Shown here: positions 1 to 52,770 of the stretch, one piece after another
Numbering within the stretch: the stretch's first letter is position 1
How the letters are laid out: every line of letters begins with the position of its first letter
Origin: Candidatus Saccharimonadota bacterium
GTDB taxonomy: Bacteria; Patescibacteriota; Saccharimonadia; Saccharimonadales; UBA10212
Assembly: GCA_019662065.1 (NCBI GenBank)
Contig: JAIFWC010000001.1
Coordinates: 1-52,770, forward strand
Length of the DNA: 52,770 nt
Direction of reading: 5' to 3'
Made by a program: the position numbers and the translations under genes
The notes under the pieces: generated by a model
Told to the model about the DNA's origin: nothing
The model's database searches: none
Seen by the model: only the letters and a program-made list of their open reading frames with translations

Positions 1-2203
1 GGGATGGCTCGGTCCAGCTAACCGGCGCAGTGTGCGCATTATCAATGGCGTAGGTCATCAAACCGCGGGTTAGTGGCGTAGTTAGGACCTCCATAGCTGT
101 AGCCAAGGTTTTGTTGCGGGTATGATAGCCAACCCAGCTGCCAACCGCATACCGAGCATTCCAGCTCATCATCAAGCCGTCAAAGTTGTCGTTAGTGGTA
201 CCGGTCTTGATAGCCGTTGTCCAGCCGCCATAACGATGCCATTTATAGAAGCCAGAAGCCAAATAACTGGCGCTAGGATCGGATGCCATGCTGTCGACAA
301 TATAGGCTGCATCTTGGCGAATTACCTGTGTTCCTTTAGGCTGCTTCCATTTATAAATCGTTTTATTAGACGCATTATCGACGCGCAAAATATAAGTGTT
401 CGGTATGGAATTGCCCAAGCGCGCCAGACTTGCCACCCCATTAATGTGCTGGTCTAGATGCAAATAGGCGCCATCACCTATGGCCGAGGAGCCATAACAC
501 TGCGATTCGTCTGTCGACTTAGCCTCGTTAACATCGACTCCCTGGTTATAACACTTATAGGCGCTGGGATAACCCATCAGGGCGTCGGCGGTGTTGATCA
601 CTTTATTGATGGAGTTAGTTCTGTTAGAGCTGGTATCGTTAGGGGACGCCGAGAGCATAGCTTTAACGGCTGGGATATTACGCGAACCACCTAGGGCGTA
701 GCGTAGGGTTATTGGGCCCGGGTTCCTAAAGTCATAATCATGCAAACAGTTTCCGCCTTTGGTGGCCTTATCGGTACACGGATAGCCCGGGATCGGTCCC
801 TGCTGGTCATAGAGCACCGAGCCGGCTCCGGCGTTGTTATTCTCTATAAATGTCGCATAATCATAGGGTTTAAAGCTTGACCCGGGAGAGATTTTTACAC
901 TATGGGCATAATTTAGTTTTCCGTGGTCAAGATCATCAAAATCGGTACCGCCGACCAAGGCTTGCATTTGGCCAGTTTTAACATCTTCGAGTACCAAAGC
1001 TGCCTCGTCAGCGCCGTTGCGGGTAATGTTGGCCCGATTGCTTTGGACCAACTGCTCGGCTTTGGTTTGGAAATTCATATCCAAAGTAGTGATGACCTTC
1101 CAGCCACCAACATTGGCACCAGATCCAGAATGTTTTTTATTAAGCTCGTCGCGGGCTGCTAACACGAAATATGGTGCCTTGATGCCGGCATATTTGGTCT
1201 GTTGGGGTTGGACTTGGGCCAGAACGTCGACTTTTTTGGCTTCTTCGGCTTGTTTTTTAGTAATCATACCCTGGGCGGCCATCGAATCCAGCACATAATG
1301 CTCACGGTCTAAAAACCCTTTTTGGTCAAAATAAGGGCTATATTTAGAATAATAAGCTGGCGACTTAGGGATGGCCGCCAAAAAAGCCGCCTGAGGCAGA
1401 GTTAGGTCCTTAGCATTTGTATGGAAGTAATCACTGGCTGCAGCTTGCACGCCGTAGTCTACACTGCCATAAGGAGCAGCATTCAAGTAGCTTTTGAGGA
1501 TATCGTCTTTGGTGTAGGTCCTCTCCAGCTCAACTGCCAGGATCAGCTCTTTAACTTTGAGGGCTACGCTGCGGCTTTGATTAAAATCATGGGTTAGCTT
1601 AACCAACTGTTGGGTAATAGTTGAGCCACCTTGGGTTCCACCTCGGTGGAAGATGTCAACAATCGCCGCCCGCAAAATGCCTTTGATGTCAAAGCCTCGG
1701 TGTTTGTAAAAATCTTTATCTTCTACAGCTACAGTGGCATCTTTTACATATTTAGAGATGTCCTTGGTATCGCTAACCGGTACTCGCTTTACAGCGTTAT
1801 AGTCTTGCCACAGCAGGGTTTGGCCACTGCGGTCATAATAGCTGATACTACCGCCCAAGTTGCTGCCAGATACATCGGTGATGCTTTTTAAATCTTTACG
1901 GAAATAAGCAAAGACGCCTAATGTTAGTATAAACATCGCCAAGATGACGATACCGGCCACTTTAAGGGCCATAATGCCACCATCGCGGCTAAACCAATAG
2001 GCCGCCAGGCGCTTAGGATGCGCTCGCCAAGCCAGCCGCTTAAGCCGCGCTTTAGGCAGTCCTCGCAAGCGGTTAACCTTACGCAGAGACTTGGCTTGTT
2101 TCATGGCCACATAACGCTCTCCGAGTGAGCGGTTTACCTTTAGCACCTTACCGCTCCTGGTAGTTACCGGGCGGCCAGATGAAGGCCTGGGGACTTTTTT
2201 CAT
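1..2203 (-). CDS. class A penicillin-binding protein (GT51 glycosyltransferase + transpeptidase); C-terminus runs off the window
   Basis: Absent from the ORF track because no stop lies in the window. My reverse-strand translation from ATG 2203-2201 gives MKKVPRPSSGRPV... and one TM helix (IMALKVAGIVILAMFILTLGVFAYF). GT51 motifs EDKDFYKHRGFD and GGSTITQQL are present. Transpeptidase motifs are SPGSSFKP (SxxK), GGSRN (SxN) and KTGTT. Confidence 0.9.
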   Translation of the reverse strand, partial: MKKVPRPSSGRPVTTRSGKVLKVNRSLGERYVAMKQAKSLRKVNRLRGLPKARLKRLAWRAHPKRLAAYWFSRDGGIMALKVAGIVILAMFILTLGVFAYFRKDLKSITDVSGSNLGGSISYYDRSGQTLLWQDYNAVKRVPVSDTKDISKYVKDATVAVEDKDFYKHRGFDIKGILRAAIVDIFHRGGTQGGSTITQQLVKLTHDFNQSRSVALKVKELILAVELERTYTKDDILKSYLNAAPYGSVDYGVQAAASDYFHTNAKDLTLPQAAFLAAIPKSPAYYSKYSPYFDQKGFLDREHYVLDSMAAQGMITKKQAEEAKKVDVLAQVQPQQTKYAGIKAPYFVLAARDELNKKHSGSGANVGGWKVITTLDMNFQTKAEQLVQSNRANITRNGADEAALVLEDVKTGQMQALVGGTDFDDLDHGKLNYAHSVKISPGSSFKPYDYATFIENNNAGAGSVLYDQQGPIPGYPCTDKATKGGNCLHDYDFRNPGPITLRYALGGSRNIPAVKAMLSASPNDTSSNRTNSINKVINTADALMGYPSAYKCYNQGVDVNEAKSTDESQCYGSSAIGDGAYLHLDQHINGVASLARLGNSIPNTYILRVDNASNKTIYKWKQPKGTQVIRQDAAYIVDSMASDPSASYLASGFYKWHRYGGWTTAIKTGTTNDNFDGLMMSWNARYAVGSWVGYHTRNKTLATAMEVLTTPLTRGLMTYAIDNAHTAPVSWTEPS

Positions 2204-2333
2204 TAAGTTATCTATACTCCACAGTTTCAGACTTATTATAGCAAAACGCTTGCGGGCAACTACAGTTAAATCGCCTAGCTTATTTCGGTTATACTATTAC
2301 TTAAGTAATGAAAATTATGCTGAGAAACAGCTT

Positions 2334-3581
2334 ATGAATTTGAGTGAAGACTTAGCTTGGCGCGGGTTAATTAAGGATAAAACCTTTGAGTCTGATAAGT
2401 GGTTGGACAAGCCGCGCAAGTTTTATCTGGGGATTGACGCCAGCAGTGACAGCCTGACTATCGGTAATTTGGCGGTAATTATGTTGGCCCGGCGCTTGGC
2501 CGAAGCCGGTTGGGCGGCTGTACTTTTGGCCGGCGGAGCCACCAGTTTAGTCGGCGACCCCGGTGGTAAGGATGAAGAACGTAATCTTAAGGCCAAGGCC
2601 GAAATCGCTAAAAACATTGACGGTGTCGAAGGCCAGATCGAGAAGTTATTTGCCGGCCAAAAACACCAAATGGTCAATAACTTAGATTGGCTGGGCGAGC
2701 TTAAATATTTGGACTTTTTAAGGGATGTCGGCAAGCACTACCCGATGAGCGAGCTAATGCAGCGCGAATTCGTCAATGCCCGGATGAATGAATCCGGCAG
2801 TGGTATCAGCTACGCTGAATTCAGCTACTCCCTATTGCAAGGCTACGATTTTTGGTGGCTATTCAATAATAAAGGTGTAGAAATGCAAATTGGCGCCTCA
2901 GATCAGTGGGGCAATATACTATCGGGCGTTGCCCTAATTCGTAAAAAGGAGGCTAAAGAGGTCCATGCCCTGTGCATGCCGCTAGTAATCAACAAAGCTA
3001 CTGGCAAGAAGTTTGGTAAAAGTGAATCCGGAGCCATTTGGCTGGATGCCAAACGGACCAGCCCTTACCGTTTTTATCAGTTTTGGTACAACATTGCCGA
3101 TGACGAGGTAGCTGATCACCTTAAAGTCTTTACACTAATTAAACATGAGGAATTTGAGCCATTAATAAAGCAGCAAGCAGCCAAGCCAGCCGAACGCATA
3201 GCCCAGAAAAAACTAGCTTATGAAGTCACCGCGCTGGTGCACGGTAACGACCAAGCTAAAAAACAAGAACATATCGCCCAAGCCCTATTCGGCGGTGGTG
3301 ATGTTAGTGAGCTTAATGATTCAGAGTTGGCCACAGTTCGTGAGGAGCTGCCTTCAGCGAAAGTCCAGCCCGGCACACCGGTGATCGAAGTACTGGTAAA
3401 GACCGGTTTGGCGAGTTCTAACTCTGAAGCCCGCCGCTTGGCTCAAAGCCAAGCCGTATATGTTGATAACCAAAGTTTTAACAAAGACCACCTAGAAGCT
3501 AACGACTTTAAACGTGGCCGGCTACTGCTGCGGCGCGGTAAAGCTTACAAAGATTCAGCCCTGGTTGAGCTGGCCCAGTAG
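2334..3581 (+). CDS. tyrS: tyrosyl-tRNA synthetase
   Basis: The track ORF is 2250..3581. It has KFGKSESG (KMSKS-type loop), a class Ic core (QIGASDQWGNI) and a C-terminal S4-like domain (SNSEARRLAQSQAVYVDN). I prefer ATG 2334 (MNLSEDLAWRGL) over the TTG at 2250; the start is uncertain. Confidence 0.9.
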   Translation: MNLSEDLAWRGLIKDKTFESDKWLDKPRKFYLGIDASSDSLTIGNLAVIMLARRLAEAGWAAVLLAGGATSLVGDPGGKDEERNLKAKAEIAKNIDGVEGQIEKLFAGQKHQMVNNLDWLGELKYLDFLRDVGKHYPMSELMQREFVNARMNESGSGISYAEFSYSLLQGYDFWWLFNNKGVEMQIGASDQWGNILSGVALIRKKEAKEVHALCMPLVINKATGKKFGKSESGAIWLDAKRTSPYRFYQFWYNIADDEVADHLKVFTLIKHEEFEPLIKQQAAKPAERIAQKKLAYEVTALVHGNDQAKKQEHIAQALFGGGDVSELNDSELATVREELPSAKVQPGTPVIEVLVKTGLASSNSEARRLAQSQAVYVDNQSFNKDHLEANDFKRGRLLLRRGKAYKDSALVELAQ

Positions 3582-3647
3582 TGCGCTTTCGCGAATAATT
3601 GCTTAGATAATTATTTAGCGGGGATTACGCGAAAGTCTACTACTGGG
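3574..3647 (+). other. three-tier composite hairpin spanning the tyrS stop codon (possible terminator/insulator, no U-tract)
   Basis: CCCAGTAGT (3574-3582) pairs with ACTACTGGG (3639-3647). CTTTCGCG (3586-3593) pairs with CGCGAAAG (3628-3635). AATAATT (3594-3600) pairs with AATTATT (3609-3615). Confidence 0.45.
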
Positions 3648-3664
3648 CTGGTATAATAACAGAT

Positions 3665-4438
3665 ATGGCTCGAGCTAAAACGACTAAAAAAGTCCGTAAG
3701 GCCAACCAATACGACGATCCTGGCTATAATTACCAGGATTACTGGCAGGGCCGAGATTATGAGCACGCTGCCGAAGAGCTGGCTATTAAACGCCTACTGC
3801 GTGGTAAAAAATTTAAGCATGCGGTCGATGTCGGCGGCGGTTACGGGCGCTTGAGTAAATTTTTAACTAAATTTGCCGATAAAGTGACTTTAGCCGAGCC
3901 CAGCCAGCAACAACTCGATATCGCCAGAATTTATCTGAAGGACACTAAAGCCGTCGCCCAAAAGCTTGTACAGGCCGCCGATTTAAAGATGAAAGACGGC
4001 GCGGCTGATCTGGTGCTGGTAGTCCGGATTTTGCACCATTTGCCGGACCCCTTGCCGGAGTTTAAAGAGATATCCAGGGTGCTAAAGCCGGGCGGCACCT
4101 TTTTGCTGGAGTTTGCTAATGACGCCCACTTTTTAAACCGCATCCGCTATGGTATTAGGGGTAAAAGAGTGCCACGCACGCCAGTTGATATCCGCAGCGA
4201 GAATAATAGAAGCAACGAACTGGCCTTTGTGAACCACCATCCTAAAGTGATTATCGAAAAACTCCAAGCAGCCGGCTTTGAGCTAGAAGCCACACTGTCC
4301 GGCTCTAACCTGCGCTCGCCAACCCTTAAGCGAATCTTCGGTAAAAAACCGCTGTTAGCTGTCGAAAAGGTCATGCAACCACTGCTGGCACCAATTTACT
4401 TTGGACCATCAGTCTGGCTCCGCTTACGCAAGAAATAA
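3665..4438 (+). CDS. class I SAM-dependent methyltransferase
   Basis: VDVGGGYGRLS (SAM motif I) and LKPGGTFLLEF are present. TATAAT at 3652-3657 lies 7 nt upstream of the ATG. Confidence 0.8.
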   Translation: MARAKTTKKVRKANQYDDPGYNYQDYWQGRDYEHAAEELAIKRLLRGKKFKHAVDVGGGYGRLSKFLTKFADKVTLAEPSQQQLDIARIYLKDTKAVAQKLVQAADLKMKDGAADLVLVVRILHHLPDPLPEFKEISRVLKPGGTFLLEFANDAHFLNRIRYGIRGKRVPRTPVDIRSENNRSNELAFVNHHPKVIIEKLQAAGFELEATLSGSNLRSPTLKRIFGKKPLLAVEKVMQPLLAPIYFGPSVWLRLRKK

Positions 4439-4460
4439 ATCATCTATACTGTCTAGTTAG

Positions 4461-6497
4461 ATGGAGTTAGATAGTCCGGTTACGGATTTAAAAGGCGTGG
4501 GTGATGAACTGGCTAAAAAGTTGGCAATTGTTGGTGTAAAAACGGTCGGTGATTTAGTCGAAAACTTCCCTCGGCGCTATGAAGATTATTCTAAGGTAGT
4601 GCCGATCAAGGACCTGCGGCCTGGGGTGGTGACAATTGAGGCTAAAATTAGCTCGGCGAGCGGCCGCTACGTGCGGCGTGGTATGCATATCACAGAGGCG
4701 ATTGCTTCGGATGAGACCGCCAGCGTTAGATTAGTTTGGTTCAACCAGCCCTACCGGGCGGCCGCTATAAAGGCCGGCCAAGATTATTACATTGCCGGCG
4801 AATATGCGCTGCGTCGCAGCCGCTTTAGCATTGCCAATCCGTCAGTTGAGCTAGTCAGCGATTTTCCGGTCAATACAGCCAGGATAGTTCCGGTTTACCG
4901 CGAAACCAAAGGTCTAAAGTCTAATCAAATCCGGCGTCTGCTCAGAGAGGCCATAATCAATGCCAAAAATTTGCCAGAGCATCTACCAAAATGGCTAATT
5001 GTGGCTCAAAAGCTGACAGATTACACTTCGGCCGTCACCGAAATTCATTTCCCAAGTTCTGCTAAAAGCCTGGAGTCTGCCAAAAAGCGATTAGCATTTG
5101 AGGAAGTTTTTGAATTAACTCTCGCCGCACTGTTAAACAAGCAGGATGTCGCTCACGAAAAGGGCCTAAAAATTGCCTTTAAAGAGCAGCTGGCCAGAGA
5201 TTTTGTAGCCAGGCTGCCATTTAAACTTACCAGCGCCCAGCGCAAAGCCGTCTGGCAAATCTACCAGGATATGGCTAAGAGCCAACCCATGAACCGGTTG
5301 CTAGAAGGCGATGTCGGTTCGGGCAAGACGGTTGTAGCTGCCATGGTGGCGGTGATGGCCATAGAGCAGGGGTTCCAAGCGGCCTTAATGGCGCCAACCG
5401 AAATCCTGGCCCGCCAGCACGCCGAGACATTACTTAACTTGTTAAGCAATGTTGGTTACGGTGAACAAGTTGGGTTACTGTTAGGCAGCCTTAACCTGGC
5501 CCAAAAAAGATTAGCCCAGCAAAAAGTGGCTGATGGCAGTATTAAATTAATTGTCGGTACCCACGCTCTGATTGCCGAAAAGGTTGATATGCATAAACTT
5601 GGCTTAATTATCATCGACGAACAGCACCGGTTTGGGGTTGGACAGCGTAAGAAACTGCAGGCTAAGGCTGGCCATATGCCGCATGTTCTGCACATGACGG
5701 CCACGCCAATTCCGCGCAGCTTGGCCTTAACCCTTTATGGAGAACTGGACATTTCGATTCTGGATGAGTTGCCGCCCGGGCGCCAAGATATTAAAACTAA
5801 GATTTGCTCGCCCAATTCCAGAACTGAACTTTATAAACAAATCGATAAAGAGCTGGCAACCGGCCGCCAGATGTTCGTGGTCTGTCCGTTAATAATAGAT
5901 AGTGAGACCAGTCAGGGGCTGTCGGTCGAAGAAGTTCACAGGCAGCTTTCGGAGCATGATTTCAAACATCGCAAGGTAGCTTTGTTGCATGGCAAAATGA
6001 AGTCAATGGATAAAGAGAAAGTGGTGGCGGATTTCTTGGCTAAAAAATACGATATTTTAGTCAGTACCACCGTTATTGAAGTCGGGGTCGATGTGCCCAA
6101 TGCCTCAATTATGCTGATTATGGGCGCTGAGCGGTTTGGGCTAGCTCAGATTCACCAGTTACGGGGTCGGGTCGGCCGTGGAGCCCACCAGAGCTACTGC
6201 TTTTTGATGCTTAGTGACAGCAAGGCGCCGCTTCAGCGTCTGCGGGCGTTAGAAAATACGACGGATGGCTTTAAGTTGGCCGAACTAGATTTGAATTTGC
6301 GCGGCCCTGGCGCCATATACGGGACGCTGCAGCACGGCGCACTGGATTTACGGATAGCCAAATTAACAGATATCCAATTAATCGCTTCAGCCCGGGCCGC
6401 CGCCCAAACCTTCATTGATAAAAACGAAAAGCTGAATAAATATCCACACCTTGACGCCAGAATATCGGCTTTGCGTGCCGTAACCAACCTGAACTAA
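4461..6497 (+). CDS. recG: ATP-dependent DNA helicase RecG
   Basis: 678 aa with Walker A GDVGSGKT, IIDEQHRFG, helicase motif VI QLRGRVGRG and an N-terminal wedge/OB region. Confidence 0.92.
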   Translation: MELDSPVTDLKGVGDELAKKLAIVGVKTVGDLVENFPRRYEDYSKVVPIKDLRPGVVTIEAKISSASGRYVRRGMHITEAIASDETASVRLVWFNQPYRAAAIKAGQDYYIAGEYALRRSRFSIANPSVELVSDFPVNTARIVPVYRETKGLKSNQIRRLLREAIINAKNLPEHLPKWLIVAQKLTDYTSAVTEIHFPSSAKSLESAKKRLAFEEVFELTLAALLNKQDVAHEKGLKIAFKEQLARDFVARLPFKLTSAQRKAVWQIYQDMAKSQPMNRLLEGDVGSGKTVVAAMVAVMAIEQGFQAALMAPTEILARQHAETLLNLLSNVGYGEQVGLLLGSLNLAQKRLAQQKVADGSIKLIVGTHALIAEKVDMHKLGLIIIDEQHRFGVGQRKKLQAKAGHMPHVLHMTATPIPRSLALTLYGELDISILDELPPGRQDIKTKICSPNSRTELYKQIDKELATGRQMFVVCPLIIDSETSQGLSVEEVHRQLSEHDFKHRKVALLHGKMKSMDKEKVVADFLAKKYDILVSTTVIEVGVDVPNASIMLIMGAERFGLAQIHQLRGRVGRGAHQSYCFLMLSDSKAPLQRLRALENTTDGFKLAELDLNLRGPGAIYGTLQHGALDLRIAKLTDIQLIASARAAAQTFIDKNEKLNKYPHLDARISALRAVTNLN

Positions 6498-6506
6498 AAT
6501 AAAGTT

Positions 6507-7037
6507 ATGAGAATTATCGCTGGCACTTTAAAGAACCGTGAGTTTAAGAGTCCGCGCGGCCATAAAACCCACCCTATGAGTGATAAAGTCCGGGGCTCGT
6601 TATTTAATATCCTGGGCGACATCGAGGGGTTAAGTTTTTTAGACGCCTTTGCTGGCAGCGGAGCCTTGGCTTTTGAAGCCGCGAGCCGTGGTGCCCAATC
6701 TGTAATTACCATAGACAAAGACACTTCGGCGCATAAAACTCTGGACCAAAATATCAAAATTTTAGGATTTAAGAACGTAAAATCAATTAAGGCTAATGCC
6801 GGTGGCTGGAGTATCCACAATATGGAAAAACAGTTCGATATCGTCTTACTCGACCCGCCTTATGAAGATCTGCAACCTAACTTAATGCAAAGACTAGTCA
6901 GACGCCATGTTAAGCCTGGCGGGCTGGTAGTCCTATCGTATCCCAGCCGGGCCGAGGTGCCCGAGTTTGAAAAGACTGAGATTGCGGCCACTAAAAACTA
7001 CGGCGACGCCCAGCTGGTCTTTTACCGCAAAACTTAA
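6507..7037 (+). CDS. rsmD: 16S rRNA (guanine966-N2)-methyltransferase RsmD family
   Basis: 176 aa with LDAFAGSGALAFEAASRGA and the LDPPY motif. Confidence 0.85.
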   Translation: MRIIAGTLKNREFKSPRGHKTHPMSDKVRGSLFNILGDIEGLSFLDAFAGSGALAFEAASRGAQSVITIDKDTSAHKTLDQNIKILGFKNVKSIKANAGGWSIHNMEKQFDIVLLDPPYEDLQPNLMQRLVRRHVKPGGLVVLSYPSRAEVPEFEKTEIAATKNYGDAQLVFYRKT

Positions 7038-7447
7038 TTAGCTACACCTGACCACTGGGCTACTACTACCCAACGGCTGCCTGATAAAATTGAAGCCTTA
7101 ACAAAATAAGTGCCAGGACCGACTAGGTTAGCGGTATAGCTAAGGCTGCCAGTACTATCAGCTACGCGGTTAGTGGCGCTGCAGCAGCCATTGGCTTCAC
7201 CAATCGATAATGCTACTAATTGACCAGGTGTAAAGCCCTTACCGGCTACGCCATAGGTTGTATCAGTAATTGTGCCAGTCAATGTCTGTCCGGACGGTTT
7301 AACGTGGCCACCACCTTTATTTGCCGGGGCAGCGTAGCTTTGCCAAATTGCCACAGCGCCAACTGCCGCAAATGCCAAAACAAATAAGAGTATCTGGACT
7401 CCCGAGAACGATTTTTTGGTTTTTAAGAAACTTTGTTTTTTAGCCAT
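7034..7447 (-). CDS. small secreted/membrane-anchored hypothetical protein
   Basis: The track ORF is 7034..7513. ATG 7447 (MAKKQSFLKTKK...) follows AAGGAAG and is followed by a signal-anchor helix (VQILLFVLAFAAVGAVAIW). The rest is Gly/Thr/Ser-rich and beta-like. Its stop shares the TTAA at 7034-7037 with the rsmD stop. Confidence 0.6.
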   Translation of the reverse strand: MAKKQSFLKTKKSFSGVQILLFVLAFAAVGAVAIWQSYAAPANKGGGHVKPSGQTLTGTITDTTYGVAGKGFTPGQLVALSIGEANGCCSATNRVADSTGSLSYTANLVGPGTYFVKASILSGSRWVVVAQWSGVAN

Positions 7448-7592
7448 TTTACTTCCTTTAATTATTGCTTTAATCATCCTTCTACTGCCTGTTTTTGTCA
7501 AAGGGTTATACACAGAGGTGAAATTATCAAACGGTAACTACCCTTCTAGTCTTTTAAGCCAAAATCCAGTAAAATACCTCTGTTAATCACTT

Positions 7593-7677
7593 GGGTGAGT
7601 GGTGGAATTGGTAGACACGCTAGCCTTAGGAGCTAGTGCCGCAAGGCGTGGAGGTTCGAGTCCTCTCTTACCCACCA
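7593..7677 (+). tRNA. tRNA-Leu (anticodon UAG), CCA encoded
   Basis: Acceptor GGGTGAG pairs with CTTACCC. The anticodon arm is CTAGC-CTTAGGA-GCTAG. A long variable arm, a GGTTCGAGTCC T-loop and a 3' ACCA are present. Confidence 0.93.
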
Positions 7678-7692
7678 AAAGAAGGAACAAAG

Positions 7693-8889
7693 ATGCTAGA
7701 TACTGCACAGAAGTTAATCAGAAAGACTGGCAAAAAACTCGGACTTAGCAACGAGCAAGTCGAGGAACTTATAAATACTGACGCTGAGCATAATTTTGAA
7801 ATACAGCTGTCTGATGGCAGTAACTACAAAGCTTACCGTGTACAACACAATAATAGGCGCGGCCCGTACAAAGGTGGTATCCGGTTTCACCCTCAAGTTG
7901 ACTATGATGAGGTGAGGGCATTGGCCACACTGATGAGCTTTAAAACGGCCGTCGCCGGCATACCGATGGGTGGTAGCAAGGGAGGTGTCAGCGTTGACCC
8001 CAGGCAGCTATCTAAAGAGGCCTTAGAGGAGCTGTCTCGCAAATATGTCCGGGGCTTAAAAGACCATATCGGCCCGGATAAGGATGTGCCAGCGCCGGAT
8101 GTAAATACCAACGCTCAAATCATTGACTGGATGGTGGATGAGTATGAAAAGCTGAGTGGCGACAAAACCAAAGCCAGCTTTACCGGCAAAAGCCTAGAAA
8201 ATGGCGGTAGCCTGGGGCGCGATGCCGCGACCGGCCGCGGTGGAATAATCGTCCTGCGTGAAATACTTAACAAGTTAAGTATTTCTGGTCCGGTTACGAT
8301 TGCCCTGCAGGGCTGGGGTAATGTCGGTTCTTTCTTTGCTCTGGTAGCTGAGCAAGAGCAACCCGATTGGAAATTGGTGGCCGCTACCGACTCCAGCGGC
8401 GGAATATATAATCCAGAAGGACTTTCCGCCAAAGAGTTAAATAACCATAAGAAAACTGGCGGCAAACTGGCTGAGCTTAAGTTAGGCAAGAGCATTAGCA
8501 ACGAACACTTGATCGGTTTAGAGGTTGATGTATTAATACTGGCGGCTTTAGAGGATGCTGTGAGTGACAAAAACGCCGATGCTCTCAAAGCTAAGCTTGT
8601 ATTAGAGCTGGCCAACGGCCCTATAACTTACGAAGGATACGAAAAGATGGCTGCTAAAGGAATCCATGTAGTTCCGGATATATTAGCCAACTCTGGGGGA
8701 GTAATAGTTAGCTATCTGGAATGGTTGCAGAACAAAAACCACGAGCATTGGAGCGAGGAAAAAGTTAATAAGGAGCTTGAGAATTACTTAGTAAAGGCTA
8801 CCGATGAGGTTTATGAAAGTATGAAGAAGCACAACCTAACACTTAAAGAAGCAGCTTTTGCGGTAGCGATTTCTAGGCTAGTTTCTTAA
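7693..8889 (+). CDS. gdh: NAD(P)-dependent glutamate dehydrogenase (Glu/Leu/Phe/Val dehydrogenase family)
   Basis: KGGIRFHP, GGSKGG and GWGNVG (Rossmann) are present. The track start at 7636 lies inside the tRNA. ATG 7693 follows GAAGGAA. Confidence 0.9.
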   Translation: MLDTAQKLIRKTGKKLGLSNEQVEELINTDAEHNFEIQLSDGSNYKAYRVQHNNRRGPYKGGIRFHPQVDYDEVRALATLMSFKTAVAGIPMGGSKGGVSVDPRQLSKEALEELSRKYVRGLKDHIGPDKDVPAPDVNTNAQIIDWMVDEYEKLSGDKTKASFTGKSLENGGSLGRDAATGRGGIIVLREILNKLSISGPVTIALQGWGNVGSFFALVAEQEQPDWKLVAATDSSGGIYNPEGLSAKELNNHKKTGGKLAELKLGKSISNEHLIGLEVDVLILAALEDAVSDKNADALKAKLVLELANGPITYEGYEKMAAKGIHVVPDILANSGGVIVSYLEWLQNKNHEHWSEEKVNKELENYLVKATDEVYESMKKHNLTLKEAAFAVAISRLVS

Positions 8890-9613
8890 GCTGCTGATAA
8901 CGCAGTGCCGGTGCTACTGAATACAGCGCCCCGAACCCAAAAGACGCTAAACCGCCGATAATAGGGATAATATTCAGCATGCCGATTAGCAGCATTACAC
9001 CTAAAATTCCCCAGATTGAGCCAGTGTTAATTTTGCTTAAAGCAGCGCTGCGGTCCATGGCTTCACGAATGCCGACTTTTTGGTCAAGCATTACATATGG
9101 CGCCAAGAAATAACGTCTTATCATAATCAAACCGGGAATAATTAATAGAAATAGGCCAACTACTACAATCAGACCAACGACAATATAAAGCCCCAGCATC
9201 CGCCAACCCAGCTCTTTAACCACTTTCCATAAATTATGGAAATCGAGATGCTTGCCTTCGGCTGCCTCCAGCTGGGCGGCTTGGGACATAATCTGGGCGA
9301 TTGTACCAAGTGCCGCAATTATTACAAACCACATTAGCGAAAAACCAACAACTAAAAATGTGCTATAAGTTGGCAGCGGGCCACCGGGCCAGCCGGAGCT
9401 AAAACTCCTGGAATTTTGCCACCAATGCACCGGCTGGTTTGGCAGCGGCGACCATATCCAACTGTGAATCCAAAAAATAAACGGCACCGCGTATAGCGGG
9501 CCAAAGATCCAGATATTATTAATGACGATTTCTTTACTAGGCCTAAATAAGTCAAAGGCGCTGGGCAGGTGTAGGGGCGAATTCCTCCGGGCGCGGCGAC
9601 TGGTTCTAGCCAT
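8873..9613 (-). CDS. multi-pass membrane protein, paralog 2 of a tandem pair
   Basis: 246 aa with several TM helices. It shares ...LAPYV.LDQ... and a C-terminal LRYQQLKK with the upstream paralog. Confidence 0.7.
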   Translation of the reverse strand: MARTSRRARRNSPLHLPSAFDLFRPSKEIVINNIWIFGPLYAVPFIFWIHSWIWSPLPNQPVHWWQNSRSFSSGWPGGPLPTYSTFLVVGFSLMWFVIIAALGTIAQIMSQAAQLEAAEGKHLDFHNLWKVVKELGWRMLGLYIVVGLIVVVGLFLLIIPGLIMIRRYFLAPYVMLDQKVGIREAMDRSAALSKINTGSIWGILGVMLLIGMLNIIPIIGGLASFGFGALYSVAPALRYQQLKKLA

Positions 9614-10298
9614 CTTCTTTTAGGTTCTTTAGTTCAAAATATCTAATCGGCAACGCGACTGAGTATGCAATTACCAGAATTAGTGATATCAGTTTACCGA
9701 CAACCGGAATAAAGGACGGCAGGCTTAAAACCAAGCCAAAGAAAACTGTTACAAAGATTGTCCAGGCGTGGTTTTTGGACATCTCCCAACTCTTGCGAAT
9801 AGCGTCCGTTACATCTCCGTCTTGGTCGATTGCTACATATGGCGCCAAAGATAGGCGGGCTATTAGGTATAAGCCCGGAAGAACTAAAGCTACAAGTCCA
9901 CCTAAAATAAATAGAATTATAATTATCTCGACTAAAATAACCTTCCACCATTTAGCCTTAAATATCTCCCATACCTCATCAAAGCTGACAACTTTTCTCT
10001 GGGCAGCTTTAAATGATAGAAAAACTCCGATAAGTCCTAAAATTAAGCCTACTAATATAAAAAATACCGATAGGCCACCGTGAACATGCGGATAATCTCC
10101 GCTGCCTGTAAATCCATGGCCCAATACCTGGCCCCAATCGCTACCATGGGTTTTGTCGCGGATATCAAGCCCTATATTCCAAGCTGTTCCTAAAATTGTA
10201 ACCACGTTCACAAATACGAATAGGCTGAGGTTGCGCTTGACTGCCTGGTAACTCTCCCTAAACAGCTGAGTAAGCGTCTTTAATTGTGGTTTGGCCAT
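9606..10298 (-). CDS. multi-pass membrane protein, paralog 1 of a tandem pair
   Basis: 230 aa with TM helices, SLAPYVAIDQDGDVTDAIRKSWEMSK and C-terminal IRYFELKNLK. It overlaps the downstream paralog by 8 nt. Confidence 0.7.
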   Translation of the reverse strand: MAKPQLKTLTQLFRESYQAVKRNLSLFVFVNVVTILGTAWNIGLDIRDKTHGSDWGQVLGHGFTGSGDYPHVHGGLSVFFILVGLILGLIGVFLSFKAAQRKVVSFDEVWEIFKAKWWKVILVEIIIILFILGGLVALVLPGLYLIARLSLAPYVAIDQDGDVTDAIRKSWEMSKNHAWTIFVTVFFGLVLSLPSFIPVVGKLISLILVIAYSVALPIRYFELKNLKEDG

Positions 10299-10367
10299 TT
10301 GAAATAATTATATACCCAAACTGACCGTTTGTACGTAAGGCGCCAGAGGCTATAATTAGCGTAAGCT

Positions 10368-11621
10368 ATGAATCTATCAACACAGCCTTATAAGGGAGCC
10401 CGGGATTTTTATCCGGAAGATAAACGTCTGCAAAAGTATATGTTTAATAAATTGCGGCAGGTTGTTGAGAGTTTTGGCTACCAGGAGTATGATGCTCCAC
10501 TACTAGAACCGCTGGATCTATACACAGCCAAAAGCAGTGATGAAATCGTATCTGAGCAGACCTACACTTTTGAAGATCGAGGTGGCCGGCAGGTAGTTAT
10601 CCGCCCAGAAATGACGCCTACGGTTAGCCGGATGGTGGCCGGGCGCCGCCAAGAACTAGCCTATCCATTGCGCCTCTATAGTATTCCTAATTTGTGGCGC
10701 TATGAGCGGCCCCAAGCCGGCCGCCTACGCGAACACTGGCAACTCAATGTTGATTTATTCGGGGTTTCTGGTATTTCGGCTGATCACGAAGTAGTTTTGG
10801 TCGCCGACGCTATCCTCAAAAGTTTTGGCGCCCAGAGCTCTAGTTATAAGATCCGAATAAATAGCCGCCAACACATGGATGCTAAGCACCAGGAGCTTGA
10901 ACTTAGCGAAGCCCAGAAAAAAACGGTAATGTCGATCATAGATAAGAAAGATAAAGTTGACACCGATAAATATGAAGCATTACTCAAAGAAAAAGTTGGT
11001 GAGCAAAAAGCGGTGAAGCTCCTGAAGTATTTAAAGGATAGTGAGGATATGCCGTCAAATATCCAGCAGCTGATGAAGCTATTGACTGAATCCGGAGTCG
11101 ATAACGTAGTTTATGACCGGACGCTGGTTCGAGGCTTTGACTATTACACTGATATCGTTTTTGAGGTGTTCGATACACATCCAGATAATAACCGCTCGAT
11201 GTTTGGCGGCGGCCGTTATGATGGCTTAGTTGGTCAATTTGGTGTAGAGCCACTGCCGACAGTCGGTTTTGGGATGGGCGATGTGACTCTTCAAAAATTT
11301 TTAGAAACCCACAAGCTTTTGCCGAAATTGAAGGCCGAGACTGAGCTAACAGTTATTCTCGTCGGTGATGTTTACGACCGAGTCCAACCAGTACTTAATA
11401 AACTGCGTCAAACAAATGTTAATGTAGCGGTTGATTCAACTAATCGCAAATTAGATGCTCAGATAAAAAATGCTGTGAAGTCGGGAGTGCGCTACGCTCT
11501 GTTTCTTGGTGAAAAGGAACTAGAATCCAACACTTTTAAACTGCGCGATCTAGAAAAGGGTGAAGAAAAACAGCTTAGTCTCGACCAAATTGCTAGTAGT
11601 CTGGCAGTTGGCCGCGAATAA
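10368..11621 (+). CDS. hisS: histidyl-tRNA synthetase
   Basis: 417 aa. Class II motif 2 is RYERPQAGRLREHWQ and motif 3 is GGGRYDGL..FG. Confidence 0.92.
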   Translation: MNLSTQPYKGARDFYPEDKRLQKYMFNKLRQVVESFGYQEYDAPLLEPLDLYTAKSSDEIVSEQTYTFEDRGGRQVVIRPEMTPTVSRMVAGRRQELAYPLRLYSIPNLWRYERPQAGRLREHWQLNVDLFGVSGISADHEVVLVADAILKSFGAQSSSYKIRINSRQHMDAKHQELELSEAQKKTVMSIIDKKDKVDTDKYEALLKEKVGEQKAVKLLKYLKDSEDMPSNIQQLMKLLTESGVDNVVYDRTLVRGFDYYTDIVFEVFDTHPDNNRSMFGGGRYDGLVGQFGVEPLPTVGFGMGDVTLQKFLETHKLLPKLKAETELTVILVGDVYDRVQPVLNKLRQTNVNVAVDSTNRKLDAQIKNAVKSGVRYALFLGEKELESNTFKLRDLEKGEEKQLSLDQIASSLAVGRE

Positions 11622-11664
11622 TTTATCGCACACCTAGATAAGAAATCTGTATAATAGCCAAGTT

Positions 11665-12942
11665 ATGCGAGTTACTAGGGAAGATAAATCCCCTACCAGG
11701 ATTATTATTAAAGTTGCGGCCGAGGCGGCCGATTTAGAGCCAATCCACCAGCACGTGCTGAGCCATTTTAAGAATGTTAAGGTGCCCGGTTTTAGGGCCG
11801 GTAAGGCGCCGGCTAATCTTGTAGAACAGAATATCAGCCAACAGCAAATCCTCGATGAATTTATGGAGCATGCTCTCAACGAGCTTTACCGTCGGGCAGT
11901 AGACCAGGAGCAGGTGCGCCCAATATCTACGCCTAACGTCAAGCTAAAGAAATTCGTGCCCTACAGCCAGATGGAATTTGAGGCCGAAACCGAGATCTTA
12001 GGACCAATCAAACTGCCGAATTATAAGATCATAAAGTTGTCTAAGAAGAAGCCAGAAGTTACAGTCAAAGACGTCGATGAGGTAATAAAAAGCCTGCAGG
12101 GCCGCCTGGCTGAGCGGACTGACGTTGAGAGGCCAGCCAAGGAAGGCGACGAGCTAATTATCGATTTTGCTGGCCGTGACGCGGCGCATATGCCGGTTAG
12201 CGGCGTCGACGGCACAGACTACCCTTTAGTTTTAGGCAGCAAAGCCTTTATTCCGGGATTTGAGGAGAATCTTCAAAGCGTCAAAGCTGGCGAGATTAAG
12301 GAGTTTGAAGTTAGTTTCCCTAAAGATTACGGTGTAGCGGCTCTGCAAAATAAGCCGGTGACCTTCAAAGTAGATGTTAAAAAAGTATCGGAGCTAAAAG
12401 AACTTAAAGCCAATGATGAGCTAGCCAAAAAAGCCGGGCCGTTTCAGACCCTTAAAGACCTTAAAGCTGATATTAAAAAACAGCTGCTCAACGAAAAACA
12501 AAATCAAGCCAATAACGAATATCAAAATGAACTGATGCGCAAAATTGCTGCCAAGACCGAAATTGAGGTGCCCGAAAGCCTGGCTCAGGAAGAGAACTTA
12601 CGCTTGGAAGCCCAGGAAAAGCAAAACCTGGCTTACCGTGGCCAGACTTGGCAGGAGCATTTGGACTCAGAGGGGATTAATGAGCAGGAACACCGCCAGA
12701 GGCATTATCCAGAAGCTCTAGAGAGGGTTAAAATCGGCTTAATCCTAAGTGAAATCGCCAGCAAAGAAAATATCCAAATAACGCCAAAAGAATTAGAACT
12801 TCGACTCCAGATACTAAAAGGCCAACATCAGGATCCGCAAATGCAAGCCGAGTTGAGTAAAGAATCTAACCAGCGTGACATCGAAGCCCGCCTGATGACC
12901 GAAAAAACTCTTGCCAAGCTTACTAATTACGCCAGCAGTTAA
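11665..12942 (+). CDS. tig: trigger factor
   Basis: 425 aa with the N-terminal ribosome-binding signature VPGFRAGKAP, a central PPIase-like region and a C-terminal arm domain. Confidence 0.9.
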   Translation: MRVTREDKSPTRIIIKVAAEAADLEPIHQHVLSHFKNVKVPGFRAGKAPANLVEQNISQQQILDEFMEHALNELYRRAVDQEQVRPISTPNVKLKKFVPYSQMEFEAETEILGPIKLPNYKIIKLSKKKPEVTVKDVDEVIKSLQGRLAERTDVERPAKEGDELIIDFAGRDAAHMPVSGVDGTDYPLVLGSKAFIPGFEENLQSVKAGEIKEFEVSFPKDYGVAALQNKPVTFKVDVKKVSELKELKANDELAKKAGPFQTLKDLKADIKKQLLNEKQNQANNEYQNELMRKIAAKTEIEVPESLAQEENLRLEAQEKQNLAYRGQTWQEHLDSEGINEQEHRQRHYPEALERVKIGLILSEIASKENIQITPKELELRLQILKGQHQDPQMQAELSKESNQRDIEARLMTEKTLAKLTNYASS

Positions 12943-12952
12943 CTTCTTAACC

Positions 12953-13276
12953 ATGAAACTAGAATCGCTAGACTACAATCACCCAACCATCAGCGCTAAC
13001 ATTGTGCCGAGCCGGGAAAGGGGCATCTTTATAAGCCACTCAATGATTGGCCGCTTGGCAGTCCTGCACGAGATTTCTCCCGAGGATGCTGAAAAAATAG
13101 AGAATGGCAATATGAGAGCTCTGCGAAATTATATATTCCAGCAGGATAGCGGACTTTATTATATTAAAACTGCAGCCGAACTAATTTTAAGCGATAGCCA
13201 TAGGCATGGCATCAGCCGGTCGCAGCTTCAAGAGTACGCACCAAGCCCACCGTTGCGAACCAGACGATCTGCATAG
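12953..13276 (+). CDS. orphan small protein (107 aa) between tig and clpP
   Basis: The track ORF is 12911..13276 (TTG). The first ATG is at 12953 (MKLESLDYNHP...). I recognise no family and see no SD. Confidence 0.4.
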   Translation: MKLESLDYNHPTISANIVPSRERGIFISHSMIGRLAVLHEISPEDAEKIENGNMRALRNYIFQQDSGLYYIKTAAELILSDSHRHGISRSQLQEYAPSPPLRTRRSA

Positions 13277-13289
13277 TTAGCACTCTGGG

Positions 13290-13318
13290 TTGACGAGTGC
13301 CAATTTACTGCGTATAAT
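13290..13318 (+). promoter_or_regulatory. sigma70-type promoter of clpP (TTGACG-17-TATAAT)
   Basis: TTGACG is at 13290-13295 and TATAAT at 13313-13318, with the ATG 9 nt downstream. Confidence 0.7.
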
Positions 13319-13327
13319 TGATAGCAC

Positions 13328-13957
13328 ATGGATAGGAAATCGCAGATTTTAGTACCGACAGTTATTGAAACTGAGGGCCGCATGGAGCGGGCATATGACA
13401 TCTATAGCCGCTTGCTGCGTGACCGAATTATTTTCTTGGGCGACGACGTTAACGAGCACACTGCCAACTTAGTGGTAGCCCAAATGTTGTTTTTAGAGAA
13501 CCAGGACTCCAACAAAGACATCATCTTTTATATAAATAGTCCCGGTGGCAGCGTTTATGACGCCTTCGCAATTTACGACACTATGCAATTTGTGAAGCCC
13601 GATATCCAGACTGTGGGGATTGGTGTCCAAGCCAGCGCCTCAGCCTTTCTGCTTAGCAGTGGCACCAAGGGTAAGCGACTAATTTTGCCGCACGCCACCG
13701 TGATGATTCACCAACCGTCTAGTGCCAGCCAACGCTCCAAGATTACTGACTTAGAGATTGACTTGCGCGAAGGCATCCGCTTGAAAAAGCTACTTAACCA
13801 GATTCTGGCCCGGAATACTGGCCAGACATTAGCCAAAGTTGAGAAAGACGTTGACCGCGATTATTGGATGAGTGCCGAGGAAGCCAAAAAGTACGGTTTA
13901 GTAGACAAAGTCATCGATAGCCGTAAGCTGGCATCCGCTGTTCCTAAAGCCGCTTAA
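13328..13957 (+). CDS. clpP: ATP-dependent Clp protease proteolytic subunit
   Basis: 209 aa with [16 protein letters not shown] (active-site Ser region) and MIHQPS. Confidence 0.95.
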
Positions 13958-13988
13958 GTTTTGTGAGTAATATCACGCTAAATAGTTC

Positions 13989-14017
13989 TTGACTGTAAGG
14001 CAAGCATAGTTCAAAAT
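13989..14017 (+). promoter_or_regulatory. candidate rpoBC promoter (TTGACT-17-CAAAAT)
   Basis: TTGACT is at 13989-13994 and CAAAAT at 14012-14017. It is followed by a ~110-nt leader ending in AAAGGAG. Confidence 0.5.
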
Positions 14018-14129
14018 GTAAGCAAGAAGTAGTGTACTTTGGTGCTTGCGCGTGGAGAACTTTAGCATCGCCGAACGTAGTGGGCTTCGCTTTAGCGACA
14101 ACTAATTTATTAAAGGAGTATTGCTTTTG

Positions 14130-17100
14130 ATGGCAAAAAATTCGGCTACCCTTGCGAACCGCACGTACTTTACAAATCAAGACGACGTTATTAACCCACC
14201 CAACCTGGTATCGCACCAGAACAATTCTTTCCAATGGTTCGTGGACGAAGGTTTGGGCGAATTACTGGCCGAGATCAGCCCGATCGATGATTATACCGGC
14301 ACCAAGCTGAGCATCAGCTTTAAGGATTATCATTTCGATAACCCTAAAATGAGCGAGTCTGAGTCGCGCGAGAACAATGTTAGCTTTGAAGCGCCTCTGA
14401 AGGCGACCGTGGAGCTGACTAATAAAGTTACGGGTGAAGTTAAGGACCAAGAGATTTATTTGGGTGATTACCCCTGGATGACTACACGGGGTACCTTTGT
14501 AATTAACGGGGCCGAGCGGGTGGTGGTTAGCCAATTGATCCGCTCATCCGGCGTTTTCTTCACCGCCGAGCCCCATGGTGCGACCAGTTTATATGGCGCC
14601 AAGATTATTCCTGTCCGCGGCGCCTGGTTAGAGTTTGAAACAGCGGCTAATGGCGCGCTATACGTTAAAATTGACCGCAAGCGTAAAATTGCCGTCACCA
14701 CCTTACTTAAGGCTCTCGGTTTAAATACCGAGCAGATTAAAGATGCCTTTAAGCACGTCGACCAATCAGACCAAATTAATTACGTAGACGCTACTTTGGA
14801 AAAAGACCCGTCAGGTAGTGGTAATGAGGCTTTGATTGAGGTTTACCGCCGCCTGCGCCCAGGTGACTTGGCGACGGTTGATAATGCCCGCAGCCTGCTG
14901 GAAAACATGTTTTACAACTTTAAGCGGTTTGATTTTGGCCGGGTCGGCCGCTACAAAATCAATAAGCGTCTGAACTTAGATGTGCCCAACACTATTGATA
15001 ACCGGGTTATGCGGATCGAAGATTTGCTGGCTGTGGTTGCTGAAATTATTCGTTTAAATATTACCCAGGATCCAGCCGATGAAATCGACAGTTTAGCTAA
15101 CCGGCGCGTGAAGTTGGTTGGTGAGCTAGTCCAGCGTCAGTTCCGAATTGGATTGCTACGTATGGAACGCAACGCCAAAGACCGGATGAGCATGAGTGAA
15201 ATCGAAACCGTCACACCAGCTCAGCTAATCAATGCCCGGCCGGTAGTGGCGGCAGTCCGGGAATTCTTTGCCAGCTCACAGTTATCCCAGTTCATGGACC
15301 AGATCAATCCGCTGTCTGAGCTGGCTCATAAGCGCCGCTTAAGCTCGATGGGACCTGGTGGTTTGAGCCGTGAACGGGCTGGTTTTGAGGTCCGTGACGC
15401 CCATGCCACCCACTACGGCCGGATTTGCCCGGTAGAAACGCCGGAAGGCGCTAACATTGGTCTGGTGCTTAATCTAGCCAGTTTTGCCCGAATTAATGAG
15501 TATGGTTTTATCGAAACCCCGTATCGTAAAGTTATCAATGCAGTAACCGCCAAAGAGGCCCCAGGCTATATCGCCCGTGTCGACTTGGAAGACGAAAAAG
15601 GTAAAGTGATTGTTAAGGCCGGTGCGGTAATTACTGATGCCGCGGCTAAGCGCTTGGCAGTCATTAAAAGTCAGGCTACCTGGCCAGTAAAAGCTCAAAT
15701 TACTGATAAGATCGTATATTTGGACGCTGCCGAAGAAGAAGCTGCTGTAATTGCCGGTGCTGGCAACGAAATCGATGCCAAAGGCTACTTTAAAGACAGC
15801 CGGGTTAGCGCCCGTTCCAGCCTAGAAGCTGGAGAAGTCGATGCCGATGACATTACCCACATGGACGCCGCCCAAAGCCAAACCATTGGCTCGAGCGCCG
15901 GCTTAGTGCCATTTGTTGAGAAAAACTATGTGCTGCGCTCGTTGATGGGTTCTAACCAGCAACGTCAAGCTGTACCGCTAATTAAGCCCGAGAGCCCGAT
16001 TGTCGGTACTGGTTTAGAGGCTACAGTAGCCCACAATACCGGCCAGTTAATTGTGGCCGAAGAAGACGGCGTAGTCCAAAAAGCTACCGCCGATGAAGTA
16101 ATTGTTAATTATAAAAAGGTAGGCAAGGTTACCTATCATCCGGTCCACTTTGCGCGTAGTAACGAAGGCAGTTCGATCAACCAGGTAGTAGTGGTCAGCA
16201 GTGGCGATAAGCTCAAAGCTGGCGATTCGCTTATTGAAGGCATGAGTATCGCTGATGGCGAACTGGCGCTTGGTAAAGATTTGCTGACAGCTTTTATGCC
16301 TTGGGCTGGCTACAACTTCGAAGATGCCATTATCTTATCGCGCAAGCTGGTAGAAGATGACACTCTGACTTCTATTCACATTGTTGACTACATGACTGAG
16401 GTCCGCGAAACCAAGTTAGGGCCTGAGATTGTCACCCGCGACATTCCAAATGTATCCGAAGAAGCCCTCCGCCACTTAGATGAAGACGGCATTGTCCGGA
16501 TTGGTGCCGAGGTCCATCCTGGTGACATCCTAGTCGGCAAAATTACGCCTAAAGGCGAGCAAGAACTATCTAGCGAAGAGCGCCTGTTGCGAGCTATCTT
16601 TGGCGAAAAAGCCAAAGAAGTCCGTGACACTTCACAGCGCATGAGCACCGGCCGCCACGGTAAAGTGGTAGGTGTTAAGGTCTTTAGTCGGGCCAACGGC
16701 CACGAGCTAAAGGCCGGCGTAATTATGCAAATTCAGGTATTTGTAGCCCAAATGCGCAAAATCAGTGTTGGCGATAAGCTTGGAGGCCGCCACGGTAATA
16801 AAGGCGTAATCGCCCGGATTTTGCCGGTCGAGGATATGCCATTCACCGAAGATGGCCGCCCAATCGACATCATTTTAAACCCACTTGGCGTGCCTAGCCG
16901 TATGAACATCGGCCAGTTATTTGAAACGCACCTAGGTATGGCCGCCCGGGCGCTGGGCATAAAAGTCGCCAGCCCGGCGTTTAACGGCGTGCCAATCGAT
17001 AAAATTCAAAGCTTGCTCAAAGACGCTAAATTGCCTGAAGACGGCAAACAGCAGCTGTTTGACGGCCGTAGCGGCGAAGCATTTTCTGAGCGCACCACAG

Positions 17101-17675
17101 TCGGCAGCATGTACATCATTAAGCTCAACCACATGGTGTCCGATAAAATCCACGCCCGTTCCACAGGACCTTACACCATGGTTACCCAGCAGCCACTCGG
17201 CGGTAAGGCCCAAAATGGCGGCCAGCGCTTTGGCGAAATGGAAGTCTGGGCCCTAGAAGCCTATGGCGCCGCCAGTACCCTGCAAGAAATGCTGACGATT
17301 AAGTCTGATGACGTGTACGGTCGCGCTAAAGCCTATGAATCGATCATCAAAGGTACAGCTATCCAGGGGCCAAAGGTACCCGAGAGCTTTAACGTTTTGG
17401 TTAAAGAGTTACAAGGGCTTGGTCTTAAAGTCGATCTATTAGCCGACAACCAAGTGGTTGATGCCGAACAGGTTTTGGCTCAAAACATCAAAGAAGAGGC
17501 CAAAAGCATACCCGAGACCGAAAACGAGCCCGCCGCTCCGAGCGCCGAAATTATCGAAGAGGCCGTGGCCGAAGACATGCTCAATATTACTGATGACGCC
17601 GGAGTATCCCTGACTGATCCAGAAAAAGAACTCCAAGATCTTGAAAACCAAACCATAGAAGAGGAGGCTTCTTAA
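14130..17675 (+). CDS. rpoB: DNA-directed RNA polymerase subunit beta
   Basis: The track ORF starts at TTG 14121. ATG 14130 (MAKNSATLANRTYF) follows AAAGGAG. It matches RpoB along its full length and has an acidic C-terminal tail. Confidence 0.97.
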   Translation: MAKNSATLANRTYFTNQDDVINPPNLVSHQNNSFQWFVDEGLGELLAEISPIDDYTGTKLSISFKDYHFDNPKMSESESRENNVSFEAPLKATVELTNKVTGEVKDQEIYLGDYPWMTTRGTFVINGAERVVVSQLIRSSGVFFTAEPHGATSLYGAKIIPVRGAWLEFETAANGALYVKIDRKRKIAVTTLLKALGLNTEQIKDAFKHVDQSDQINYVDATLEKDPSGSGNEALIEVYRRLRPGDLATVDNARSLLENMFYNFKRFDFGRVGRYKINKRLNLDVPNTIDNRVMRIEDLLAVVAEIIRLNITQDPADEIDSLANRRVKLVGELVQRQFRIGLLRMERNAKDRMSMSEIETVTPAQLINARPVVAAVREFFASSQLSQFMDQINPLSELAHKRRLSSMGPGGLSRERAGFEVRDAHATHYGRICPVETPEGANIGLVLNLASFARINEYGFIETPYRKVINAVTAKEAPGYIARVDLEDEKGKVIVKAGAVITDAAAKRLAVIKSQATWPVKAQITDKIVYLDAAEEEAAVIAGAGNEIDAKGYFKDSRVSARSSLEAGEVDADDITHMDAAQSQTIGSSAGLVPFVEKNYVLRSLMGSNQQRQAVPLIKPESPIVGTGLEATVAHNTGQLIVAEEDGVVQKATADEVIVNYKKVGKVTYHPVHFARSNEGSSINQVVVVSSGDKLKAGDSLIEGMSIADGELALGKDLLTAFMPWAGYNFEDAIILSRKLVEDDTLTSIHIVDYMTEVRETKLGPEIVTRDIPNVSEEALRHLDEDGIVRIGAEVHPGDILVGKITPKGEQELSSEERLLRAIFGEKAKEVRDTSQRMSTGRHGKVVGVKVFSRANGHELKAGVIMQIQVFVAQMRKISVGDKLGGRHGNKGVIARILPVEDMPFTEDGRPIDIILNPLGVPSRMNIGQLFETHLGMAARALGIKVASPAFNGVPIDKIQSLLKDAKLPEDGKQQLFDGRSGEAFSERTTVGSMYIIKLNHMVSDKIHARSTGPYTMVTQQPLGGKAQNGGQRFGEMEVWALEAYGAASTLQEMLTIKSDDVYGRAKAYESIIKGTAIQGPKVPESFNVLVKELQGLGLKVDLLADNQVVDAEQVLAQNIKEEAKSIPETENEPAAPSAEIIEEAVAEDMLNITDDAGVSLTDPEKELQDLENQTIEEEAS

Positions 17676-17677
17676 AG

Positions 17678-20600
17678 ATGCGCCAATATTCACCCAGCGG
17701 AACCAACATTGCCGACTTTGATGCCGTGCGCCTGGCGATTGCCAGCCCCGACGACATTTTGGAATGGAGCTACGGCGAAGTTACCAAACCGGAGACTATT
17801 AACTACCGCACTCAAAAGCCGGAGCGCGATGGCCTGTTTTGCGAACGGATTTTTGGACCGGTTAAGGACATTAACCCACATGACGCCAAATATAAAGGTG
17901 TCCGCTCGCGCGAAGCCGCAGTCGATAAAAATGGCGAGCTAGTTACCCGCAGTATTGTCCGCCGTGAGCGTATGGGCCACATTAGCTTAGCTGCGCCAGT
18001 AGCCCACATTTGGTTCTTACGCGGTACTCCAAGCGCTATGGGCTTATTACTCGGTATGACCGTCAAAAACCTGGAGCGGGTGGCTTATTTTGCCAGCTAT
18101 ATTATCAAGTCGGTCGATATAGCTAATCGCGACAAAATTAAAGCCGACCGCCAAGCTGAAAATTCGGCGGCCGAACAAGCCATTAATCTTCGATATGAAG
18201 ACGAAGCCAAGAAGGACGGTGCTGATATGCACACTTTGGCCGAAGCCCGTACCAAAGAACTAGAAGAACTAGCCCGCGAATTTGAGACTTTTAATACTCA
18301 GATTGATGGGCTCGAGAAATTCCGCTTACTATCCGAAACTGACTACCGTAACCTGCCAGAAGAATTGCGAGCCCTAATTAGTGTTGGCATGGGTGGCGCA
18401 GCTTTGAAAGCACTACTCGAAGAAGTTGATTTACTGAAACTGATCGATGATTTGAACAAGGAAGCTGAAGAAGCCAAAGGCCAGCGCAAGAAAAAAATCA
18501 TGAAGCGTCTGCGCCTGCTGGAGAGCATGGAACGGGCTGGTATTAAACCGAGCAGCCTGACAGTCAGTGTTCTGCCAGTGATTCCTCCAGATCTGCGCCC
18601 AATGGTCCAGTTAACTGGTGGCCGTTTTGCTACCTCTGATTTAAATGACTTGTACCGGCGGGTAATTAACCGCAACAACCGGCTCAAGAAACTTATGGAG
18701 CTAAATGCCCCGGAAGTGATCCGCCGCAACGAGCAGCGCATGCTGCAAGAAGCCGTTGATGCCTTGATTGATAATAATTCTACCCGCTCTGGGCGGGCCG
18801 TAGCGGCCACTGGCCAACGCCGCCGCCTAAAGAGCTTGTCTGACATGCTCAAAGGCAAGCAGGGCCGTTTCCGCCAGAACTTACTGGGTAAGCGCGTCGA
18901 CTACTCTGGCCGCTCGGTAATTGTGGCTGGTCCAGAACTTAAGATGTACCAATGCGGTCTGCCTAAAACCATGGCTCTGGAGCTATTCAAACCCTTTGTA
19001 ATTGGCCGTTTGATTGACCAAGAATTGGCCCACAATATCCGTAGCGCCACCCGTATGATCGAGGCTAACGAATCAGCCGTCTGGGACGCACTCGACGAAG
19101 TAATTAAGGGCAAATACGTCCTCTTGAATCGTGCCCCCAGTCTGCACCGCTTAAGTATCCAGGCTTTCCAGCCTGTACTCATCGAAGGTAAAGCTATTCA
19201 GCTGCATCCCTTGGTCTGCAAGGGCTTTAACGCCGACTTTGACGGCGACCAGATGGCCGTCCACCTACCACTATCAGATGCCGCCCAGGCCGAAGCCCGC
19301 GAAATCATGGCCGCTAACCGCAATTTGCTAAAACCGGCCGATGGTTCACCAATTTTGCACGTTGAGCAAGACATTGTTTTGGGTTGTTACTACCTAACTT
19401 ACGAGCGCCCTGGCGCTGAAAAAGCCAAGCCACGAGCCTTAAGTAGTATTGATGAAGTTGTCTTAGCATTAGATGAGCATGAGATCCAGCTGCAAACAGC
19501 CGTGGAGGTACCTTTCCGTGGCGAAATTCGCCAAACCACCGCCGGCCGCCTACTATTTAATGAGATTTTTCCCGAGGACTTCCCCTTCCAAAACGAAGCT
19601 ATGACCAATAAAAAGCTCGATTTTGTGATGACCTACACCTACCAAAAATATGGCCAAGAAACTACTGCCGAAATCGCCGATGACCTTAAAGACCTCGGCT
19701 TCCGCTACGCCACTGCCTCCGGAATTTCGATTGGTATGGATGACTTTTCTGACCTTAAAGTCCTCAAAGGCATCGTTGACGATGGTGAAAAAACCGCCAC
19801 TGAAGTTAGCCATCAGTACGCCTCTGGCTTCATTACTGACGAGGAACGCTACCGTTTGACCGTCGAGGCTTGGACCAGTGTTGACAGCAAGGTCGAAAAA
19901 GCCTTGGCTGAGCAGTTTGCTACTGAAGATAACACCATGTCAATTGCTGTGGCCTCTGGGGCTCGTGGTAACTTGAGCCAAATGAAGGACTCAGTCGGGA
20001 TGATTGGTATCCGAGCCGATGCTACTGGCCGGGCCATGGAGCTGCCGGTCCGTTCTAACTATAAATATGGCCTTAACCCGTTGGAGTACTTCACGGCTAC
20101 CCGTGGTACCCGCAAATCCCTTATCGATATCGCTCTACGTACCGCCGACTCCGGTTATCTTACCCGTCGTTTAGTCGATGTGGCCCAAGATGTCTTTACA
20201 GTTGAGCACGACGCCGAAGATCCTGGTTTTGCCATTTACCGGGCCGATTCAGAAGCCATCGGTATCCCGCTAGCCGGCCGCTTAGAAGGCCGCTACTCTG
20301 CTAAAACCATTAAGCGCTATGTCAAGGAAGGTGAGTTGATTAGCGCCGAAGCCGCCCAGGCCATCGAAGCTGATGAGTCTGTTGATTCAGTCTTAGTCAT
20401 GAGTGTTCTCTCTTGCACTAACGCCCGCGGTGTTAGCCAAAAGTCCTATGGCGTAGATCTAGCTACCGGCGAACTGGTTGCTAATGATTACCCGATTGGC
20501 GTAATCGCTGCCCAGTCAATTGGTGAGCCCGGCACTCAGCTATCCCTAGACTCTAAGCACCGGGCCGGAGCCGTTACCGCCGGCGATGACGTAACCCAGG

Positions 20601-21520
20601 GTCTAACCCGCGTGGAAGAGCTTTTGGAAGTCCGCACACCTAAAGGCCAGGCTTATCTAACCGATATTTCTGGCAAGGTTAATGCCTGGGAAGAGGGCGA
20701 CCACTATATTGTTCAGGTCACTGCTAAAAAGCAAAAACCGATTGAATTGTCTTTAAGCGGTCGCGTAGCCCAAGTTAAAGATGGTGACGAAGTCAACATC
20801 GGCGACGTAGTAGCTGCCCAAGAAGACCACAGCGAGCCGCTAGTGGCGCCAATGACTGGTAAGGCCAATGTCGAAAAGACAATGATCACCATTACACCAA
20901 CTGCCAAAACCATGATGCGTTACGAAATCCCCGGCTTTAAACAACTACAAATCACTGACGGTGATGAAGTCGTGGCTGGTCAGCGTCTAACCAATGGTTC
21001 AATTAATTTACATGATTTATTGCGCTTGCAGGGCGTCGAAGCCACCCAGCGCTACATCATGAATGAAATCCTGTACATCTTTGCTAGCCAAGGCCAGACG
21101 ATTGCTGACAAGCACCTTGAGGTAATTGTCCGCCAGATGTTTAGCCGAGTCCAGATTGAAGATGCCGGTGATAGCGAGTTCATTACCGGAGACGTAGTTA
21201 GTAAGTTGGCCGTCGAAGAGGCTAATACCCAACTGTCGGCCAAGAAAAAGAACGTCGTTAAGTACAACCAGTTGTTGCTGGGTATCACTAAGGCTTCGTT
21301 GTCCACCGACTCATTCCTGTCTGCGGCTTCTTTCCAAGACACTACTCGAGTGCTAATTGCGGCTGCTACCAGCGGTAAAGTCGACCACCTATATGGCCTT
21401 AAAGAAAATGTGATTTTGGGTCGCCGAATCCCAGTCGGTACTGGCGCTAAACCACTAGCGGACGAGAACGAGGGCGCCGAAACCCTAAACCCGTTGGAAA
21501 CGGTTGCTTCAAAGGAGTAA
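17678..21520 (+). CDS. rpoC: DNA-directed RNA polymerase subunit beta'
   Basis: 1280 aa with the catalytic NADFDGDQM motif, starting 2 nt after the rpoB stop. Confidence 0.97.
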   Translation: MRQYSPSGTNIADFDAVRLAIASPDDILEWSYGEVTKPETINYRTQKPERDGLFCERIFGPVKDINPHDAKYKGVRSREAAVDKNGELVTRSIVRRERMGHISLAAPVAHIWFLRGTPSAMGLLLGMTVKNLERVAYFASYIIKSVDIANRDKIKADRQAENSAAEQAINLRYEDEAKKDGADMHTLAEARTKELEELAREFETFNTQIDGLEKFRLLSETDYRNLPEELRALISVGMGGAALKALLEEVDLLKLIDDLNKEAEEAKGQRKKKIMKRLRLLESMERAGIKPSSLTVSVLPVIPPDLRPMVQLTGGRFATSDLNDLYRRVINRNNRLKKLMELNAPEVIRRNEQRMLQEAVDALIDNNSTRSGRAVAATGQRRRLKSLSDMLKGKQGRFRQNLLGKRVDYSGRSVIVAGPELKMYQCGLPKTMALELFKPFVIGRLIDQELAHNIRSATRMIEANESAVWDALDEVIKGKYVLLNRAPSLHRLSIQAFQPVLIEGKAIQLHPLVCKGFNADFDGDQMAVHLPLSDAAQAEAREIMAANRNLLKPADGSPILHVEQDIVLGCYYLTYERPGAEKAKPRALSSIDEVVLALDEHEIQLQTAVEVPFRGEIRQTTAGRLLFNEIFPEDFPFQNEAMTNKKLDFVMTYTYQKYGQETTAEIADDLKDLGFRYATASGISIGMDDFSDLKVLKGIVDDGEKTATEVSHQYASGFITDEERYRLTVEAWTSVDSKVEKALAEQFATEDNTMSIAVASGARGNLSQMKDSVGMIGIRADATGRAMELPVRSNYKYGLNPLEYFTATRGTRKSLIDIALRTADSGYLTRRLVDVAQDVFTVEHDAEDPGFAIYRADSEAIGIPLAGRLEGRYSAKTIKRYVKEGELISAEAAQAIEADESVDSVLVMSVLSCTNARGVSQKSYGVDLATGELVANDYPIGVIAAQSIGEPGTQLSLDSKHRAGAVTAGDDVTQGLTRVEELLEVRTPKGQAYLTDISGKVNAWEEGDHYIVQVTAKKQKPIELSLSGRVAQVKDGDEVNIGDVVAAQEDHSEPLVAPMTGKANVEKTMITITPTAKTMMRYEIPGFKQLQITDGDEVVAGQRLTNGSINLHDLLRLQGVEATQRYIMNEILYIFASQGQTIADKHLEVIVRQMFSRVQIEDAGDSEFITGDVVSKLAVEEANTQLSAKKKNVVKYNQLLLGITKASLSTDSFLSAASFQDTTRVLIAAATSGKVDHLYGLKENVILGRRIPVGTGAKPLADENEGAETLNPLETVASKE

Positions 21521-21563
21521 ATTTGCTAAAGTTAACATTTGTATTTGGGAATAAGTAAGATAT

Positions 21564-21974
21564 ATGCCAACCATTAACCAATTGGTTAGAAAACCACGCA
21601 AAAGCTCCAGTGAAAAGAGTAAATCACCGGCGCTGCTTCGGGTTACCAATAATTTAAAGACCCGCAGCTACGAAAAAGAGTCACCATTTAAGCGCGGCGT
21701 TTGCGTGCGGGTAACAACTAAGACTCCCAAGAAGCCCAATTCGGCACTGCGTAAAGTGGCTCGTGTTCGCCTGACTAATGGCCATGAAGTCTGGGCTTAC
21801 ATCGGTGGCGAGGGACACAACCTGCAGGAGCACGCCGTAGTACTAGTGCGTGGCGGCCGGGTTAAAGATTTACCCGGCGTCCGCTACCACATTGTCCGCG
21901 GTTCGCTCGACTTACAAGGCGTCCAAAACCGCAAGCAGGGCCGCTCAAAATACGGCGCCAAGAGGCCCAAGTAA
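21564..21974 (+). CDS. rpsL: 30S ribosomal protein S12
   Basis: [12 protein letters not shown]... and [13 protein letters not shown] are present. Confidence 0.97.
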
Positions 21975-22453
21975 TGCCACGTAAGACTACCAAAGCCCTG
22001 ATAAGAGAAGTTGAACCAGACCGCCTATATAGCAGCACACATGTGTCAAAACTGATAAACCGGGTAATGCAAGATGGCAAAAAGCAACTAGCTGAGCGGC
22101 TGGTTTATAACGGCATGCAAAAAGCCGCCGATAAGCTCAAGGTCCAAAATCCGTTGGAAGTTTTTGAGCAGGCCATGAAAAATGTCCAACCACACCTAGA
22201 GACTCGCTCCCGCCGGGTTGGTGGCGCTAACTACCAAATCCCATTTGAAGTCAAAGGCCAGCGCCAACAGCACTTAACTACCATGTGGTTTGTCGAAGCT
22301 GCCCGGGCCCGCAGTGGCATGAGCATGGAAGACCGGATTGCCCAAGAACTAGCCGATGCTTATAACAGCACCGGTAGCGCAGTAAAGAAAAAAGAAGACA
22401 CCCACCGGATGGCCGAAGCCAACCGGGCCTTCGCCCACTTCGCCAGGAGCTAG
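21974..22453 (+). CDS. rpsG: 30S ribosomal protein S7
   Basis: [16 protein letters not shown]..., ANRAFAHF at the C-terminus, and a TAATG overlap with rpsL. Confidence 0.97.
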   Translation: MPRKTTKALIREVEPDRLYSSTHVSKLINRVMQDGKKQLAERLVYNGMQKAADKLKVQNPLEVFEQAMKNVQPHLETRSRRVGGANYQIPFEVKGQRQQHLTTMWFVEAARARSGMSMEDRIAQELADAYNSTGSAVKKKEDTHRMAEANRAFAHFARS

Positions 22454-22765
22454 ATGAGTGCGGAGCGAACAGCGGTTGACTATATGGTTAAGGTTGAGCT
22501 ATGCGAAGATTGCCCTTTGCGGGAGATGCACGCTAATGAGCCGGACTATATTAGGCTAAGCGGAACCACAGAAGACATGCAAAGAGAACTTTATATGCTG
22601 TCTGAAGGCCATGAGGAACTATTCTTGGTTGATGGTGTTCGGAGGCCAGAAGACATAATTGAGGCTTTTAACAGTTGCGATCAGCCTCACCAGCGTGATT
22701 CAATATTTCAGGCTTTTAAAGTGGTCTGCGGGGCGGTTAATTCATTAAAATTTGAGAGAAGCTAA
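22454..22765 (+). CDS. orphan acidic 103-aa protein inserted between rpsG and fusA
   Basis: The ATG abuts the rpsG TAG with 0 nt between them, and AGGAG lies 4 nt upstream. Possible metal ligands are C17,C20,H26 and C75,H79. I recognise no family. Confidence 0.6.
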   Translation: MSAERTAVDYMVKVELCEDCPLREMHANEPDYIRLSGTTEDMQRELYMLSEGHEELFLVDGVRRPEDIIEAFNSCDQPHQRDSIFQAFKVVCGAVNSLKFERS

Positions 22766-23071
22766 ATGGCGCACCGAAAATTTCCAAAACCTGTCTATGA
22801 GATGCTAGTTGATGAAAGATTCTCTAACATGGTTACTTTTGGAGCGAATGAGCATCAAAGTCGTGAAGAAGAGGTGATTGACTTCATCCGAGAGAGATTC
22901 ACCGGAATACCGGACTATAGCCTAAGGCTAGTGCGCCCTAAAGAGTATGGTAAAAAGAGACTGACTGGAATCAGGGCGCTTGCGGATACAGCACTGGATG
23001 AAGTCGTACAAAGGGTAGATATATCTGGAAAACTAGAGTTACTCAAATCAATCGATAGAACAACAGGATAG
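22766..23071 (+). CDS. orphan 101-aa protein inserted between rpsG and fusA
   Basis: The ATG abuts the upstream TAA with 0 nt between them, and the stop lies 2 nt before the fusA ATG. I recognise no family. AGR Arg and GGA Gly codons dominate. Confidence 0.6.
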
Positions 23072-23073
23072 TA

Positions 23074-25161
23074 ATGGCAGAGAAGAAGTACGAATTAAAA
23101 AAATTCAGAAATATTGGCATCATTGCCCATATTGATGCAGGCAAGACTACTACTACGGAGGGTATTCTTTACCGTACCGGTTTAAAGCATAAAATCGGGG
23201 CCGTACATGAAGGTGAAACTACCACTGATTGGATGGCCCAGGAGAAAGAGCGGGGCATTACTATTACGGCCGCGGCTGTAACCTGTTTTTGGAAAGACCA
23301 CAAAATTAATATCATCGACACTCCCGGCCACATCGACTTCACAGTGGAGGTGGAGAGGTCACTGCGTGTATTAGATGGTGCTGTAGTGGTCTTCGACGGC
23401 AAAATGGGCGTCGAAAGCCAGTCGGAGACAGTTTGGCGCCAGGCCGACAAATATGGCGTGCCACGCATTTGTTTTATCAACAAGATCAACCAAACCGGCG
23501 GCGATTTTTATAAGAGTTTGGAGAGTATCCACCATCGCTTATCCAAGAGAGCATTTCCCATCCATTTACCAATTGGCTTTGAGCAGTCGGTTTCTGGCGT
23601 GGTAGACCTAATTAGTATGAAGGCCTACACCTACAAAGACTTCACTGATAAGAATCTGGTAGAGGGCGAAATCCCGGCTGATATGGCCGACCAGGTCAAA
23701 AAATACCGTAGTTTATTGATCGAGAATGCCGTCGCTGAAGACGAACAAATGCTCGAGAAATATTTTGAAGTCGGCGAAGAGGGTCTGTCTGAAGATGATA
23801 TCAAAAAAGCCATCCGCACTGCTGTTTTGAGCGGTAAATTCTTTATTGTTAGTGGCGGCGATGGCCGTGGCGTAATCGTTGAAAAGTTACTTGATTCGGT
23901 TGTCGAGTTTTTACCAAATCCATTGGACCGCAGCAGCACCTGGGGCGTAAATCCTAAAAATGGCGAAGAAGTCGAGCGTAAGCCTAGTCCCAATGATCCG
24001 TTTGCAGCCTTAGCCTTTAAAATCTCAACAGACCCGTTTGTGGGTAAACTAGCCTTCTTCAGGGTCTATTCAGGTAAAGTTACAGCCGGAAGCTATATCC
24101 TTAACAGTTCTACCGGCGAGAAAGAGCGGGTCGGCCGGATTGTGCGCTTACATGCCGACAAACGTGAGGACGTAACAGAAGTAGAAGCCGGCGATATCGC
24201 CGCAATTGTTGGCCTCAAGGGGACCACAACTGGTAATACGCTGTGCGATGCCAATAACCCAATTATTCTAGAGAGCATTACCTTCCCGGAACCACCAGTC
24301 AGCATTGCCATTGAGCCCAAGACCAAAGCCGACCAAGAAAAAATGAGTACGGCCCTACAGCGGCTGGCCGAAGAGGATCCAACCTTTAGGATTAAAGTCG
24401 ACCACGAAACCGGCCAAACAATCATTTCCGGTATGGGCGAGCTGCACCTGGAAATCATTGTTGACCGGATGAAGCGTGAATTTACGGTCGAAGCCAACAT
24501 CGGCCAGCCGCAAGTGGCCTATCGTGAAACTATCCGTCGTGACGGCGTTGAGCAAGAAGGTAAATTTATCCGCCAGTCCGGCGGCCGCGGCCAGTATGGC
24601 CACGTTTGGTTGCGTCTGTCCCAGAATGAATCTGGCAAAGGACTAGAATTCATCAACAGCATTAAAGGCGGCACAGTACCCAGCGAATACATACCTGCTG
24701 TCCGTTCCGGCATCGAAGAAGCCATGGCTAACGGCGTAATCGCCGGCTACCCCGTGGTAGATATTAAGGCCGAACTTTATGACGGCAGTTTTCACGACGT
24801 TGACTCTTCGGAAATGGCTTTCAAAATTGCCGGTTCAATGGCTTTCCAAGCAGGCGTCAAAAATGCCGCCCCGGTCCTACTTGAGCCAATTATGAAAGTT
24901 GTAGTGGTTACACCCGAGAGCTTCATGGGTGATGTCATTGGTGATCTTAACTCCAAGCGCGGGCGTGTCGAATCAATGGAAGACCTTAGTCCCGGCATCA
25001 AAGAAGTTACTGCCTTTGTGCCTTTGGGCGAAATGTTCGGTTATACCACCAATCTGCGTAGCGCAACTCAGGGTCGGGCCAGCTCCAGCATGGAACTCGA
25101 CCACTATGCCGATGTACCGCCTAACGTTGCTCAAAACATCATTGCCAAATCCAGCAAATAA
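23074..25161 (+). CDS. fusA: elongation factor G
   Basis: 695 aa with [20 protein letters not shown] and NKID (NKxD-type G4 motif). Confidence 0.97.
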
Positions 25162-25235
25162 TATAACTATAAAATAAGCAGCTTCTGCGAAAACCTCACA
25201 GAGGGAGCTTGGCTGTCTGAGTAAAATTCAAGCTT

Positions 25236-26798
25236 ATGGTAAGAAAAAAAATTTCAAAATTGCCGATCGTCCATCCGATTGTAAATAAATACATACGGAA
25301 GACCCCGCTTCAGGCACTCCGCTCAGTTGTTTCTAAAGATGGGATGGGCGTATATGCCAGCTCCGATACATTGTTTCGAGGCGCGGTTTTTGGCCGCGAT
25401 TCATTAGAAGTAGCTGAGGATTTAATCCTACTTAGACCCAGGCTGGTCAAAACGATATTGATAACAATGGCTTCACTGCAAGGCGAAGAATTTAGAGAGG
25501 ACAATGAGGAAGAGCCCGGTAAAATCCTTCACGAATATAGGCGGGCCGTAGTTGACCGCCGGCGACTCAAAGATACCAGCAAACACATCTTCGATACCTT
25601 ATCCGAACTATGGGGTGGTGATGAGAAAAGCGTCGTCTATTATGGCTCTTTAGATGCCACGCCACTCTTTATAAGGGTCTTGTGCCGTTATTGCGATTAT
25701 TATGGTCCGGAGATTCTAAAACGGCGAATTGTTTTACGTAGCGGACATCAAGTAAGCATGGGCATCGTTCTAGAAAATGCCCTAAGCTTCTTGCTCGGAG
25801 AGCTGAAAAGATCCAAGAGCGGCTTGCTTGAATACCGTCGGCTTGGTCCTCATGGACTTTTAATCCAAGCCTGGAAGGATTCTAAAGAATTTTATGTACA
25901 TAATAACGGCGAGCTAGCCAACCATAACCAACCGATTTCATCGATTGAAGTCCAGGCAATTGGTTATGATGCTTTAAAGCTGGCTTCTAAATACATACCG
26001 TCAAAACACAATATATGCGTAAGCGAAGCTACAAAGCTTAGGGATAAAACTATCGAATTATTGTGGCTTCCAAAAGCTAGCTTTTTTGCACTTGGCACAG
26101 ACTTCGATAGCCAGAACCGCTTAAGGATAATTGACATAGAAACCGCCAATCCCGCAGGACTTCTAGATAGCATGTTTTTTGATGATCTACCGCCCGAAGA
26201 TAGGCAAAAATATATAAGCGGAATAGCCCGTAATATAATGGGAACCCATTTTCTAACAGATGCGGGGATTCGCAGCAAGGGCTTGAGCGAGGCGTCTTTA
26301 ATTCCATTTTGGGACTATCACGGCTCCTTCACTACTTGGCCGAAAGAGACATATGATATTGCCAAGGGACTCAGGCGGCAAGGGTTTCCTAAGTTGGCCA
26401 CCGAATTAGAAAACCGTTTGCTAAACGCCATTAATGCCATCCGTAACTATTCGGAATTTGTGTATGTTGATTTTAGAGGTAGAGTGCTGGGCGCGGCTTC
26501 AGCGGCCCACCACCATGCTGAATTAGTTTTAGTGAACAGTGTTGACCGACCCGAAAAAATCCAAGCCTGGACAGTATCGGCTGTGGTTGCGATCTTAGCC
26601 AACCGCAAATACAAAAAACTGGTGCCTAGAATTAAAAAAAGAAACGACGCTAGTCCAGGCTGGCAGGACGAGATAGAAAGGGAGGTACTGGTCCATATAC
26701 CAGTAATGCCTTGGCTTAGGTCAAAACGGACCCTTTCGGCGCGTTATCCATCATACCCCTATGAAGTAAAAGGAAAAAAAGATAAAATTATAAATTGA
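25236..26798 (+). CDS. amylo-alpha-1,6-glucosidase / glycogen-debranching-enzyme-like (alpha/alpha)6 glycoside hydrolase
   Basis: 520 aa with GDE_C-type motifs FGRDS, PGKILHEY, YYGSLDATPLFI, QAWKDS, IEVQA and TDAGIRS. It uses a TGA stop. Confidence 0.75.
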   Translation: MVRKKISKLPIVHPIVNKYIRKTPLQALRSVVSKDGMGVYASSDTLFRGAVFGRDSLEVAEDLILLRPRLVKTILITMASLQGEEFREDNEEEPGKILHEYRRAVVDRRRLKDTSKHIFDTLSELWGGDEKSVVYYGSLDATPLFIRVLCRYCDYYGPEILKRRIVLRSGHQVSMGIVLENALSFLLGELKRSKSGLLEYRRLGPHGLLIQAWKDSKEFYVHNNGELANHNQPISSIEVQAIGYDALKLASKYIPSKHNICVSEATKLRDKTIELLWLPKASFFALGTDFDSQNRLRIIDIETANPAGLLDSMFFDDLPPEDRQKYISGIARNIMGTHFLTDAGIRSKGLSEASLIPFWDYHGSFTTWPKETYDIAKGLRRQGFPKLATELENRLLNAINAIRNYSEFVYVDFRGRVLGAASAAHHHAELVLVNSVDRPEKIQAWTVSAVVAILANRKYKKLVPRIKKRNDASPGWQDEIEREVLVHIPVMPWLRSKRTLSARYPSYPYEVKGKKDKIIN

Positions 26799-26834
26799 CC
26801 GGTTGGGAGGCCGAATTTTTAACGGAGTTTAATA

Positions 26835-27896
26835 GTGAAAATTGCTATTGTAGCTAGCCCGTTCGCTTCTGTTCCCCCCATTAAATACGGCGGCTCTGAG
26901 CGCGTAATTTATTACCTAATAAAAGGGCTGATCGAAAAGGGCCACGAGCCAATTCTTCTGGGGACGGGTGATTCGGACGTAGATTGTGATCTTATCCCGA
27001 TTGTTCGTAGGGCGATTTTCTTTCCCTCGGATTTAAAAAACATCGCCCTTTTTAATCGCCGGGTCAGGTTGATAGAAAAGCGCACCGAGCGAAAATTAAA
27101 AATGCTCTTGCCGGAAATTGATGTTATCCATTCCCATAAATTCGATTTAAAAGGCTTTGGTAGCTTTCCTAGCCTAACAACCCTTCATGACCCTTTTGTC
27201 CTGGACAGGCCAAAATATATCAATAACTTTCCATTGACATATTATAAAGAGCGAAAAAAACTCAACTATGTGGCGATTTCTCATAGCCAGCAAGCTTCCT
27301 ACCCGGATTTAAATTATGCAGGTGTTGTGTATAACGGCGAAGATCCTTCAGAATTTCCGATTGTCCTAAAGCCAAATAACTATGTCTGTTTTGTTGGCCG
27401 CTTCGACCGGGAAAAAAACCCTCACCTAGCTATCCAACTGGCTGTCAGTCAGGGTATACACATAAAGCTAGTCGGCAAATCAGACTATGGCAGCCGGAGT
27501 TATTTTAACGAGGAAATAAAACCTTATCTTGACCATCCGTTGGTAGAATTTCTCGGCGAGCTAGATAGAAGCGAAACAATAAAAGTACTAAGTAAAGCCA
27601 AATGTAACCTTCACCCCACCGGCTACCGCGAACCTTTCGGCCTAACTGTTATGGAAGCTGGGTATTGCGGGACGCCGACCTTAGCTATTGCTAAGGGGTC
27701 AATGTCGGAGCTGATCGAAGACAACAAGACCGGGATATTGGTTGAGGATTTTGTGCAAGGCTATCACGTCCTAAAAAAATGCTTTAGCTTGGACCGAGAA
27801 TACATAGCCACTAAAACTCGAAAAAGATTCAACTACCACAAGATGACACAAGACTATATCCATGCTTACCGCCGAGTTATAAAAACTTCTAAATAA
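26835..27896 (+). CDS. GT4-family glycosyltransferase
   Basis: 353 aa with a GTG start 8 nt after GGAG. The N-terminus is MKIAIVASPF...YGGSERV and the EX7E region is REPFGLTVMEAGYCGTP. Confidence 0.85.
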   Translation: MKIAIVASPFASVPPIKYGGSERVIYYLIKGLIEKGHEPILLGTGDSDVDCDLIPIVRRAIFFPSDLKNIALFNRRVRLIEKRTERKLKMLLPEIDVIHSHKFDLKGFGSFPSLTTLHDPFVLDRPKYINNFPLTYYKERKKLNYVAISHSQQASYPDLNYAGVVYNGEDPSEFPIVLKPNNYVCFVGRFDREKNPHLAIQLAVSQGIHIKLVGKSDYGSRSYFNEEIKPYLDHPLVEFLGELDRSETIKVLSKAKCNLHPTGYREPFGLTVMEAGYCGTPTLAIAKGSMSELIEDNKTGILVEDFVQGYHVLKKCFSLDREYIATKTRKRFNYHKMTQDYIHAYRRVIKTSK

Positions 27897-27900
27897 CCAA

Positions 27901-29478
27901 ATGGAAAAATTTATATCAGCCGAATCGGCTGGGAAAGCGCTCCAGGACTGCCGATTTTCTGGCGGTATAGCCGCCAGCACAATAGATGGGGAATTTGGAG
28001 GTGCTCGAATCACTCGTGACTACTTGGCAGTGATGTCTGATCTGATGGAATCCCAACCTGGACTCGTCAGAGAAGGATTTAGTCAAATCCCGAAGGAACA
28101 AGGGATTGAATTTGATTCGGCTACAGACCAACAACTTAATCGTCTGCCACATCAAGTTGCCTATAATATGTGGGACGGTCGCCGGGTTCCATGCTATGTA
28201 TCAGAAAATCGTAGAGAGTGGGCTAAGAAATGGGGAATTCCATTTGATGAACAAAACGGTTTTATAGTATGGAACCAAACCGACGCCAGCCAATATGTAC
28301 ACGAACTAAGACGATTTGTGGATTTGTATGGCACATCTGTCTTGAACGATAAATTTATACATAAACCAACTCAAGAAATTCGAACCGTTAAAGAAGCCGC
28401 GTTGCGTCAGCTAGATTGGATGGTCAGTGCAATCGAAGATTCCAACCTCGGGCTTTTAGAGGTCCAAGAATTCAATTCGCGCCAAACTAGTTGGAGTGGA
28501 GTAATGCGCGATGGATATGATGCTTATTTCCATCCTAAAGGCGAATACGGATATGCCGTTAACAAAGATAAACCAATCGCTTATTTCGAGAATCAAGCCT
28601 GGGCAACTCAGGCCTTCTTGGATGCTATCTATCTTTTTAAGCATGATGAGAGGTCTGAGATTTCCGGCAGGAGGTCAAAATGGCAAGATATAAGTCATGA
28701 TTTGCCGCAAAGAGCCTTTGACCTGTTTAGAATCGATAAAGAAGATTACTTCGCGGCGGCTATTGATCGTGGTGAAAATGGTCAACCACAAAAAGTAGAC
28801 CAAATCAGTGTCGATATAGCTAAAACACTCGCAGCCCCAGAGTTTTACCACAACTTAACTGACAAAACTGTTAACCCTGATGATGTACTAGCGGGCATCG
28901 TCCGTAAAATATTTAGCCCTGCATTCATGACGCCTGCCGGTCTACGCATGCTTGATCTTAGACATAGCTCTCAAGAGGGCGATTACTTTGCTTATCAAGC
29001 CTCAAAAGCTGTCTGGCCGTATATTCAATTTAAGCTTTCTAATGCCCTAAGGGGAATCCACTTGCCTGAATTAGCCCTCGAAATAGAGCTCAATAGAGCC
29101 ATACCAGCCATAGAGAATGCTAATTCATTCACGGAACTTGGCTGGGTCACGCCCGAGGGGATAGTATTGTATCAGCCGGCTCCAGATATTACTGAAAGTG
29201 CTATTGAGATAGCCGCAGAACAGTGGCCATCTCGTAATCAGGCCTGGACAATTTCAGGAGTCAGCGCAGCTCTAAGTGCAGCCAAAAAAAGATTTAAAAA
29301 ATCAGAGAGCTGGCATCGAAATGTAACTGATGAGGCTTTAGCCGGAATTAAAGACATTAAAAACATCAGCCAGCTGACAAGCGAAGAATTCCTGCCCTAC
29401 CGGATTGATTTCGAAGCTGGCCGTCGACTCGGAAGACAGCGAGCAATCGCTATGGGTGGAATAACTCTCTCCGAATAA
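27901..29478 (+). CDS. divergent GDE-like (alpha/alpha)6 glycoside hydrolase, paralog of 25236..26798
   Basis: 525 aa, collinear with the first copy: ITRDY/FGRDS, MRDGYDA/WKDS, FENQAWA/IEVQA, TPAGLRMLD/TDAGIRSKG and NQAWTISGV/IQAWTVSAV. Confidence 0.6.
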   Translation: MEKFISAESAGKALQDCRFSGGIAASTIDGEFGGARITRDYLAVMSDLMESQPGLVREGFSQIPKEQGIEFDSATDQQLNRLPHQVAYNMWDGRRVPCYVSENRREWAKKWGIPFDEQNGFIVWNQTDASQYVHELRRFVDLYGTSVLNDKFIHKPTQEIRTVKEAALRQLDWMVSAIEDSNLGLLEVQEFNSRQTSWSGVMRDGYDAYFHPKGEYGYAVNKDKPIAYFENQAWATQAFLDAIYLFKHDERSEISGRRSKWQDISHDLPQRAFDLFRIDKEDYFAAAIDRGENGQPQKVDQISVDIAKTLAAPEFYHNLTDKTVNPDDVLAGIVRKIFSPAFMTPAGLRMLDLRHSSQEGDYFAYQASKAVWPYIQFKLSNALRGIHLPELALEIELNRAIPAIENANSFTELGWVTPEGIVLYQPAPDITESAIEIAAEQWPSRNQAWTISGVSAALSAAKKRFKKSESWHRNVTDEALAGIKDIKNISQLTSEEFLPYRIDFEAGRRLGRQRAIAMGGITLSE

Positions 29479-29590
29479 TTCATTTATCGCTTGCTAATTC
29501 AACAATTTATTTTAGAATAATGGTATTAGTGAGTTCAATGAAAATTCGATAGCCTGCCTATTTGACGGACAGGGCATTTTTGCACCCGGC

Positions 29591-30445
29591 ATGGGTGAGT
29601 TAGCACACAGAAGGCATGCGGCTGCAAGAGAAGTATTTAAGGACTCGAGCGAGCGATTAGGAATCGATCTAAGGAAGGTTTGCTTTGAAAGAGGTGAATT
29701 GAACTATCTCCAGGGTGAATCCCGCATCATACAACCATCCATAGTAGCTGTTGATTTGGCAGAATATGCCGCTTGGAGAGATATAAATGGTGAAGCGGAT
29801 GTTGTCACTGGCCTTAGCTTAGGCATGTTTGCAGCTATGGCTGCCGCTGGGGTGTTTGAATCCTATGATGATGCAGTGGAGGCGGCAGCTCGGAGAGCAA
29901 AAATAATGCACGCTACAGCCACAAGGACGGAAGGTAAGATGGCAGGAGCTGTTGGCATGGTAATGGATAAGCTAGAGCCGATTGTTCATAAGGCAGGTGC
30001 AGAGTTCGCTGTTATAAGAGATAGGGTAAGAAATAGTTTTGTAATTACCGGCACGGCTGAAGAAGTTGGACGGGTTGAAGAAGAAGCTAAAAAAGAAGGC
30101 CTACCTAGATGGGAATACCTTAATATTTCTGGAATGTTTCATTCAAAGCATCAAAAAGATTCAGTCAAACCATATGACAACGAGCTAAATGATTTTGAAC
30201 TGCATGACCCCTTGCTCCATTTACTAGGAAATAATGCCATGTATCTAGTGTCTGCGGAATCAGCCAGGCAGCACCTGCTTGACCAAATAGAGCAAACATC
30301 TGATTGGGATAAGGTAACCGAGCGACTCGCATTAGATGGCATAACTAAAGTCGTTGAGCTTGGCCCCGATAAAAAACGCGGCCTTGCCAGGCAGATGGTC
30401 AAAAACCATAAGGCGTCCGAAATTGAATTTCCATTCGCCGCTTAA
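29591..30445 (+). CDS. FabD-like acyltransferase-domain protein (malonyl-CoA:ACP transacylase family); 5' end apparently disrupted
   Basis: GLSLGMF (GxSxG nucleophile elbow) and ISGMFHSKH (FabD His region) are present. The conserved N-terminal IACLFDGQGIFAPGMG is encoded in frame upstream of ATG 29591 but has no in-frame start. Confidence 0.65.
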   Translation: MGELAHRRHAAAREVFKDSSERLGIDLRKVCFERGELNYLQGESRIIQPSIVAVDLAEYAAWRDINGEADVVTGLSLGMFAAMAAAGVFESYDDAVEAAARRAKIMHATATRTEGKMAGAVGMVMDKLEPIVHKAGAEFAVIRDRVRNSFVITGTAEEVGRVEEEAKKEGLPRWEYLNISGMFHSKHQKDSVKPYDNELNDFELHDPLLHLLGNNAMYLVSAESARQHLLDQIEQTSDWDKVTERLALDGITKVVELGPDKKRGLARQMVKNHKASEIEFPFAA

Positions 30446-30450
30446 AACCC

Positions 30451-30480
30451 TTTACAAGACAGTTGATTTTACCTTATAAT
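30451..30480 (+). promoter_or_regulatory. tuf promoter (TTTACA-17/18-TATAAT)
   Basis: TTTACA is at 30451-30456 and TATAAT at 30475-30480. A 75-nt leader follows with AAGGAG before the ATG. Confidence 0.65.
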
Positions 30481-30555
30481 TACCTCATATCGCACGAGGT
30501 GGTCTTTGCTGGCTTGTGCTAAATATTAACCAAATTCTAACAAGGAGTCATCTAT

Positions 30556-31740
30556 ATGGCAGAAAATTTTGACCGCAGCAAGCCGCACGTCAATGTTGGC
30601 ACCATGGGCCACGTCGACCACGGCAAGACAACCCTAACCGCAGCTATTACAGCCGTACTCGCTAAAAAGCTTCCCAGCTCAATTAATAAGCCGGTAGCTT
30701 ATGACCAAATCGACAACGCGCCAGAAGAAAAGGCGCGTGGTATCACGATTGCAACCTCTCACCAGGAGTATGAGTCCGAAAAGCGCCACTACGCCCATGT
30801 AGATATGCCCGGCCACGCCGACTACGTCAAGAACATGATTACTGGTGCTGCCCAGATCGATGGCGCCATTTTGGTAGTTTCGGCCGCTGATGGCCCCATG
30901 CCCCAAACTCGCGAGCACGTACTACTAGCCCGTCAGGTTGGTGTACCAAAAATTCTGGTTTTCTTGAACAAGATGGATCTGGCAGACGCCGAATTGGTTG
31001 AGCTGGTTGAGGAAGATGTCCGCGATCTGCTGGCCAAGTATGAATTCGACCGTGAAGCCCCGATTATCAAGGGCTCGGCCACAAAAGCTTTGGAAGGCAA
31101 CGGCGCTGATGAAGATGCCGTTATGGAGCTGGTCAAGGCTATGGATGACTATATCCCAGAACCAGTCCGCGATTTAGACAAGCCATTCTTGATGCCTATC
31201 GAAGACGTTTTCTCGATTAAAGGCCGTGGTACGGTTGCCACCGGCCGCGTTGAATTAGGAGTCGTGAAAGTTAACGAAGAAGTCGAAATTGTCGGTATCC
31301 GCCCGACCACCAAAAGCGTGGTTACTGGCGTGGAAATGTTTAAAAAGAACCTCGATCAGGGTCAGGCCGGCGACAACGTTGGAATCCTGCTGCGCGGTGT
31401 TGAGCGTGATGACATCGAGCGCGGCCAAGTTTTGGCCAAGCCGGGTTCTATCACACCACACACCGAATTTGACGCCGAAGTTTACATCCTGACTAAAGAA
31501 GAAGGCGGCCGCCATACCCCATTCTTTAAGGGCTACAAGCCGCAGTTTTATTTTCGGACTACCGATGTCACTGGCGAAGTTGAATTACCGGCCGACAAAG
31601 AAATGGTCATGCCCGGCGATACCGTAACATTTAAGGTTAAGCTGCTTGCCCCAATCGCTATGGACCAGGGTCTGCGCTTTGCTATCCGCGAAGGCGGCCG
31701 CACTGTCGGCGCCGGCGTCGTCACCAAAGTCACCAAATAA
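30556..31740 (+). CDS. tuf: elongation factor Tu
   Basis: 394 aa with [18 protein letters not shown] (DxxG-type G3 motif) and NKMD. Confidence 0.98.
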
Positions 31741-31744
31741 GGCT

Positions 31745-31773
31745 TTTACACTTGGCACATTTTGACTTTAAAT
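31745..31773 (+). promoter_or_regulatory. candidate promoter for the orphan-ORF/rpsJ unit (TTTACA-17-TTAAAT); second -10 (TATAAT) at 31797-31802
   Basis: TTTACA is at 31745-31750 and TTAAAT at 31768-31773. The hairpin CCGTA-tgtataa-TACGG contains the second TATAAT. Confidence 0.45.
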
Positions 31774-31873
31774 CTGCGCTCCGCACTCACCGTATGTATA
31801 ATACGGCTCACTTACGGTGCTCGATTGTAAAGCCAAACTGCACTCAAATGGAAAAAGCCTTTCCGGGGATGGT

Positions 31874-32113
31874 ATGACCCAGGAACACTATCAACCTAAG
31901 CTCGAAGGTTTTGATGAGGCGTATACTATCCAGGCTGGCGACATTATGGCACAAAACGAATACTTGCATATAATTAAAGTGGTAGAAACCGCACAGGCCG
32001 AAAATAGCGAGAAGCGAAGAGAAGCTGAGCGGCTCAGAGCCATTGAAAATGCAAGGAAACGAAAGCTAACAGGCCGCAAAATATCCCATCTATTAAGACC
32101 GTTAGGAGCTTAA
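31874..32113 (+). CDS. orphan 79-aa protein immediately upstream of rpsJ
   Basis: The track ORF starts at GTG 31817. ATG 31874 (MTQEHYQPKLEG...) follows GGGGA. The C-terminal half is a basic coil (EKRREAERLRAIENARKRKLTGRK). Its TAA abuts the rpsJ ATG with 0 nt between them. Confidence 0.5.
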   Translation: MTQEHYQPKLEGFDEAYTIQAGDIMAQNEYLHIIKVVETAQAENSEKRREAERLRAIENARKRKLTGRKISHLLRPLGA

Positions 32114-32443
32114 ATGGCAGAAGCTAAAGAACCAGAAGTCAAACAACGGATCCGCATCCGTCTTAAGGCCTATGACCATAAGGTCATCGACCAATCAGCT
32201 AAGCAGATTGTCGATACGGCGTTGCGTACTGGTGCTAAGATCTCCGGCCCAATCCCACTGCCAACACGCAAAAGCACCTTTACGGTTGTCAAAAGCCCGC
32301 ATGTCTATAAAAAGGGCCGCGAGCAGTTTGAAATGCGTGTCCACAAACGCCTGATTGATATATCCGACCCAACTCCCAAGACAATCGATTCGTTAATGAA
32401 TCTGTCCTTGCCCGCTGGCTGCGACGCCGAAATCAAAATGTAA
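32114..32443 (+). CDS. rpsJ: 30S ribosomal protein S10
   Basis: [16 protein letters not shown]...SGPIPLPT... is present, with AGGAG 5 nt upstream. Confidence 0.97.
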
Positions 32444-32531
32444 TCTAGCTCACAGCTTTTTATCACAAAATGGCTATGATTAGGCGCAGTGGTGGAAAGC
32501 ATAAAATAAGTCGCTAGACTTAAGCCCACCG

Positions 32532-32559
32532 AAAAAGAGGCCAAAAGAGGCCTCTTTTT
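32532..32559. terminator. bidirectional rho-independent terminator between rpsJ and the convergent GATase
   Basis: AAAAAGAGGCC-aaaaga-GGCCTCTTTTT is a perfect 11-bp arm whose A/T runs give U-tracts on both strands. Confidence 0.8.
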
Positions 32560-32584
32560 AGTTAAACTGAGGGACAATCTATTT

Positions 32585-33310
32585 TCACTGATAGGTTTTA
32601 ACGAAATTGCGTAGGATTTTAACTGGCTCTATCACTGCCTGTTGGGCCGCTTCTTTGACTAATTTGCCGGCATCTTCTGGCGGGAAATAACCGTAGTTTT
32701 TATAAATCTGGATCCGCAGTGCCAAGCCAATATTATCTAGCTCGGGGTGGAACTGGCAGGCGTAAATATTGTTTTTGATGCGTAATAGCTGGGTCGGGCA
32801 GGTGCTCGAATATGCTAGTACTACCGAATTGGCGGGTAGTTTGTCGCACGATTCTTTATGCCCCGAAAATGCTACGAATCCATCCGGTAAATCTTTAAGC
32901 AGCTTGTCTTGCTTACCTTCTTGGCTCAGCTCGATCTTATAACCACCAATTACTTCTGGGTACTGGCGTGAGATCACACCACCTTGATGTTCAATTACAA
33001 CTCCAATATAGCAAGCTGCTAACAGTGGGAAGTCCTGCCCAGCAACTTCATCCATGATTTTGTTTATTGCGGCCTCGCACTTTTTCTGCTCAGTCGATTT
33101 TTTGGTTGGCAAATCGCTAACACAATATGGTCCACCACCGATAAAAATGCCAGAATAATTGGACAAATTCAGCTTAGGTAATTGCCCGCTATGGATCCTA
33201 ACTTGTCTTAATTGCTCCGGATTTAAGTCGCCAAATTTCATAAAAGCTTCGTATTCGTTATCAGCGGCTTTATCTTCTGGCCGGGAAAAAAAAAAAAAAA
33301 ACGGCTTCAT
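32585..33310 (-). CDS. class I glutamine amidotransferase-like protein
   Basis: 241 aa with a nucleophile-Cys region [16 protein letters not shown] and the His/Glu region ACQFHPE. It uses a TGA stop. Codons 4-9 lie in a T16 run. Confidence 0.8.
33286..33301. repeat. A16/T16 homopolymer inside the 5' end of the GATase CDS
   Basis: I counted 16 consecutive A on the + strand at 33286-33301. This encodes FFFFF(S) in [14 protein letters not shown]. Confidence 0.95.
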
Positions 33311-33375
33311 GCATTAATTTTAGCCGATTTTTAACAAGAGTTTCTGAGTTTCAGCAAGCTTGATAGGATGGCGTA

Positions 33376-33408
33376 GGGTGGTAAGCGCTGGATGAGCGCC
33401 TACCACCC
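33376..33408. other. 14-bp GC-rich hairpin downstream of the small high-GC3 gene (terminator-like, no U-tract)
   Basis: GGGTGGTAAGCGCT-ggatg-AGCGCCTACCACCC has 13 Watson-Crick pairs plus 1 mispair or wobble pair. Confidence 0.5.
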
Positions 33409-33417
33409 ATGGACCGC

Positions 33418-33714
33418 CTAGTGGTTCTTGTTGTAGTGCGAGATGAAGACGATGAAGCCAAAGATGGCGGCCGGGATGTAGAACATCCGCGATTGCCAGA
33501 ATGGCTTCCTTTGGCTGAGGATGCCCAGCTTCGCGCCAAACCGCTTGGCCACTGGCTTGGCGATCTCTCCGGTCTTGTCGAAGATCTTCGGCGCTGTGTG
33601 GCTGATGGTCTCGGTAGCCGACTTCAGAGCGTTGCTGCCGTTGCTTGTCAAATCCATCCTCCTGCTTTGATCGGGGTTTTGGTCTGACATTGAAACGCTT
33701 ATGCCGGACTTCAT
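33418..33714 (-). CDS. small C-terminally membrane-anchored protein with foreign (high-GC3) codon usage
   Basis: 98 aa, with alternative starts at M9 (33690) and M20. The C-terminal TM helix is MFYIPAAIFGFIVFISHY. By my count 74 of the last 90 codons end in G/C. All Lys codons are AAG. In the 90 codons from M9 onward, all Ile codons are ATC. Confidence 0.6.
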   Translation of the reverse strand: MKSGISVSMSDQNPDQSRRMDLTSNGSNALKSATETISHTAPKIFDKTGEIAKPVAKRFGAKLGILSQRKPFWQSRMFYIPAAIFGFIVFISHYNKNH

Positions 33715-33908
33715 CTGGCGACGATCAGGGTAATGACCGACAGTACCACCACCTCCTTAATGTTCGCTTGCCGAAACTCACACCTAGTAATAACTAGGCA
33801 TTCACACCTTAATCATCCTTATGATTGTTTTCTGTAATTTTTTTCAATGACAGCCAATTTACAAACCCAAAGCTTGAGTCTAAATGGCAAATTTTGGTGA
33901 ATCCGAGC

Positions 33909-33914
33909 TATAAT
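33909..33914 (+). promoter_or_regulatory. -10 element (TATAAT) of a new promoter feeding rplC and downstream genes
   Basis: gcTATAATatt, with a weak -35. An alternative is TTTACA (33858-33863)-17-TAAATG. Confidence 0.45.
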
Positions 33915-33924
33915 ATTGTAGTGG

Positions 33925-34070
33925 AATCCGCAACGGATTGACAGGAGTTTTCAATCCGTGTTAATCTGTTAAGGACAGTATTGATAAGTACGCTTGGTTT
34001 TGAACAGGTCTACCGACTGGAAACAGGGGTAGAAACCGACAAATCCAAGCATTTTTAAGGTGCTGTCTTA
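33925..34070 (+). promoter_or_regulatory. structured 5' leader of rplC: mutually exclusive small hairpins plus a ~100-nt rod capped by a GAAA tetraloop
   Basis: AATCCG-caa-CGGATT (33925-33939) competes with CGGATTGA-N9-TCAATCCG (33934-33958). In the rod, TAAGGACAG (33970-78) pairs with CTGTCTTA (34063-70). GCTTGGTTT (33992-34000) pairs with AAATCCAAGC (34041-50). GGTCTACC (34007-14) pairs with GGTAGAAACC (34028-37). The cap is CTG-GAAA-CAG (34017-26). Confidence 0.5.
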
Positions 34071-34098
34071 GAAATGCCCAATCTAAAAGGAAGGCCGC

Positions 34099-34719
34099 TT
34101 GAAAGCATTAATCACCCGAAAAATTGGTATGACCAGCGTCATCACTCAAGACGGCGCTCTACAGGCTGTTACCTTGCTTTCGGCCACGCCCAACGTTATT
34201 ACGCATATAAAAAATACCGAGGCCGATGGTTACCAGGCAGTTCAGCAAGGCTTTGAGCAAGTCAAAAAGGATAAGATTGGTAAGGCGCTTGGCGGCCATC
34301 TTAAGAATTCTAAGGCTTCGCCTAAGATTATCCGTGAATTTATTATTTCAAGCGATTTGGACGAAAACATCAAGGTCGGCGAGAACTTAAACGCCGATCT
34401 TTTTGAAGCTGGCCAGCTGGTTGATGTTACCGGTACCAGCAAAGGTAAGGGTTTTGCCGGCACTATTAAGCGCCACAACTTTAAGCGAGGCCGCAAGACC
34501 CACGGTGGCCGTAGCTACCGCCGACCTGGCTCAATTGGCTCGATGTACCCACAGCACATTTTTAAAGGCAAGAAAATGGCCGGTCAGATGGGCCACACCC
34601 GGGTAACTACTAAGATGCTCAAAGTGGCTTTTGTTGATAATGAATTAAATGTCATCGGCGTGGTTGGCGCGGTGCCTGGCCCTAAAAAGGGCATTGTTTT
34701 ACTTAAGGAGGCCAAGTAA
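34099..34719 (+). CDS. rplC: 50S ribosomal protein L3
   Basis: TTG start after AAAAGGAAGG; MKALITRKIGMTSV... Confidence 0.96.
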   Translation: MKALITRKIGMTSVITQDGALQAVTLLSATPNVITHIKNTEADGYQAVQQGFEQVKKDKIGKALGGHLKNSKASPKIIREFIISSDLDENIKVGENLNADLFEAGQLVDVTGTSKGKGFAGTIKRHNFKRGRKTHGGRSYRRPGSIGSMYPQHIFKGKKMAGQMGHTRVTTKMLKVAFVDNELNVIGVVGAVPGPKKGIVLLKEAK

Positions 34720-35357
34720 TGGCTGTAGCAACCTATACCAAATCGGGTAGTAAAGCCACTACTCCGGCTAAACTGGATAAGACAGTATTTGGCGTGGAAG
34801 TTAAAAATCATCAATTATTAAAAGATGCCTACTTAGCCTATACAGCCAATGGCCGGACTAACAACGCCGTGACTAAGCGACGCGGTGAGGTTAGAGGCGG
34901 TGGGCGTAAGCCTTGGCGCCAAAAAGGCACCGGTAATGCCCGCTTTGGTTCGTCCCGTAACCCAATCTGGCGCGGTGGTGGTGTGGCTTTTGGACCGACA
35001 GGCAATGAAAACTACAGCCGCAAGTTAAATACTTCTGCCAAGCGCCAAGCTTTGCGCCAAGCCCTAAGCCTGGCCGCCAAAGAAGACCGTATTAAAGTAA
35101 TTGAAGCCTTTGCTGTAACTGACGGTAAGGTTAAAACTGCCGTCAAACTACTTGATAAAATCGGCACCGGCAACAACACGCTGATTGTAGTAGCCAACAA
35201 AGATGACAAACTCGACCGGTCTACCCGCAATATCGGTAGCCTAAAACTCGTCGCTGCCACCTATTTGAATGTTTATGACGTAGCCAATGCTGACGTAATT
35301 ATTGTCGAAAAAGATGCCCTAGAGGCTGTTAGTGCGTGGCTCGGAGGTAGTAAGTAA
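34719..35357 (+). CDS. rplD: 50S ribosomal protein L4
   Basis: 212 aa with RRGEVRGGGRKPWRQKGTGNAR and a TAATG overlap. Confidence 0.96.
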   Translation: MAVATYTKSGSKATTPAKLDKTVFGVEVKNHQLLKDAYLAYTANGRTNNAVTKRRGEVRGGGRKPWRQKGTGNARFGSSRNPIWRGGGVAFGPTGNENYSRKLNTSAKRQALRQALSLAAKEDRIKVIEAFAVTDGKVKTAVKLLDKIGTGNNTLIVVANKDDKLDRSTRNIGSLKLVAATYLNVYDVANADVIIVEKDALEAVSAWLGGSK

Positions 35358-35686
35358 TGAAACTTTTAGCCTTAAAACCCCGGATTAGCGAAAAGTCCTA
35401 CGCCCTGAGCGAACAGATCAATACTTACATTTTTGACGTACCGTCTAACGCCAATAAATTTGACATTGCCAAGGCCGTCGCTGCCCAATTTGAGGTTGGT
35501 GTCACCAACGTCCGTCTGGCCAGTGTACCCGGCAAATCAGTTCGTTCCTACCGAAACCGCGGCCGCAAATCGATCACTGGTAAACGATCTGATGTTCGCA
35601 AGGCTTACGTGACTTTAAAAGAAGGCGATAAACTACCAATCTTTGCAGCGATCGAAGAAGCCGAAGCTCCTAAGGAGACTAAATAA
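35357..35686 (+). CDS. rplW: 50S ribosomal protein L23
   Basis: 109 aa in the expected position in the S10 cluster. It has a KAY..L..G L23 signature and a TAATG overlap. Confidence 0.93.
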   Translation: MKLLALKPRISEKSYALSEQINTYIFDVPSNANKFDIAKAVAAQFEVGVTNVRLASVPGKSVRSYRNRGRKSITGKRSDVRKAYVTLKEGDKLPIFAAIEEAEAPKETK

Positions 35687-36522
35687 TGCCCATCCGTGAG
35701 TATAAACCAACCACACCAGCCCGGCGCGGCATGAGCAGCCAGGACTTTGATGCTATTACTGCCAAGAAACCGCTCAAGAGCTTAGTCAGGACTAAGAAAC
35801 AAAATTCTGGCCGCAATAACCAGGGGCGGATTACCACCCGTCACCGCGGCGGTGGGGCTCGTCGGCATTACCGTCTGGTTAACTTCAAGATGCTGTCCGG
35901 TACTTCTGCAACTGTCGAGCAGATTGAGTATGACCCTAACCGTAGCGCCCGGATCGCCCGCATTAAAGACCAAGACGGCACCTATCATTATGTACTAGCT
36001 ATCCGCGGCATGAAGCCCGGTAAGAAGTTCAGTGTTAACGAAGAAGCCTCGATTGAAACCGGTAACCGCTTGCCGCTTAAAAACATCCCTACTGGCACCC
36101 AAATCCACGCCATTGAGTTGCAGCCCGGCCGTGGCGCCCAATTAGTGCGCACCGCTGGCTCCAGCGCCCAGTTGGTGGCCAAAGAAGAGGATTACGCCCA
36201 GGTACGCCTACCAAGCGGTGAAGTCCGGATGGTTAACGCTAATTCTATGGCTACGATTGGTGTAATCGGCAACGAGCAGCACCAGAATATCCGGGTCGGC
36301 AAAGCCGGCCGTAGTCGCCATAAAGGTATTCGCCCCACTGTCCGTGGCGTAGTTATGAATGCCGCTGACCACCCCCACGGCGGTGGAGACGGTGGCCGTC
36401 ACCGGATGGCCCGTCCGCCTACGACTCCTTGGGGCCAAAAGACCCTGGGTTATAAAACCCGGCGCCGCAAGAATACCAGCCGATTTATTGTAAGGACCCG
36501 CCACCAGGCGAAGAGGAGATAA
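35686..36522 (+). CDS. rplB: 50S ribosomal protein L2
   Basis: 278 aa with VRGVVMNAADHPHGGG. Confidence 0.97.
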   Translation: MPIREYKPTTPARRGMSSQDFDAITAKKPLKSLVRTKKQNSGRNNQGRITTRHRGGGARRHYRLVNFKMLSGTSATVEQIEYDPNRSARIARIKDQDGTYHYVLAIRGMKPGKKFSVNEEASIETGNRLPLKNIPTGTQIHAIELQPGRGAQLVRTAGSSAQLVAKEEDYAQVRLPSGEVRMVNANSMATIGVIGNEQHQNIRVGKAGRSRHKGIRPTVRGVVMNAADHPHGGGDGGRHRMARPPTTPWGQKTLGYKTRRRKNTSRFIVRTRHQAKRR

Positions 36523-36525
36523 TTT

Positions 36526-36810
36526 ATGAGCCGTTCACTTAAAAAAGGACCATTTATAGACCCTAAGTTAGCTAAGAAAGTAGCGGCTTTGGCACCCGAA
36601 GACCGTTCGGTGATTAAAACCTGGGCCCGGTCCTCTACAATCTCGCCGGATTTTGTCGGCAAGACTATCGCCGTGCATAACGGTAAAGTCCACGTGCCAG
36701 TATTTATAACCGAGAATATGGTTGGCCATAAACTAGGCGAATTTTCGCCTACCCGCAAGTTCCGTGGCCATGGCGGTAAACTAGCTAAGTCTCAGGGAGC
36801 CAGGGAGTAA
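36526..36810 (+). CDS. rpsS: 30S ribosomal protein S19
   Basis: [12 protein letters not shown]...[16 protein letters not shown]. Confidence 0.97.
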
Positions 36811-36812
36811 TC

Positions 36813-37205
36813 ATGCCATCTATTGCTAACCAAAAGGGTATCCGAATCAGCCCCCGCAAAGTAGCGGTGGTAGCCTCTTTGGTCCGTGGCCGAAGCGTTG
36901 AAGACGCGCTGACAATTTTGGACTTTACGCCGCGCCGTGCTGCTTTGCCGGTTAAAGAAGCTATAAAAAGCGCCGCCGCCAATGCCGAACACAACCACAG
37001 TTATAAACCAGGCACCCTGGAGATTACCGAGATTAGTGTTACCAGCGGTCCGCGTTTAAAGCGCTATATCCCCGCCGCCCGCGGCCGGGCCCGCCGTTTT
37101 CAACGCAAGACCAGTCACATCCGAGTAGTAGTAGATGGTGAAAAACGAGAAATTAAAAAGACGTCTGAGCGTAAAGTCCCAGCCGCTAAGAAGGAGACCG
37201 AGTAA
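36813..37205 (+). CDS. rplV: 50S ribosomal protein L22
   Basis: 130 aa with RISPRKVAVVASLVRGRSVEDAL. Confidence 0.95.
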   Translation: MPSIANQKGIRISPRKVAVVASLVRGRSVEDALTILDFTPRRAALPVKEAIKSAAANAEHNHSYKPGTLEITEISVTSGPRLKRYIPAARGRARRFQRKTSHIRVVVDGEKREIKKTSERKVPAAKKETE

Positions 37206-37834
37206 TGGGTCAAAAAGTTAACCCAATCAGCATGCGTCTGCAGGTCAATAAAGATTGGCGATCTAAGTGGTTTGCCGGCAAAAAAGAGTACGCCGAGTAC
37301 CTCAAGCAGGATTTATCAGCCCGCCGATTAATTGAGACTAAGCTGGGTTCACGGGCGGCCGTTAGCAAAGTTGATATCGAGCGCTCACCCAATTTAGTGA
37401 CTGTTACGATTCAAACCGCCAAGGCCGGTGTAGTTATTGGCCGCGGTGGTTCTGGCGCAGCCGAGCTTAAGGCAGCTATCGAAAAACTCTATGGCGTACC
37501 AGTAAGGGTCAATATCGAAGAAATTAAACGTCCAGAGCTGCAAGCCAAGCTAGTAGCCGAAAACATCGCCCATCAGCTAGAACGCCGGATTGCCTTCCGC
37601 CGAGCAGTTAAGCAATCAGCCGCCGCTAGCATGCGGGCTGGGGCTAAAGGCATCCGGATTGAAGTCGCTGGCCGCTTGGGTGGTATGGAAATGAGCCGCC
37701 GCGAAAAAACCGTTGAAGGCAGTGTTCCACTGCACACGCTACGGGCCGATATCGATTATGGCGCCGCTCGGGCTCTTTACCCCGGCGCTGGAATCATTGG
37801 TGTAAAAGTTTGGATCTACAGGGGAGAGGCATAA
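37205..37834 (+). CDS. rpsC: 30S ribosomal protein S3
   Basis: [12 protein letters not shown]... with a KH domain [10 protein letters not shown]. Confidence 0.97.
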
Positions 37835-37838
37835 AGAG

Positions 37839-38255
37839 ATGTTAATGCCGTCACGCACTAAATTCCGCAAGGTCCGCAAGGGCCGAATTCATGGCGGCAA
37901 GGCCAGTGCACTATCCAGTATTGCCTATGGCCGGTACGGGCTGGTTAGCTTAGAGAGTGAACGGATTAATGCCCGCCAAATCGAGGCTGCCCGTCAGGCC
38001 ATGACCCGCTATGTAAAGCGTGGTGGACAGATTTGGATCCGGATTTTTCCGCACACCCCAGTTACCCGCAAGCCCCAAGATGTCAAAATGGGTAGCGGCA
38101 AGGGCAACCCTGAGTTCTTCGTTGCAAAGGTCAAACCCGGCACCATCATGTTTGAAATGGATGGTGTGGCCGAAGAAGTCGCCCGCGAAGCCATGCGTCT
38201 GGCCGGTCACAAACTGCCAATCAAGACCCGTTTTGCGGTCAAGGAGGAGCAGTAG
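37839..38255 (+). CDS. rplP: 50S ribosomal protein L16
   Basis: [11 protein letters not shown]... Confidence 0.96.
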
Positions 38256-38257
38256 TG

Positions 38258-38458
38258 ATGAAAATCGTTGATGTCCGCAAGATGACTACCGAGCAGCTAA
38301 CCAAGCAAAGTTCGGCCTTGCAGACCGAGATTGTTGAGCTGCGGCGCCGCTTGTATTCCGGTGAAGTCCAAAACGTCCGCGTTTTGCGTACCAAGCGCAA
38401 AGATTTGGCTCGTGTTTATACCGTATTGGGCGAGAAATTACAAAAGGAGAGTGCTTAA
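38258..38458 (+). CDS. rpmC: 50S ribosomal protein L29
   Basis: The track start is GTG 38255; I prefer ATG 38258. The sequence is MKIVDVRKMTTEQL...ELRRRL. Confidence 0.92.
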   Translation: MKIVDVRKMTTEQLTKQSSALQTEIVELRRRLYSGEVQNVRVLRTKRKDLARVYTVLGEKLQKESA

Positions 38459-38459
38459 G

Positions 38460-38825
38460 ATGCCTAAACAACTAACCGGTACCGTAACTAGTGATAAGGG
38501 CGATAAGACTATCGTTATAACTGTACGCGCCCGCAAAACCCACCCCCTATACAAGAAGCAGTACACCACCAACACTAAATTTATGGCCCATGATGAAAAG
38601 AATGAAGCTAAAGTTGGTGATTTGGTGACGATTACCGAAACCCGGCCATTGAGTGCCCGCAAACGCTTTGCTTTGAGCCGGATTTTGGAAAAAGCTGGTG
38701 CCGCCTTTGCCGAAACTGATGCGACTGCCGATGTACCAGAAGAAATTGTCGAGCCTAAGGCCGAGAAGCCTGAAGAAGAAGCTAAAACCGATGAAAAAAC
38801 GGCTAAAGACGGGGAAGCCAAGTAA
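38460..38825 (+). CDS. rpsQ: 30S ribosomal protein S17 with an acidic ~40-aa C-terminal extension
   Basis: The track ORF starts inside rpmC. ATG 38460 ([22 protein letters not shown]) lies 1 nt after the rpmC stop. Confidence 0.94.
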
Positions 38826-39196
38826 TGATCCAGCAAGAGTCAAGATTAATTGCCACCGACAACAGCGGCGCCCGCCAGCTGCTGTGTATTCGGGTATTGG
38901 GCGGCTCGCGCCGACGCTATGCTCGCGTGGGCGACATTATTGTGGCCAGTGTTAAAACAGCTAATCCCGCCGGCGGGGTCAAACGCAAGAGCGTAGTTAA
39001 AGCCGTAATTGTCCGTACCCGAAGCCCACTGCTGCGCAAAGACGGCTCTAGTATTAAGTTTGATGACAACGCGGCGGTAGTCTTAGCCGAAGACAATAAA
39101 ACTCCTCGCGGCACCCGAATATTCGGTCCGGTGCCACGCGAACTGCGAGATATGGGTTATTCCCGCATAATTTCATTAGCGCCGGAGGTACTCTAA
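38825..39196 (+). CDS. rplN: 50S ribosomal protein L14
   Basis: [17 protein letters not shown]... Confidence 0.97.
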
Positions 39197-39529
39197 ATGG
39201 AAGCTAAGATTTATAAAATGCGAATTAAGTCCGGGGATACCGTAATGGTCCGCTCTGGTAAACACAAGGGCAAGACCGGTAAAGTGCTCAAGGTGCACCC
39301 TAAGCTCAATAAAGTGACTGTCGAGGGTGTAAATGTGGTCAAGCGCCATGTAAAGCCAACCCAACAACGTCCGCAAGGGGGTATTGTTGAACTAACCAAA
39401 CCCATCTGGGCCAGCAAGGTCGGCCTGCTTGATAACAGCGCTAAAAAACCGTCACGGGTTGGCTTTAAGTTCGATGCCAAAGGCAACAAGACCCGCGTCC
39501 TTAAGACCAGTGGCAAGGAGATTAAATAA
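39197..39529 (+). CDS. rplX: 50S ribosomal protein L24
   Basis: The KOW motif is GDTVMVRSGKHKGKTGKV. An alternative start is M8 at 39218. Confidence 0.93.
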   Translation: MEAKIYKMRIKSGDTVMVRSGKHKGKTGKVLKVHPKLNKVTVEGVNVVKRHVKPTQQRPQGGIVELTKPIWASKVGLLDNSAKKPSRVGFKFDAKGNKTRVLKTSGKEIK

Positions 39530-40101
39530 TGGCTACAGCAGCACCAGTCAAATATGTGCCGCGGCTGAAGCAAAGCTACAGCCAGCAGCTGACTAAAGAG
39601 CTTATGAAGGAGTTGAAGCTTAAGAACATCCACGAAGTGCCGCGGTTAGAAAAAATCATCGTCAGCGCCGGCTTAGGCCGGGCTAAGGATGAAAAGCGTC
39701 TGCTAGAAGTCGGTGCCAACACCATCAGCAAAATCACCGGCCAGAAGCCAATCGAGATGGCCGCCCGTAAGTCAATTGCCAGCTTTAAGCTGCGCGAGGG
39801 CAATAAAGTTGGCCTCAAAGTCAGCTTACGAGATGGCCGGATGTACGAATTCACCGACCGGTTCATCAACATCGTCCTGCCGCGGCTGCGTGATTTCCAT
39901 GGCGTATCAGCTGGTTCGTTCGATAAGCAGGGTAATTTCAGTATCGGGCTAAGCGACCAATCCGTCTTCCCGGAATTATCCTACGAGGACACAGCTACGG
40001 CCCATGGCCTGCAAGTGACGTTTGTAATCAACAGTAAGAACCCCGAGCATACCCGGGCTTTGTTAGAACGCTTGGGCATGCCGTTTGAAAGGAATAGTTA
40101 A
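39529..40101 (+). CDS. rplE: 50S ribosomal protein L5
   Basis: 190 aa with [13 protein letters not shown] and LPRLRDFHG. Confidence 0.96.
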
Positions 40102-40370
40102 TGGCTAAAAAATCAATCCTGGCCCGCGATGCCAAACGCGATAAACTAATTGCTAAGTACGCCGCCAAGCGGGCTGAGCTAAAGGCTGCGGGTGATTTGG
40201 AAGGCTTGGCCCTTCTGCCTAAAAATAGCAGTCCTACCCGCCATACCAACCGCTGTACACAAACCGGCCGGGCGCGTAGCTACATGCGACAATTTGGCCT
40301 ATCACGCATCGCTTTTCGCGAGCACGCTTCTAAAGGCGAAATTCCAGGCGTAACTAAGAGTAGTTGGTAA
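40101..40370 (+). CDS. rpsN: 30S ribosomal protein S14 (long, non-zinc form)
   Basis: 89 aa with [13 protein letters not shown]...RNRC..TGR...SRIAFRE and no CxxC pairs. Confidence 0.94.
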
Positions 40371-40373
40371 AAT

Positions 40374-40784
40374 ATGAGTAAGAATATTGTAATTTCGTCT
40401 GATCCCATCGCCGACATGTTAACTCGGATCCGCAACGCCATCGCGGTTAATTCGGCGTCGGTTAGTATGCCCCACTCCAAGCTCAAAGAACAAGTTGCCA
40501 AGATTTTAGCGGACAATGGATTTATCGAAAGGGTCGATGTTAATGAAGAAAATGGCCGCAAAGCCCTGGTGATTACCATCAATGCCGAGGACCAGCCAGC
40601 CAAAATTACCGAGATTAGCCGCTTGAGCCGCCCTGGCCGCCGGCTATACGTTAAATCACCGGCCCTGCCAACCGTTAAGCGCGGTCGTGGCCTGGTAGTA
40701 GTATCGACCAGCTCGGGCATCATGACAGGCGCCCAAGCCAAGGCTAAGAACCTTGGCGGCGAATTAATTTGTGAGGTCTATTAA
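40374..40784 (+). CDS. rpsH: 30S ribosomal protein S8
   Basis: DPIADMLTRIRNA is present. Confidence 0.96.
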   Translation: MSKNIVISSDPIADMLTRIRNAIAVNSASVSMPHSKLKEQVAKILADNGFIERVDVNEENGRKALVITINAEDQPAKITEISRLSRPGRRLYVKSPALPTVKRGRGLVVVSTSSGIMTGAQAKAKNLGGELICEVY

Positions 40785-40785
40785 G

Positions 40786-41322
40786 ATGAGTCGGATTGGC
40801 AAGCAGCCCATTACTATCCCCGGCGGCGTAACAGTCACTATCGAGCCGGATAAAGTGACCGTTAATGGCTCCAAAGGCAGCTTAGAGCAGTTTACTATGC
40901 CCGGTATCAAGATTTCTCAGACCGATAATGAGCTTAATGTGGAGCGTGCTAATGACGAGGCGGCTAACCGGGCCCGTCATGGTTTAATGCGTTCGCTGAT
41001 TAATAATATGGTCACCGGCGTCAGCCAGGGCTTTGAGAAAAAGCTCGAAATCAACGGCGTAGGTTATCGGGTTGCCCAGCAGGGCACCGACCTTAAATTT
41101 AACCTTGGTTTCTCGCACGACGTAATTTATAAGGTGCCAGCCGGTGTTAATATCACTATTGAGCAGAATGTTATTACTGTTAGCGGTATAAGTAAGCAGC
41201 AAGTTGGCCAGGTGGCCGCCGAAATCCGGTCCCTAAAGAAGCCAGAGCCCTATAAAGGCAAGGGCATCAAGTATATTGACGAGCGAATTATCAGAAAGAG
41301 TGGAAAAAGTGGTAAGGAATAG
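40786..41322 (+). CDS. rplF: 50S ribosomal protein L6
   Basis: The track start at 40771 lies inside rpsH. ATG 40786 gives [12 protein letters not shown]. Confidence 0.95.
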
Positions 41323-41324
41323 AT

Positions 41325-41678
41325 ATGACCCGATTAGCCCATAAGAATCTGAATGCCCAACGCCGCGCCTACCGGGTAGCAGCCAAAATCCACGGCACTG
41401 CCGAGCGGCCACGTTTAGCCGTGCATATCAGCAATTTACATGTCAGCGCCCAAGTAATTGACGATGTGTCAGGCAAGACTTTAGCAGCGGCCTCAACTGT
41501 TGGCCAAAAAATCTCTGGTACCATGACCGAAAAAGCGGCTGTAGTTGGCAAAGACATTGCTGCCAAGGCCAAGAAGGCCAAAATCAGCCGGGTAGTGTTT
41601 GATCGCTCTAGCCGTAAATACCATGGTCGGGTTAAAGCACTGGCCGAGGCCGCTCGAGCAGAAGGAATGGAGTTTTAA
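41325..41678 (+). CDS. rplR: 50S ribosomal protein L18
   Basis: 117 aa with [19 protein letters not shown] and [13 protein letters not shown]. Confidence 0.95.
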
Positions 41679-41680
41679 TT

Positions 41681-42205
41681 ATGCAATCAGCCCAAAGAAG
41701 TCGGCCACCACATGGCGTCCAAGAAGAAAAGCAGTTCGACGAGCGGGTAGTTTATGTTAACCGCGTTGCTCGGGTAGTTAAAGGTGGCCGCCGATTCCGG
41801 TTTCAAGCCTTAGTTGTCGCTGGTGACCACAAAGGTAAGGTTGGTTTAGGTGTTAGCAAAGGTTCCGACGTGGCAGCGGCCGTTAATAAAGCTACTGATG
41901 TCGCCAAAAAGAACATGGTCAAAGTTACGCTTTATAAAGGTACCCTGACGCACGATGTAGAAGCTAAAGTTGGCGGCGCGAAGATTTTAATCATACCAGC
42001 CGCGCCCGGCACCGGCTTAATCGCCGGCGGTGTAGTCCGCACTGTTTTGGAAGTGGTTGGTGTCGAGAATGCCTTATCTAAATCACTCGGCTCTAGCAAC
42101 CGCATTAACACGGCTTACGCCACCATTAGTGCCTTGCAGAGCATGCAGCCGACCAGCAAATGGATTGTTAAGCCCGAAAAGTCTAAGAAGGTGGCGCCTA
42201 AATAA
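41681..42205 (+). CDS. rpsE: 30S ribosomal protein S5
   Basis: 174 aa with VNRVARVVKGGRRFRF. Confidence 0.96.
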   Translation: MQSAQRSRPPHGVQEEKQFDERVVYVNRVARVVKGGRRFRFQALVVAGDHKGKVGLGVSKGSDVAAAVNKATDVAKKNMVKVTLYKGTLTHDVEAKVGGAKILIIPAAPGTGLIAGGVVRTVLEVVGVENALSKSLGSSNRINTAYATISALQSMQPTSKWIVKPEKSKKVAPK

Positions 42206-42693
42206 TGAAATACAACGAGCTAACTTTATCCAGGCAAAAGAAGTCCAGACAAGTCGGACGAGGTATCAGTGCTGGCCGCGGTAAAACCGCTGGCCGGGGC
42301 ACCAAGGGCCAAGGTTCGCGCAAAAGCTCAACCAAGGCCGGCTTTGAAGGTGGCCAAAATCCGCTATATGCCCGCCTACCCAAGCTGCGCGGCTTTAAGA
42401 GCCATCGCCGTGGCGTAGAAACAGTCTACACAGGCCAACTAGATTTGATTAAAAAGGCCAAAATTGATAACCAGGCTGTGTTTGAAGCTGGTTTAATTAG
42501 AAGTCCTAATAGCCGCGTTAAATTGGTTGTTAAGGGCAAGCTGGAATCTAAAAAAGACGTACAGCTGCAAGCTGCTTCCAAACAGGCGACTGAAGTATTA
42601 GCCAAGGCCGGTGGTAGTTTTAATACTGTGGCTCAAGTTGGCCGGCCAGCCAAAAAACCCAGCAGTGAGCTTTCGCGACCATCCGATAAATAA
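42205..42693 (+). CDS. rplO: 50S ribosomal protein L15
   Basis: 162 aa with GRGISAGRGKTAGRGTKGQ. Its ATG overlaps the rpsE stop (TAATG), so no rpmD lies between them. Confidence 0.95.
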   Translation: MKYNELTLSRQKKSRQVGRGISAGRGKTAGRGTKGQGSRKSSTKAGFEGGQNPLYARLPKLRGFKSHRRGVETVYTGQLDLIKKAKIDNQAVFEAGLIRSPNSRVKLVVKGKLESKKDVQLQAASKQATEVLAKAGGSFNTVAQVGRPAKKPSSELSRPSDK

Positions 42694-42742
42694 CTAAAAA
42701 AGAGGGTTAAAGCCAGCTGCCTGCTGGTATAATATTTAGCAA

Positions 42743-44254
42743 GTGAATTGGGGAATAATACTCAAGTCCTTGGGGCATAAAGAGATGCGCACTCGCATCT
42801 TGGCTGTGATTGGTATGCTGCTGGTTTTCCGCATTATGGCCCATATTCCGGTGCCGCTGGGCGACCCTCACACCTTAAAGCAAGTCCTTAAGAACCTATT
42901 TGAACAATCCAATTCCAACCAGCTACTCGGTTTCTTAAACGTGCTTTCCGGCGGGGCACTGGCTAACTTCTCAATCATGCTAGTCGGACTTGGGCCCTAT
43001 ATTAACGCCTCAATCATTATGCAGCTGCTCACCAAGGCCATTCCGCGCCTGGAGGCCATGAACAAAGAGGGTGAATTTGGGCGCAAAAAGATTAACCAGT
43101 ACACCCGCATGCTTACTTTTCCGTTAGCGATCATTCAGTCCATTGGCACCATTTACCTAATACGCCAAGAAGCCTCACAGATCGGCGGCCTGGGCGACAT
43201 TACAGCCCATACCTCACCTATGCAATGGGTGGTCATGATTGCCGCCCTAACCGGTGGCTCGATGATATTGATGTGGTTAGGTGAGCTGATTACCGAACGT
43301 TCGATTGGTAATGGTATTTCTCTTTTAATTACTGTCGGGATTGTTAGCCGCTTGCCTAGCCTATTTACTGAGCTTTGGAGCTCAATTTACGCCACTAGCA
43401 GTACTTTGGCAGCTGATAAGTTGACGTTACTCCATAGAACCTTTAGTAAACACGCGACGATATTATTTGGAATTGTGATGCTGGCGGTCATCTTTGTCAC
43501 CTGGGCCGTAGTTAAACTTAATGAGGCCTCTAGGCGGCTAACCGTCAATTACGCTAAACGTGTGCAGGGGAACCGTACCTACGGTGGCGTTACTACCACT
43601 TTGCCGGTCAAGTTAATTACCGCCGGTGTGATTCCGATCATCTTCGCTGTAGCATTTTTGAGTGTGCCCAGCTTTGTCGGGCAGCTGCTAACGCACGGCC
43701 AGGGTGCAGCTTTTGTGCCGCATAGCGAGGCCGGCAAAATTGGCGTGCAGCTAAGCCAGCTATTCGCGAATCCTAGTGCCCAGACCTTTGCCGCCGGCGG
43801 CTATAAACCGTGGATTTACCCGATTACCTACTTCTTACTGGTCTTTGTCTTTACCTACTTCTACACCAGTGTGACATTTAACTCTAAAGAGATTGCCGAA
43901 AACCTGCAAAAACAAGGTGGATTTATTGCCGATATCCGTTCTGGCAAGCAGACCGAAAAATATTTAGGCGCCATCGTGAACCGGCTGACTCTGTTCGGGG
44001 CCTCGGCTTTAGGTCTTTTGGCTGTGCTGCCAATCCTGGCCCAGGTGAAGCTTAACCAAAACATCGCCATTGGCGGCACAAGCATTCTAATCCTGGTATC
44101 TGTATCGCTAGAGACTCTGCGCCAGGTCGAATCCCGCGCCCTAATGATTACCTACGACCAATACGAAGCTCCAGACTACTTCACCGAAGAAGATGCTGTG
44201 CCGGGCACAGCTTCTCGACGGTTGAGATTCTTACCGAGACGTCGCCAAAAATAA
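42743..44254 (+). CDS. secY: preprotein translocase subunit SecY
   Basis: 503 aa with a GTG start 9 nt after TATAAT (42728-42733). It has a 10-TM pattern and LGPYINASIIMQLL. Confidence 0.95.
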   Translation: MNWGIILKSLGHKEMRTRILAVIGMLLVFRIMAHIPVPLGDPHTLKQVLKNLFEQSNSNQLLGFLNVLSGGALANFSIMLVGLGPYINASIIMQLLTKAIPRLEAMNKEGEFGRKKINQYTRMLTFPLAIIQSIGTIYLIRQEASQIGGLGDITAHTSPMQWVVMIAALTGGSMILMWLGELITERSIGNGISLLITVGIVSRLPSLFTELWSSIYATSSTLAADKLTLLHRTFSKHATILFGIVMLAVIFVTWAVVKLNEASRRLTVNYAKRVQGNRTYGGVTTTLPVKLITAGVIPIIFAVAFLSVPSFVGQLLTHGQGAAFVPHSEAGKIGVQLSQLFANPSAQTFAAGGYKPWIYPITYFLLVFVFTYFYTSVTFNSKEIAENLQKQGGFIADIRSGKQTEKYLGAIVNRLTLFGASALGLLAVLPILAQVKLNQNIAIGGTSILILVSVSLETLRQVESRALMITYDQYEAPDYFTEEDAVPGTASRRLRFLPRRRQK

Positions 44255-44257
44255 CCC

Positions 44258-44287
44258 TTTACATCACCTTGTAGAATTTGGTACAAT
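44258..44287 (+). promoter_or_regulatory. candidate infA promoter (TTTACA-17-gTACAAT)
   Basis: TTTACA is at 44258-44263 and TACAAT at 44282-44287. The same cccTTTACA context occurs at the tuf promoter. Confidence 0.5.
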
Positions 44288-44302
44288 TACTTCGTTATAT
44301 TT

Positions 44303-44524
44303 ATGGCGAAGGATAAAGAGGTCATCGAGCTGGCTGGCACCGTCGTAGAGGCGCTTCCAGGCACCCAGTTTCGAGTAGAGCTTGAAAACGGCCATCAAAT
44401 AATAGCTCACGTCGCCGGAAGGATGCGGAAACATTATATCCGACTCGTTCCAGGAGACCGCGTTAAGGTAGAATTGACTCCTTACGATCTGACGAAGGGT
44501 CGGATAACTTACCGCGAAAATTAA
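44303..44524 (+). CDS. infA: translation initiation factor IF-1
   Basis: 73 aa with [31 protein letters not shown]. Confidence 0.97.
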
Positions 44525-44574
44525 TTCAATTTAAGAGCAGTGCGTCACCTGCCTAACCGAAGGAGATGATCCGC

Positions 44575-44691
44575 ATGAAAGTGCGTGCCAGCGTCAAGAA
44601 AATTAGCCCCGATGATAAGATTGTACGCCGCAAAGGCCGGGTCTATGTCATCAATAAAATGAAGCCCAAGCACAAGCAGAGGCAGGGTTAA
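44575..44691 (+). CDS. rpmJ: 50S ribosomal protein L36 (Cys-less form)
   Basis: Not in the ORF track because it is only 38 aa. My translation is [38 protein letters not shown], with AAGGAG 8 nt upstream. Confidence 0.9.
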
Positions 44692-44694
44692 ACT

Positions 44695-45081
44695 ATGGCT
44701 CGATTAGCCGGTGTAACAATTCCAGACAACAAGCAGGCGCAGATTGCCCTGACTTACGTGTATGGAATCGGCCAAAAAAGCAGCCGCGATATTCTTAACC
44801 AGGCCAATGTGGAGCCAACAGTAAGGGTAAAGGATCTAAACGACGCTGAGTTAGGCCGTATCCAAGAAGTTATTTCTAATAATTATACGATTGAGGGCGA
44901 GCTGCAGCGAATAGTTACCGGCAACATTAAGCGCTTGCGCGACATTAGTGCTTACCGTGGCCTGCGCCACAAAGCTAGCTTGCCATCACGCGGACAGCGC
45001 ACCCGTACTAACGCCCGCACGCGGCGTGGTAAAAAAGTAACAGTTGGCGGCACCGCCAAGAAGGCCCCAAGCAAGACTTAA
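44695..45081 (+). CDS. rpsM: 30S ribosomal protein S13
   Basis: MARLAGVTIPDNKQ...SYRGLRH. Confidence 0.97.
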   Translation: MARLAGVTIPDNKQAQIALTYVYGIGQKSSRDILNQANVEPTVRVKDLNDAELGRIQEVISNNYTIEGELQRIVTGNIKRLRDISAYRGLRHKASLPSRGQRTRTNARTRRGKKVTVGGTAKKAPSKT

Positions 45082-45087
45082 AAGATT

Positions 45088-45603
45088 ATGGCTAAAGAAC
45101 CTACAGACACACCGGTTGAGGAGAAAGAAGCAGTGGCTACCGAAGCTACTGCGGTTGAAGCGACTACTGAAGCTCTGGCCGAATCTCCAGCTGCCGAGAC
45201 GGCTGATGCCACTGAGCCTACACCCAAAGTCCGTAAGAAAAAGAACCGCCGTACGATTAGCAGCGGCCAAATCCACGTACTGGCCACCTTTAACAACACG
45301 ATTATCACCGTAACTGATGAAAAAGGTAATACTTTGGCCACTGCCAGCGCCGGCGCCTCGGGCTTTAGGGGCTCAAAAAAAGGCACCGCCTATGCCGCCC
45401 AAATTGCTGCCGAAAAGGCTGTTAGCGCTGCCCGACAGAATTACGGACTGACTAAAGCCGATGTATTTGTTAAAGGTGTGGGGATGGGCCGCGACGCAGC
45501 CATCAGGACACTTGTCAGCCAAAAGGTACAGCTGGAGAACATCAAAGATGTAACCGGCATTCCGCACGGCGGTGTGCGGCCTAGAAAGCCTAAGAGGAAC
45601 TAG
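45088..45603 (+). CDS. rpsK: 30S ribosomal protein S11 with an acidic ~45-aa N-terminal extension
   Basis: The core is GQIHVLATFNNTIITVTD...GSKKGT... Confidence 0.95.
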   Translation: MAKEPTDTPVEEKEAVATEATAVEATTEALAESPAAETADATEPTPKVRKKKNRRTISSGQIHVLATFNNTIITVTDEKGNTLATASAGASGFRGSKKGTAYAAQIAAEKAVSAARQNYGLTKADVFVKGVGMGRDAAIRTLVSQKVQLENIKDVTGIPHGGVRPRKPKRN

Positions 45604-45604
45604 C

Positions 45605-45874
45605 ATGAGAATTAGCCAAAATATGAGCACAGAGCAGGTTTGGGCTCTCAGCGCACGCGAGTATTATAACTGGCAACTCGAACAAGGATATGAGGAACCT
45701 TTCCTTAGTCAATATCTGATTTTGACCTCTCCGGGCGGTAAAACAATCGAAGAATTGGGACACTTAGGCCTTAAAGTCGCTGCTTATTCGGACGGAGTTC
45801 GAATTGAGCCTGAGTCAAAATATCCCCGTAGGGGCGAAGATCAACTCTCAACCGAAGCTCTAGAGGTAGCTTAG
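45605..45874 (+). CDS. orphan 89-aa protein inserted between rpsK and rpsD
   Basis: The track ORF starts inside rpsK at 45572. ATG 45605 (MRISQNMSTEQVW...) lies 1 nt after the rpsK TAG. Its TAG lies 1 nt before the rpsD ATG. I recognise no family. Confidence 0.55.
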   Translation: MRISQNMSTEQVWALSAREYYNWQLEQGYEEPFLSQYLILTSPGGKTIEELGHLGLKVAAYSDGVRIEPESKYPRRGEDQLSTEALEVA

Positions 45875-45875
45875 A

Positions 45876-46493
45876 ATGGCACGAGAATCACGACCAATTG
45901 TTAAGCTATCCCGCCGCGAAGGCTACGCCCTTCACCCCAAAGCCCACAAAGCTCTGGTTAAACGTAGCGGGCCGCCAGGCCAGCGTGGCAATTATATGGG
46001 GCGCCAAAAGTCCAGCCAGTACAGCCTGCAATTGCGCGAGAAGCAGAAGGTTAAGCGGCTTTATGGCCTACTGGAGCGCCAATTTGCCAAGTTGATGGAA
46101 GAAGCTAGCCGCACCCGCGGCCAATCAGGCGCCACGCTACTAGAATTTTTGGAGCGGCGCCTAGATAACGTGCTTTACCGGGCCGGTTTCGCCCCTAGCC
46201 GTAGCGCTGCCCGCCAACTGGCTACTCACGGACACTTTTTCTTAAATGGCAAGCGGGTAGACATCCCGTCTATTAGGCTGAAAGCCACTGACAAACTAGA
46301 ACTACGGTCTGCCAGCAAGTCTAACGAGTACTTTAAGCAGCTCGATGAGCTAAGCCCAGCGCCCGCTAATCTGCCGGGCTGGCTTAAAGTTAACCGTAAG
46401 CTGGTTTCGGTCGAAGTTACAGGCACACCGGCGCGTGATGATGCCGAACCAGATATCAAGGAACAACTAATCGTAGAGTACTACTCGCGCTAG
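45876..46493 (+). CDS. rpsD: 30S ribosomal protein S4
   Basis: 205 aa with YSLQLREKQKVKRLYG and the S4 domain RLDNVLYRAGFA. Confidence 0.97.
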   Translation: MARESRPIVKLSRREGYALHPKAHKALVKRSGPPGQRGNYMGRQKSSQYSLQLREKQKVKRLYGLLERQFAKLMEEASRTRGQSGATLLEFLERRLDNVLYRAGFAPSRSAARQLATHGHFFLNGKRVDIPSIRLKATDKLELRSASKSNEYFKQLDELSPAPANLPGWLKVNRKLVSVEVTGTPARDDAEPDIKEQLIVEYYSR

Positions 46494-46516
46494 TACAGAA
46501 GATAGGAGAACATTTT

Positions 46517-47464
46517 ATGAGCAAACTAATCCACACCCCAGCTCTGGCAGGAATTACCGACCACAACCCCACCAGCGCCACTTTTGCAATCGAACCATTG
46601 CATCCCGGCTACGGCATGACCCTGGGCAACAGCCTGAGGCGGGTATTACTTTCCAGTATCGCCGGGGCCGCTGTTACTGGCTTTAGAATTAACGGCATTA
46701 GCCACGAATTCACCACTGTTAAAGGTGTTAAGGAAGACGTGGTAGCGATTATGCTAAATCTTAAAAATATCCGTTTTAAGGTATTTAGCGATGAGCCCCA
46801 AACTATTACTTTGAACAAAAAGGGCAAAGGCGTAATCAAAGCTAAGGACTTGCAGCTGAATGCCGACACTGAAGTAGTTAACCCTGACCAGATCATCTGC
46901 ACAGTCGATGATGAGAAGGCGACTGTTAGTATTGAGCTGACGGTTGAAACCGGCCGTGGCTATCGCCCTCTAGATGAGCAGGGCAGTGGTCGCAAAGTCA
47001 GCGACATGATCATGCTCGACGCCCTATACACCCCTGTATTACGGGTACGCTATAAGGTAGAAAACACCCGCGTTGGCCAAATGACCGACTTAGACCGCCT
47101 GTTGATTACAGTTGATACCGACGGCTCAATTACACCGCGCGATGCTTTTGAAGAAGCCGCTGCAATCCTGGTTAACCAATACACCGCTTTGGCCGGCCAA
47201 ACCCGAGTAGAAGCCGCGCCGCAACTAAGCGCCGACGGCACTGGTGAGCTAATCGGCGGTGAGGGCGAAGAGCCAGCCGAGCTAATGACTTCTATCGAAG
47301 ATCTCAATCTTAGCGCTCGCACCACCAACGCATTGGTTAATAACGATATCCACACCATTAAGGACTTAATTTCGCTCTCAGAAGCCGAACTACGCGACTT
47401 GAAAGGCTTTGGCAACAAAGCGCTGGACGAAGTCAAAGAAAAAATGGCGGAGTTGGAGCTTTAA
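46517..47464 (+). CDS. rpoA: DNA-directed RNA polymerase subunit alpha
   Basis: 315 aa with GNSLRRVLLSSI and the C-terminal-domain motif LNLSARTTNAL. Confidence 0.96.
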   Translation: MSKLIHTPALAGITDHNPTSATFAIEPLHPGYGMTLGNSLRRVLLSSIAGAAVTGFRINGISHEFTTVKGVKEDVVAIMLNLKNIRFKVFSDEPQTITLNKKGKGVIKAKDLQLNADTEVVNPDQIICTVDDEKATVSIELTVETGRGYRPLDEQGSGRKVSDMIMLDALYTPVLRVRYKVENTRVGQMTDLDRLLITVDTDGSITPRDAFEEAAAILVNQYTALAGQTRVEAAPQLSADGTGELIGGEGEEPAELMTSIEDLNLSARTTNALVNNDIHTIKDLISLSEAELRDLKGFGNKALDEVKEKMAELEL

Positions 47465-47475
47465 GAGGTTAAATT

Positions 47476-47928
47476 ATGCATCGCCACGGATACAAAGGCA
47501 AGAAATTCGGTAGGCAGCGCGACCAGCGCCAAGCCCTGATTGTTGGCTTGGCCGAATCTTTGGTACTTCGTGAATCGATTGAAACAACCTTGCCTAAGGC
47601 CAAAGAAGTGCTGAGCTACACCGAAAAACTGATCAGTAAGGCCAAAAAGGGCGGGCTGCACAACCGCCGGCAAGTCATATCAGCCCTGTCGACCCTAGAA
47701 GCCGCCCATAAACTGATAGATGACATTGCTCCTAAACTTAAGGGCCGCAACAGTGGCCATTTGCGGATTGAGCGAACCGATTTACGGCGTGGTGATGCTG
47801 CCCAGATGGCCCGGATCAGCTTTGTAGATGATTTAAGCAAAGCCGTTAAGGCTGAACCAAAAGCTACGCCCAAACCAGCGGTTAAGCGAACCGGCAAGAC
47901 TACTAAAACAACTAAGGCGGCCAAGTAA
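47476..47928 (+). CDS. rplQ: 50S ribosomal protein L17 (basic C-terminal extension)
   Basis: MHRHGYKGKKFGRQRDQRQAL... Confidence 0.94.
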   Translation: MHRHGYKGKKFGRQRDQRQALIVGLAESLVLRESIETTLPKAKEVLSYTEKLISKAKKGGLHNRRQVISALSTLEAAHKLIDDIAPKLKGRNSGHLRIERTDLRRGDAAQMARISFVDDLSKAVKAEPKATPKPAVKRTGKTTKTTKAAK

Positions 47929-48368
47929 TGAAGACTTATTCACAAAAGCCAGCGGAAGTTGAGCGCGTTTGGTACGTGCTAGATGCCTCATCCGAATCAT
48001 TTGGCCGTGTGGCAACCAAAGCCGCCAGTTTGCTGCTAGGTAAAGGCAAACCCACTGTTACGCCCCACACCGATGGCGGTGACTTTGTAATTATTATCAA
48101 TGCCAGCCAGCTGCAATTTACTGGCGGTAAAGACCGCAAAAAGACCTACTACCGGCACAGCGGCTACCCTGGCGGCTTATATTCCAGAAGCCTGGACGAG
48201 CAGCACCAAAAAGACCCGGCCAGCATTTTGCACAAAGCCGTCCGTGGTATGCTGCCCGATAATAAACTACGACCGGGTCGGTTAGCCAGATTGAAAATTT
48301 ACGAGGGCAGCGAACATAACCACAGCGCCCAAAAACCAGTATTTCTTGAAACGAAAGGTAAGGCTTAA
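47928..48368 (+). CDS. rplM: 50S ribosomal protein L13
   Basis: W[YF]V[LI]DA-type start (RVWYVLDAS), KTYYRHSGYPGG. Confidence 0.96.
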   Translation: MKTYSQKPAEVERVWYVLDASSESFGRVATKAASLLLGKGKPTVTPHTDGGDFVIIINASQLQFTGGKDRKKTYYRHSGYPGGLYSRSLDEQHQKDPASILHKAVRGMLPDNKLRPGRLARLKIYEGSEHNHSAQKPVFLETKGKA

Positions 48369-48371
48369 ACT

Positions 48372-48773
48372 ATGGCAGACAGTAAGTATTTTTATGGTCT
48401 AGGGCGCCGCAAAAGTGCCACCGCCCGAGTTAGACTTCTAAGCGGCAAAGGCGAAGTTAAGATTAATGACAAGTCCTTAAGCGACTACCTAAGCGGCAGT
48501 AAGCATTTGCAAACTGAGCTGATGAAGCCGTTTCGTGCCTTGGAACTCGACCCCGAAAAGTATAATGTCAGCGCCCGGGTAGCCGGTGGCGGCCACAGCA
48601 GCCAAATCGACGCTGTTAGACTCGGCTTGGCCAAGGCTTTAGTAGAACTCAACGAAGACTTTAGGGGCACATTGCGCCGGGCCGAACTATTAGGCCGTGA
48701 CCCTCGCGAAAAAGAACGCAAGAAATTCGGCCTCAAAGGCGCCCGAAAGAAGAGGCAGTTTACTAAGCGTTAA
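48372..48773 (+). CDS. rpsI: 30S ribosomal protein S9
   Basis: GGGHSSQIDAVRLGLAKAL and a C-terminal KKRQFTKR. Confidence 0.96.
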   Translation: MADSKYFYGLGRRKSATARVRLLSGKGEVKINDKSLSDYLSGSKHLQTELMKPFRALELDPEKYNVSARVAGGGHSSQIDAVRLGLAKALVELNEDFRGTLRRAELLGRDPREKERKKFGLKGARKKRQFTKR

Positions 48774-48824
48774 TGTTATTAACCGCTCAGGAATGGGCAG
48801 TTTTTAAGTTATAATCGAAGGCAG

Positions 48825-49841
48825 ATGCAAAAGCAAGTAATCTTAACCGGGCTGCGGTCCAATAGTGAGTTCCATTTGGGGAATTATCTGGGGGCTATTT
48901 TGCCAATGGTGGAGATGCAAAAGCGGCACGCCGGCCAGTACCAGCTGAATATGTTCATTCCGGATTTGCACAGCTTTACGACGCCGATTGACCACGGCAA
49001 ACTCTACCAGCAAACACTCCAAAACCTCAAAGTCTTTGTAGCAGCCGGATTGGATATAGATCAGCCAGACACTTTTATTTATCGCCAAAGTTACATTCCA
49101 GCCCACTCTGAATTAACTTGGATTTTAGACTGCTTTGCCTATTTTGGCGAGCTGTCACGCATGACTGAGTTTAAGGATAAAGGTGGCAATAACGAAAATG
49201 TCAGCGTCGGCCTATTTAATTATCCGGTGTTGATGGCCGCAGACATATTGTTGTACGGCGCCAAATGGATTCCGGTAGGCGAAGACCAGCGCCAGCATGT
49301 TGAGTTCACCCGCGATTTGGCGATGCGGATCAACAACAAATTCGGCGATCTGTTTGTAGTGCCTGAGGACAATGCTAAACAGGCTGAGTTTGTCGGACGT
49401 AGTGAACCAGTACGGATTCGCTCACTCCGCAACCCCGAACGCAAAATGAGTAAGTCGGTTGACGATCCAGCCGGCACAATTATGCTAATCGATAACCCAG
49501 AAGAAGCTGCCAAAAAAATTATGTCAGCCACCACTGACAATTTAGAAAAGGTCGGGAATCCCGATTTTGAGTCACGACCCGGTGTGGCTAATTTAGTCCA
49601 GATACACAAGCTCCTTAGTCCCGACAGTCAAAACAATCTATCGGAGATGTCGTACAAAGACCTTAAGGACGTGGTTGCTAAAATAGTGGCAGATTTTTTA
49701 ACGAACTTTCAAACCAGGCTGGCTCAGGTAGATGAGCAACAATTGCTGACAAAGCTCGAAGCTGATGAACAAGCCACGAGTCGGATAGCTAACGAAACTC
49801 TGACCAAGGTCCAAAAAGCGGTAGGTTTACGGCCGTCTTAG
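48825..49841 (+). CDS. trpS: tryptophanyl-tRNA synthetase
   Basis: 338 aa with FHLGNYLG (HIGH-type) and RKMSKS. TATAAT at 48810-48815 lies 9 nt upstream. Confidence 0.92.
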   Translation: MQKQVILTGLRSNSEFHLGNYLGAILPMVEMQKRHAGQYQLNMFIPDLHSFTTPIDHGKLYQQTLQNLKVFVAAGLDIDQPDTFIYRQSYIPAHSELTWILDCFAYFGELSRMTEFKDKGGNNENVSVGLFNYPVLMAADILLYGAKWIPVGEDQRQHVEFTRDLAMRINNKFGDLFVVPEDNAKQAEFVGRSEPVRIRSLRNPERKMSKSVDDPAGTIMLIDNPEEAAKKIMSATTDNLEKVGNPDFESRPGVANLVQIHKLLSPDSQNNLSEMSYKDLKDVVAKIVADFLTNFQTRLAQVDEQQLLTKLEADEQATSRIANETLTKVQKAVGLRPS

Positions 49842-49857
49842 AAGTTAGAATAGAGCT

Positions 49858-50751
49858 ATGAGACAATTTAAGCCGGAGGCGACTGATTTTGGCTTGAGGG
49901 CCGATGTCTATTTAGCAAATCAGTACCCTGAGTTTAGCCGCTCATCGCTTGAGAAATTGTTTGAGGGCAGGGTAAGCGCCGGAGGCCAGCCAATTAAACC
50001 GTCATTTAAGGTTTCGGAGGCCACCAAGCTATCTGTAGATGACAGCCTACTATACAAAAAACCTCCCAGGATTAACCTGCCAATCATCTACGAAGATAAG
50101 GACGTGATTGTCATCGATAAGCCGGCTGGTGTATTAACCCATTCCAAAGGCGCCCTTAACACCGAGGCCACTGTGGCCAGCTTTATTGCTCCAAAATTGG
50201 CTAAAGAACTAAGCGGCAACCGAGCCGGCATAGTCCATCGGCTGGACCGCCAGACCAGTGGCGTGATAATTACTGCCAAAAATCCCGCCGCACTGAGCTG
50301 GTTGCAAAAGCAATTCTCGACCCGAAAGACCAAAAAGAATTATTTAGCTGTAGCAGAGGGGCAATTAGATCCACCCCAGGCCATAATTGATGCACCGATT
50401 GCCCGAAACCCTAAAAAACCCCAGACGTTCTATGTAAACTCTGCTGGCAAACCAGCCCAAACCCAGTATAAACTGATCAAAATACTTAACGAGTTAAGTA
50501 TTTCTAACGGGGCAAGCAAGTCAAGTAATTTTTTTTCCTTGGTTGAGCTAAAACCACTAACTGGCCGGACCCACCAGTTGAGGGTGCACTTAGCTTATAT
50601 AAACCACCCGGTGGTCGGCGACAGGGTCTATGGACACGAGGCAAAGCATATGCTGCTGCACGCCCAATCTTTAGAGTTGACACTACCGAACCGGGAAAGA
50701 CGGGTATTTGAAGCCAAAACACCTAAGTATTTCGAAGAGTTTATAGTTTAA
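49858..50751 (+). CDS. rluD: RluA-family 23S rRNA pseudouridine synthase (RluD-like, N-terminal S4 domain)
   Basis: HRLDRQTSGVIITAK (catalytic Asp) and GRTHQLRVHL are present. Confidence 0.85.
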   Translation: MRQFKPEATDFGLRADVYLANQYPEFSRSSLEKLFEGRVSAGGQPIKPSFKVSEATKLSVDDSLLYKKPPRINLPIIYEDKDVIVIDKPAGVLTHSKGALNTEATVASFIAPKLAKELSGNRAGIVHRLDRQTSGVIITAKNPAALSWLQKQFSTRKTKKNYLAVAEGQLDPPQAIIDAPIARNPKKPQTFYVNSAGKPAQTQYKLIKILNELSISNGASKSSNFFSLVELKPLTGRTHQLRVHLAYINHPVVGDRVYGHEAKHMLLHAQSLELTLPNRERRVFEAKTPKYFEEFIV

Positions 50752-50752
50752 G

Positions 50753-51643
50753 ATGAGTCGAGATTTTGATAATTTATTGCTACATAAAGTTACTCGGACT
50801 CAGCTGCAGGCTTTCGCTGACCAGCCAGCCAATTCCTTGCTAATAACCGGTGCGGTTGGCAGTGGTAAAAAAAACCTAGCCAAATACCTAGCAGCTAGTT
50901 TATTGGGGACCAGTGCTGAGAAATTAACAAACCATCCGTACTTTACTCTGATTGAAAAACCGGCCGATAAATCCGAAATATCGATCGATACCGTCCGTAA
51001 ACTGATAAAAAATATGGAGCTTAAAGCCCCGGCCTCAACCAATCTGATAAACCGAGTTGCTTTACTGCAAAATGCCCAATTTTTGAGTAGCGAGGCCCAA
51101 AACGCTCTACTCAAGCTACTGGAAGAACCACCAGCCGGCACTTTGCTGGTCTTGACGGCTGTATCTGAGGATGACTTACTACCGACAGTTGCATCCAGGA
51201 CCCAGAAGATTAAAGTAATCAATCCCAGCTTGCCCGAGAGCCTAAAATTCTTTAACCAATACAAAGCGCCGCAAATCGAGGCCGCCTGGTGGTTGAGCCA
51301 AGGCGGAGTAGGGCTTTTGGTTGCTCTGCTGGTTGAAGACAGCAACCACCCCCTAAAGCAAGCTGTCGACCAAGCCAAGCAATTTTTATCCCAATCACCA
51401 TATAAACGGTTGATATTCTTGCAGGCCGTATCGAAAGACAGGGCGGGTTTTAGCCTGTTTTTAGATGCCCTATCGAGAGTGCTAAGTGCCTTGCATGCCG
51501 AAAACCTAAGGAAAAATAACCAACCAATTGCTAAAAAGCTTCTGGAGTCGCGCCAAACTTTGGAAACCGCTATTAAGCGGTCCGAGGCCAACACCAACAC
51601 CCGGCTTTTATCCCTGGCACTGGGCCTCAATATCACCTTGTAA
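50753..51643 (+). CDS. holB: DNA polymerase III delta' subunit-like AAA+ clamp-loader protein
   Basis: 296 aa with ITGAVGSGKKNLAKYLA, ALLKLLEEPP and SRTQ (sensor-1 region). It starts 1 nt after the rluD stop. Confidence 0.75.
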   Translation: MSRDFDNLLLHKVTRTQLQAFADQPANSLLITGAVGSGKKNLAKYLAASLLGTSAEKLTNHPYFTLIEKPADKSEISIDTVRKLIKNMELKAPASTNLINRVALLQNAQFLSSEAQNALLKLLEEPPAGTLLVLTAVSEDDLLPTVASRTQKIKVINPSLPESLKFFNQYKAPQIEAAWWLSQGGVGLLVALLVEDSNHPLKQAVDQAKQFLSQSPYKRLIFLQAVSKDRAGFSLFLDALSRVLSALHAENLRKNNQPIAKKLLESRQTLETAIKRSEANTNTRLLSLALGLNITL

Positions 51644-51667
51644 CCGTTTTTGCTATAATTACCTCGT

Positions 51668-52321
51668 ATGTACGCCTTAGCGCTGCTTTTAATCTTTGGT
51701 TATTTAGTCTTTAGGCATAGCAAAAACAACGAACTGGAAATGGTTGTTATCCCGCGCCGGATTGGTGATCGGCTAACCCGCCTATGGGAAATTGCCCACC
51801 ATGGCATGCGCGAAAACCGCTTATTGCGAGCCGAGAAAGCCTTATTAACTATCCTCAAAATCGATGAAAAGAACGCCGCAGCCTACAATCGCCTAGGCAT
51901 TTTGTACGCCAAACAGAGGGAGTATAAGGATGCGATTGATTGCTTTGAGATCGCCAGCAGCATTGAGCCCAGTGCCTCGAGCTTACACAACCTAGGCCTG
52001 ATTTATTATGAGACCGAGAATTACCAAAAAGCTGCCACGGCTTTTGAGCAAGCCCTTCGCCTAGAGGATAACTTGGCGGCCCGCCACATTGCTTATGCCA
52101 AAGTCCAGGAGAAGCTTGGTAACGACAAGCTTATGCTGCAAGAGCTGGAAAAAGCCGCTGAGCTGGAGCCTAATAAAGAATCATTCTCGCTGCTCGCCAA
52201 AGCCTACGAAGTCCAAGGCATGACGGATGAGGCTGCAGCCGCTAACCGACACCTGGATAAACTGGCTCTGCCGGTTGGCAAGCCCAAGCGAGTGCTACGC
52301 CCCAAACGAGTTGTTATTTAA
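51668..52321 (+). CDS. membrane-anchored TPR-repeat protein
   Basis: It has an N-terminal TM helix (YALALLLIFGYLVF) and about 4 TPR units (AAYNRLGILYAKQREYKDAIDCFEIASSIEP...). Confidence 0.75.
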   Translation: MYALALLLIFGYLVFRHSKNNELEMVVIPRRIGDRLTRLWEIAHHGMRENRLLRAEKALLTILKIDEKNAAAYNRLGILYAKQREYKDAIDCFEIASSIEPSASSLHNLGLIYYETENYQKAATAFEQALRLEDNLAARHIAYAKVQEKLGNDKLMLQELEKAAELEPNKESFSLLAKAYEVQGMTDEAAAANRHLDKLALPVGKPKRVLRPKRVVI

Positions 52322-52330
52322 TACTAAAGT

Positions 52331-52600
52331 TTAATTATTAGGAAAAGTCTGAGGTTTAATCTCGGGTACTTCACGATGATGATCAATCATGAGCTGCCCT
52401 CTTAAGGGTTCTGTTACTGCATCAAAATATCCTCTGCCATAGGCGGCCCGCATAAAAGCTGCGATTGTTTCTAAATTCCAATCTTCAACCTCGTGGACTT
52501 TGGTCCACAAATCTATAAGTCGCGTATCTATATCTGACTCCAGCTCTTCAGTTTCCATAGATTGGAGCGGTCCACCTTTAAATTCTGGGTTACAATTCAT
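52331..52600 (-). CDS. orphan acidic 89-aa protein downstream of the tRNA pair
   Basis: MNCNPEFKGGPLQSMETEELESD... I recognise no family. TAATAT (52612-52607) lies 6 nt upstream of the ATG. Confidence 0.45.
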   Translation of the reverse strand: MNCNPEFKGGPLQSMETEELESDIDTRLIDLWTKVHEVEDWNLETIAAFMRAAYGRGYFDAVTEPLRGQLMIDHHREVPEIKPQTFPNN

Positions 52601-52631
52601 AAACCTATATTAATACATTTATTTTCAATTC

Positions 52632-52717
52632 TGGTGCAGGGAGAGGGATTTGAACCCCCGTAGGCTAATGCCGCCTGATTTACAGTCAGGTACGATTGAC
52701 CACTCCGTCATCCCTGC
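52632..52717 (-). tRNA. tRNA-Tyr (anticodon GUA), long variable arm, CCA encoded
   Basis: The reverse complement is GCAGGGATGACGGAGTGGTC...CTGACTGTAAATCAG...GGTTCAAATCCC...TCCCTGCACCA. Confidence 0.92.
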
Positions 52718-52728
52718 AGGTGCTGGCT

Positions 52729-52770
52729 TGGAGCCGACGGAGGGATTCGAACCCACGACCCGCTGTTTAC
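52729..52770 (-). tRNA. tRNA-Thr (anticodon NGU), 3' portion only; 5' part lies beyond the window
   Basis: The reverse complement is ...GTAA|ACAGC|GGGTC|GTGGGTTCGAATCCCTC|CGTCGGC|T|CCA. Anticodon positions 35-36 are GU and the discriminator is U. One T-stem U-U mismatch is present. Confidence 0.7.

Follow-up and report, generated by a model that had tools for sequence, protein, structure and literature searches.

Small protein genes in a variable slot at the rpsG-fusA junction of a soil Saccharimonadales clade

The rpsL-rpsG-fusA string is a paradigm of gene-order conservation, and the closest described counterparts of small extra genes within it come from a few known systems. In Bacillus subtilis, ybxF (rplGB), which encodes an L7Ae-like protein, occupies the rpoC-rpsL interval of the str cluster. 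Members of PF05635, the '23S rRNA-intervening sequence protein' family, form four-helix bundles and are related to bAvd. FusB and FusC are EF-G-binding protection proteins, in which a four-Cys zinc-finger domain binds EF-G; FusB is about 213 aa long and has two domains. Here, we describe two small genes, ORF1 and ORF2, located between rpsG and fusA in a 52,770-nt stretch of DNA (the window) from a soil member of the Saccharibacteria (CPR; Saccharimonadales), together with a survey of the same position, referred to here as the slot, in 42 related loci. We found no description of rpsG/fusA insertions in Saccharibacteria or CPR in the literature.

The slot genes resemble ybxF as small, promoterless, lineage-restricted and dispensable genes that are probably co-transcribed with rpsL-rpsG-fusA. 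However, ybxF encodes a ribosome-binding protein of known fold and is conserved throughout the Firmicutes, upstream of rpsL, whereas the slot lies between rpsG and fusA, its content varies between sister genomes, and no fold match was obtained. Like PF05635 genes, the slot genes are small ORFs inside very highly expressed translation loci, and in one relative, L007, the slot itself holds a PF05635 member (L007:5591-5956; E 5.6e-35). Neither ORF1 nor ORF2 matches that family, though; ORF1 is predicted to adopt a mixed beta/alpha fold with four Cys, and the ORF2 family has a motif of its own. Integron cassettes offer a further parallel, being small, promoterless, diverse and mostly ORFan frames that are swapped at a fixed site behind an upstream promoter, but the slot has zero-nt junctions and neither attC-like inverted repeats nor an integrase. 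Because the slot is flanked by essential genes, exchange would need homologous recombination in rpsG and fusA. The likeness to FusB/FusC is one of logic only, in that a four-Cys, presumably Zn-binding protein is tied to EF-G by gene adjacency; no Pfam family fits ORF1 or 13 other four-Cys slot ORFs, and we regard FusB/FusC as a lead rather than as a family to which these proteins belong.

The insert and its neighbors in the str operon are arranged as follows:

21564..21974, + strand: rpsL (ribosomal protein S12), 136 aa, identified by translation
21974..22453, + strand: rpsG (ribosomal protein S7), 159 aa, with a 1-nt overlap with rpsL (ATGA)
22454..22765, + strand: ORF1, 103 aa, pI 4.6, four Cys, identified by translation as the best of six frames
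22766..23071, + strand: ORF2, 101 aa, pI 8.0, no Cys, with homologues found by a full HMMER scan
23074..25161, + strand: fusA (EF-G), 695 aa, identified by translation

The flanking genes are well conserved: S12 of the window is 84-95% identical to S12 of its relatives, whose rpsL homologues carry PF00164, S7 is 69-89% identical across clade relatives, and EF-G is 83-92% identical to the full-length EF-G proteins of the clade. The original prediction, made from the window alone, had described a two-ORF insert joined to its neighbors almost without spacing, and both its coordinates and its junctions were reproduced exactly. A TAG stop is directly followed by ATG at 22451-22456, a TAA stop is directly followed by ATG at 22763-22768, and the third junction reads TAG-ta-ATG at 23069-23076, giving spacings of 0, 0 and 2 nt. 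Across 22454-23071, no competing ORF of at least 50 aa was found in the remaining frames on either strand. The chance that a random 103-codon frame of the same composition stays open is estimated at about 0.002, and, when scored with a codon model built from the remaining window genes, the annotated frame of both ORF1 and ORF2 ranks highest of all six. These sequence-based results support the view that ORF1 and ORF2 are real protein genes, seamlessly inserted in the str operon.

The residue and codon counts given in the original prediction were all reproduced on recount. ORF1 is strongly acidic (21 D+E and 11 K+R; pI 4.6), and ORF2 has a mixed charge (17 D+E and 18 K+R; pI 8.0). AGA and AGG make up 11 of the 19 Arg codons in the two genes (4/8 in ORF1 and 7/11 in ORF2), GGA accounts for 6/10 Gly codons and ATA for 4/10 Ile codons. 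GC3 is 0.45 in ORF1 and 0.38 in ORF2, compared with 0.52-0.58 in rpsL, rpsG and fusA, and the GC content falls to 0.42-0.46 over the insert, where the GC skew becomes positive. The codon usage thus departs from that of the ribosomal neighbors, as had been claimed. The same codon bias is, however, found in the ordinary accessory genes of the window, so that a foreign origin need not follow.

Sequence features relevant to the expression of the insert are listed below:

21532..21561, + strand: promoter-like site TTAACA-18-TAAGAT upstream of rpsL, a candidate str-operon promoter from a consensus scan (9/12 match)
22445..22449, + strand: Shine-Dalgarno (SD) sequence AGGAG for ORF1, within the final Arg-Ser codons of rpsG, with the ATG 4 nt on
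22754..22761, + strand: GAGAGAAG, purine-rich, a putative weak SD-like sequence before the ORF2 start, in the 3' end of ORF1
23065..23068, + strand: SD sequence AGGA for fusA, within the final ORF2 codons, with the ATG 5 nt on

The promoter-like site is weak evidence, since such sites are no more numerous in this region than in shuffled sequences. Within the insert, consensus and terminator scans detected no promoter or terminator above background, an Rfam scan detected no element, and promoter and repeat scans detected neither an operator palindrome nor a promoter belonging to ORF1-ORF2. With an insert of this kind and SD sequences embedded in the upstream genes, the proposed co-transcription and translational coupling with S7 and EF-G appear likely. 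ORF1 and ORF2 would be expressed from the str-operon transcript, without a promoter of their own, by coupling through SD sequences encoded in the 3' codons of the preceding gene. A similar arrangement is seen across the clade, where 18/27 genomes with an occupied slot, versus 2/12 with an empty one (Fisher p = 0.006), have an SD-like motif in the final 15 nt of rpsG; in 20 of 30 cases, the slot ORF starts no more than 4 nt from the rpsG stop. An ORF-filled insert may keep the coupling chain from S7 to EF-G intact, and if this chain is to be preserved, only seamless, ORF-filled inserts would survive.

The premise that fusA directly follows rpsG fails in this clade, about three quarters of whose genomes have an occupied slot. 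The rpsG-fusA gap measures 247-992 nt in 31 of the 42 related loci and is then always filled with one or two same-strand ORFs; in the other 11 it is at most 141 nt long. Slot ORFs encode 75-168 aa and leave only a few nt to the rpsG stop on one side and to the fusA start on the other. Their codons show G1 values of 0.36-0.38 and T1 values of 0.12-0.17, with a median pI of 4.8-5.9, compared with 0.26, 0.25 and 10.3, respectively, for spurious ORFs, and their pooled coding signature at codon positions 1 and 2 is as strong as that of S7 and EF-G. These codon statistics demonstrate that the slot occupants are true coding sequences, whose products are mostly acidic. Similar small ORFs are also present at the rpsL-rpsG, fusA-tuf and tuf-rpsJ junctions.

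The occupants themselves are rarely related to one another. In the sister genomes L002 and L003, S7 is 96% and EF-G 93% identical, and the slot content is unrelated, with sharp boundaries; homology between the window and its relatives likewise reaches precisely to the rpsG stop on one side and to the fusA SD on the other. Comparison of the genomes thus establishes that slot occupants turn over by replacement. All-against-all comparison of slot ORFs by BLASTP and phmmer revealed almost no relationships, the exceptions being ORF2 with L083 and a weak match between L029 and L090, and in a neighbor-joining tree the ORF2 family, the four-Cys ORFs and the remaining types are interleaved. The L002/L003 pair shows that divergence of one ancestral gene past the point of recognition cannot alone explain the slot content. 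DGR-type diversification was also ruled out, the variation being whole-gene replacement and not A-targeted mutation, as was an HNH-type endonuclease, for which the Pfam signal is absent.

The original prediction recognized no family for either ORF. This holds in so far as neither matches any named family, including known housekeeping families; ORF2, however, has at least nine homologues. A full HMMER scan (phmmer) with ORF2 as the query retrieved nine small proteins of 81-137 aa with E values from 3.5e-16 to 2.5e-4; an additional 1209-aa match was counted as spurious. The homologues share an N-terminal core of about 60 aa:

22778..22951, + strand: conserved core of the ORF2 family, residues 5-62, motif PKPVYEL-DERF-Y-VTF-SRE-DF-RFTG-PEY-LRMLRP-EY

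Residues P9, Y11, D16, F25, R33 and F45 are invariant (alignment A3, numbering of the window protein). Within the core, dN ranges from 0.3 to 1.0 against a saturated dS, and dN/dS is 0.12-0.39 in 9 of the 10 computable pairs and 0.70 in the tenth. Between genomes whose S7 proteins share 84-89% identity, family members share 35-51%. This substitution pattern demonstrates that the ORF2 family is conserved yet fast-evolving, and under purifying selection. Searches of Pfam, NCBIfam, PHROGs and PADLOC gave no match for ORF2, Pfam gave none for any family member, the family profile found chance-level matches only among PDB sequences, and a scan of viral contigs found no relatives. A word-prefiltered search of 5.8 billion proteins returned only ORF2 itself, its prefilter having overlooked the true relatives. 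The AF2 single-sequence model of ORF2 is poor (pLDDT 43).

The genomic address of this family is equally well defined. Thirteen contigs from independent assemblies encode its nine distinct proteins, in every case between rpsG and fusA on the same strand, and the gene adjoins fusA on its upstream side in every member with readable context. When the family HMM was run against the remaining slot ORFs, only L083 and L093 were hit. In L170, the closest full-length relative (EF-G 92%), the rpsG TAG is directly followed by the ATG of an 80-aa four-Cys ORF, and an ORF2-family gene comes next. The same layout of a variable Cys ORF followed by an ORF2-family gene is found in L169, L171-173 and L165/166, so that it recurs in at least four lineages, L170 included, and the upstream partners are unrelated to one another. 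In at least six lineages (L161, L162, L163/164, L168, L083 and L093), the ORF2-family gene has no upstream partner.

ORF1 is a different case. ORF1 was seen in the window contig only. No family match was obtained in Pfam, NCBIfam, PHROGs or PADLOC, matches to PDB sequences were at chance level, metagenome and viral scans gave no relatives, exact-sequence look-ups of ORF1 and of S7 came back empty, and the word-prefiltered search of 5.8 billion proteins found only ORF1 itself. This orphan status is provisional, because the same word prefilter overlooked true relatives of ORF2. The AF2 single-sequence model (pLDDT 61, pTM 0.54) is poor; it predicts a mixed beta/alpha protein but is too weak for judging metal-site geometry, and a Foldseek search of the PDB with this model gave a meaningless best E of 1.4 and no structural match. 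The acidity of ORF1 and the possible metal-site residues C17-x2-C20, H26 and C75-x3-H79 were confirmed at their positions, with C92 as an additional cysteine.

These cysteines place ORF1 in a recurrent class of slot ORFs, which we define as 75-150 aa proteins encoded in the rpsG-fusA slot that contain 4-5 Cys, arranged as an N-terminal C-x2-7-C and a later pair. In ORF1, the C17-x2-C20 pair is followed by C75 and C92. Among 37 slot ORFs, 16 have no Cys, 6 have one, none has two or three, 11 have four and 4 have five, a bimodal distribution (P = 8.7e-10) that makes the 4-5 Cys type (15/37) the commonest in the slot. Its members are usually acidic, that of L170 being basic, and the two pairs are spaced by 2-7 and 3-16 residues. 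A Pfam scan of 14 of these ORFs, including ORF1, found no family, and no significant pairwise similarity was detected beyond the cysteines; the only hint is between EDCPLREMH of ORF1 and ENCPWVEQH of L169 (E about 0.04-0.09). As the group has little in common apart from its cysteines, it is perhaps a convergent class and not a family. The exact pattern of 4-5 Cys in these sequences points to a structural constraint, and the four Cys of ORF1 may serve as ligands for a metal, probably Zn.

Taken together, we consider it probable (about 0.6) from the sequence comparisons that ORF1 and ORF2 are genuine, translated, non-essential genes for small cytoplasmic proteins in a lineage-specific variable slot of a soil Saccharimonadales clade. 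Judging from synteny, their products may bind or modulate the translation machinery as dispensable accessory factors, acting on EF-G or the 30S subunit, and they could be evolving fast or be swapped between related lineages by recombining through their conserved flanks. An empty slot in a quarter of the genomes, together with the replaceable content, speaks against a core role in translation. Nor do the products look like ribosomal proteins, given their pI values of 4.6 and 8.0, the 11/42 loci with an empty slot, and the poor conservation of the ORF2 family relative to S7. A clade of ultra-small, genome-reduced bacteria therefore tolerates, and keeps refreshing, extra genes inside rpsL-rpsG-fusA, and through coupling these genes may reach ribosomal-protein expression levels. 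The locus yields a new conserved small-protein family, that of ORF2, with a precise genomic address beside EF-G, as well as about 15 four-Cys mini-proteins sharing the rpsG-fusA address, and it offers a natural system for studying how an essential operon with coupled translation accommodates new or foreign genes. Should the slot products prove to bind EF-G or the ribosome, no lineage-specific translation accessories would have been described for Saccharibacteria before them. It is conceivable, albeit at long odds, that the slot is an arms-race locus in which EF-G- or ribosome-binding proteins, namely the ORF2 family and the four-Cys zinc proteins, would shield translation from translation-targeting antibiotics or toxins of actinobacterial hosts and neighbors, the Saccharibacterium being epibiotic; the logic would be FusB-like and the sequences unrelated. 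At equally long odds, the slot could be a nursery for new protein genes, which would originate or be tried out there with high expression assured.

Alternatively, the slot ORFs, and ORF1 above all, could be benign translated filler with no function of their own, an explanation that we consider unlikely. DNA that landed in the slot would persist only as an open, tightly joined frame, which avoids polarity and keeps fusA-rpsG coupling, and soluble, acidic, harmless polypeptides would be favored because large amounts are made; selection for coupling would then be able to maintain long open reading frames. This would fit the singleton ORF1, the unrelated occupants of even sister genomes, the dispensability of a slot that is empty in 11/42 loci, the uniformly tight junctions, the GC3 and codon adaptation below those of the neighbors, and the small ORFs at the other three junctions of the operon. 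ORF2, however, is not filler on account of its 60-aa core with invariant residues and dN/dS < 1, and two further observations speak against filler, namely the occurrence of 4-5 Cys in 15/37 slot ORFs with none at 2-3, and a pooled coding signature that equals that of S7 and EF-G in strength at the first two codon positions. The original prediction also raised a selfish two-gene cassette. Phages, plasmids or other Saccharibacteria might supply small promoterless genes that insert at the slot and exploit the strong str promoter, and the GC, GC3 and AGR codons atypical of the flanking genes, the replacement of occupants between sister genomes and the PF05635 protein in the L007 slot, from a family with a scattered, insertion-like distribution, agree with such hitch-hiking. 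Yet flanking direct or inverted repeats and attC-like sites are absent, the repeats within 22200-23300 being short and at chance level, and no integrase, transposase or homing endonuclease was found in the window neighborhood or among the called genes of relatives. Relatives of ORF1 and ORF2 are also absent from viral contigs and PHROGs, the ORF2 family is limited to one slot in one clade, and the codon bias is that of ordinary accessory genes of the window, all of which makes hitch-hiking cassettes a rather improbable explanation.

A type II toxin-antitoxin pair, with ORF1 as the acidic upstream antitoxin (pI 4.6) and ORF2 as the downstream toxin (pI 8.0), was suggested by the abutting ~100-aa genes, and the pairing of a small ORF with an ORF2-family gene does recur in several lineages. 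We nonetheless reject this reading as very improbable, since either partner is frequently found by itself: no upstream partner accompanies the ORF2 family in the six lineages named above, and four-Cys ORFs lack an ORF2-family neighbor in at least 12 loci. The slot partners are thus not co-inherited, the upstream ones are mutually unrelated, toxin or antitoxin domains are absent from Pfam, NCBIfam and PADLOC searches at E up to 10, and there is neither an autoregulated promoter nor an operator palindrome. An assembly chimera, or spurious ORFs in a non-coding spacer, might be suspected from the GC dip over the insert and from the presence of ORF1 in a single contig, but either is scarcely credible, given the continuous frames with SD motifs inside the upstream genes, the top rank of the annotated frame among all six, and the absence of a rival ORF on either strand. 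The same architecture is present in independent assemblies from NCBI, JGI, ENA and Logan, and L170 shares the identical junction, followed by its own four-Cys ORF and ORF2-family gene.

ORF1 and ORF2 are real genes, and the insert that they form is not an assembly artefact. Both belong to a clade-wide variable slot at the rpsG-fusA junction, of which ORF2 is the most conserved resident. The locus in the window reads as follows.

14121-17675, + strand: rpoB
17678-21520, + strand: rpoC
21564-21974, + strand: rpsL
21974-22453, + strand: rpsG, overlapping rpsL by 1 nt
22445-22449, + strand: AGGAG within the final rpsG codons, 4 nt 5' of the ORF1 ATG
22454-22765, + strand: ORF1, 103 aa
22766-23071, + strand: ORF2, 101 aa
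23065-23068, + strand: AGGA, 5 nt 5' of the fusA ATG
23074-25161, + strand: fusA

The junctions originally read from rpsG through ORF1 and ORF2 to fusA (TAG/ATG, TAA/ATG and TAG-ta-ATG) were confirmed, and the residue and codon counts were all reproduced. ORF1 has 21 D+E, 11 K+R and a pI of 4.6, with C17, C20, H26, C75 and H79, and also C92; ORF2 has 17 D+E and 18 K+R, and AGA/AGG make up 11 of the 19 Arg codons of the two genes. No competing ORF of at least 50 aa crosses the insert in the remaining frames of either strand, and a scan of the insert for promoters, terminators, repeats and Rfam elements gave nothing above background. GC3 is 0.45 and 0.38 in the two ORFs versus 0.52-0.58 in their neighbours, and over the insert GC drops to 0.42-0.46 while GC skew becomes positive. 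The original prediction took the atypical codons as a sign of later acquisition. The departure is real, but the window's other non-ribosomal genes (25236-30445, 31817-32113 and 32585-33310) have the same style, so it marks genes outside the highly expressed core and is no proof that they are foreign.

Judged by its EF-G and S7, the window belongs to Saccharibacteria (Saccharimonadales, CPR), and the closest records are MAGs and contigs from soil and rhizosphere. We mapped the two flanking genes, rpsG and fusA, across 160 related loci (given L-numbers here) and measured the intervening distance, taking as the clade the 42 loci that have both genes with identities of 68% or more for S7 and 79% or more for EF-G. 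Outside it the gap is mostly below 110 nt, in line with expectation. Inside it, 11 of 42 gaps are 141 nt or shorter and 31 span 247-992 nt; each of these 31 is filled by ORFs on the + strand, one or two per gap and 75-168 aa long. In 20 of 30 cases the slot ORF starts at most 4 nt away from the rpsG stop; slot ORF stops usually lie within ~25 nt of the fusA start.

Pooled slot ORFs carry a coding signature (G1 0.375, T1 0.152, GC1/2/3 0.58/0.42/0.39) that nearly matches S7 plus EF-G at codon positions 1 and 2. It is present in every subclass (four-Cys, ORF2 family, other, and rpsL-rpsG ORFs), and the products are mainly acidic, with median pI 4.5-5.9; 174 spurious control ORFs from wrong fusA frames gave G1 0.26, T1 0.25 and a median pI of 10.3. 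An SD-like AGGA/GGAG/GAGG occurs in the final 15 nt of rpsG in 18 of 27 occupied but only 2 of 12 empty genomes (Fisher p = 0.006). This co-variation of rpsG 3'-end codon choice with slot occupancy is indirect evidence for translation of the slot ORFs. In E. coli, fusA is translationally coupled to rpsG within the str operon, which is under autoregulation by S7. Slot genes would be expressed off the str transcript through translational coupling, which would explain why only seamless, ORF-filled inserts are observed.

All-against-all BLASTP and phmmer comparisons among slot ORFs detected almost no similarity. Divergence alone is ruled out as the cause by the sister genomes L002 and L003 (S7 96%, EF-G 93% identical), one with a 75-aa slot gene and the other with 90-aa and 116-aa genes, between which similarity is absent at both DNA and protein level. 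Their alignment stops precisely at the rpsG stop and restarts at the fusA ribosome-binding site; with boundaries this sharp around unrelated genes, slot content has been replaced. In a neighbour-joining tree built from S7 plus EF-G, occupant types are intermixed inside the window's own subclade. One further occupant (L007:5591-5956) is a bona fide PF05635 23S-rRNA-intervening-sequence protein (E 5.6e-35), a four-helix-bundle, bAvd-like protein.

No family had been recognised for ORF2, and a word-prefiltered search returned only ORF2 itself, but HMMER run exhaustively against 1.84 billion representatives yielded nine small homologues (81-137 aa, E 3.5e-16 to 2.5e-4); a tenth match, a 1209-aa protein, was judged spurious. 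The nine share an N-terminal core of ~60 aa (PKPVYEL-DERF-Y-VTF-SRE-DF-RFTG-PEY-LRMLRP-EY; invariant P9, Y11, D16, F25, R33 and F45) and a freely varying C-terminal tail. In all 13 contigs (NCBI, JGI, ENA, Logan) they lie between rpsG and fusA, adjoining the 5' side of fusA, and several run 8 or 20 nt into its start. L083 and L093 also have members in the slot, which are more divergent. Identity to the window is 35-51% for the family versus 84-89% for S7 and 84-96% for EF-G. In the core, dN is 0.3-1.0, dS is saturated, and dN/dS is 0.12-0.39 in nine of ten computable pairs and 0.70 in the tenth. Given these ratios below 1 and the low identity beside conserved S7 and EF-G, the gene evolves fast yet under purifying selection. 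Source databases label its members 'hypothetical protein', and Pfam, NCBIfam, PHROG, PADLOC and PDB hold no relatives.

For ORF1, family, metagenome, viral and PDB searches found no homologue, the large-database search being an insensitive word-prefiltered one. An AF2 model built without an alignment is mixed beta/alpha (pLDDT 61, pTM 0.54) and gave no Foldseek match. ORF1 nevertheless fits a pattern largely restricted to this slot: among 37 rpsG-fusA slot ORFs, 16 have no Cys, six have one, 11 have four and four have five, with none at two or three (P = 8.7e-10, common binomial). The 4-5-Cys proteins carry an N-terminal C-x2-7-C pair, often preceding Pro (CEDCP in ORF1), and a second pair 30-75 residues on. 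This arrangement suggests a four-ligand metal site, and for ORF1 we favour a putative Zn site. Outside the cysteines these proteins share no significant similarity, the best ORF1 resemblance being EDCPLREMH to ENCPWVEQH of L169 (E about 0.04-0.09), and we therefore call them a class and not a proven family.

The two-gene layout recurs. Among full-length relatives L170 is the closest, with 92% EF-G identity; its rpsG is followed through the same TAG/ATG junction by an 80-aa four-Cys ORF, an ORF2-family gene and fusA. Upstream of the ORF2-family gene lie a 45-aa two-Cys and an 89-aa four-Cys ORF in L169, a 46-aa two-Cys ORF in L171-173 and an uncalled acidic 111-aa ORF in L165/166; save for the 45-aa/46-aa pair, these partners are unrelated to each other. 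Gene callers overlooked the upstream ORF in public contigs (L165:3718-4053, L170:2775-3017), and for L165 they instead gave the ORF2-family gene a spurious 30-aa N-terminal extension.

Strict adjacency to fusA leads us to favour a role in which the slot products would bind EF-G or the small subunit as dispensable accessory proteins. That the slot ORFs, ORF1 above all, are benign translated filler is unlikely, and for ORF2 this reading is contradicted. A little less probable is the selfish, hitch-hiking cassette of the original prediction: replacement between sister genomes does show that some exchange mechanism exists, but we found neither a recombination site nor a mobility gene, and homologous recombination in the conserved flanks would be the simplest mechanism. 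The toxin-antitoxin pair also proposed there is very improbable, since each partner occurs alone (the ORF2 family in L161, L162, L163/164, L168, L083 and L093; four-Cys ORFs without it in at least 12 loci) and domain support is absent. Lineage-specific accessory genes or ORFans in ribosomal-protein operons, and fixed-site variable loci, are already known in kind. Searches of the literature turned up no account of the rpsG-fusA slot, the ORF2 family or the four-Cys class; the slot position, the extent of turnover within the junction and the two protein types appear to be new.

Other clade junctions (rpsL-rpsG, fusA-tuf and tuf-rpsJ) are also variable, and small ORFs are common there. The S10 operon of the window genome is broken as well. 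Further features of the window are:

25236-30445, + strand: four non-ribosomal genes between fusA and tuf (520-aa protein, GT4 glycosyltransferase, 525-aa unknown, acyltransferase-domain protein)
31817-32113, + strand: unrecognised 98-aa ORF with a GTG start, between tuf and rpsJ
32585-33310, - strand: class-I glutamine amidotransferase gene, between rpsJ and rplC
33311-34098: roughly 790 nt with poor coding character between rpsJ and rplC, containing a 92-aa (+) and a 98-aa (-) ORF that overlap; the 98-aa ORF has a hydrophobic C-terminus

The 98-aa ORF at 31817-32113 adjoins rpsJ/S10 (32114) with a 0-nt junction and shares the codon style of ORF1 and ORF2; it has no Pfam match and no relative in the fetched loci. 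Across the clade the tuf-rpsJ gap ranges from 41 to 1662 nt, with ~100-aa ORFs in some relatives. The 520-aa gene, whose relatives give a weak MGH1-like glycoside hydrolase match, is kept with the GT4 gene 3' of fusA in L163 and L165/166; in other relatives tuf lies 106-711 nt 3' of fusA, frequently with a small ORF in between.

In the window rpsL and rpsG overlap by 1 nt; in 20 of 46 clade loci 75-269 nt lie between them, and 13 of the 20 hold an acidic 50-70-aa ORF at this junction. In E. coli, S7 autoregulation of the operon acts in this region. Loci recorded for this junction are L002, L003, L007, L009, L081, L082, L092, L100, L107 and L116, together with L163:392-592, L168:91-300, L169:1917-2111, L170:2126-2305 and L172:2181-2366; L163 and L169 carry homologous ORFs (37% over 54 aa, E 6e-7). 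EF-G proteins with 61-82% identity to the window's EF-G also occur in MAGs that bear the labels Bordetella, Gammaproteobacteria and Nitrospirae (L011, L041, L044). At 82%, the L011 protein falls inside the range of the window's clade, and L011 at least is probably binning contamination of a public MAG.
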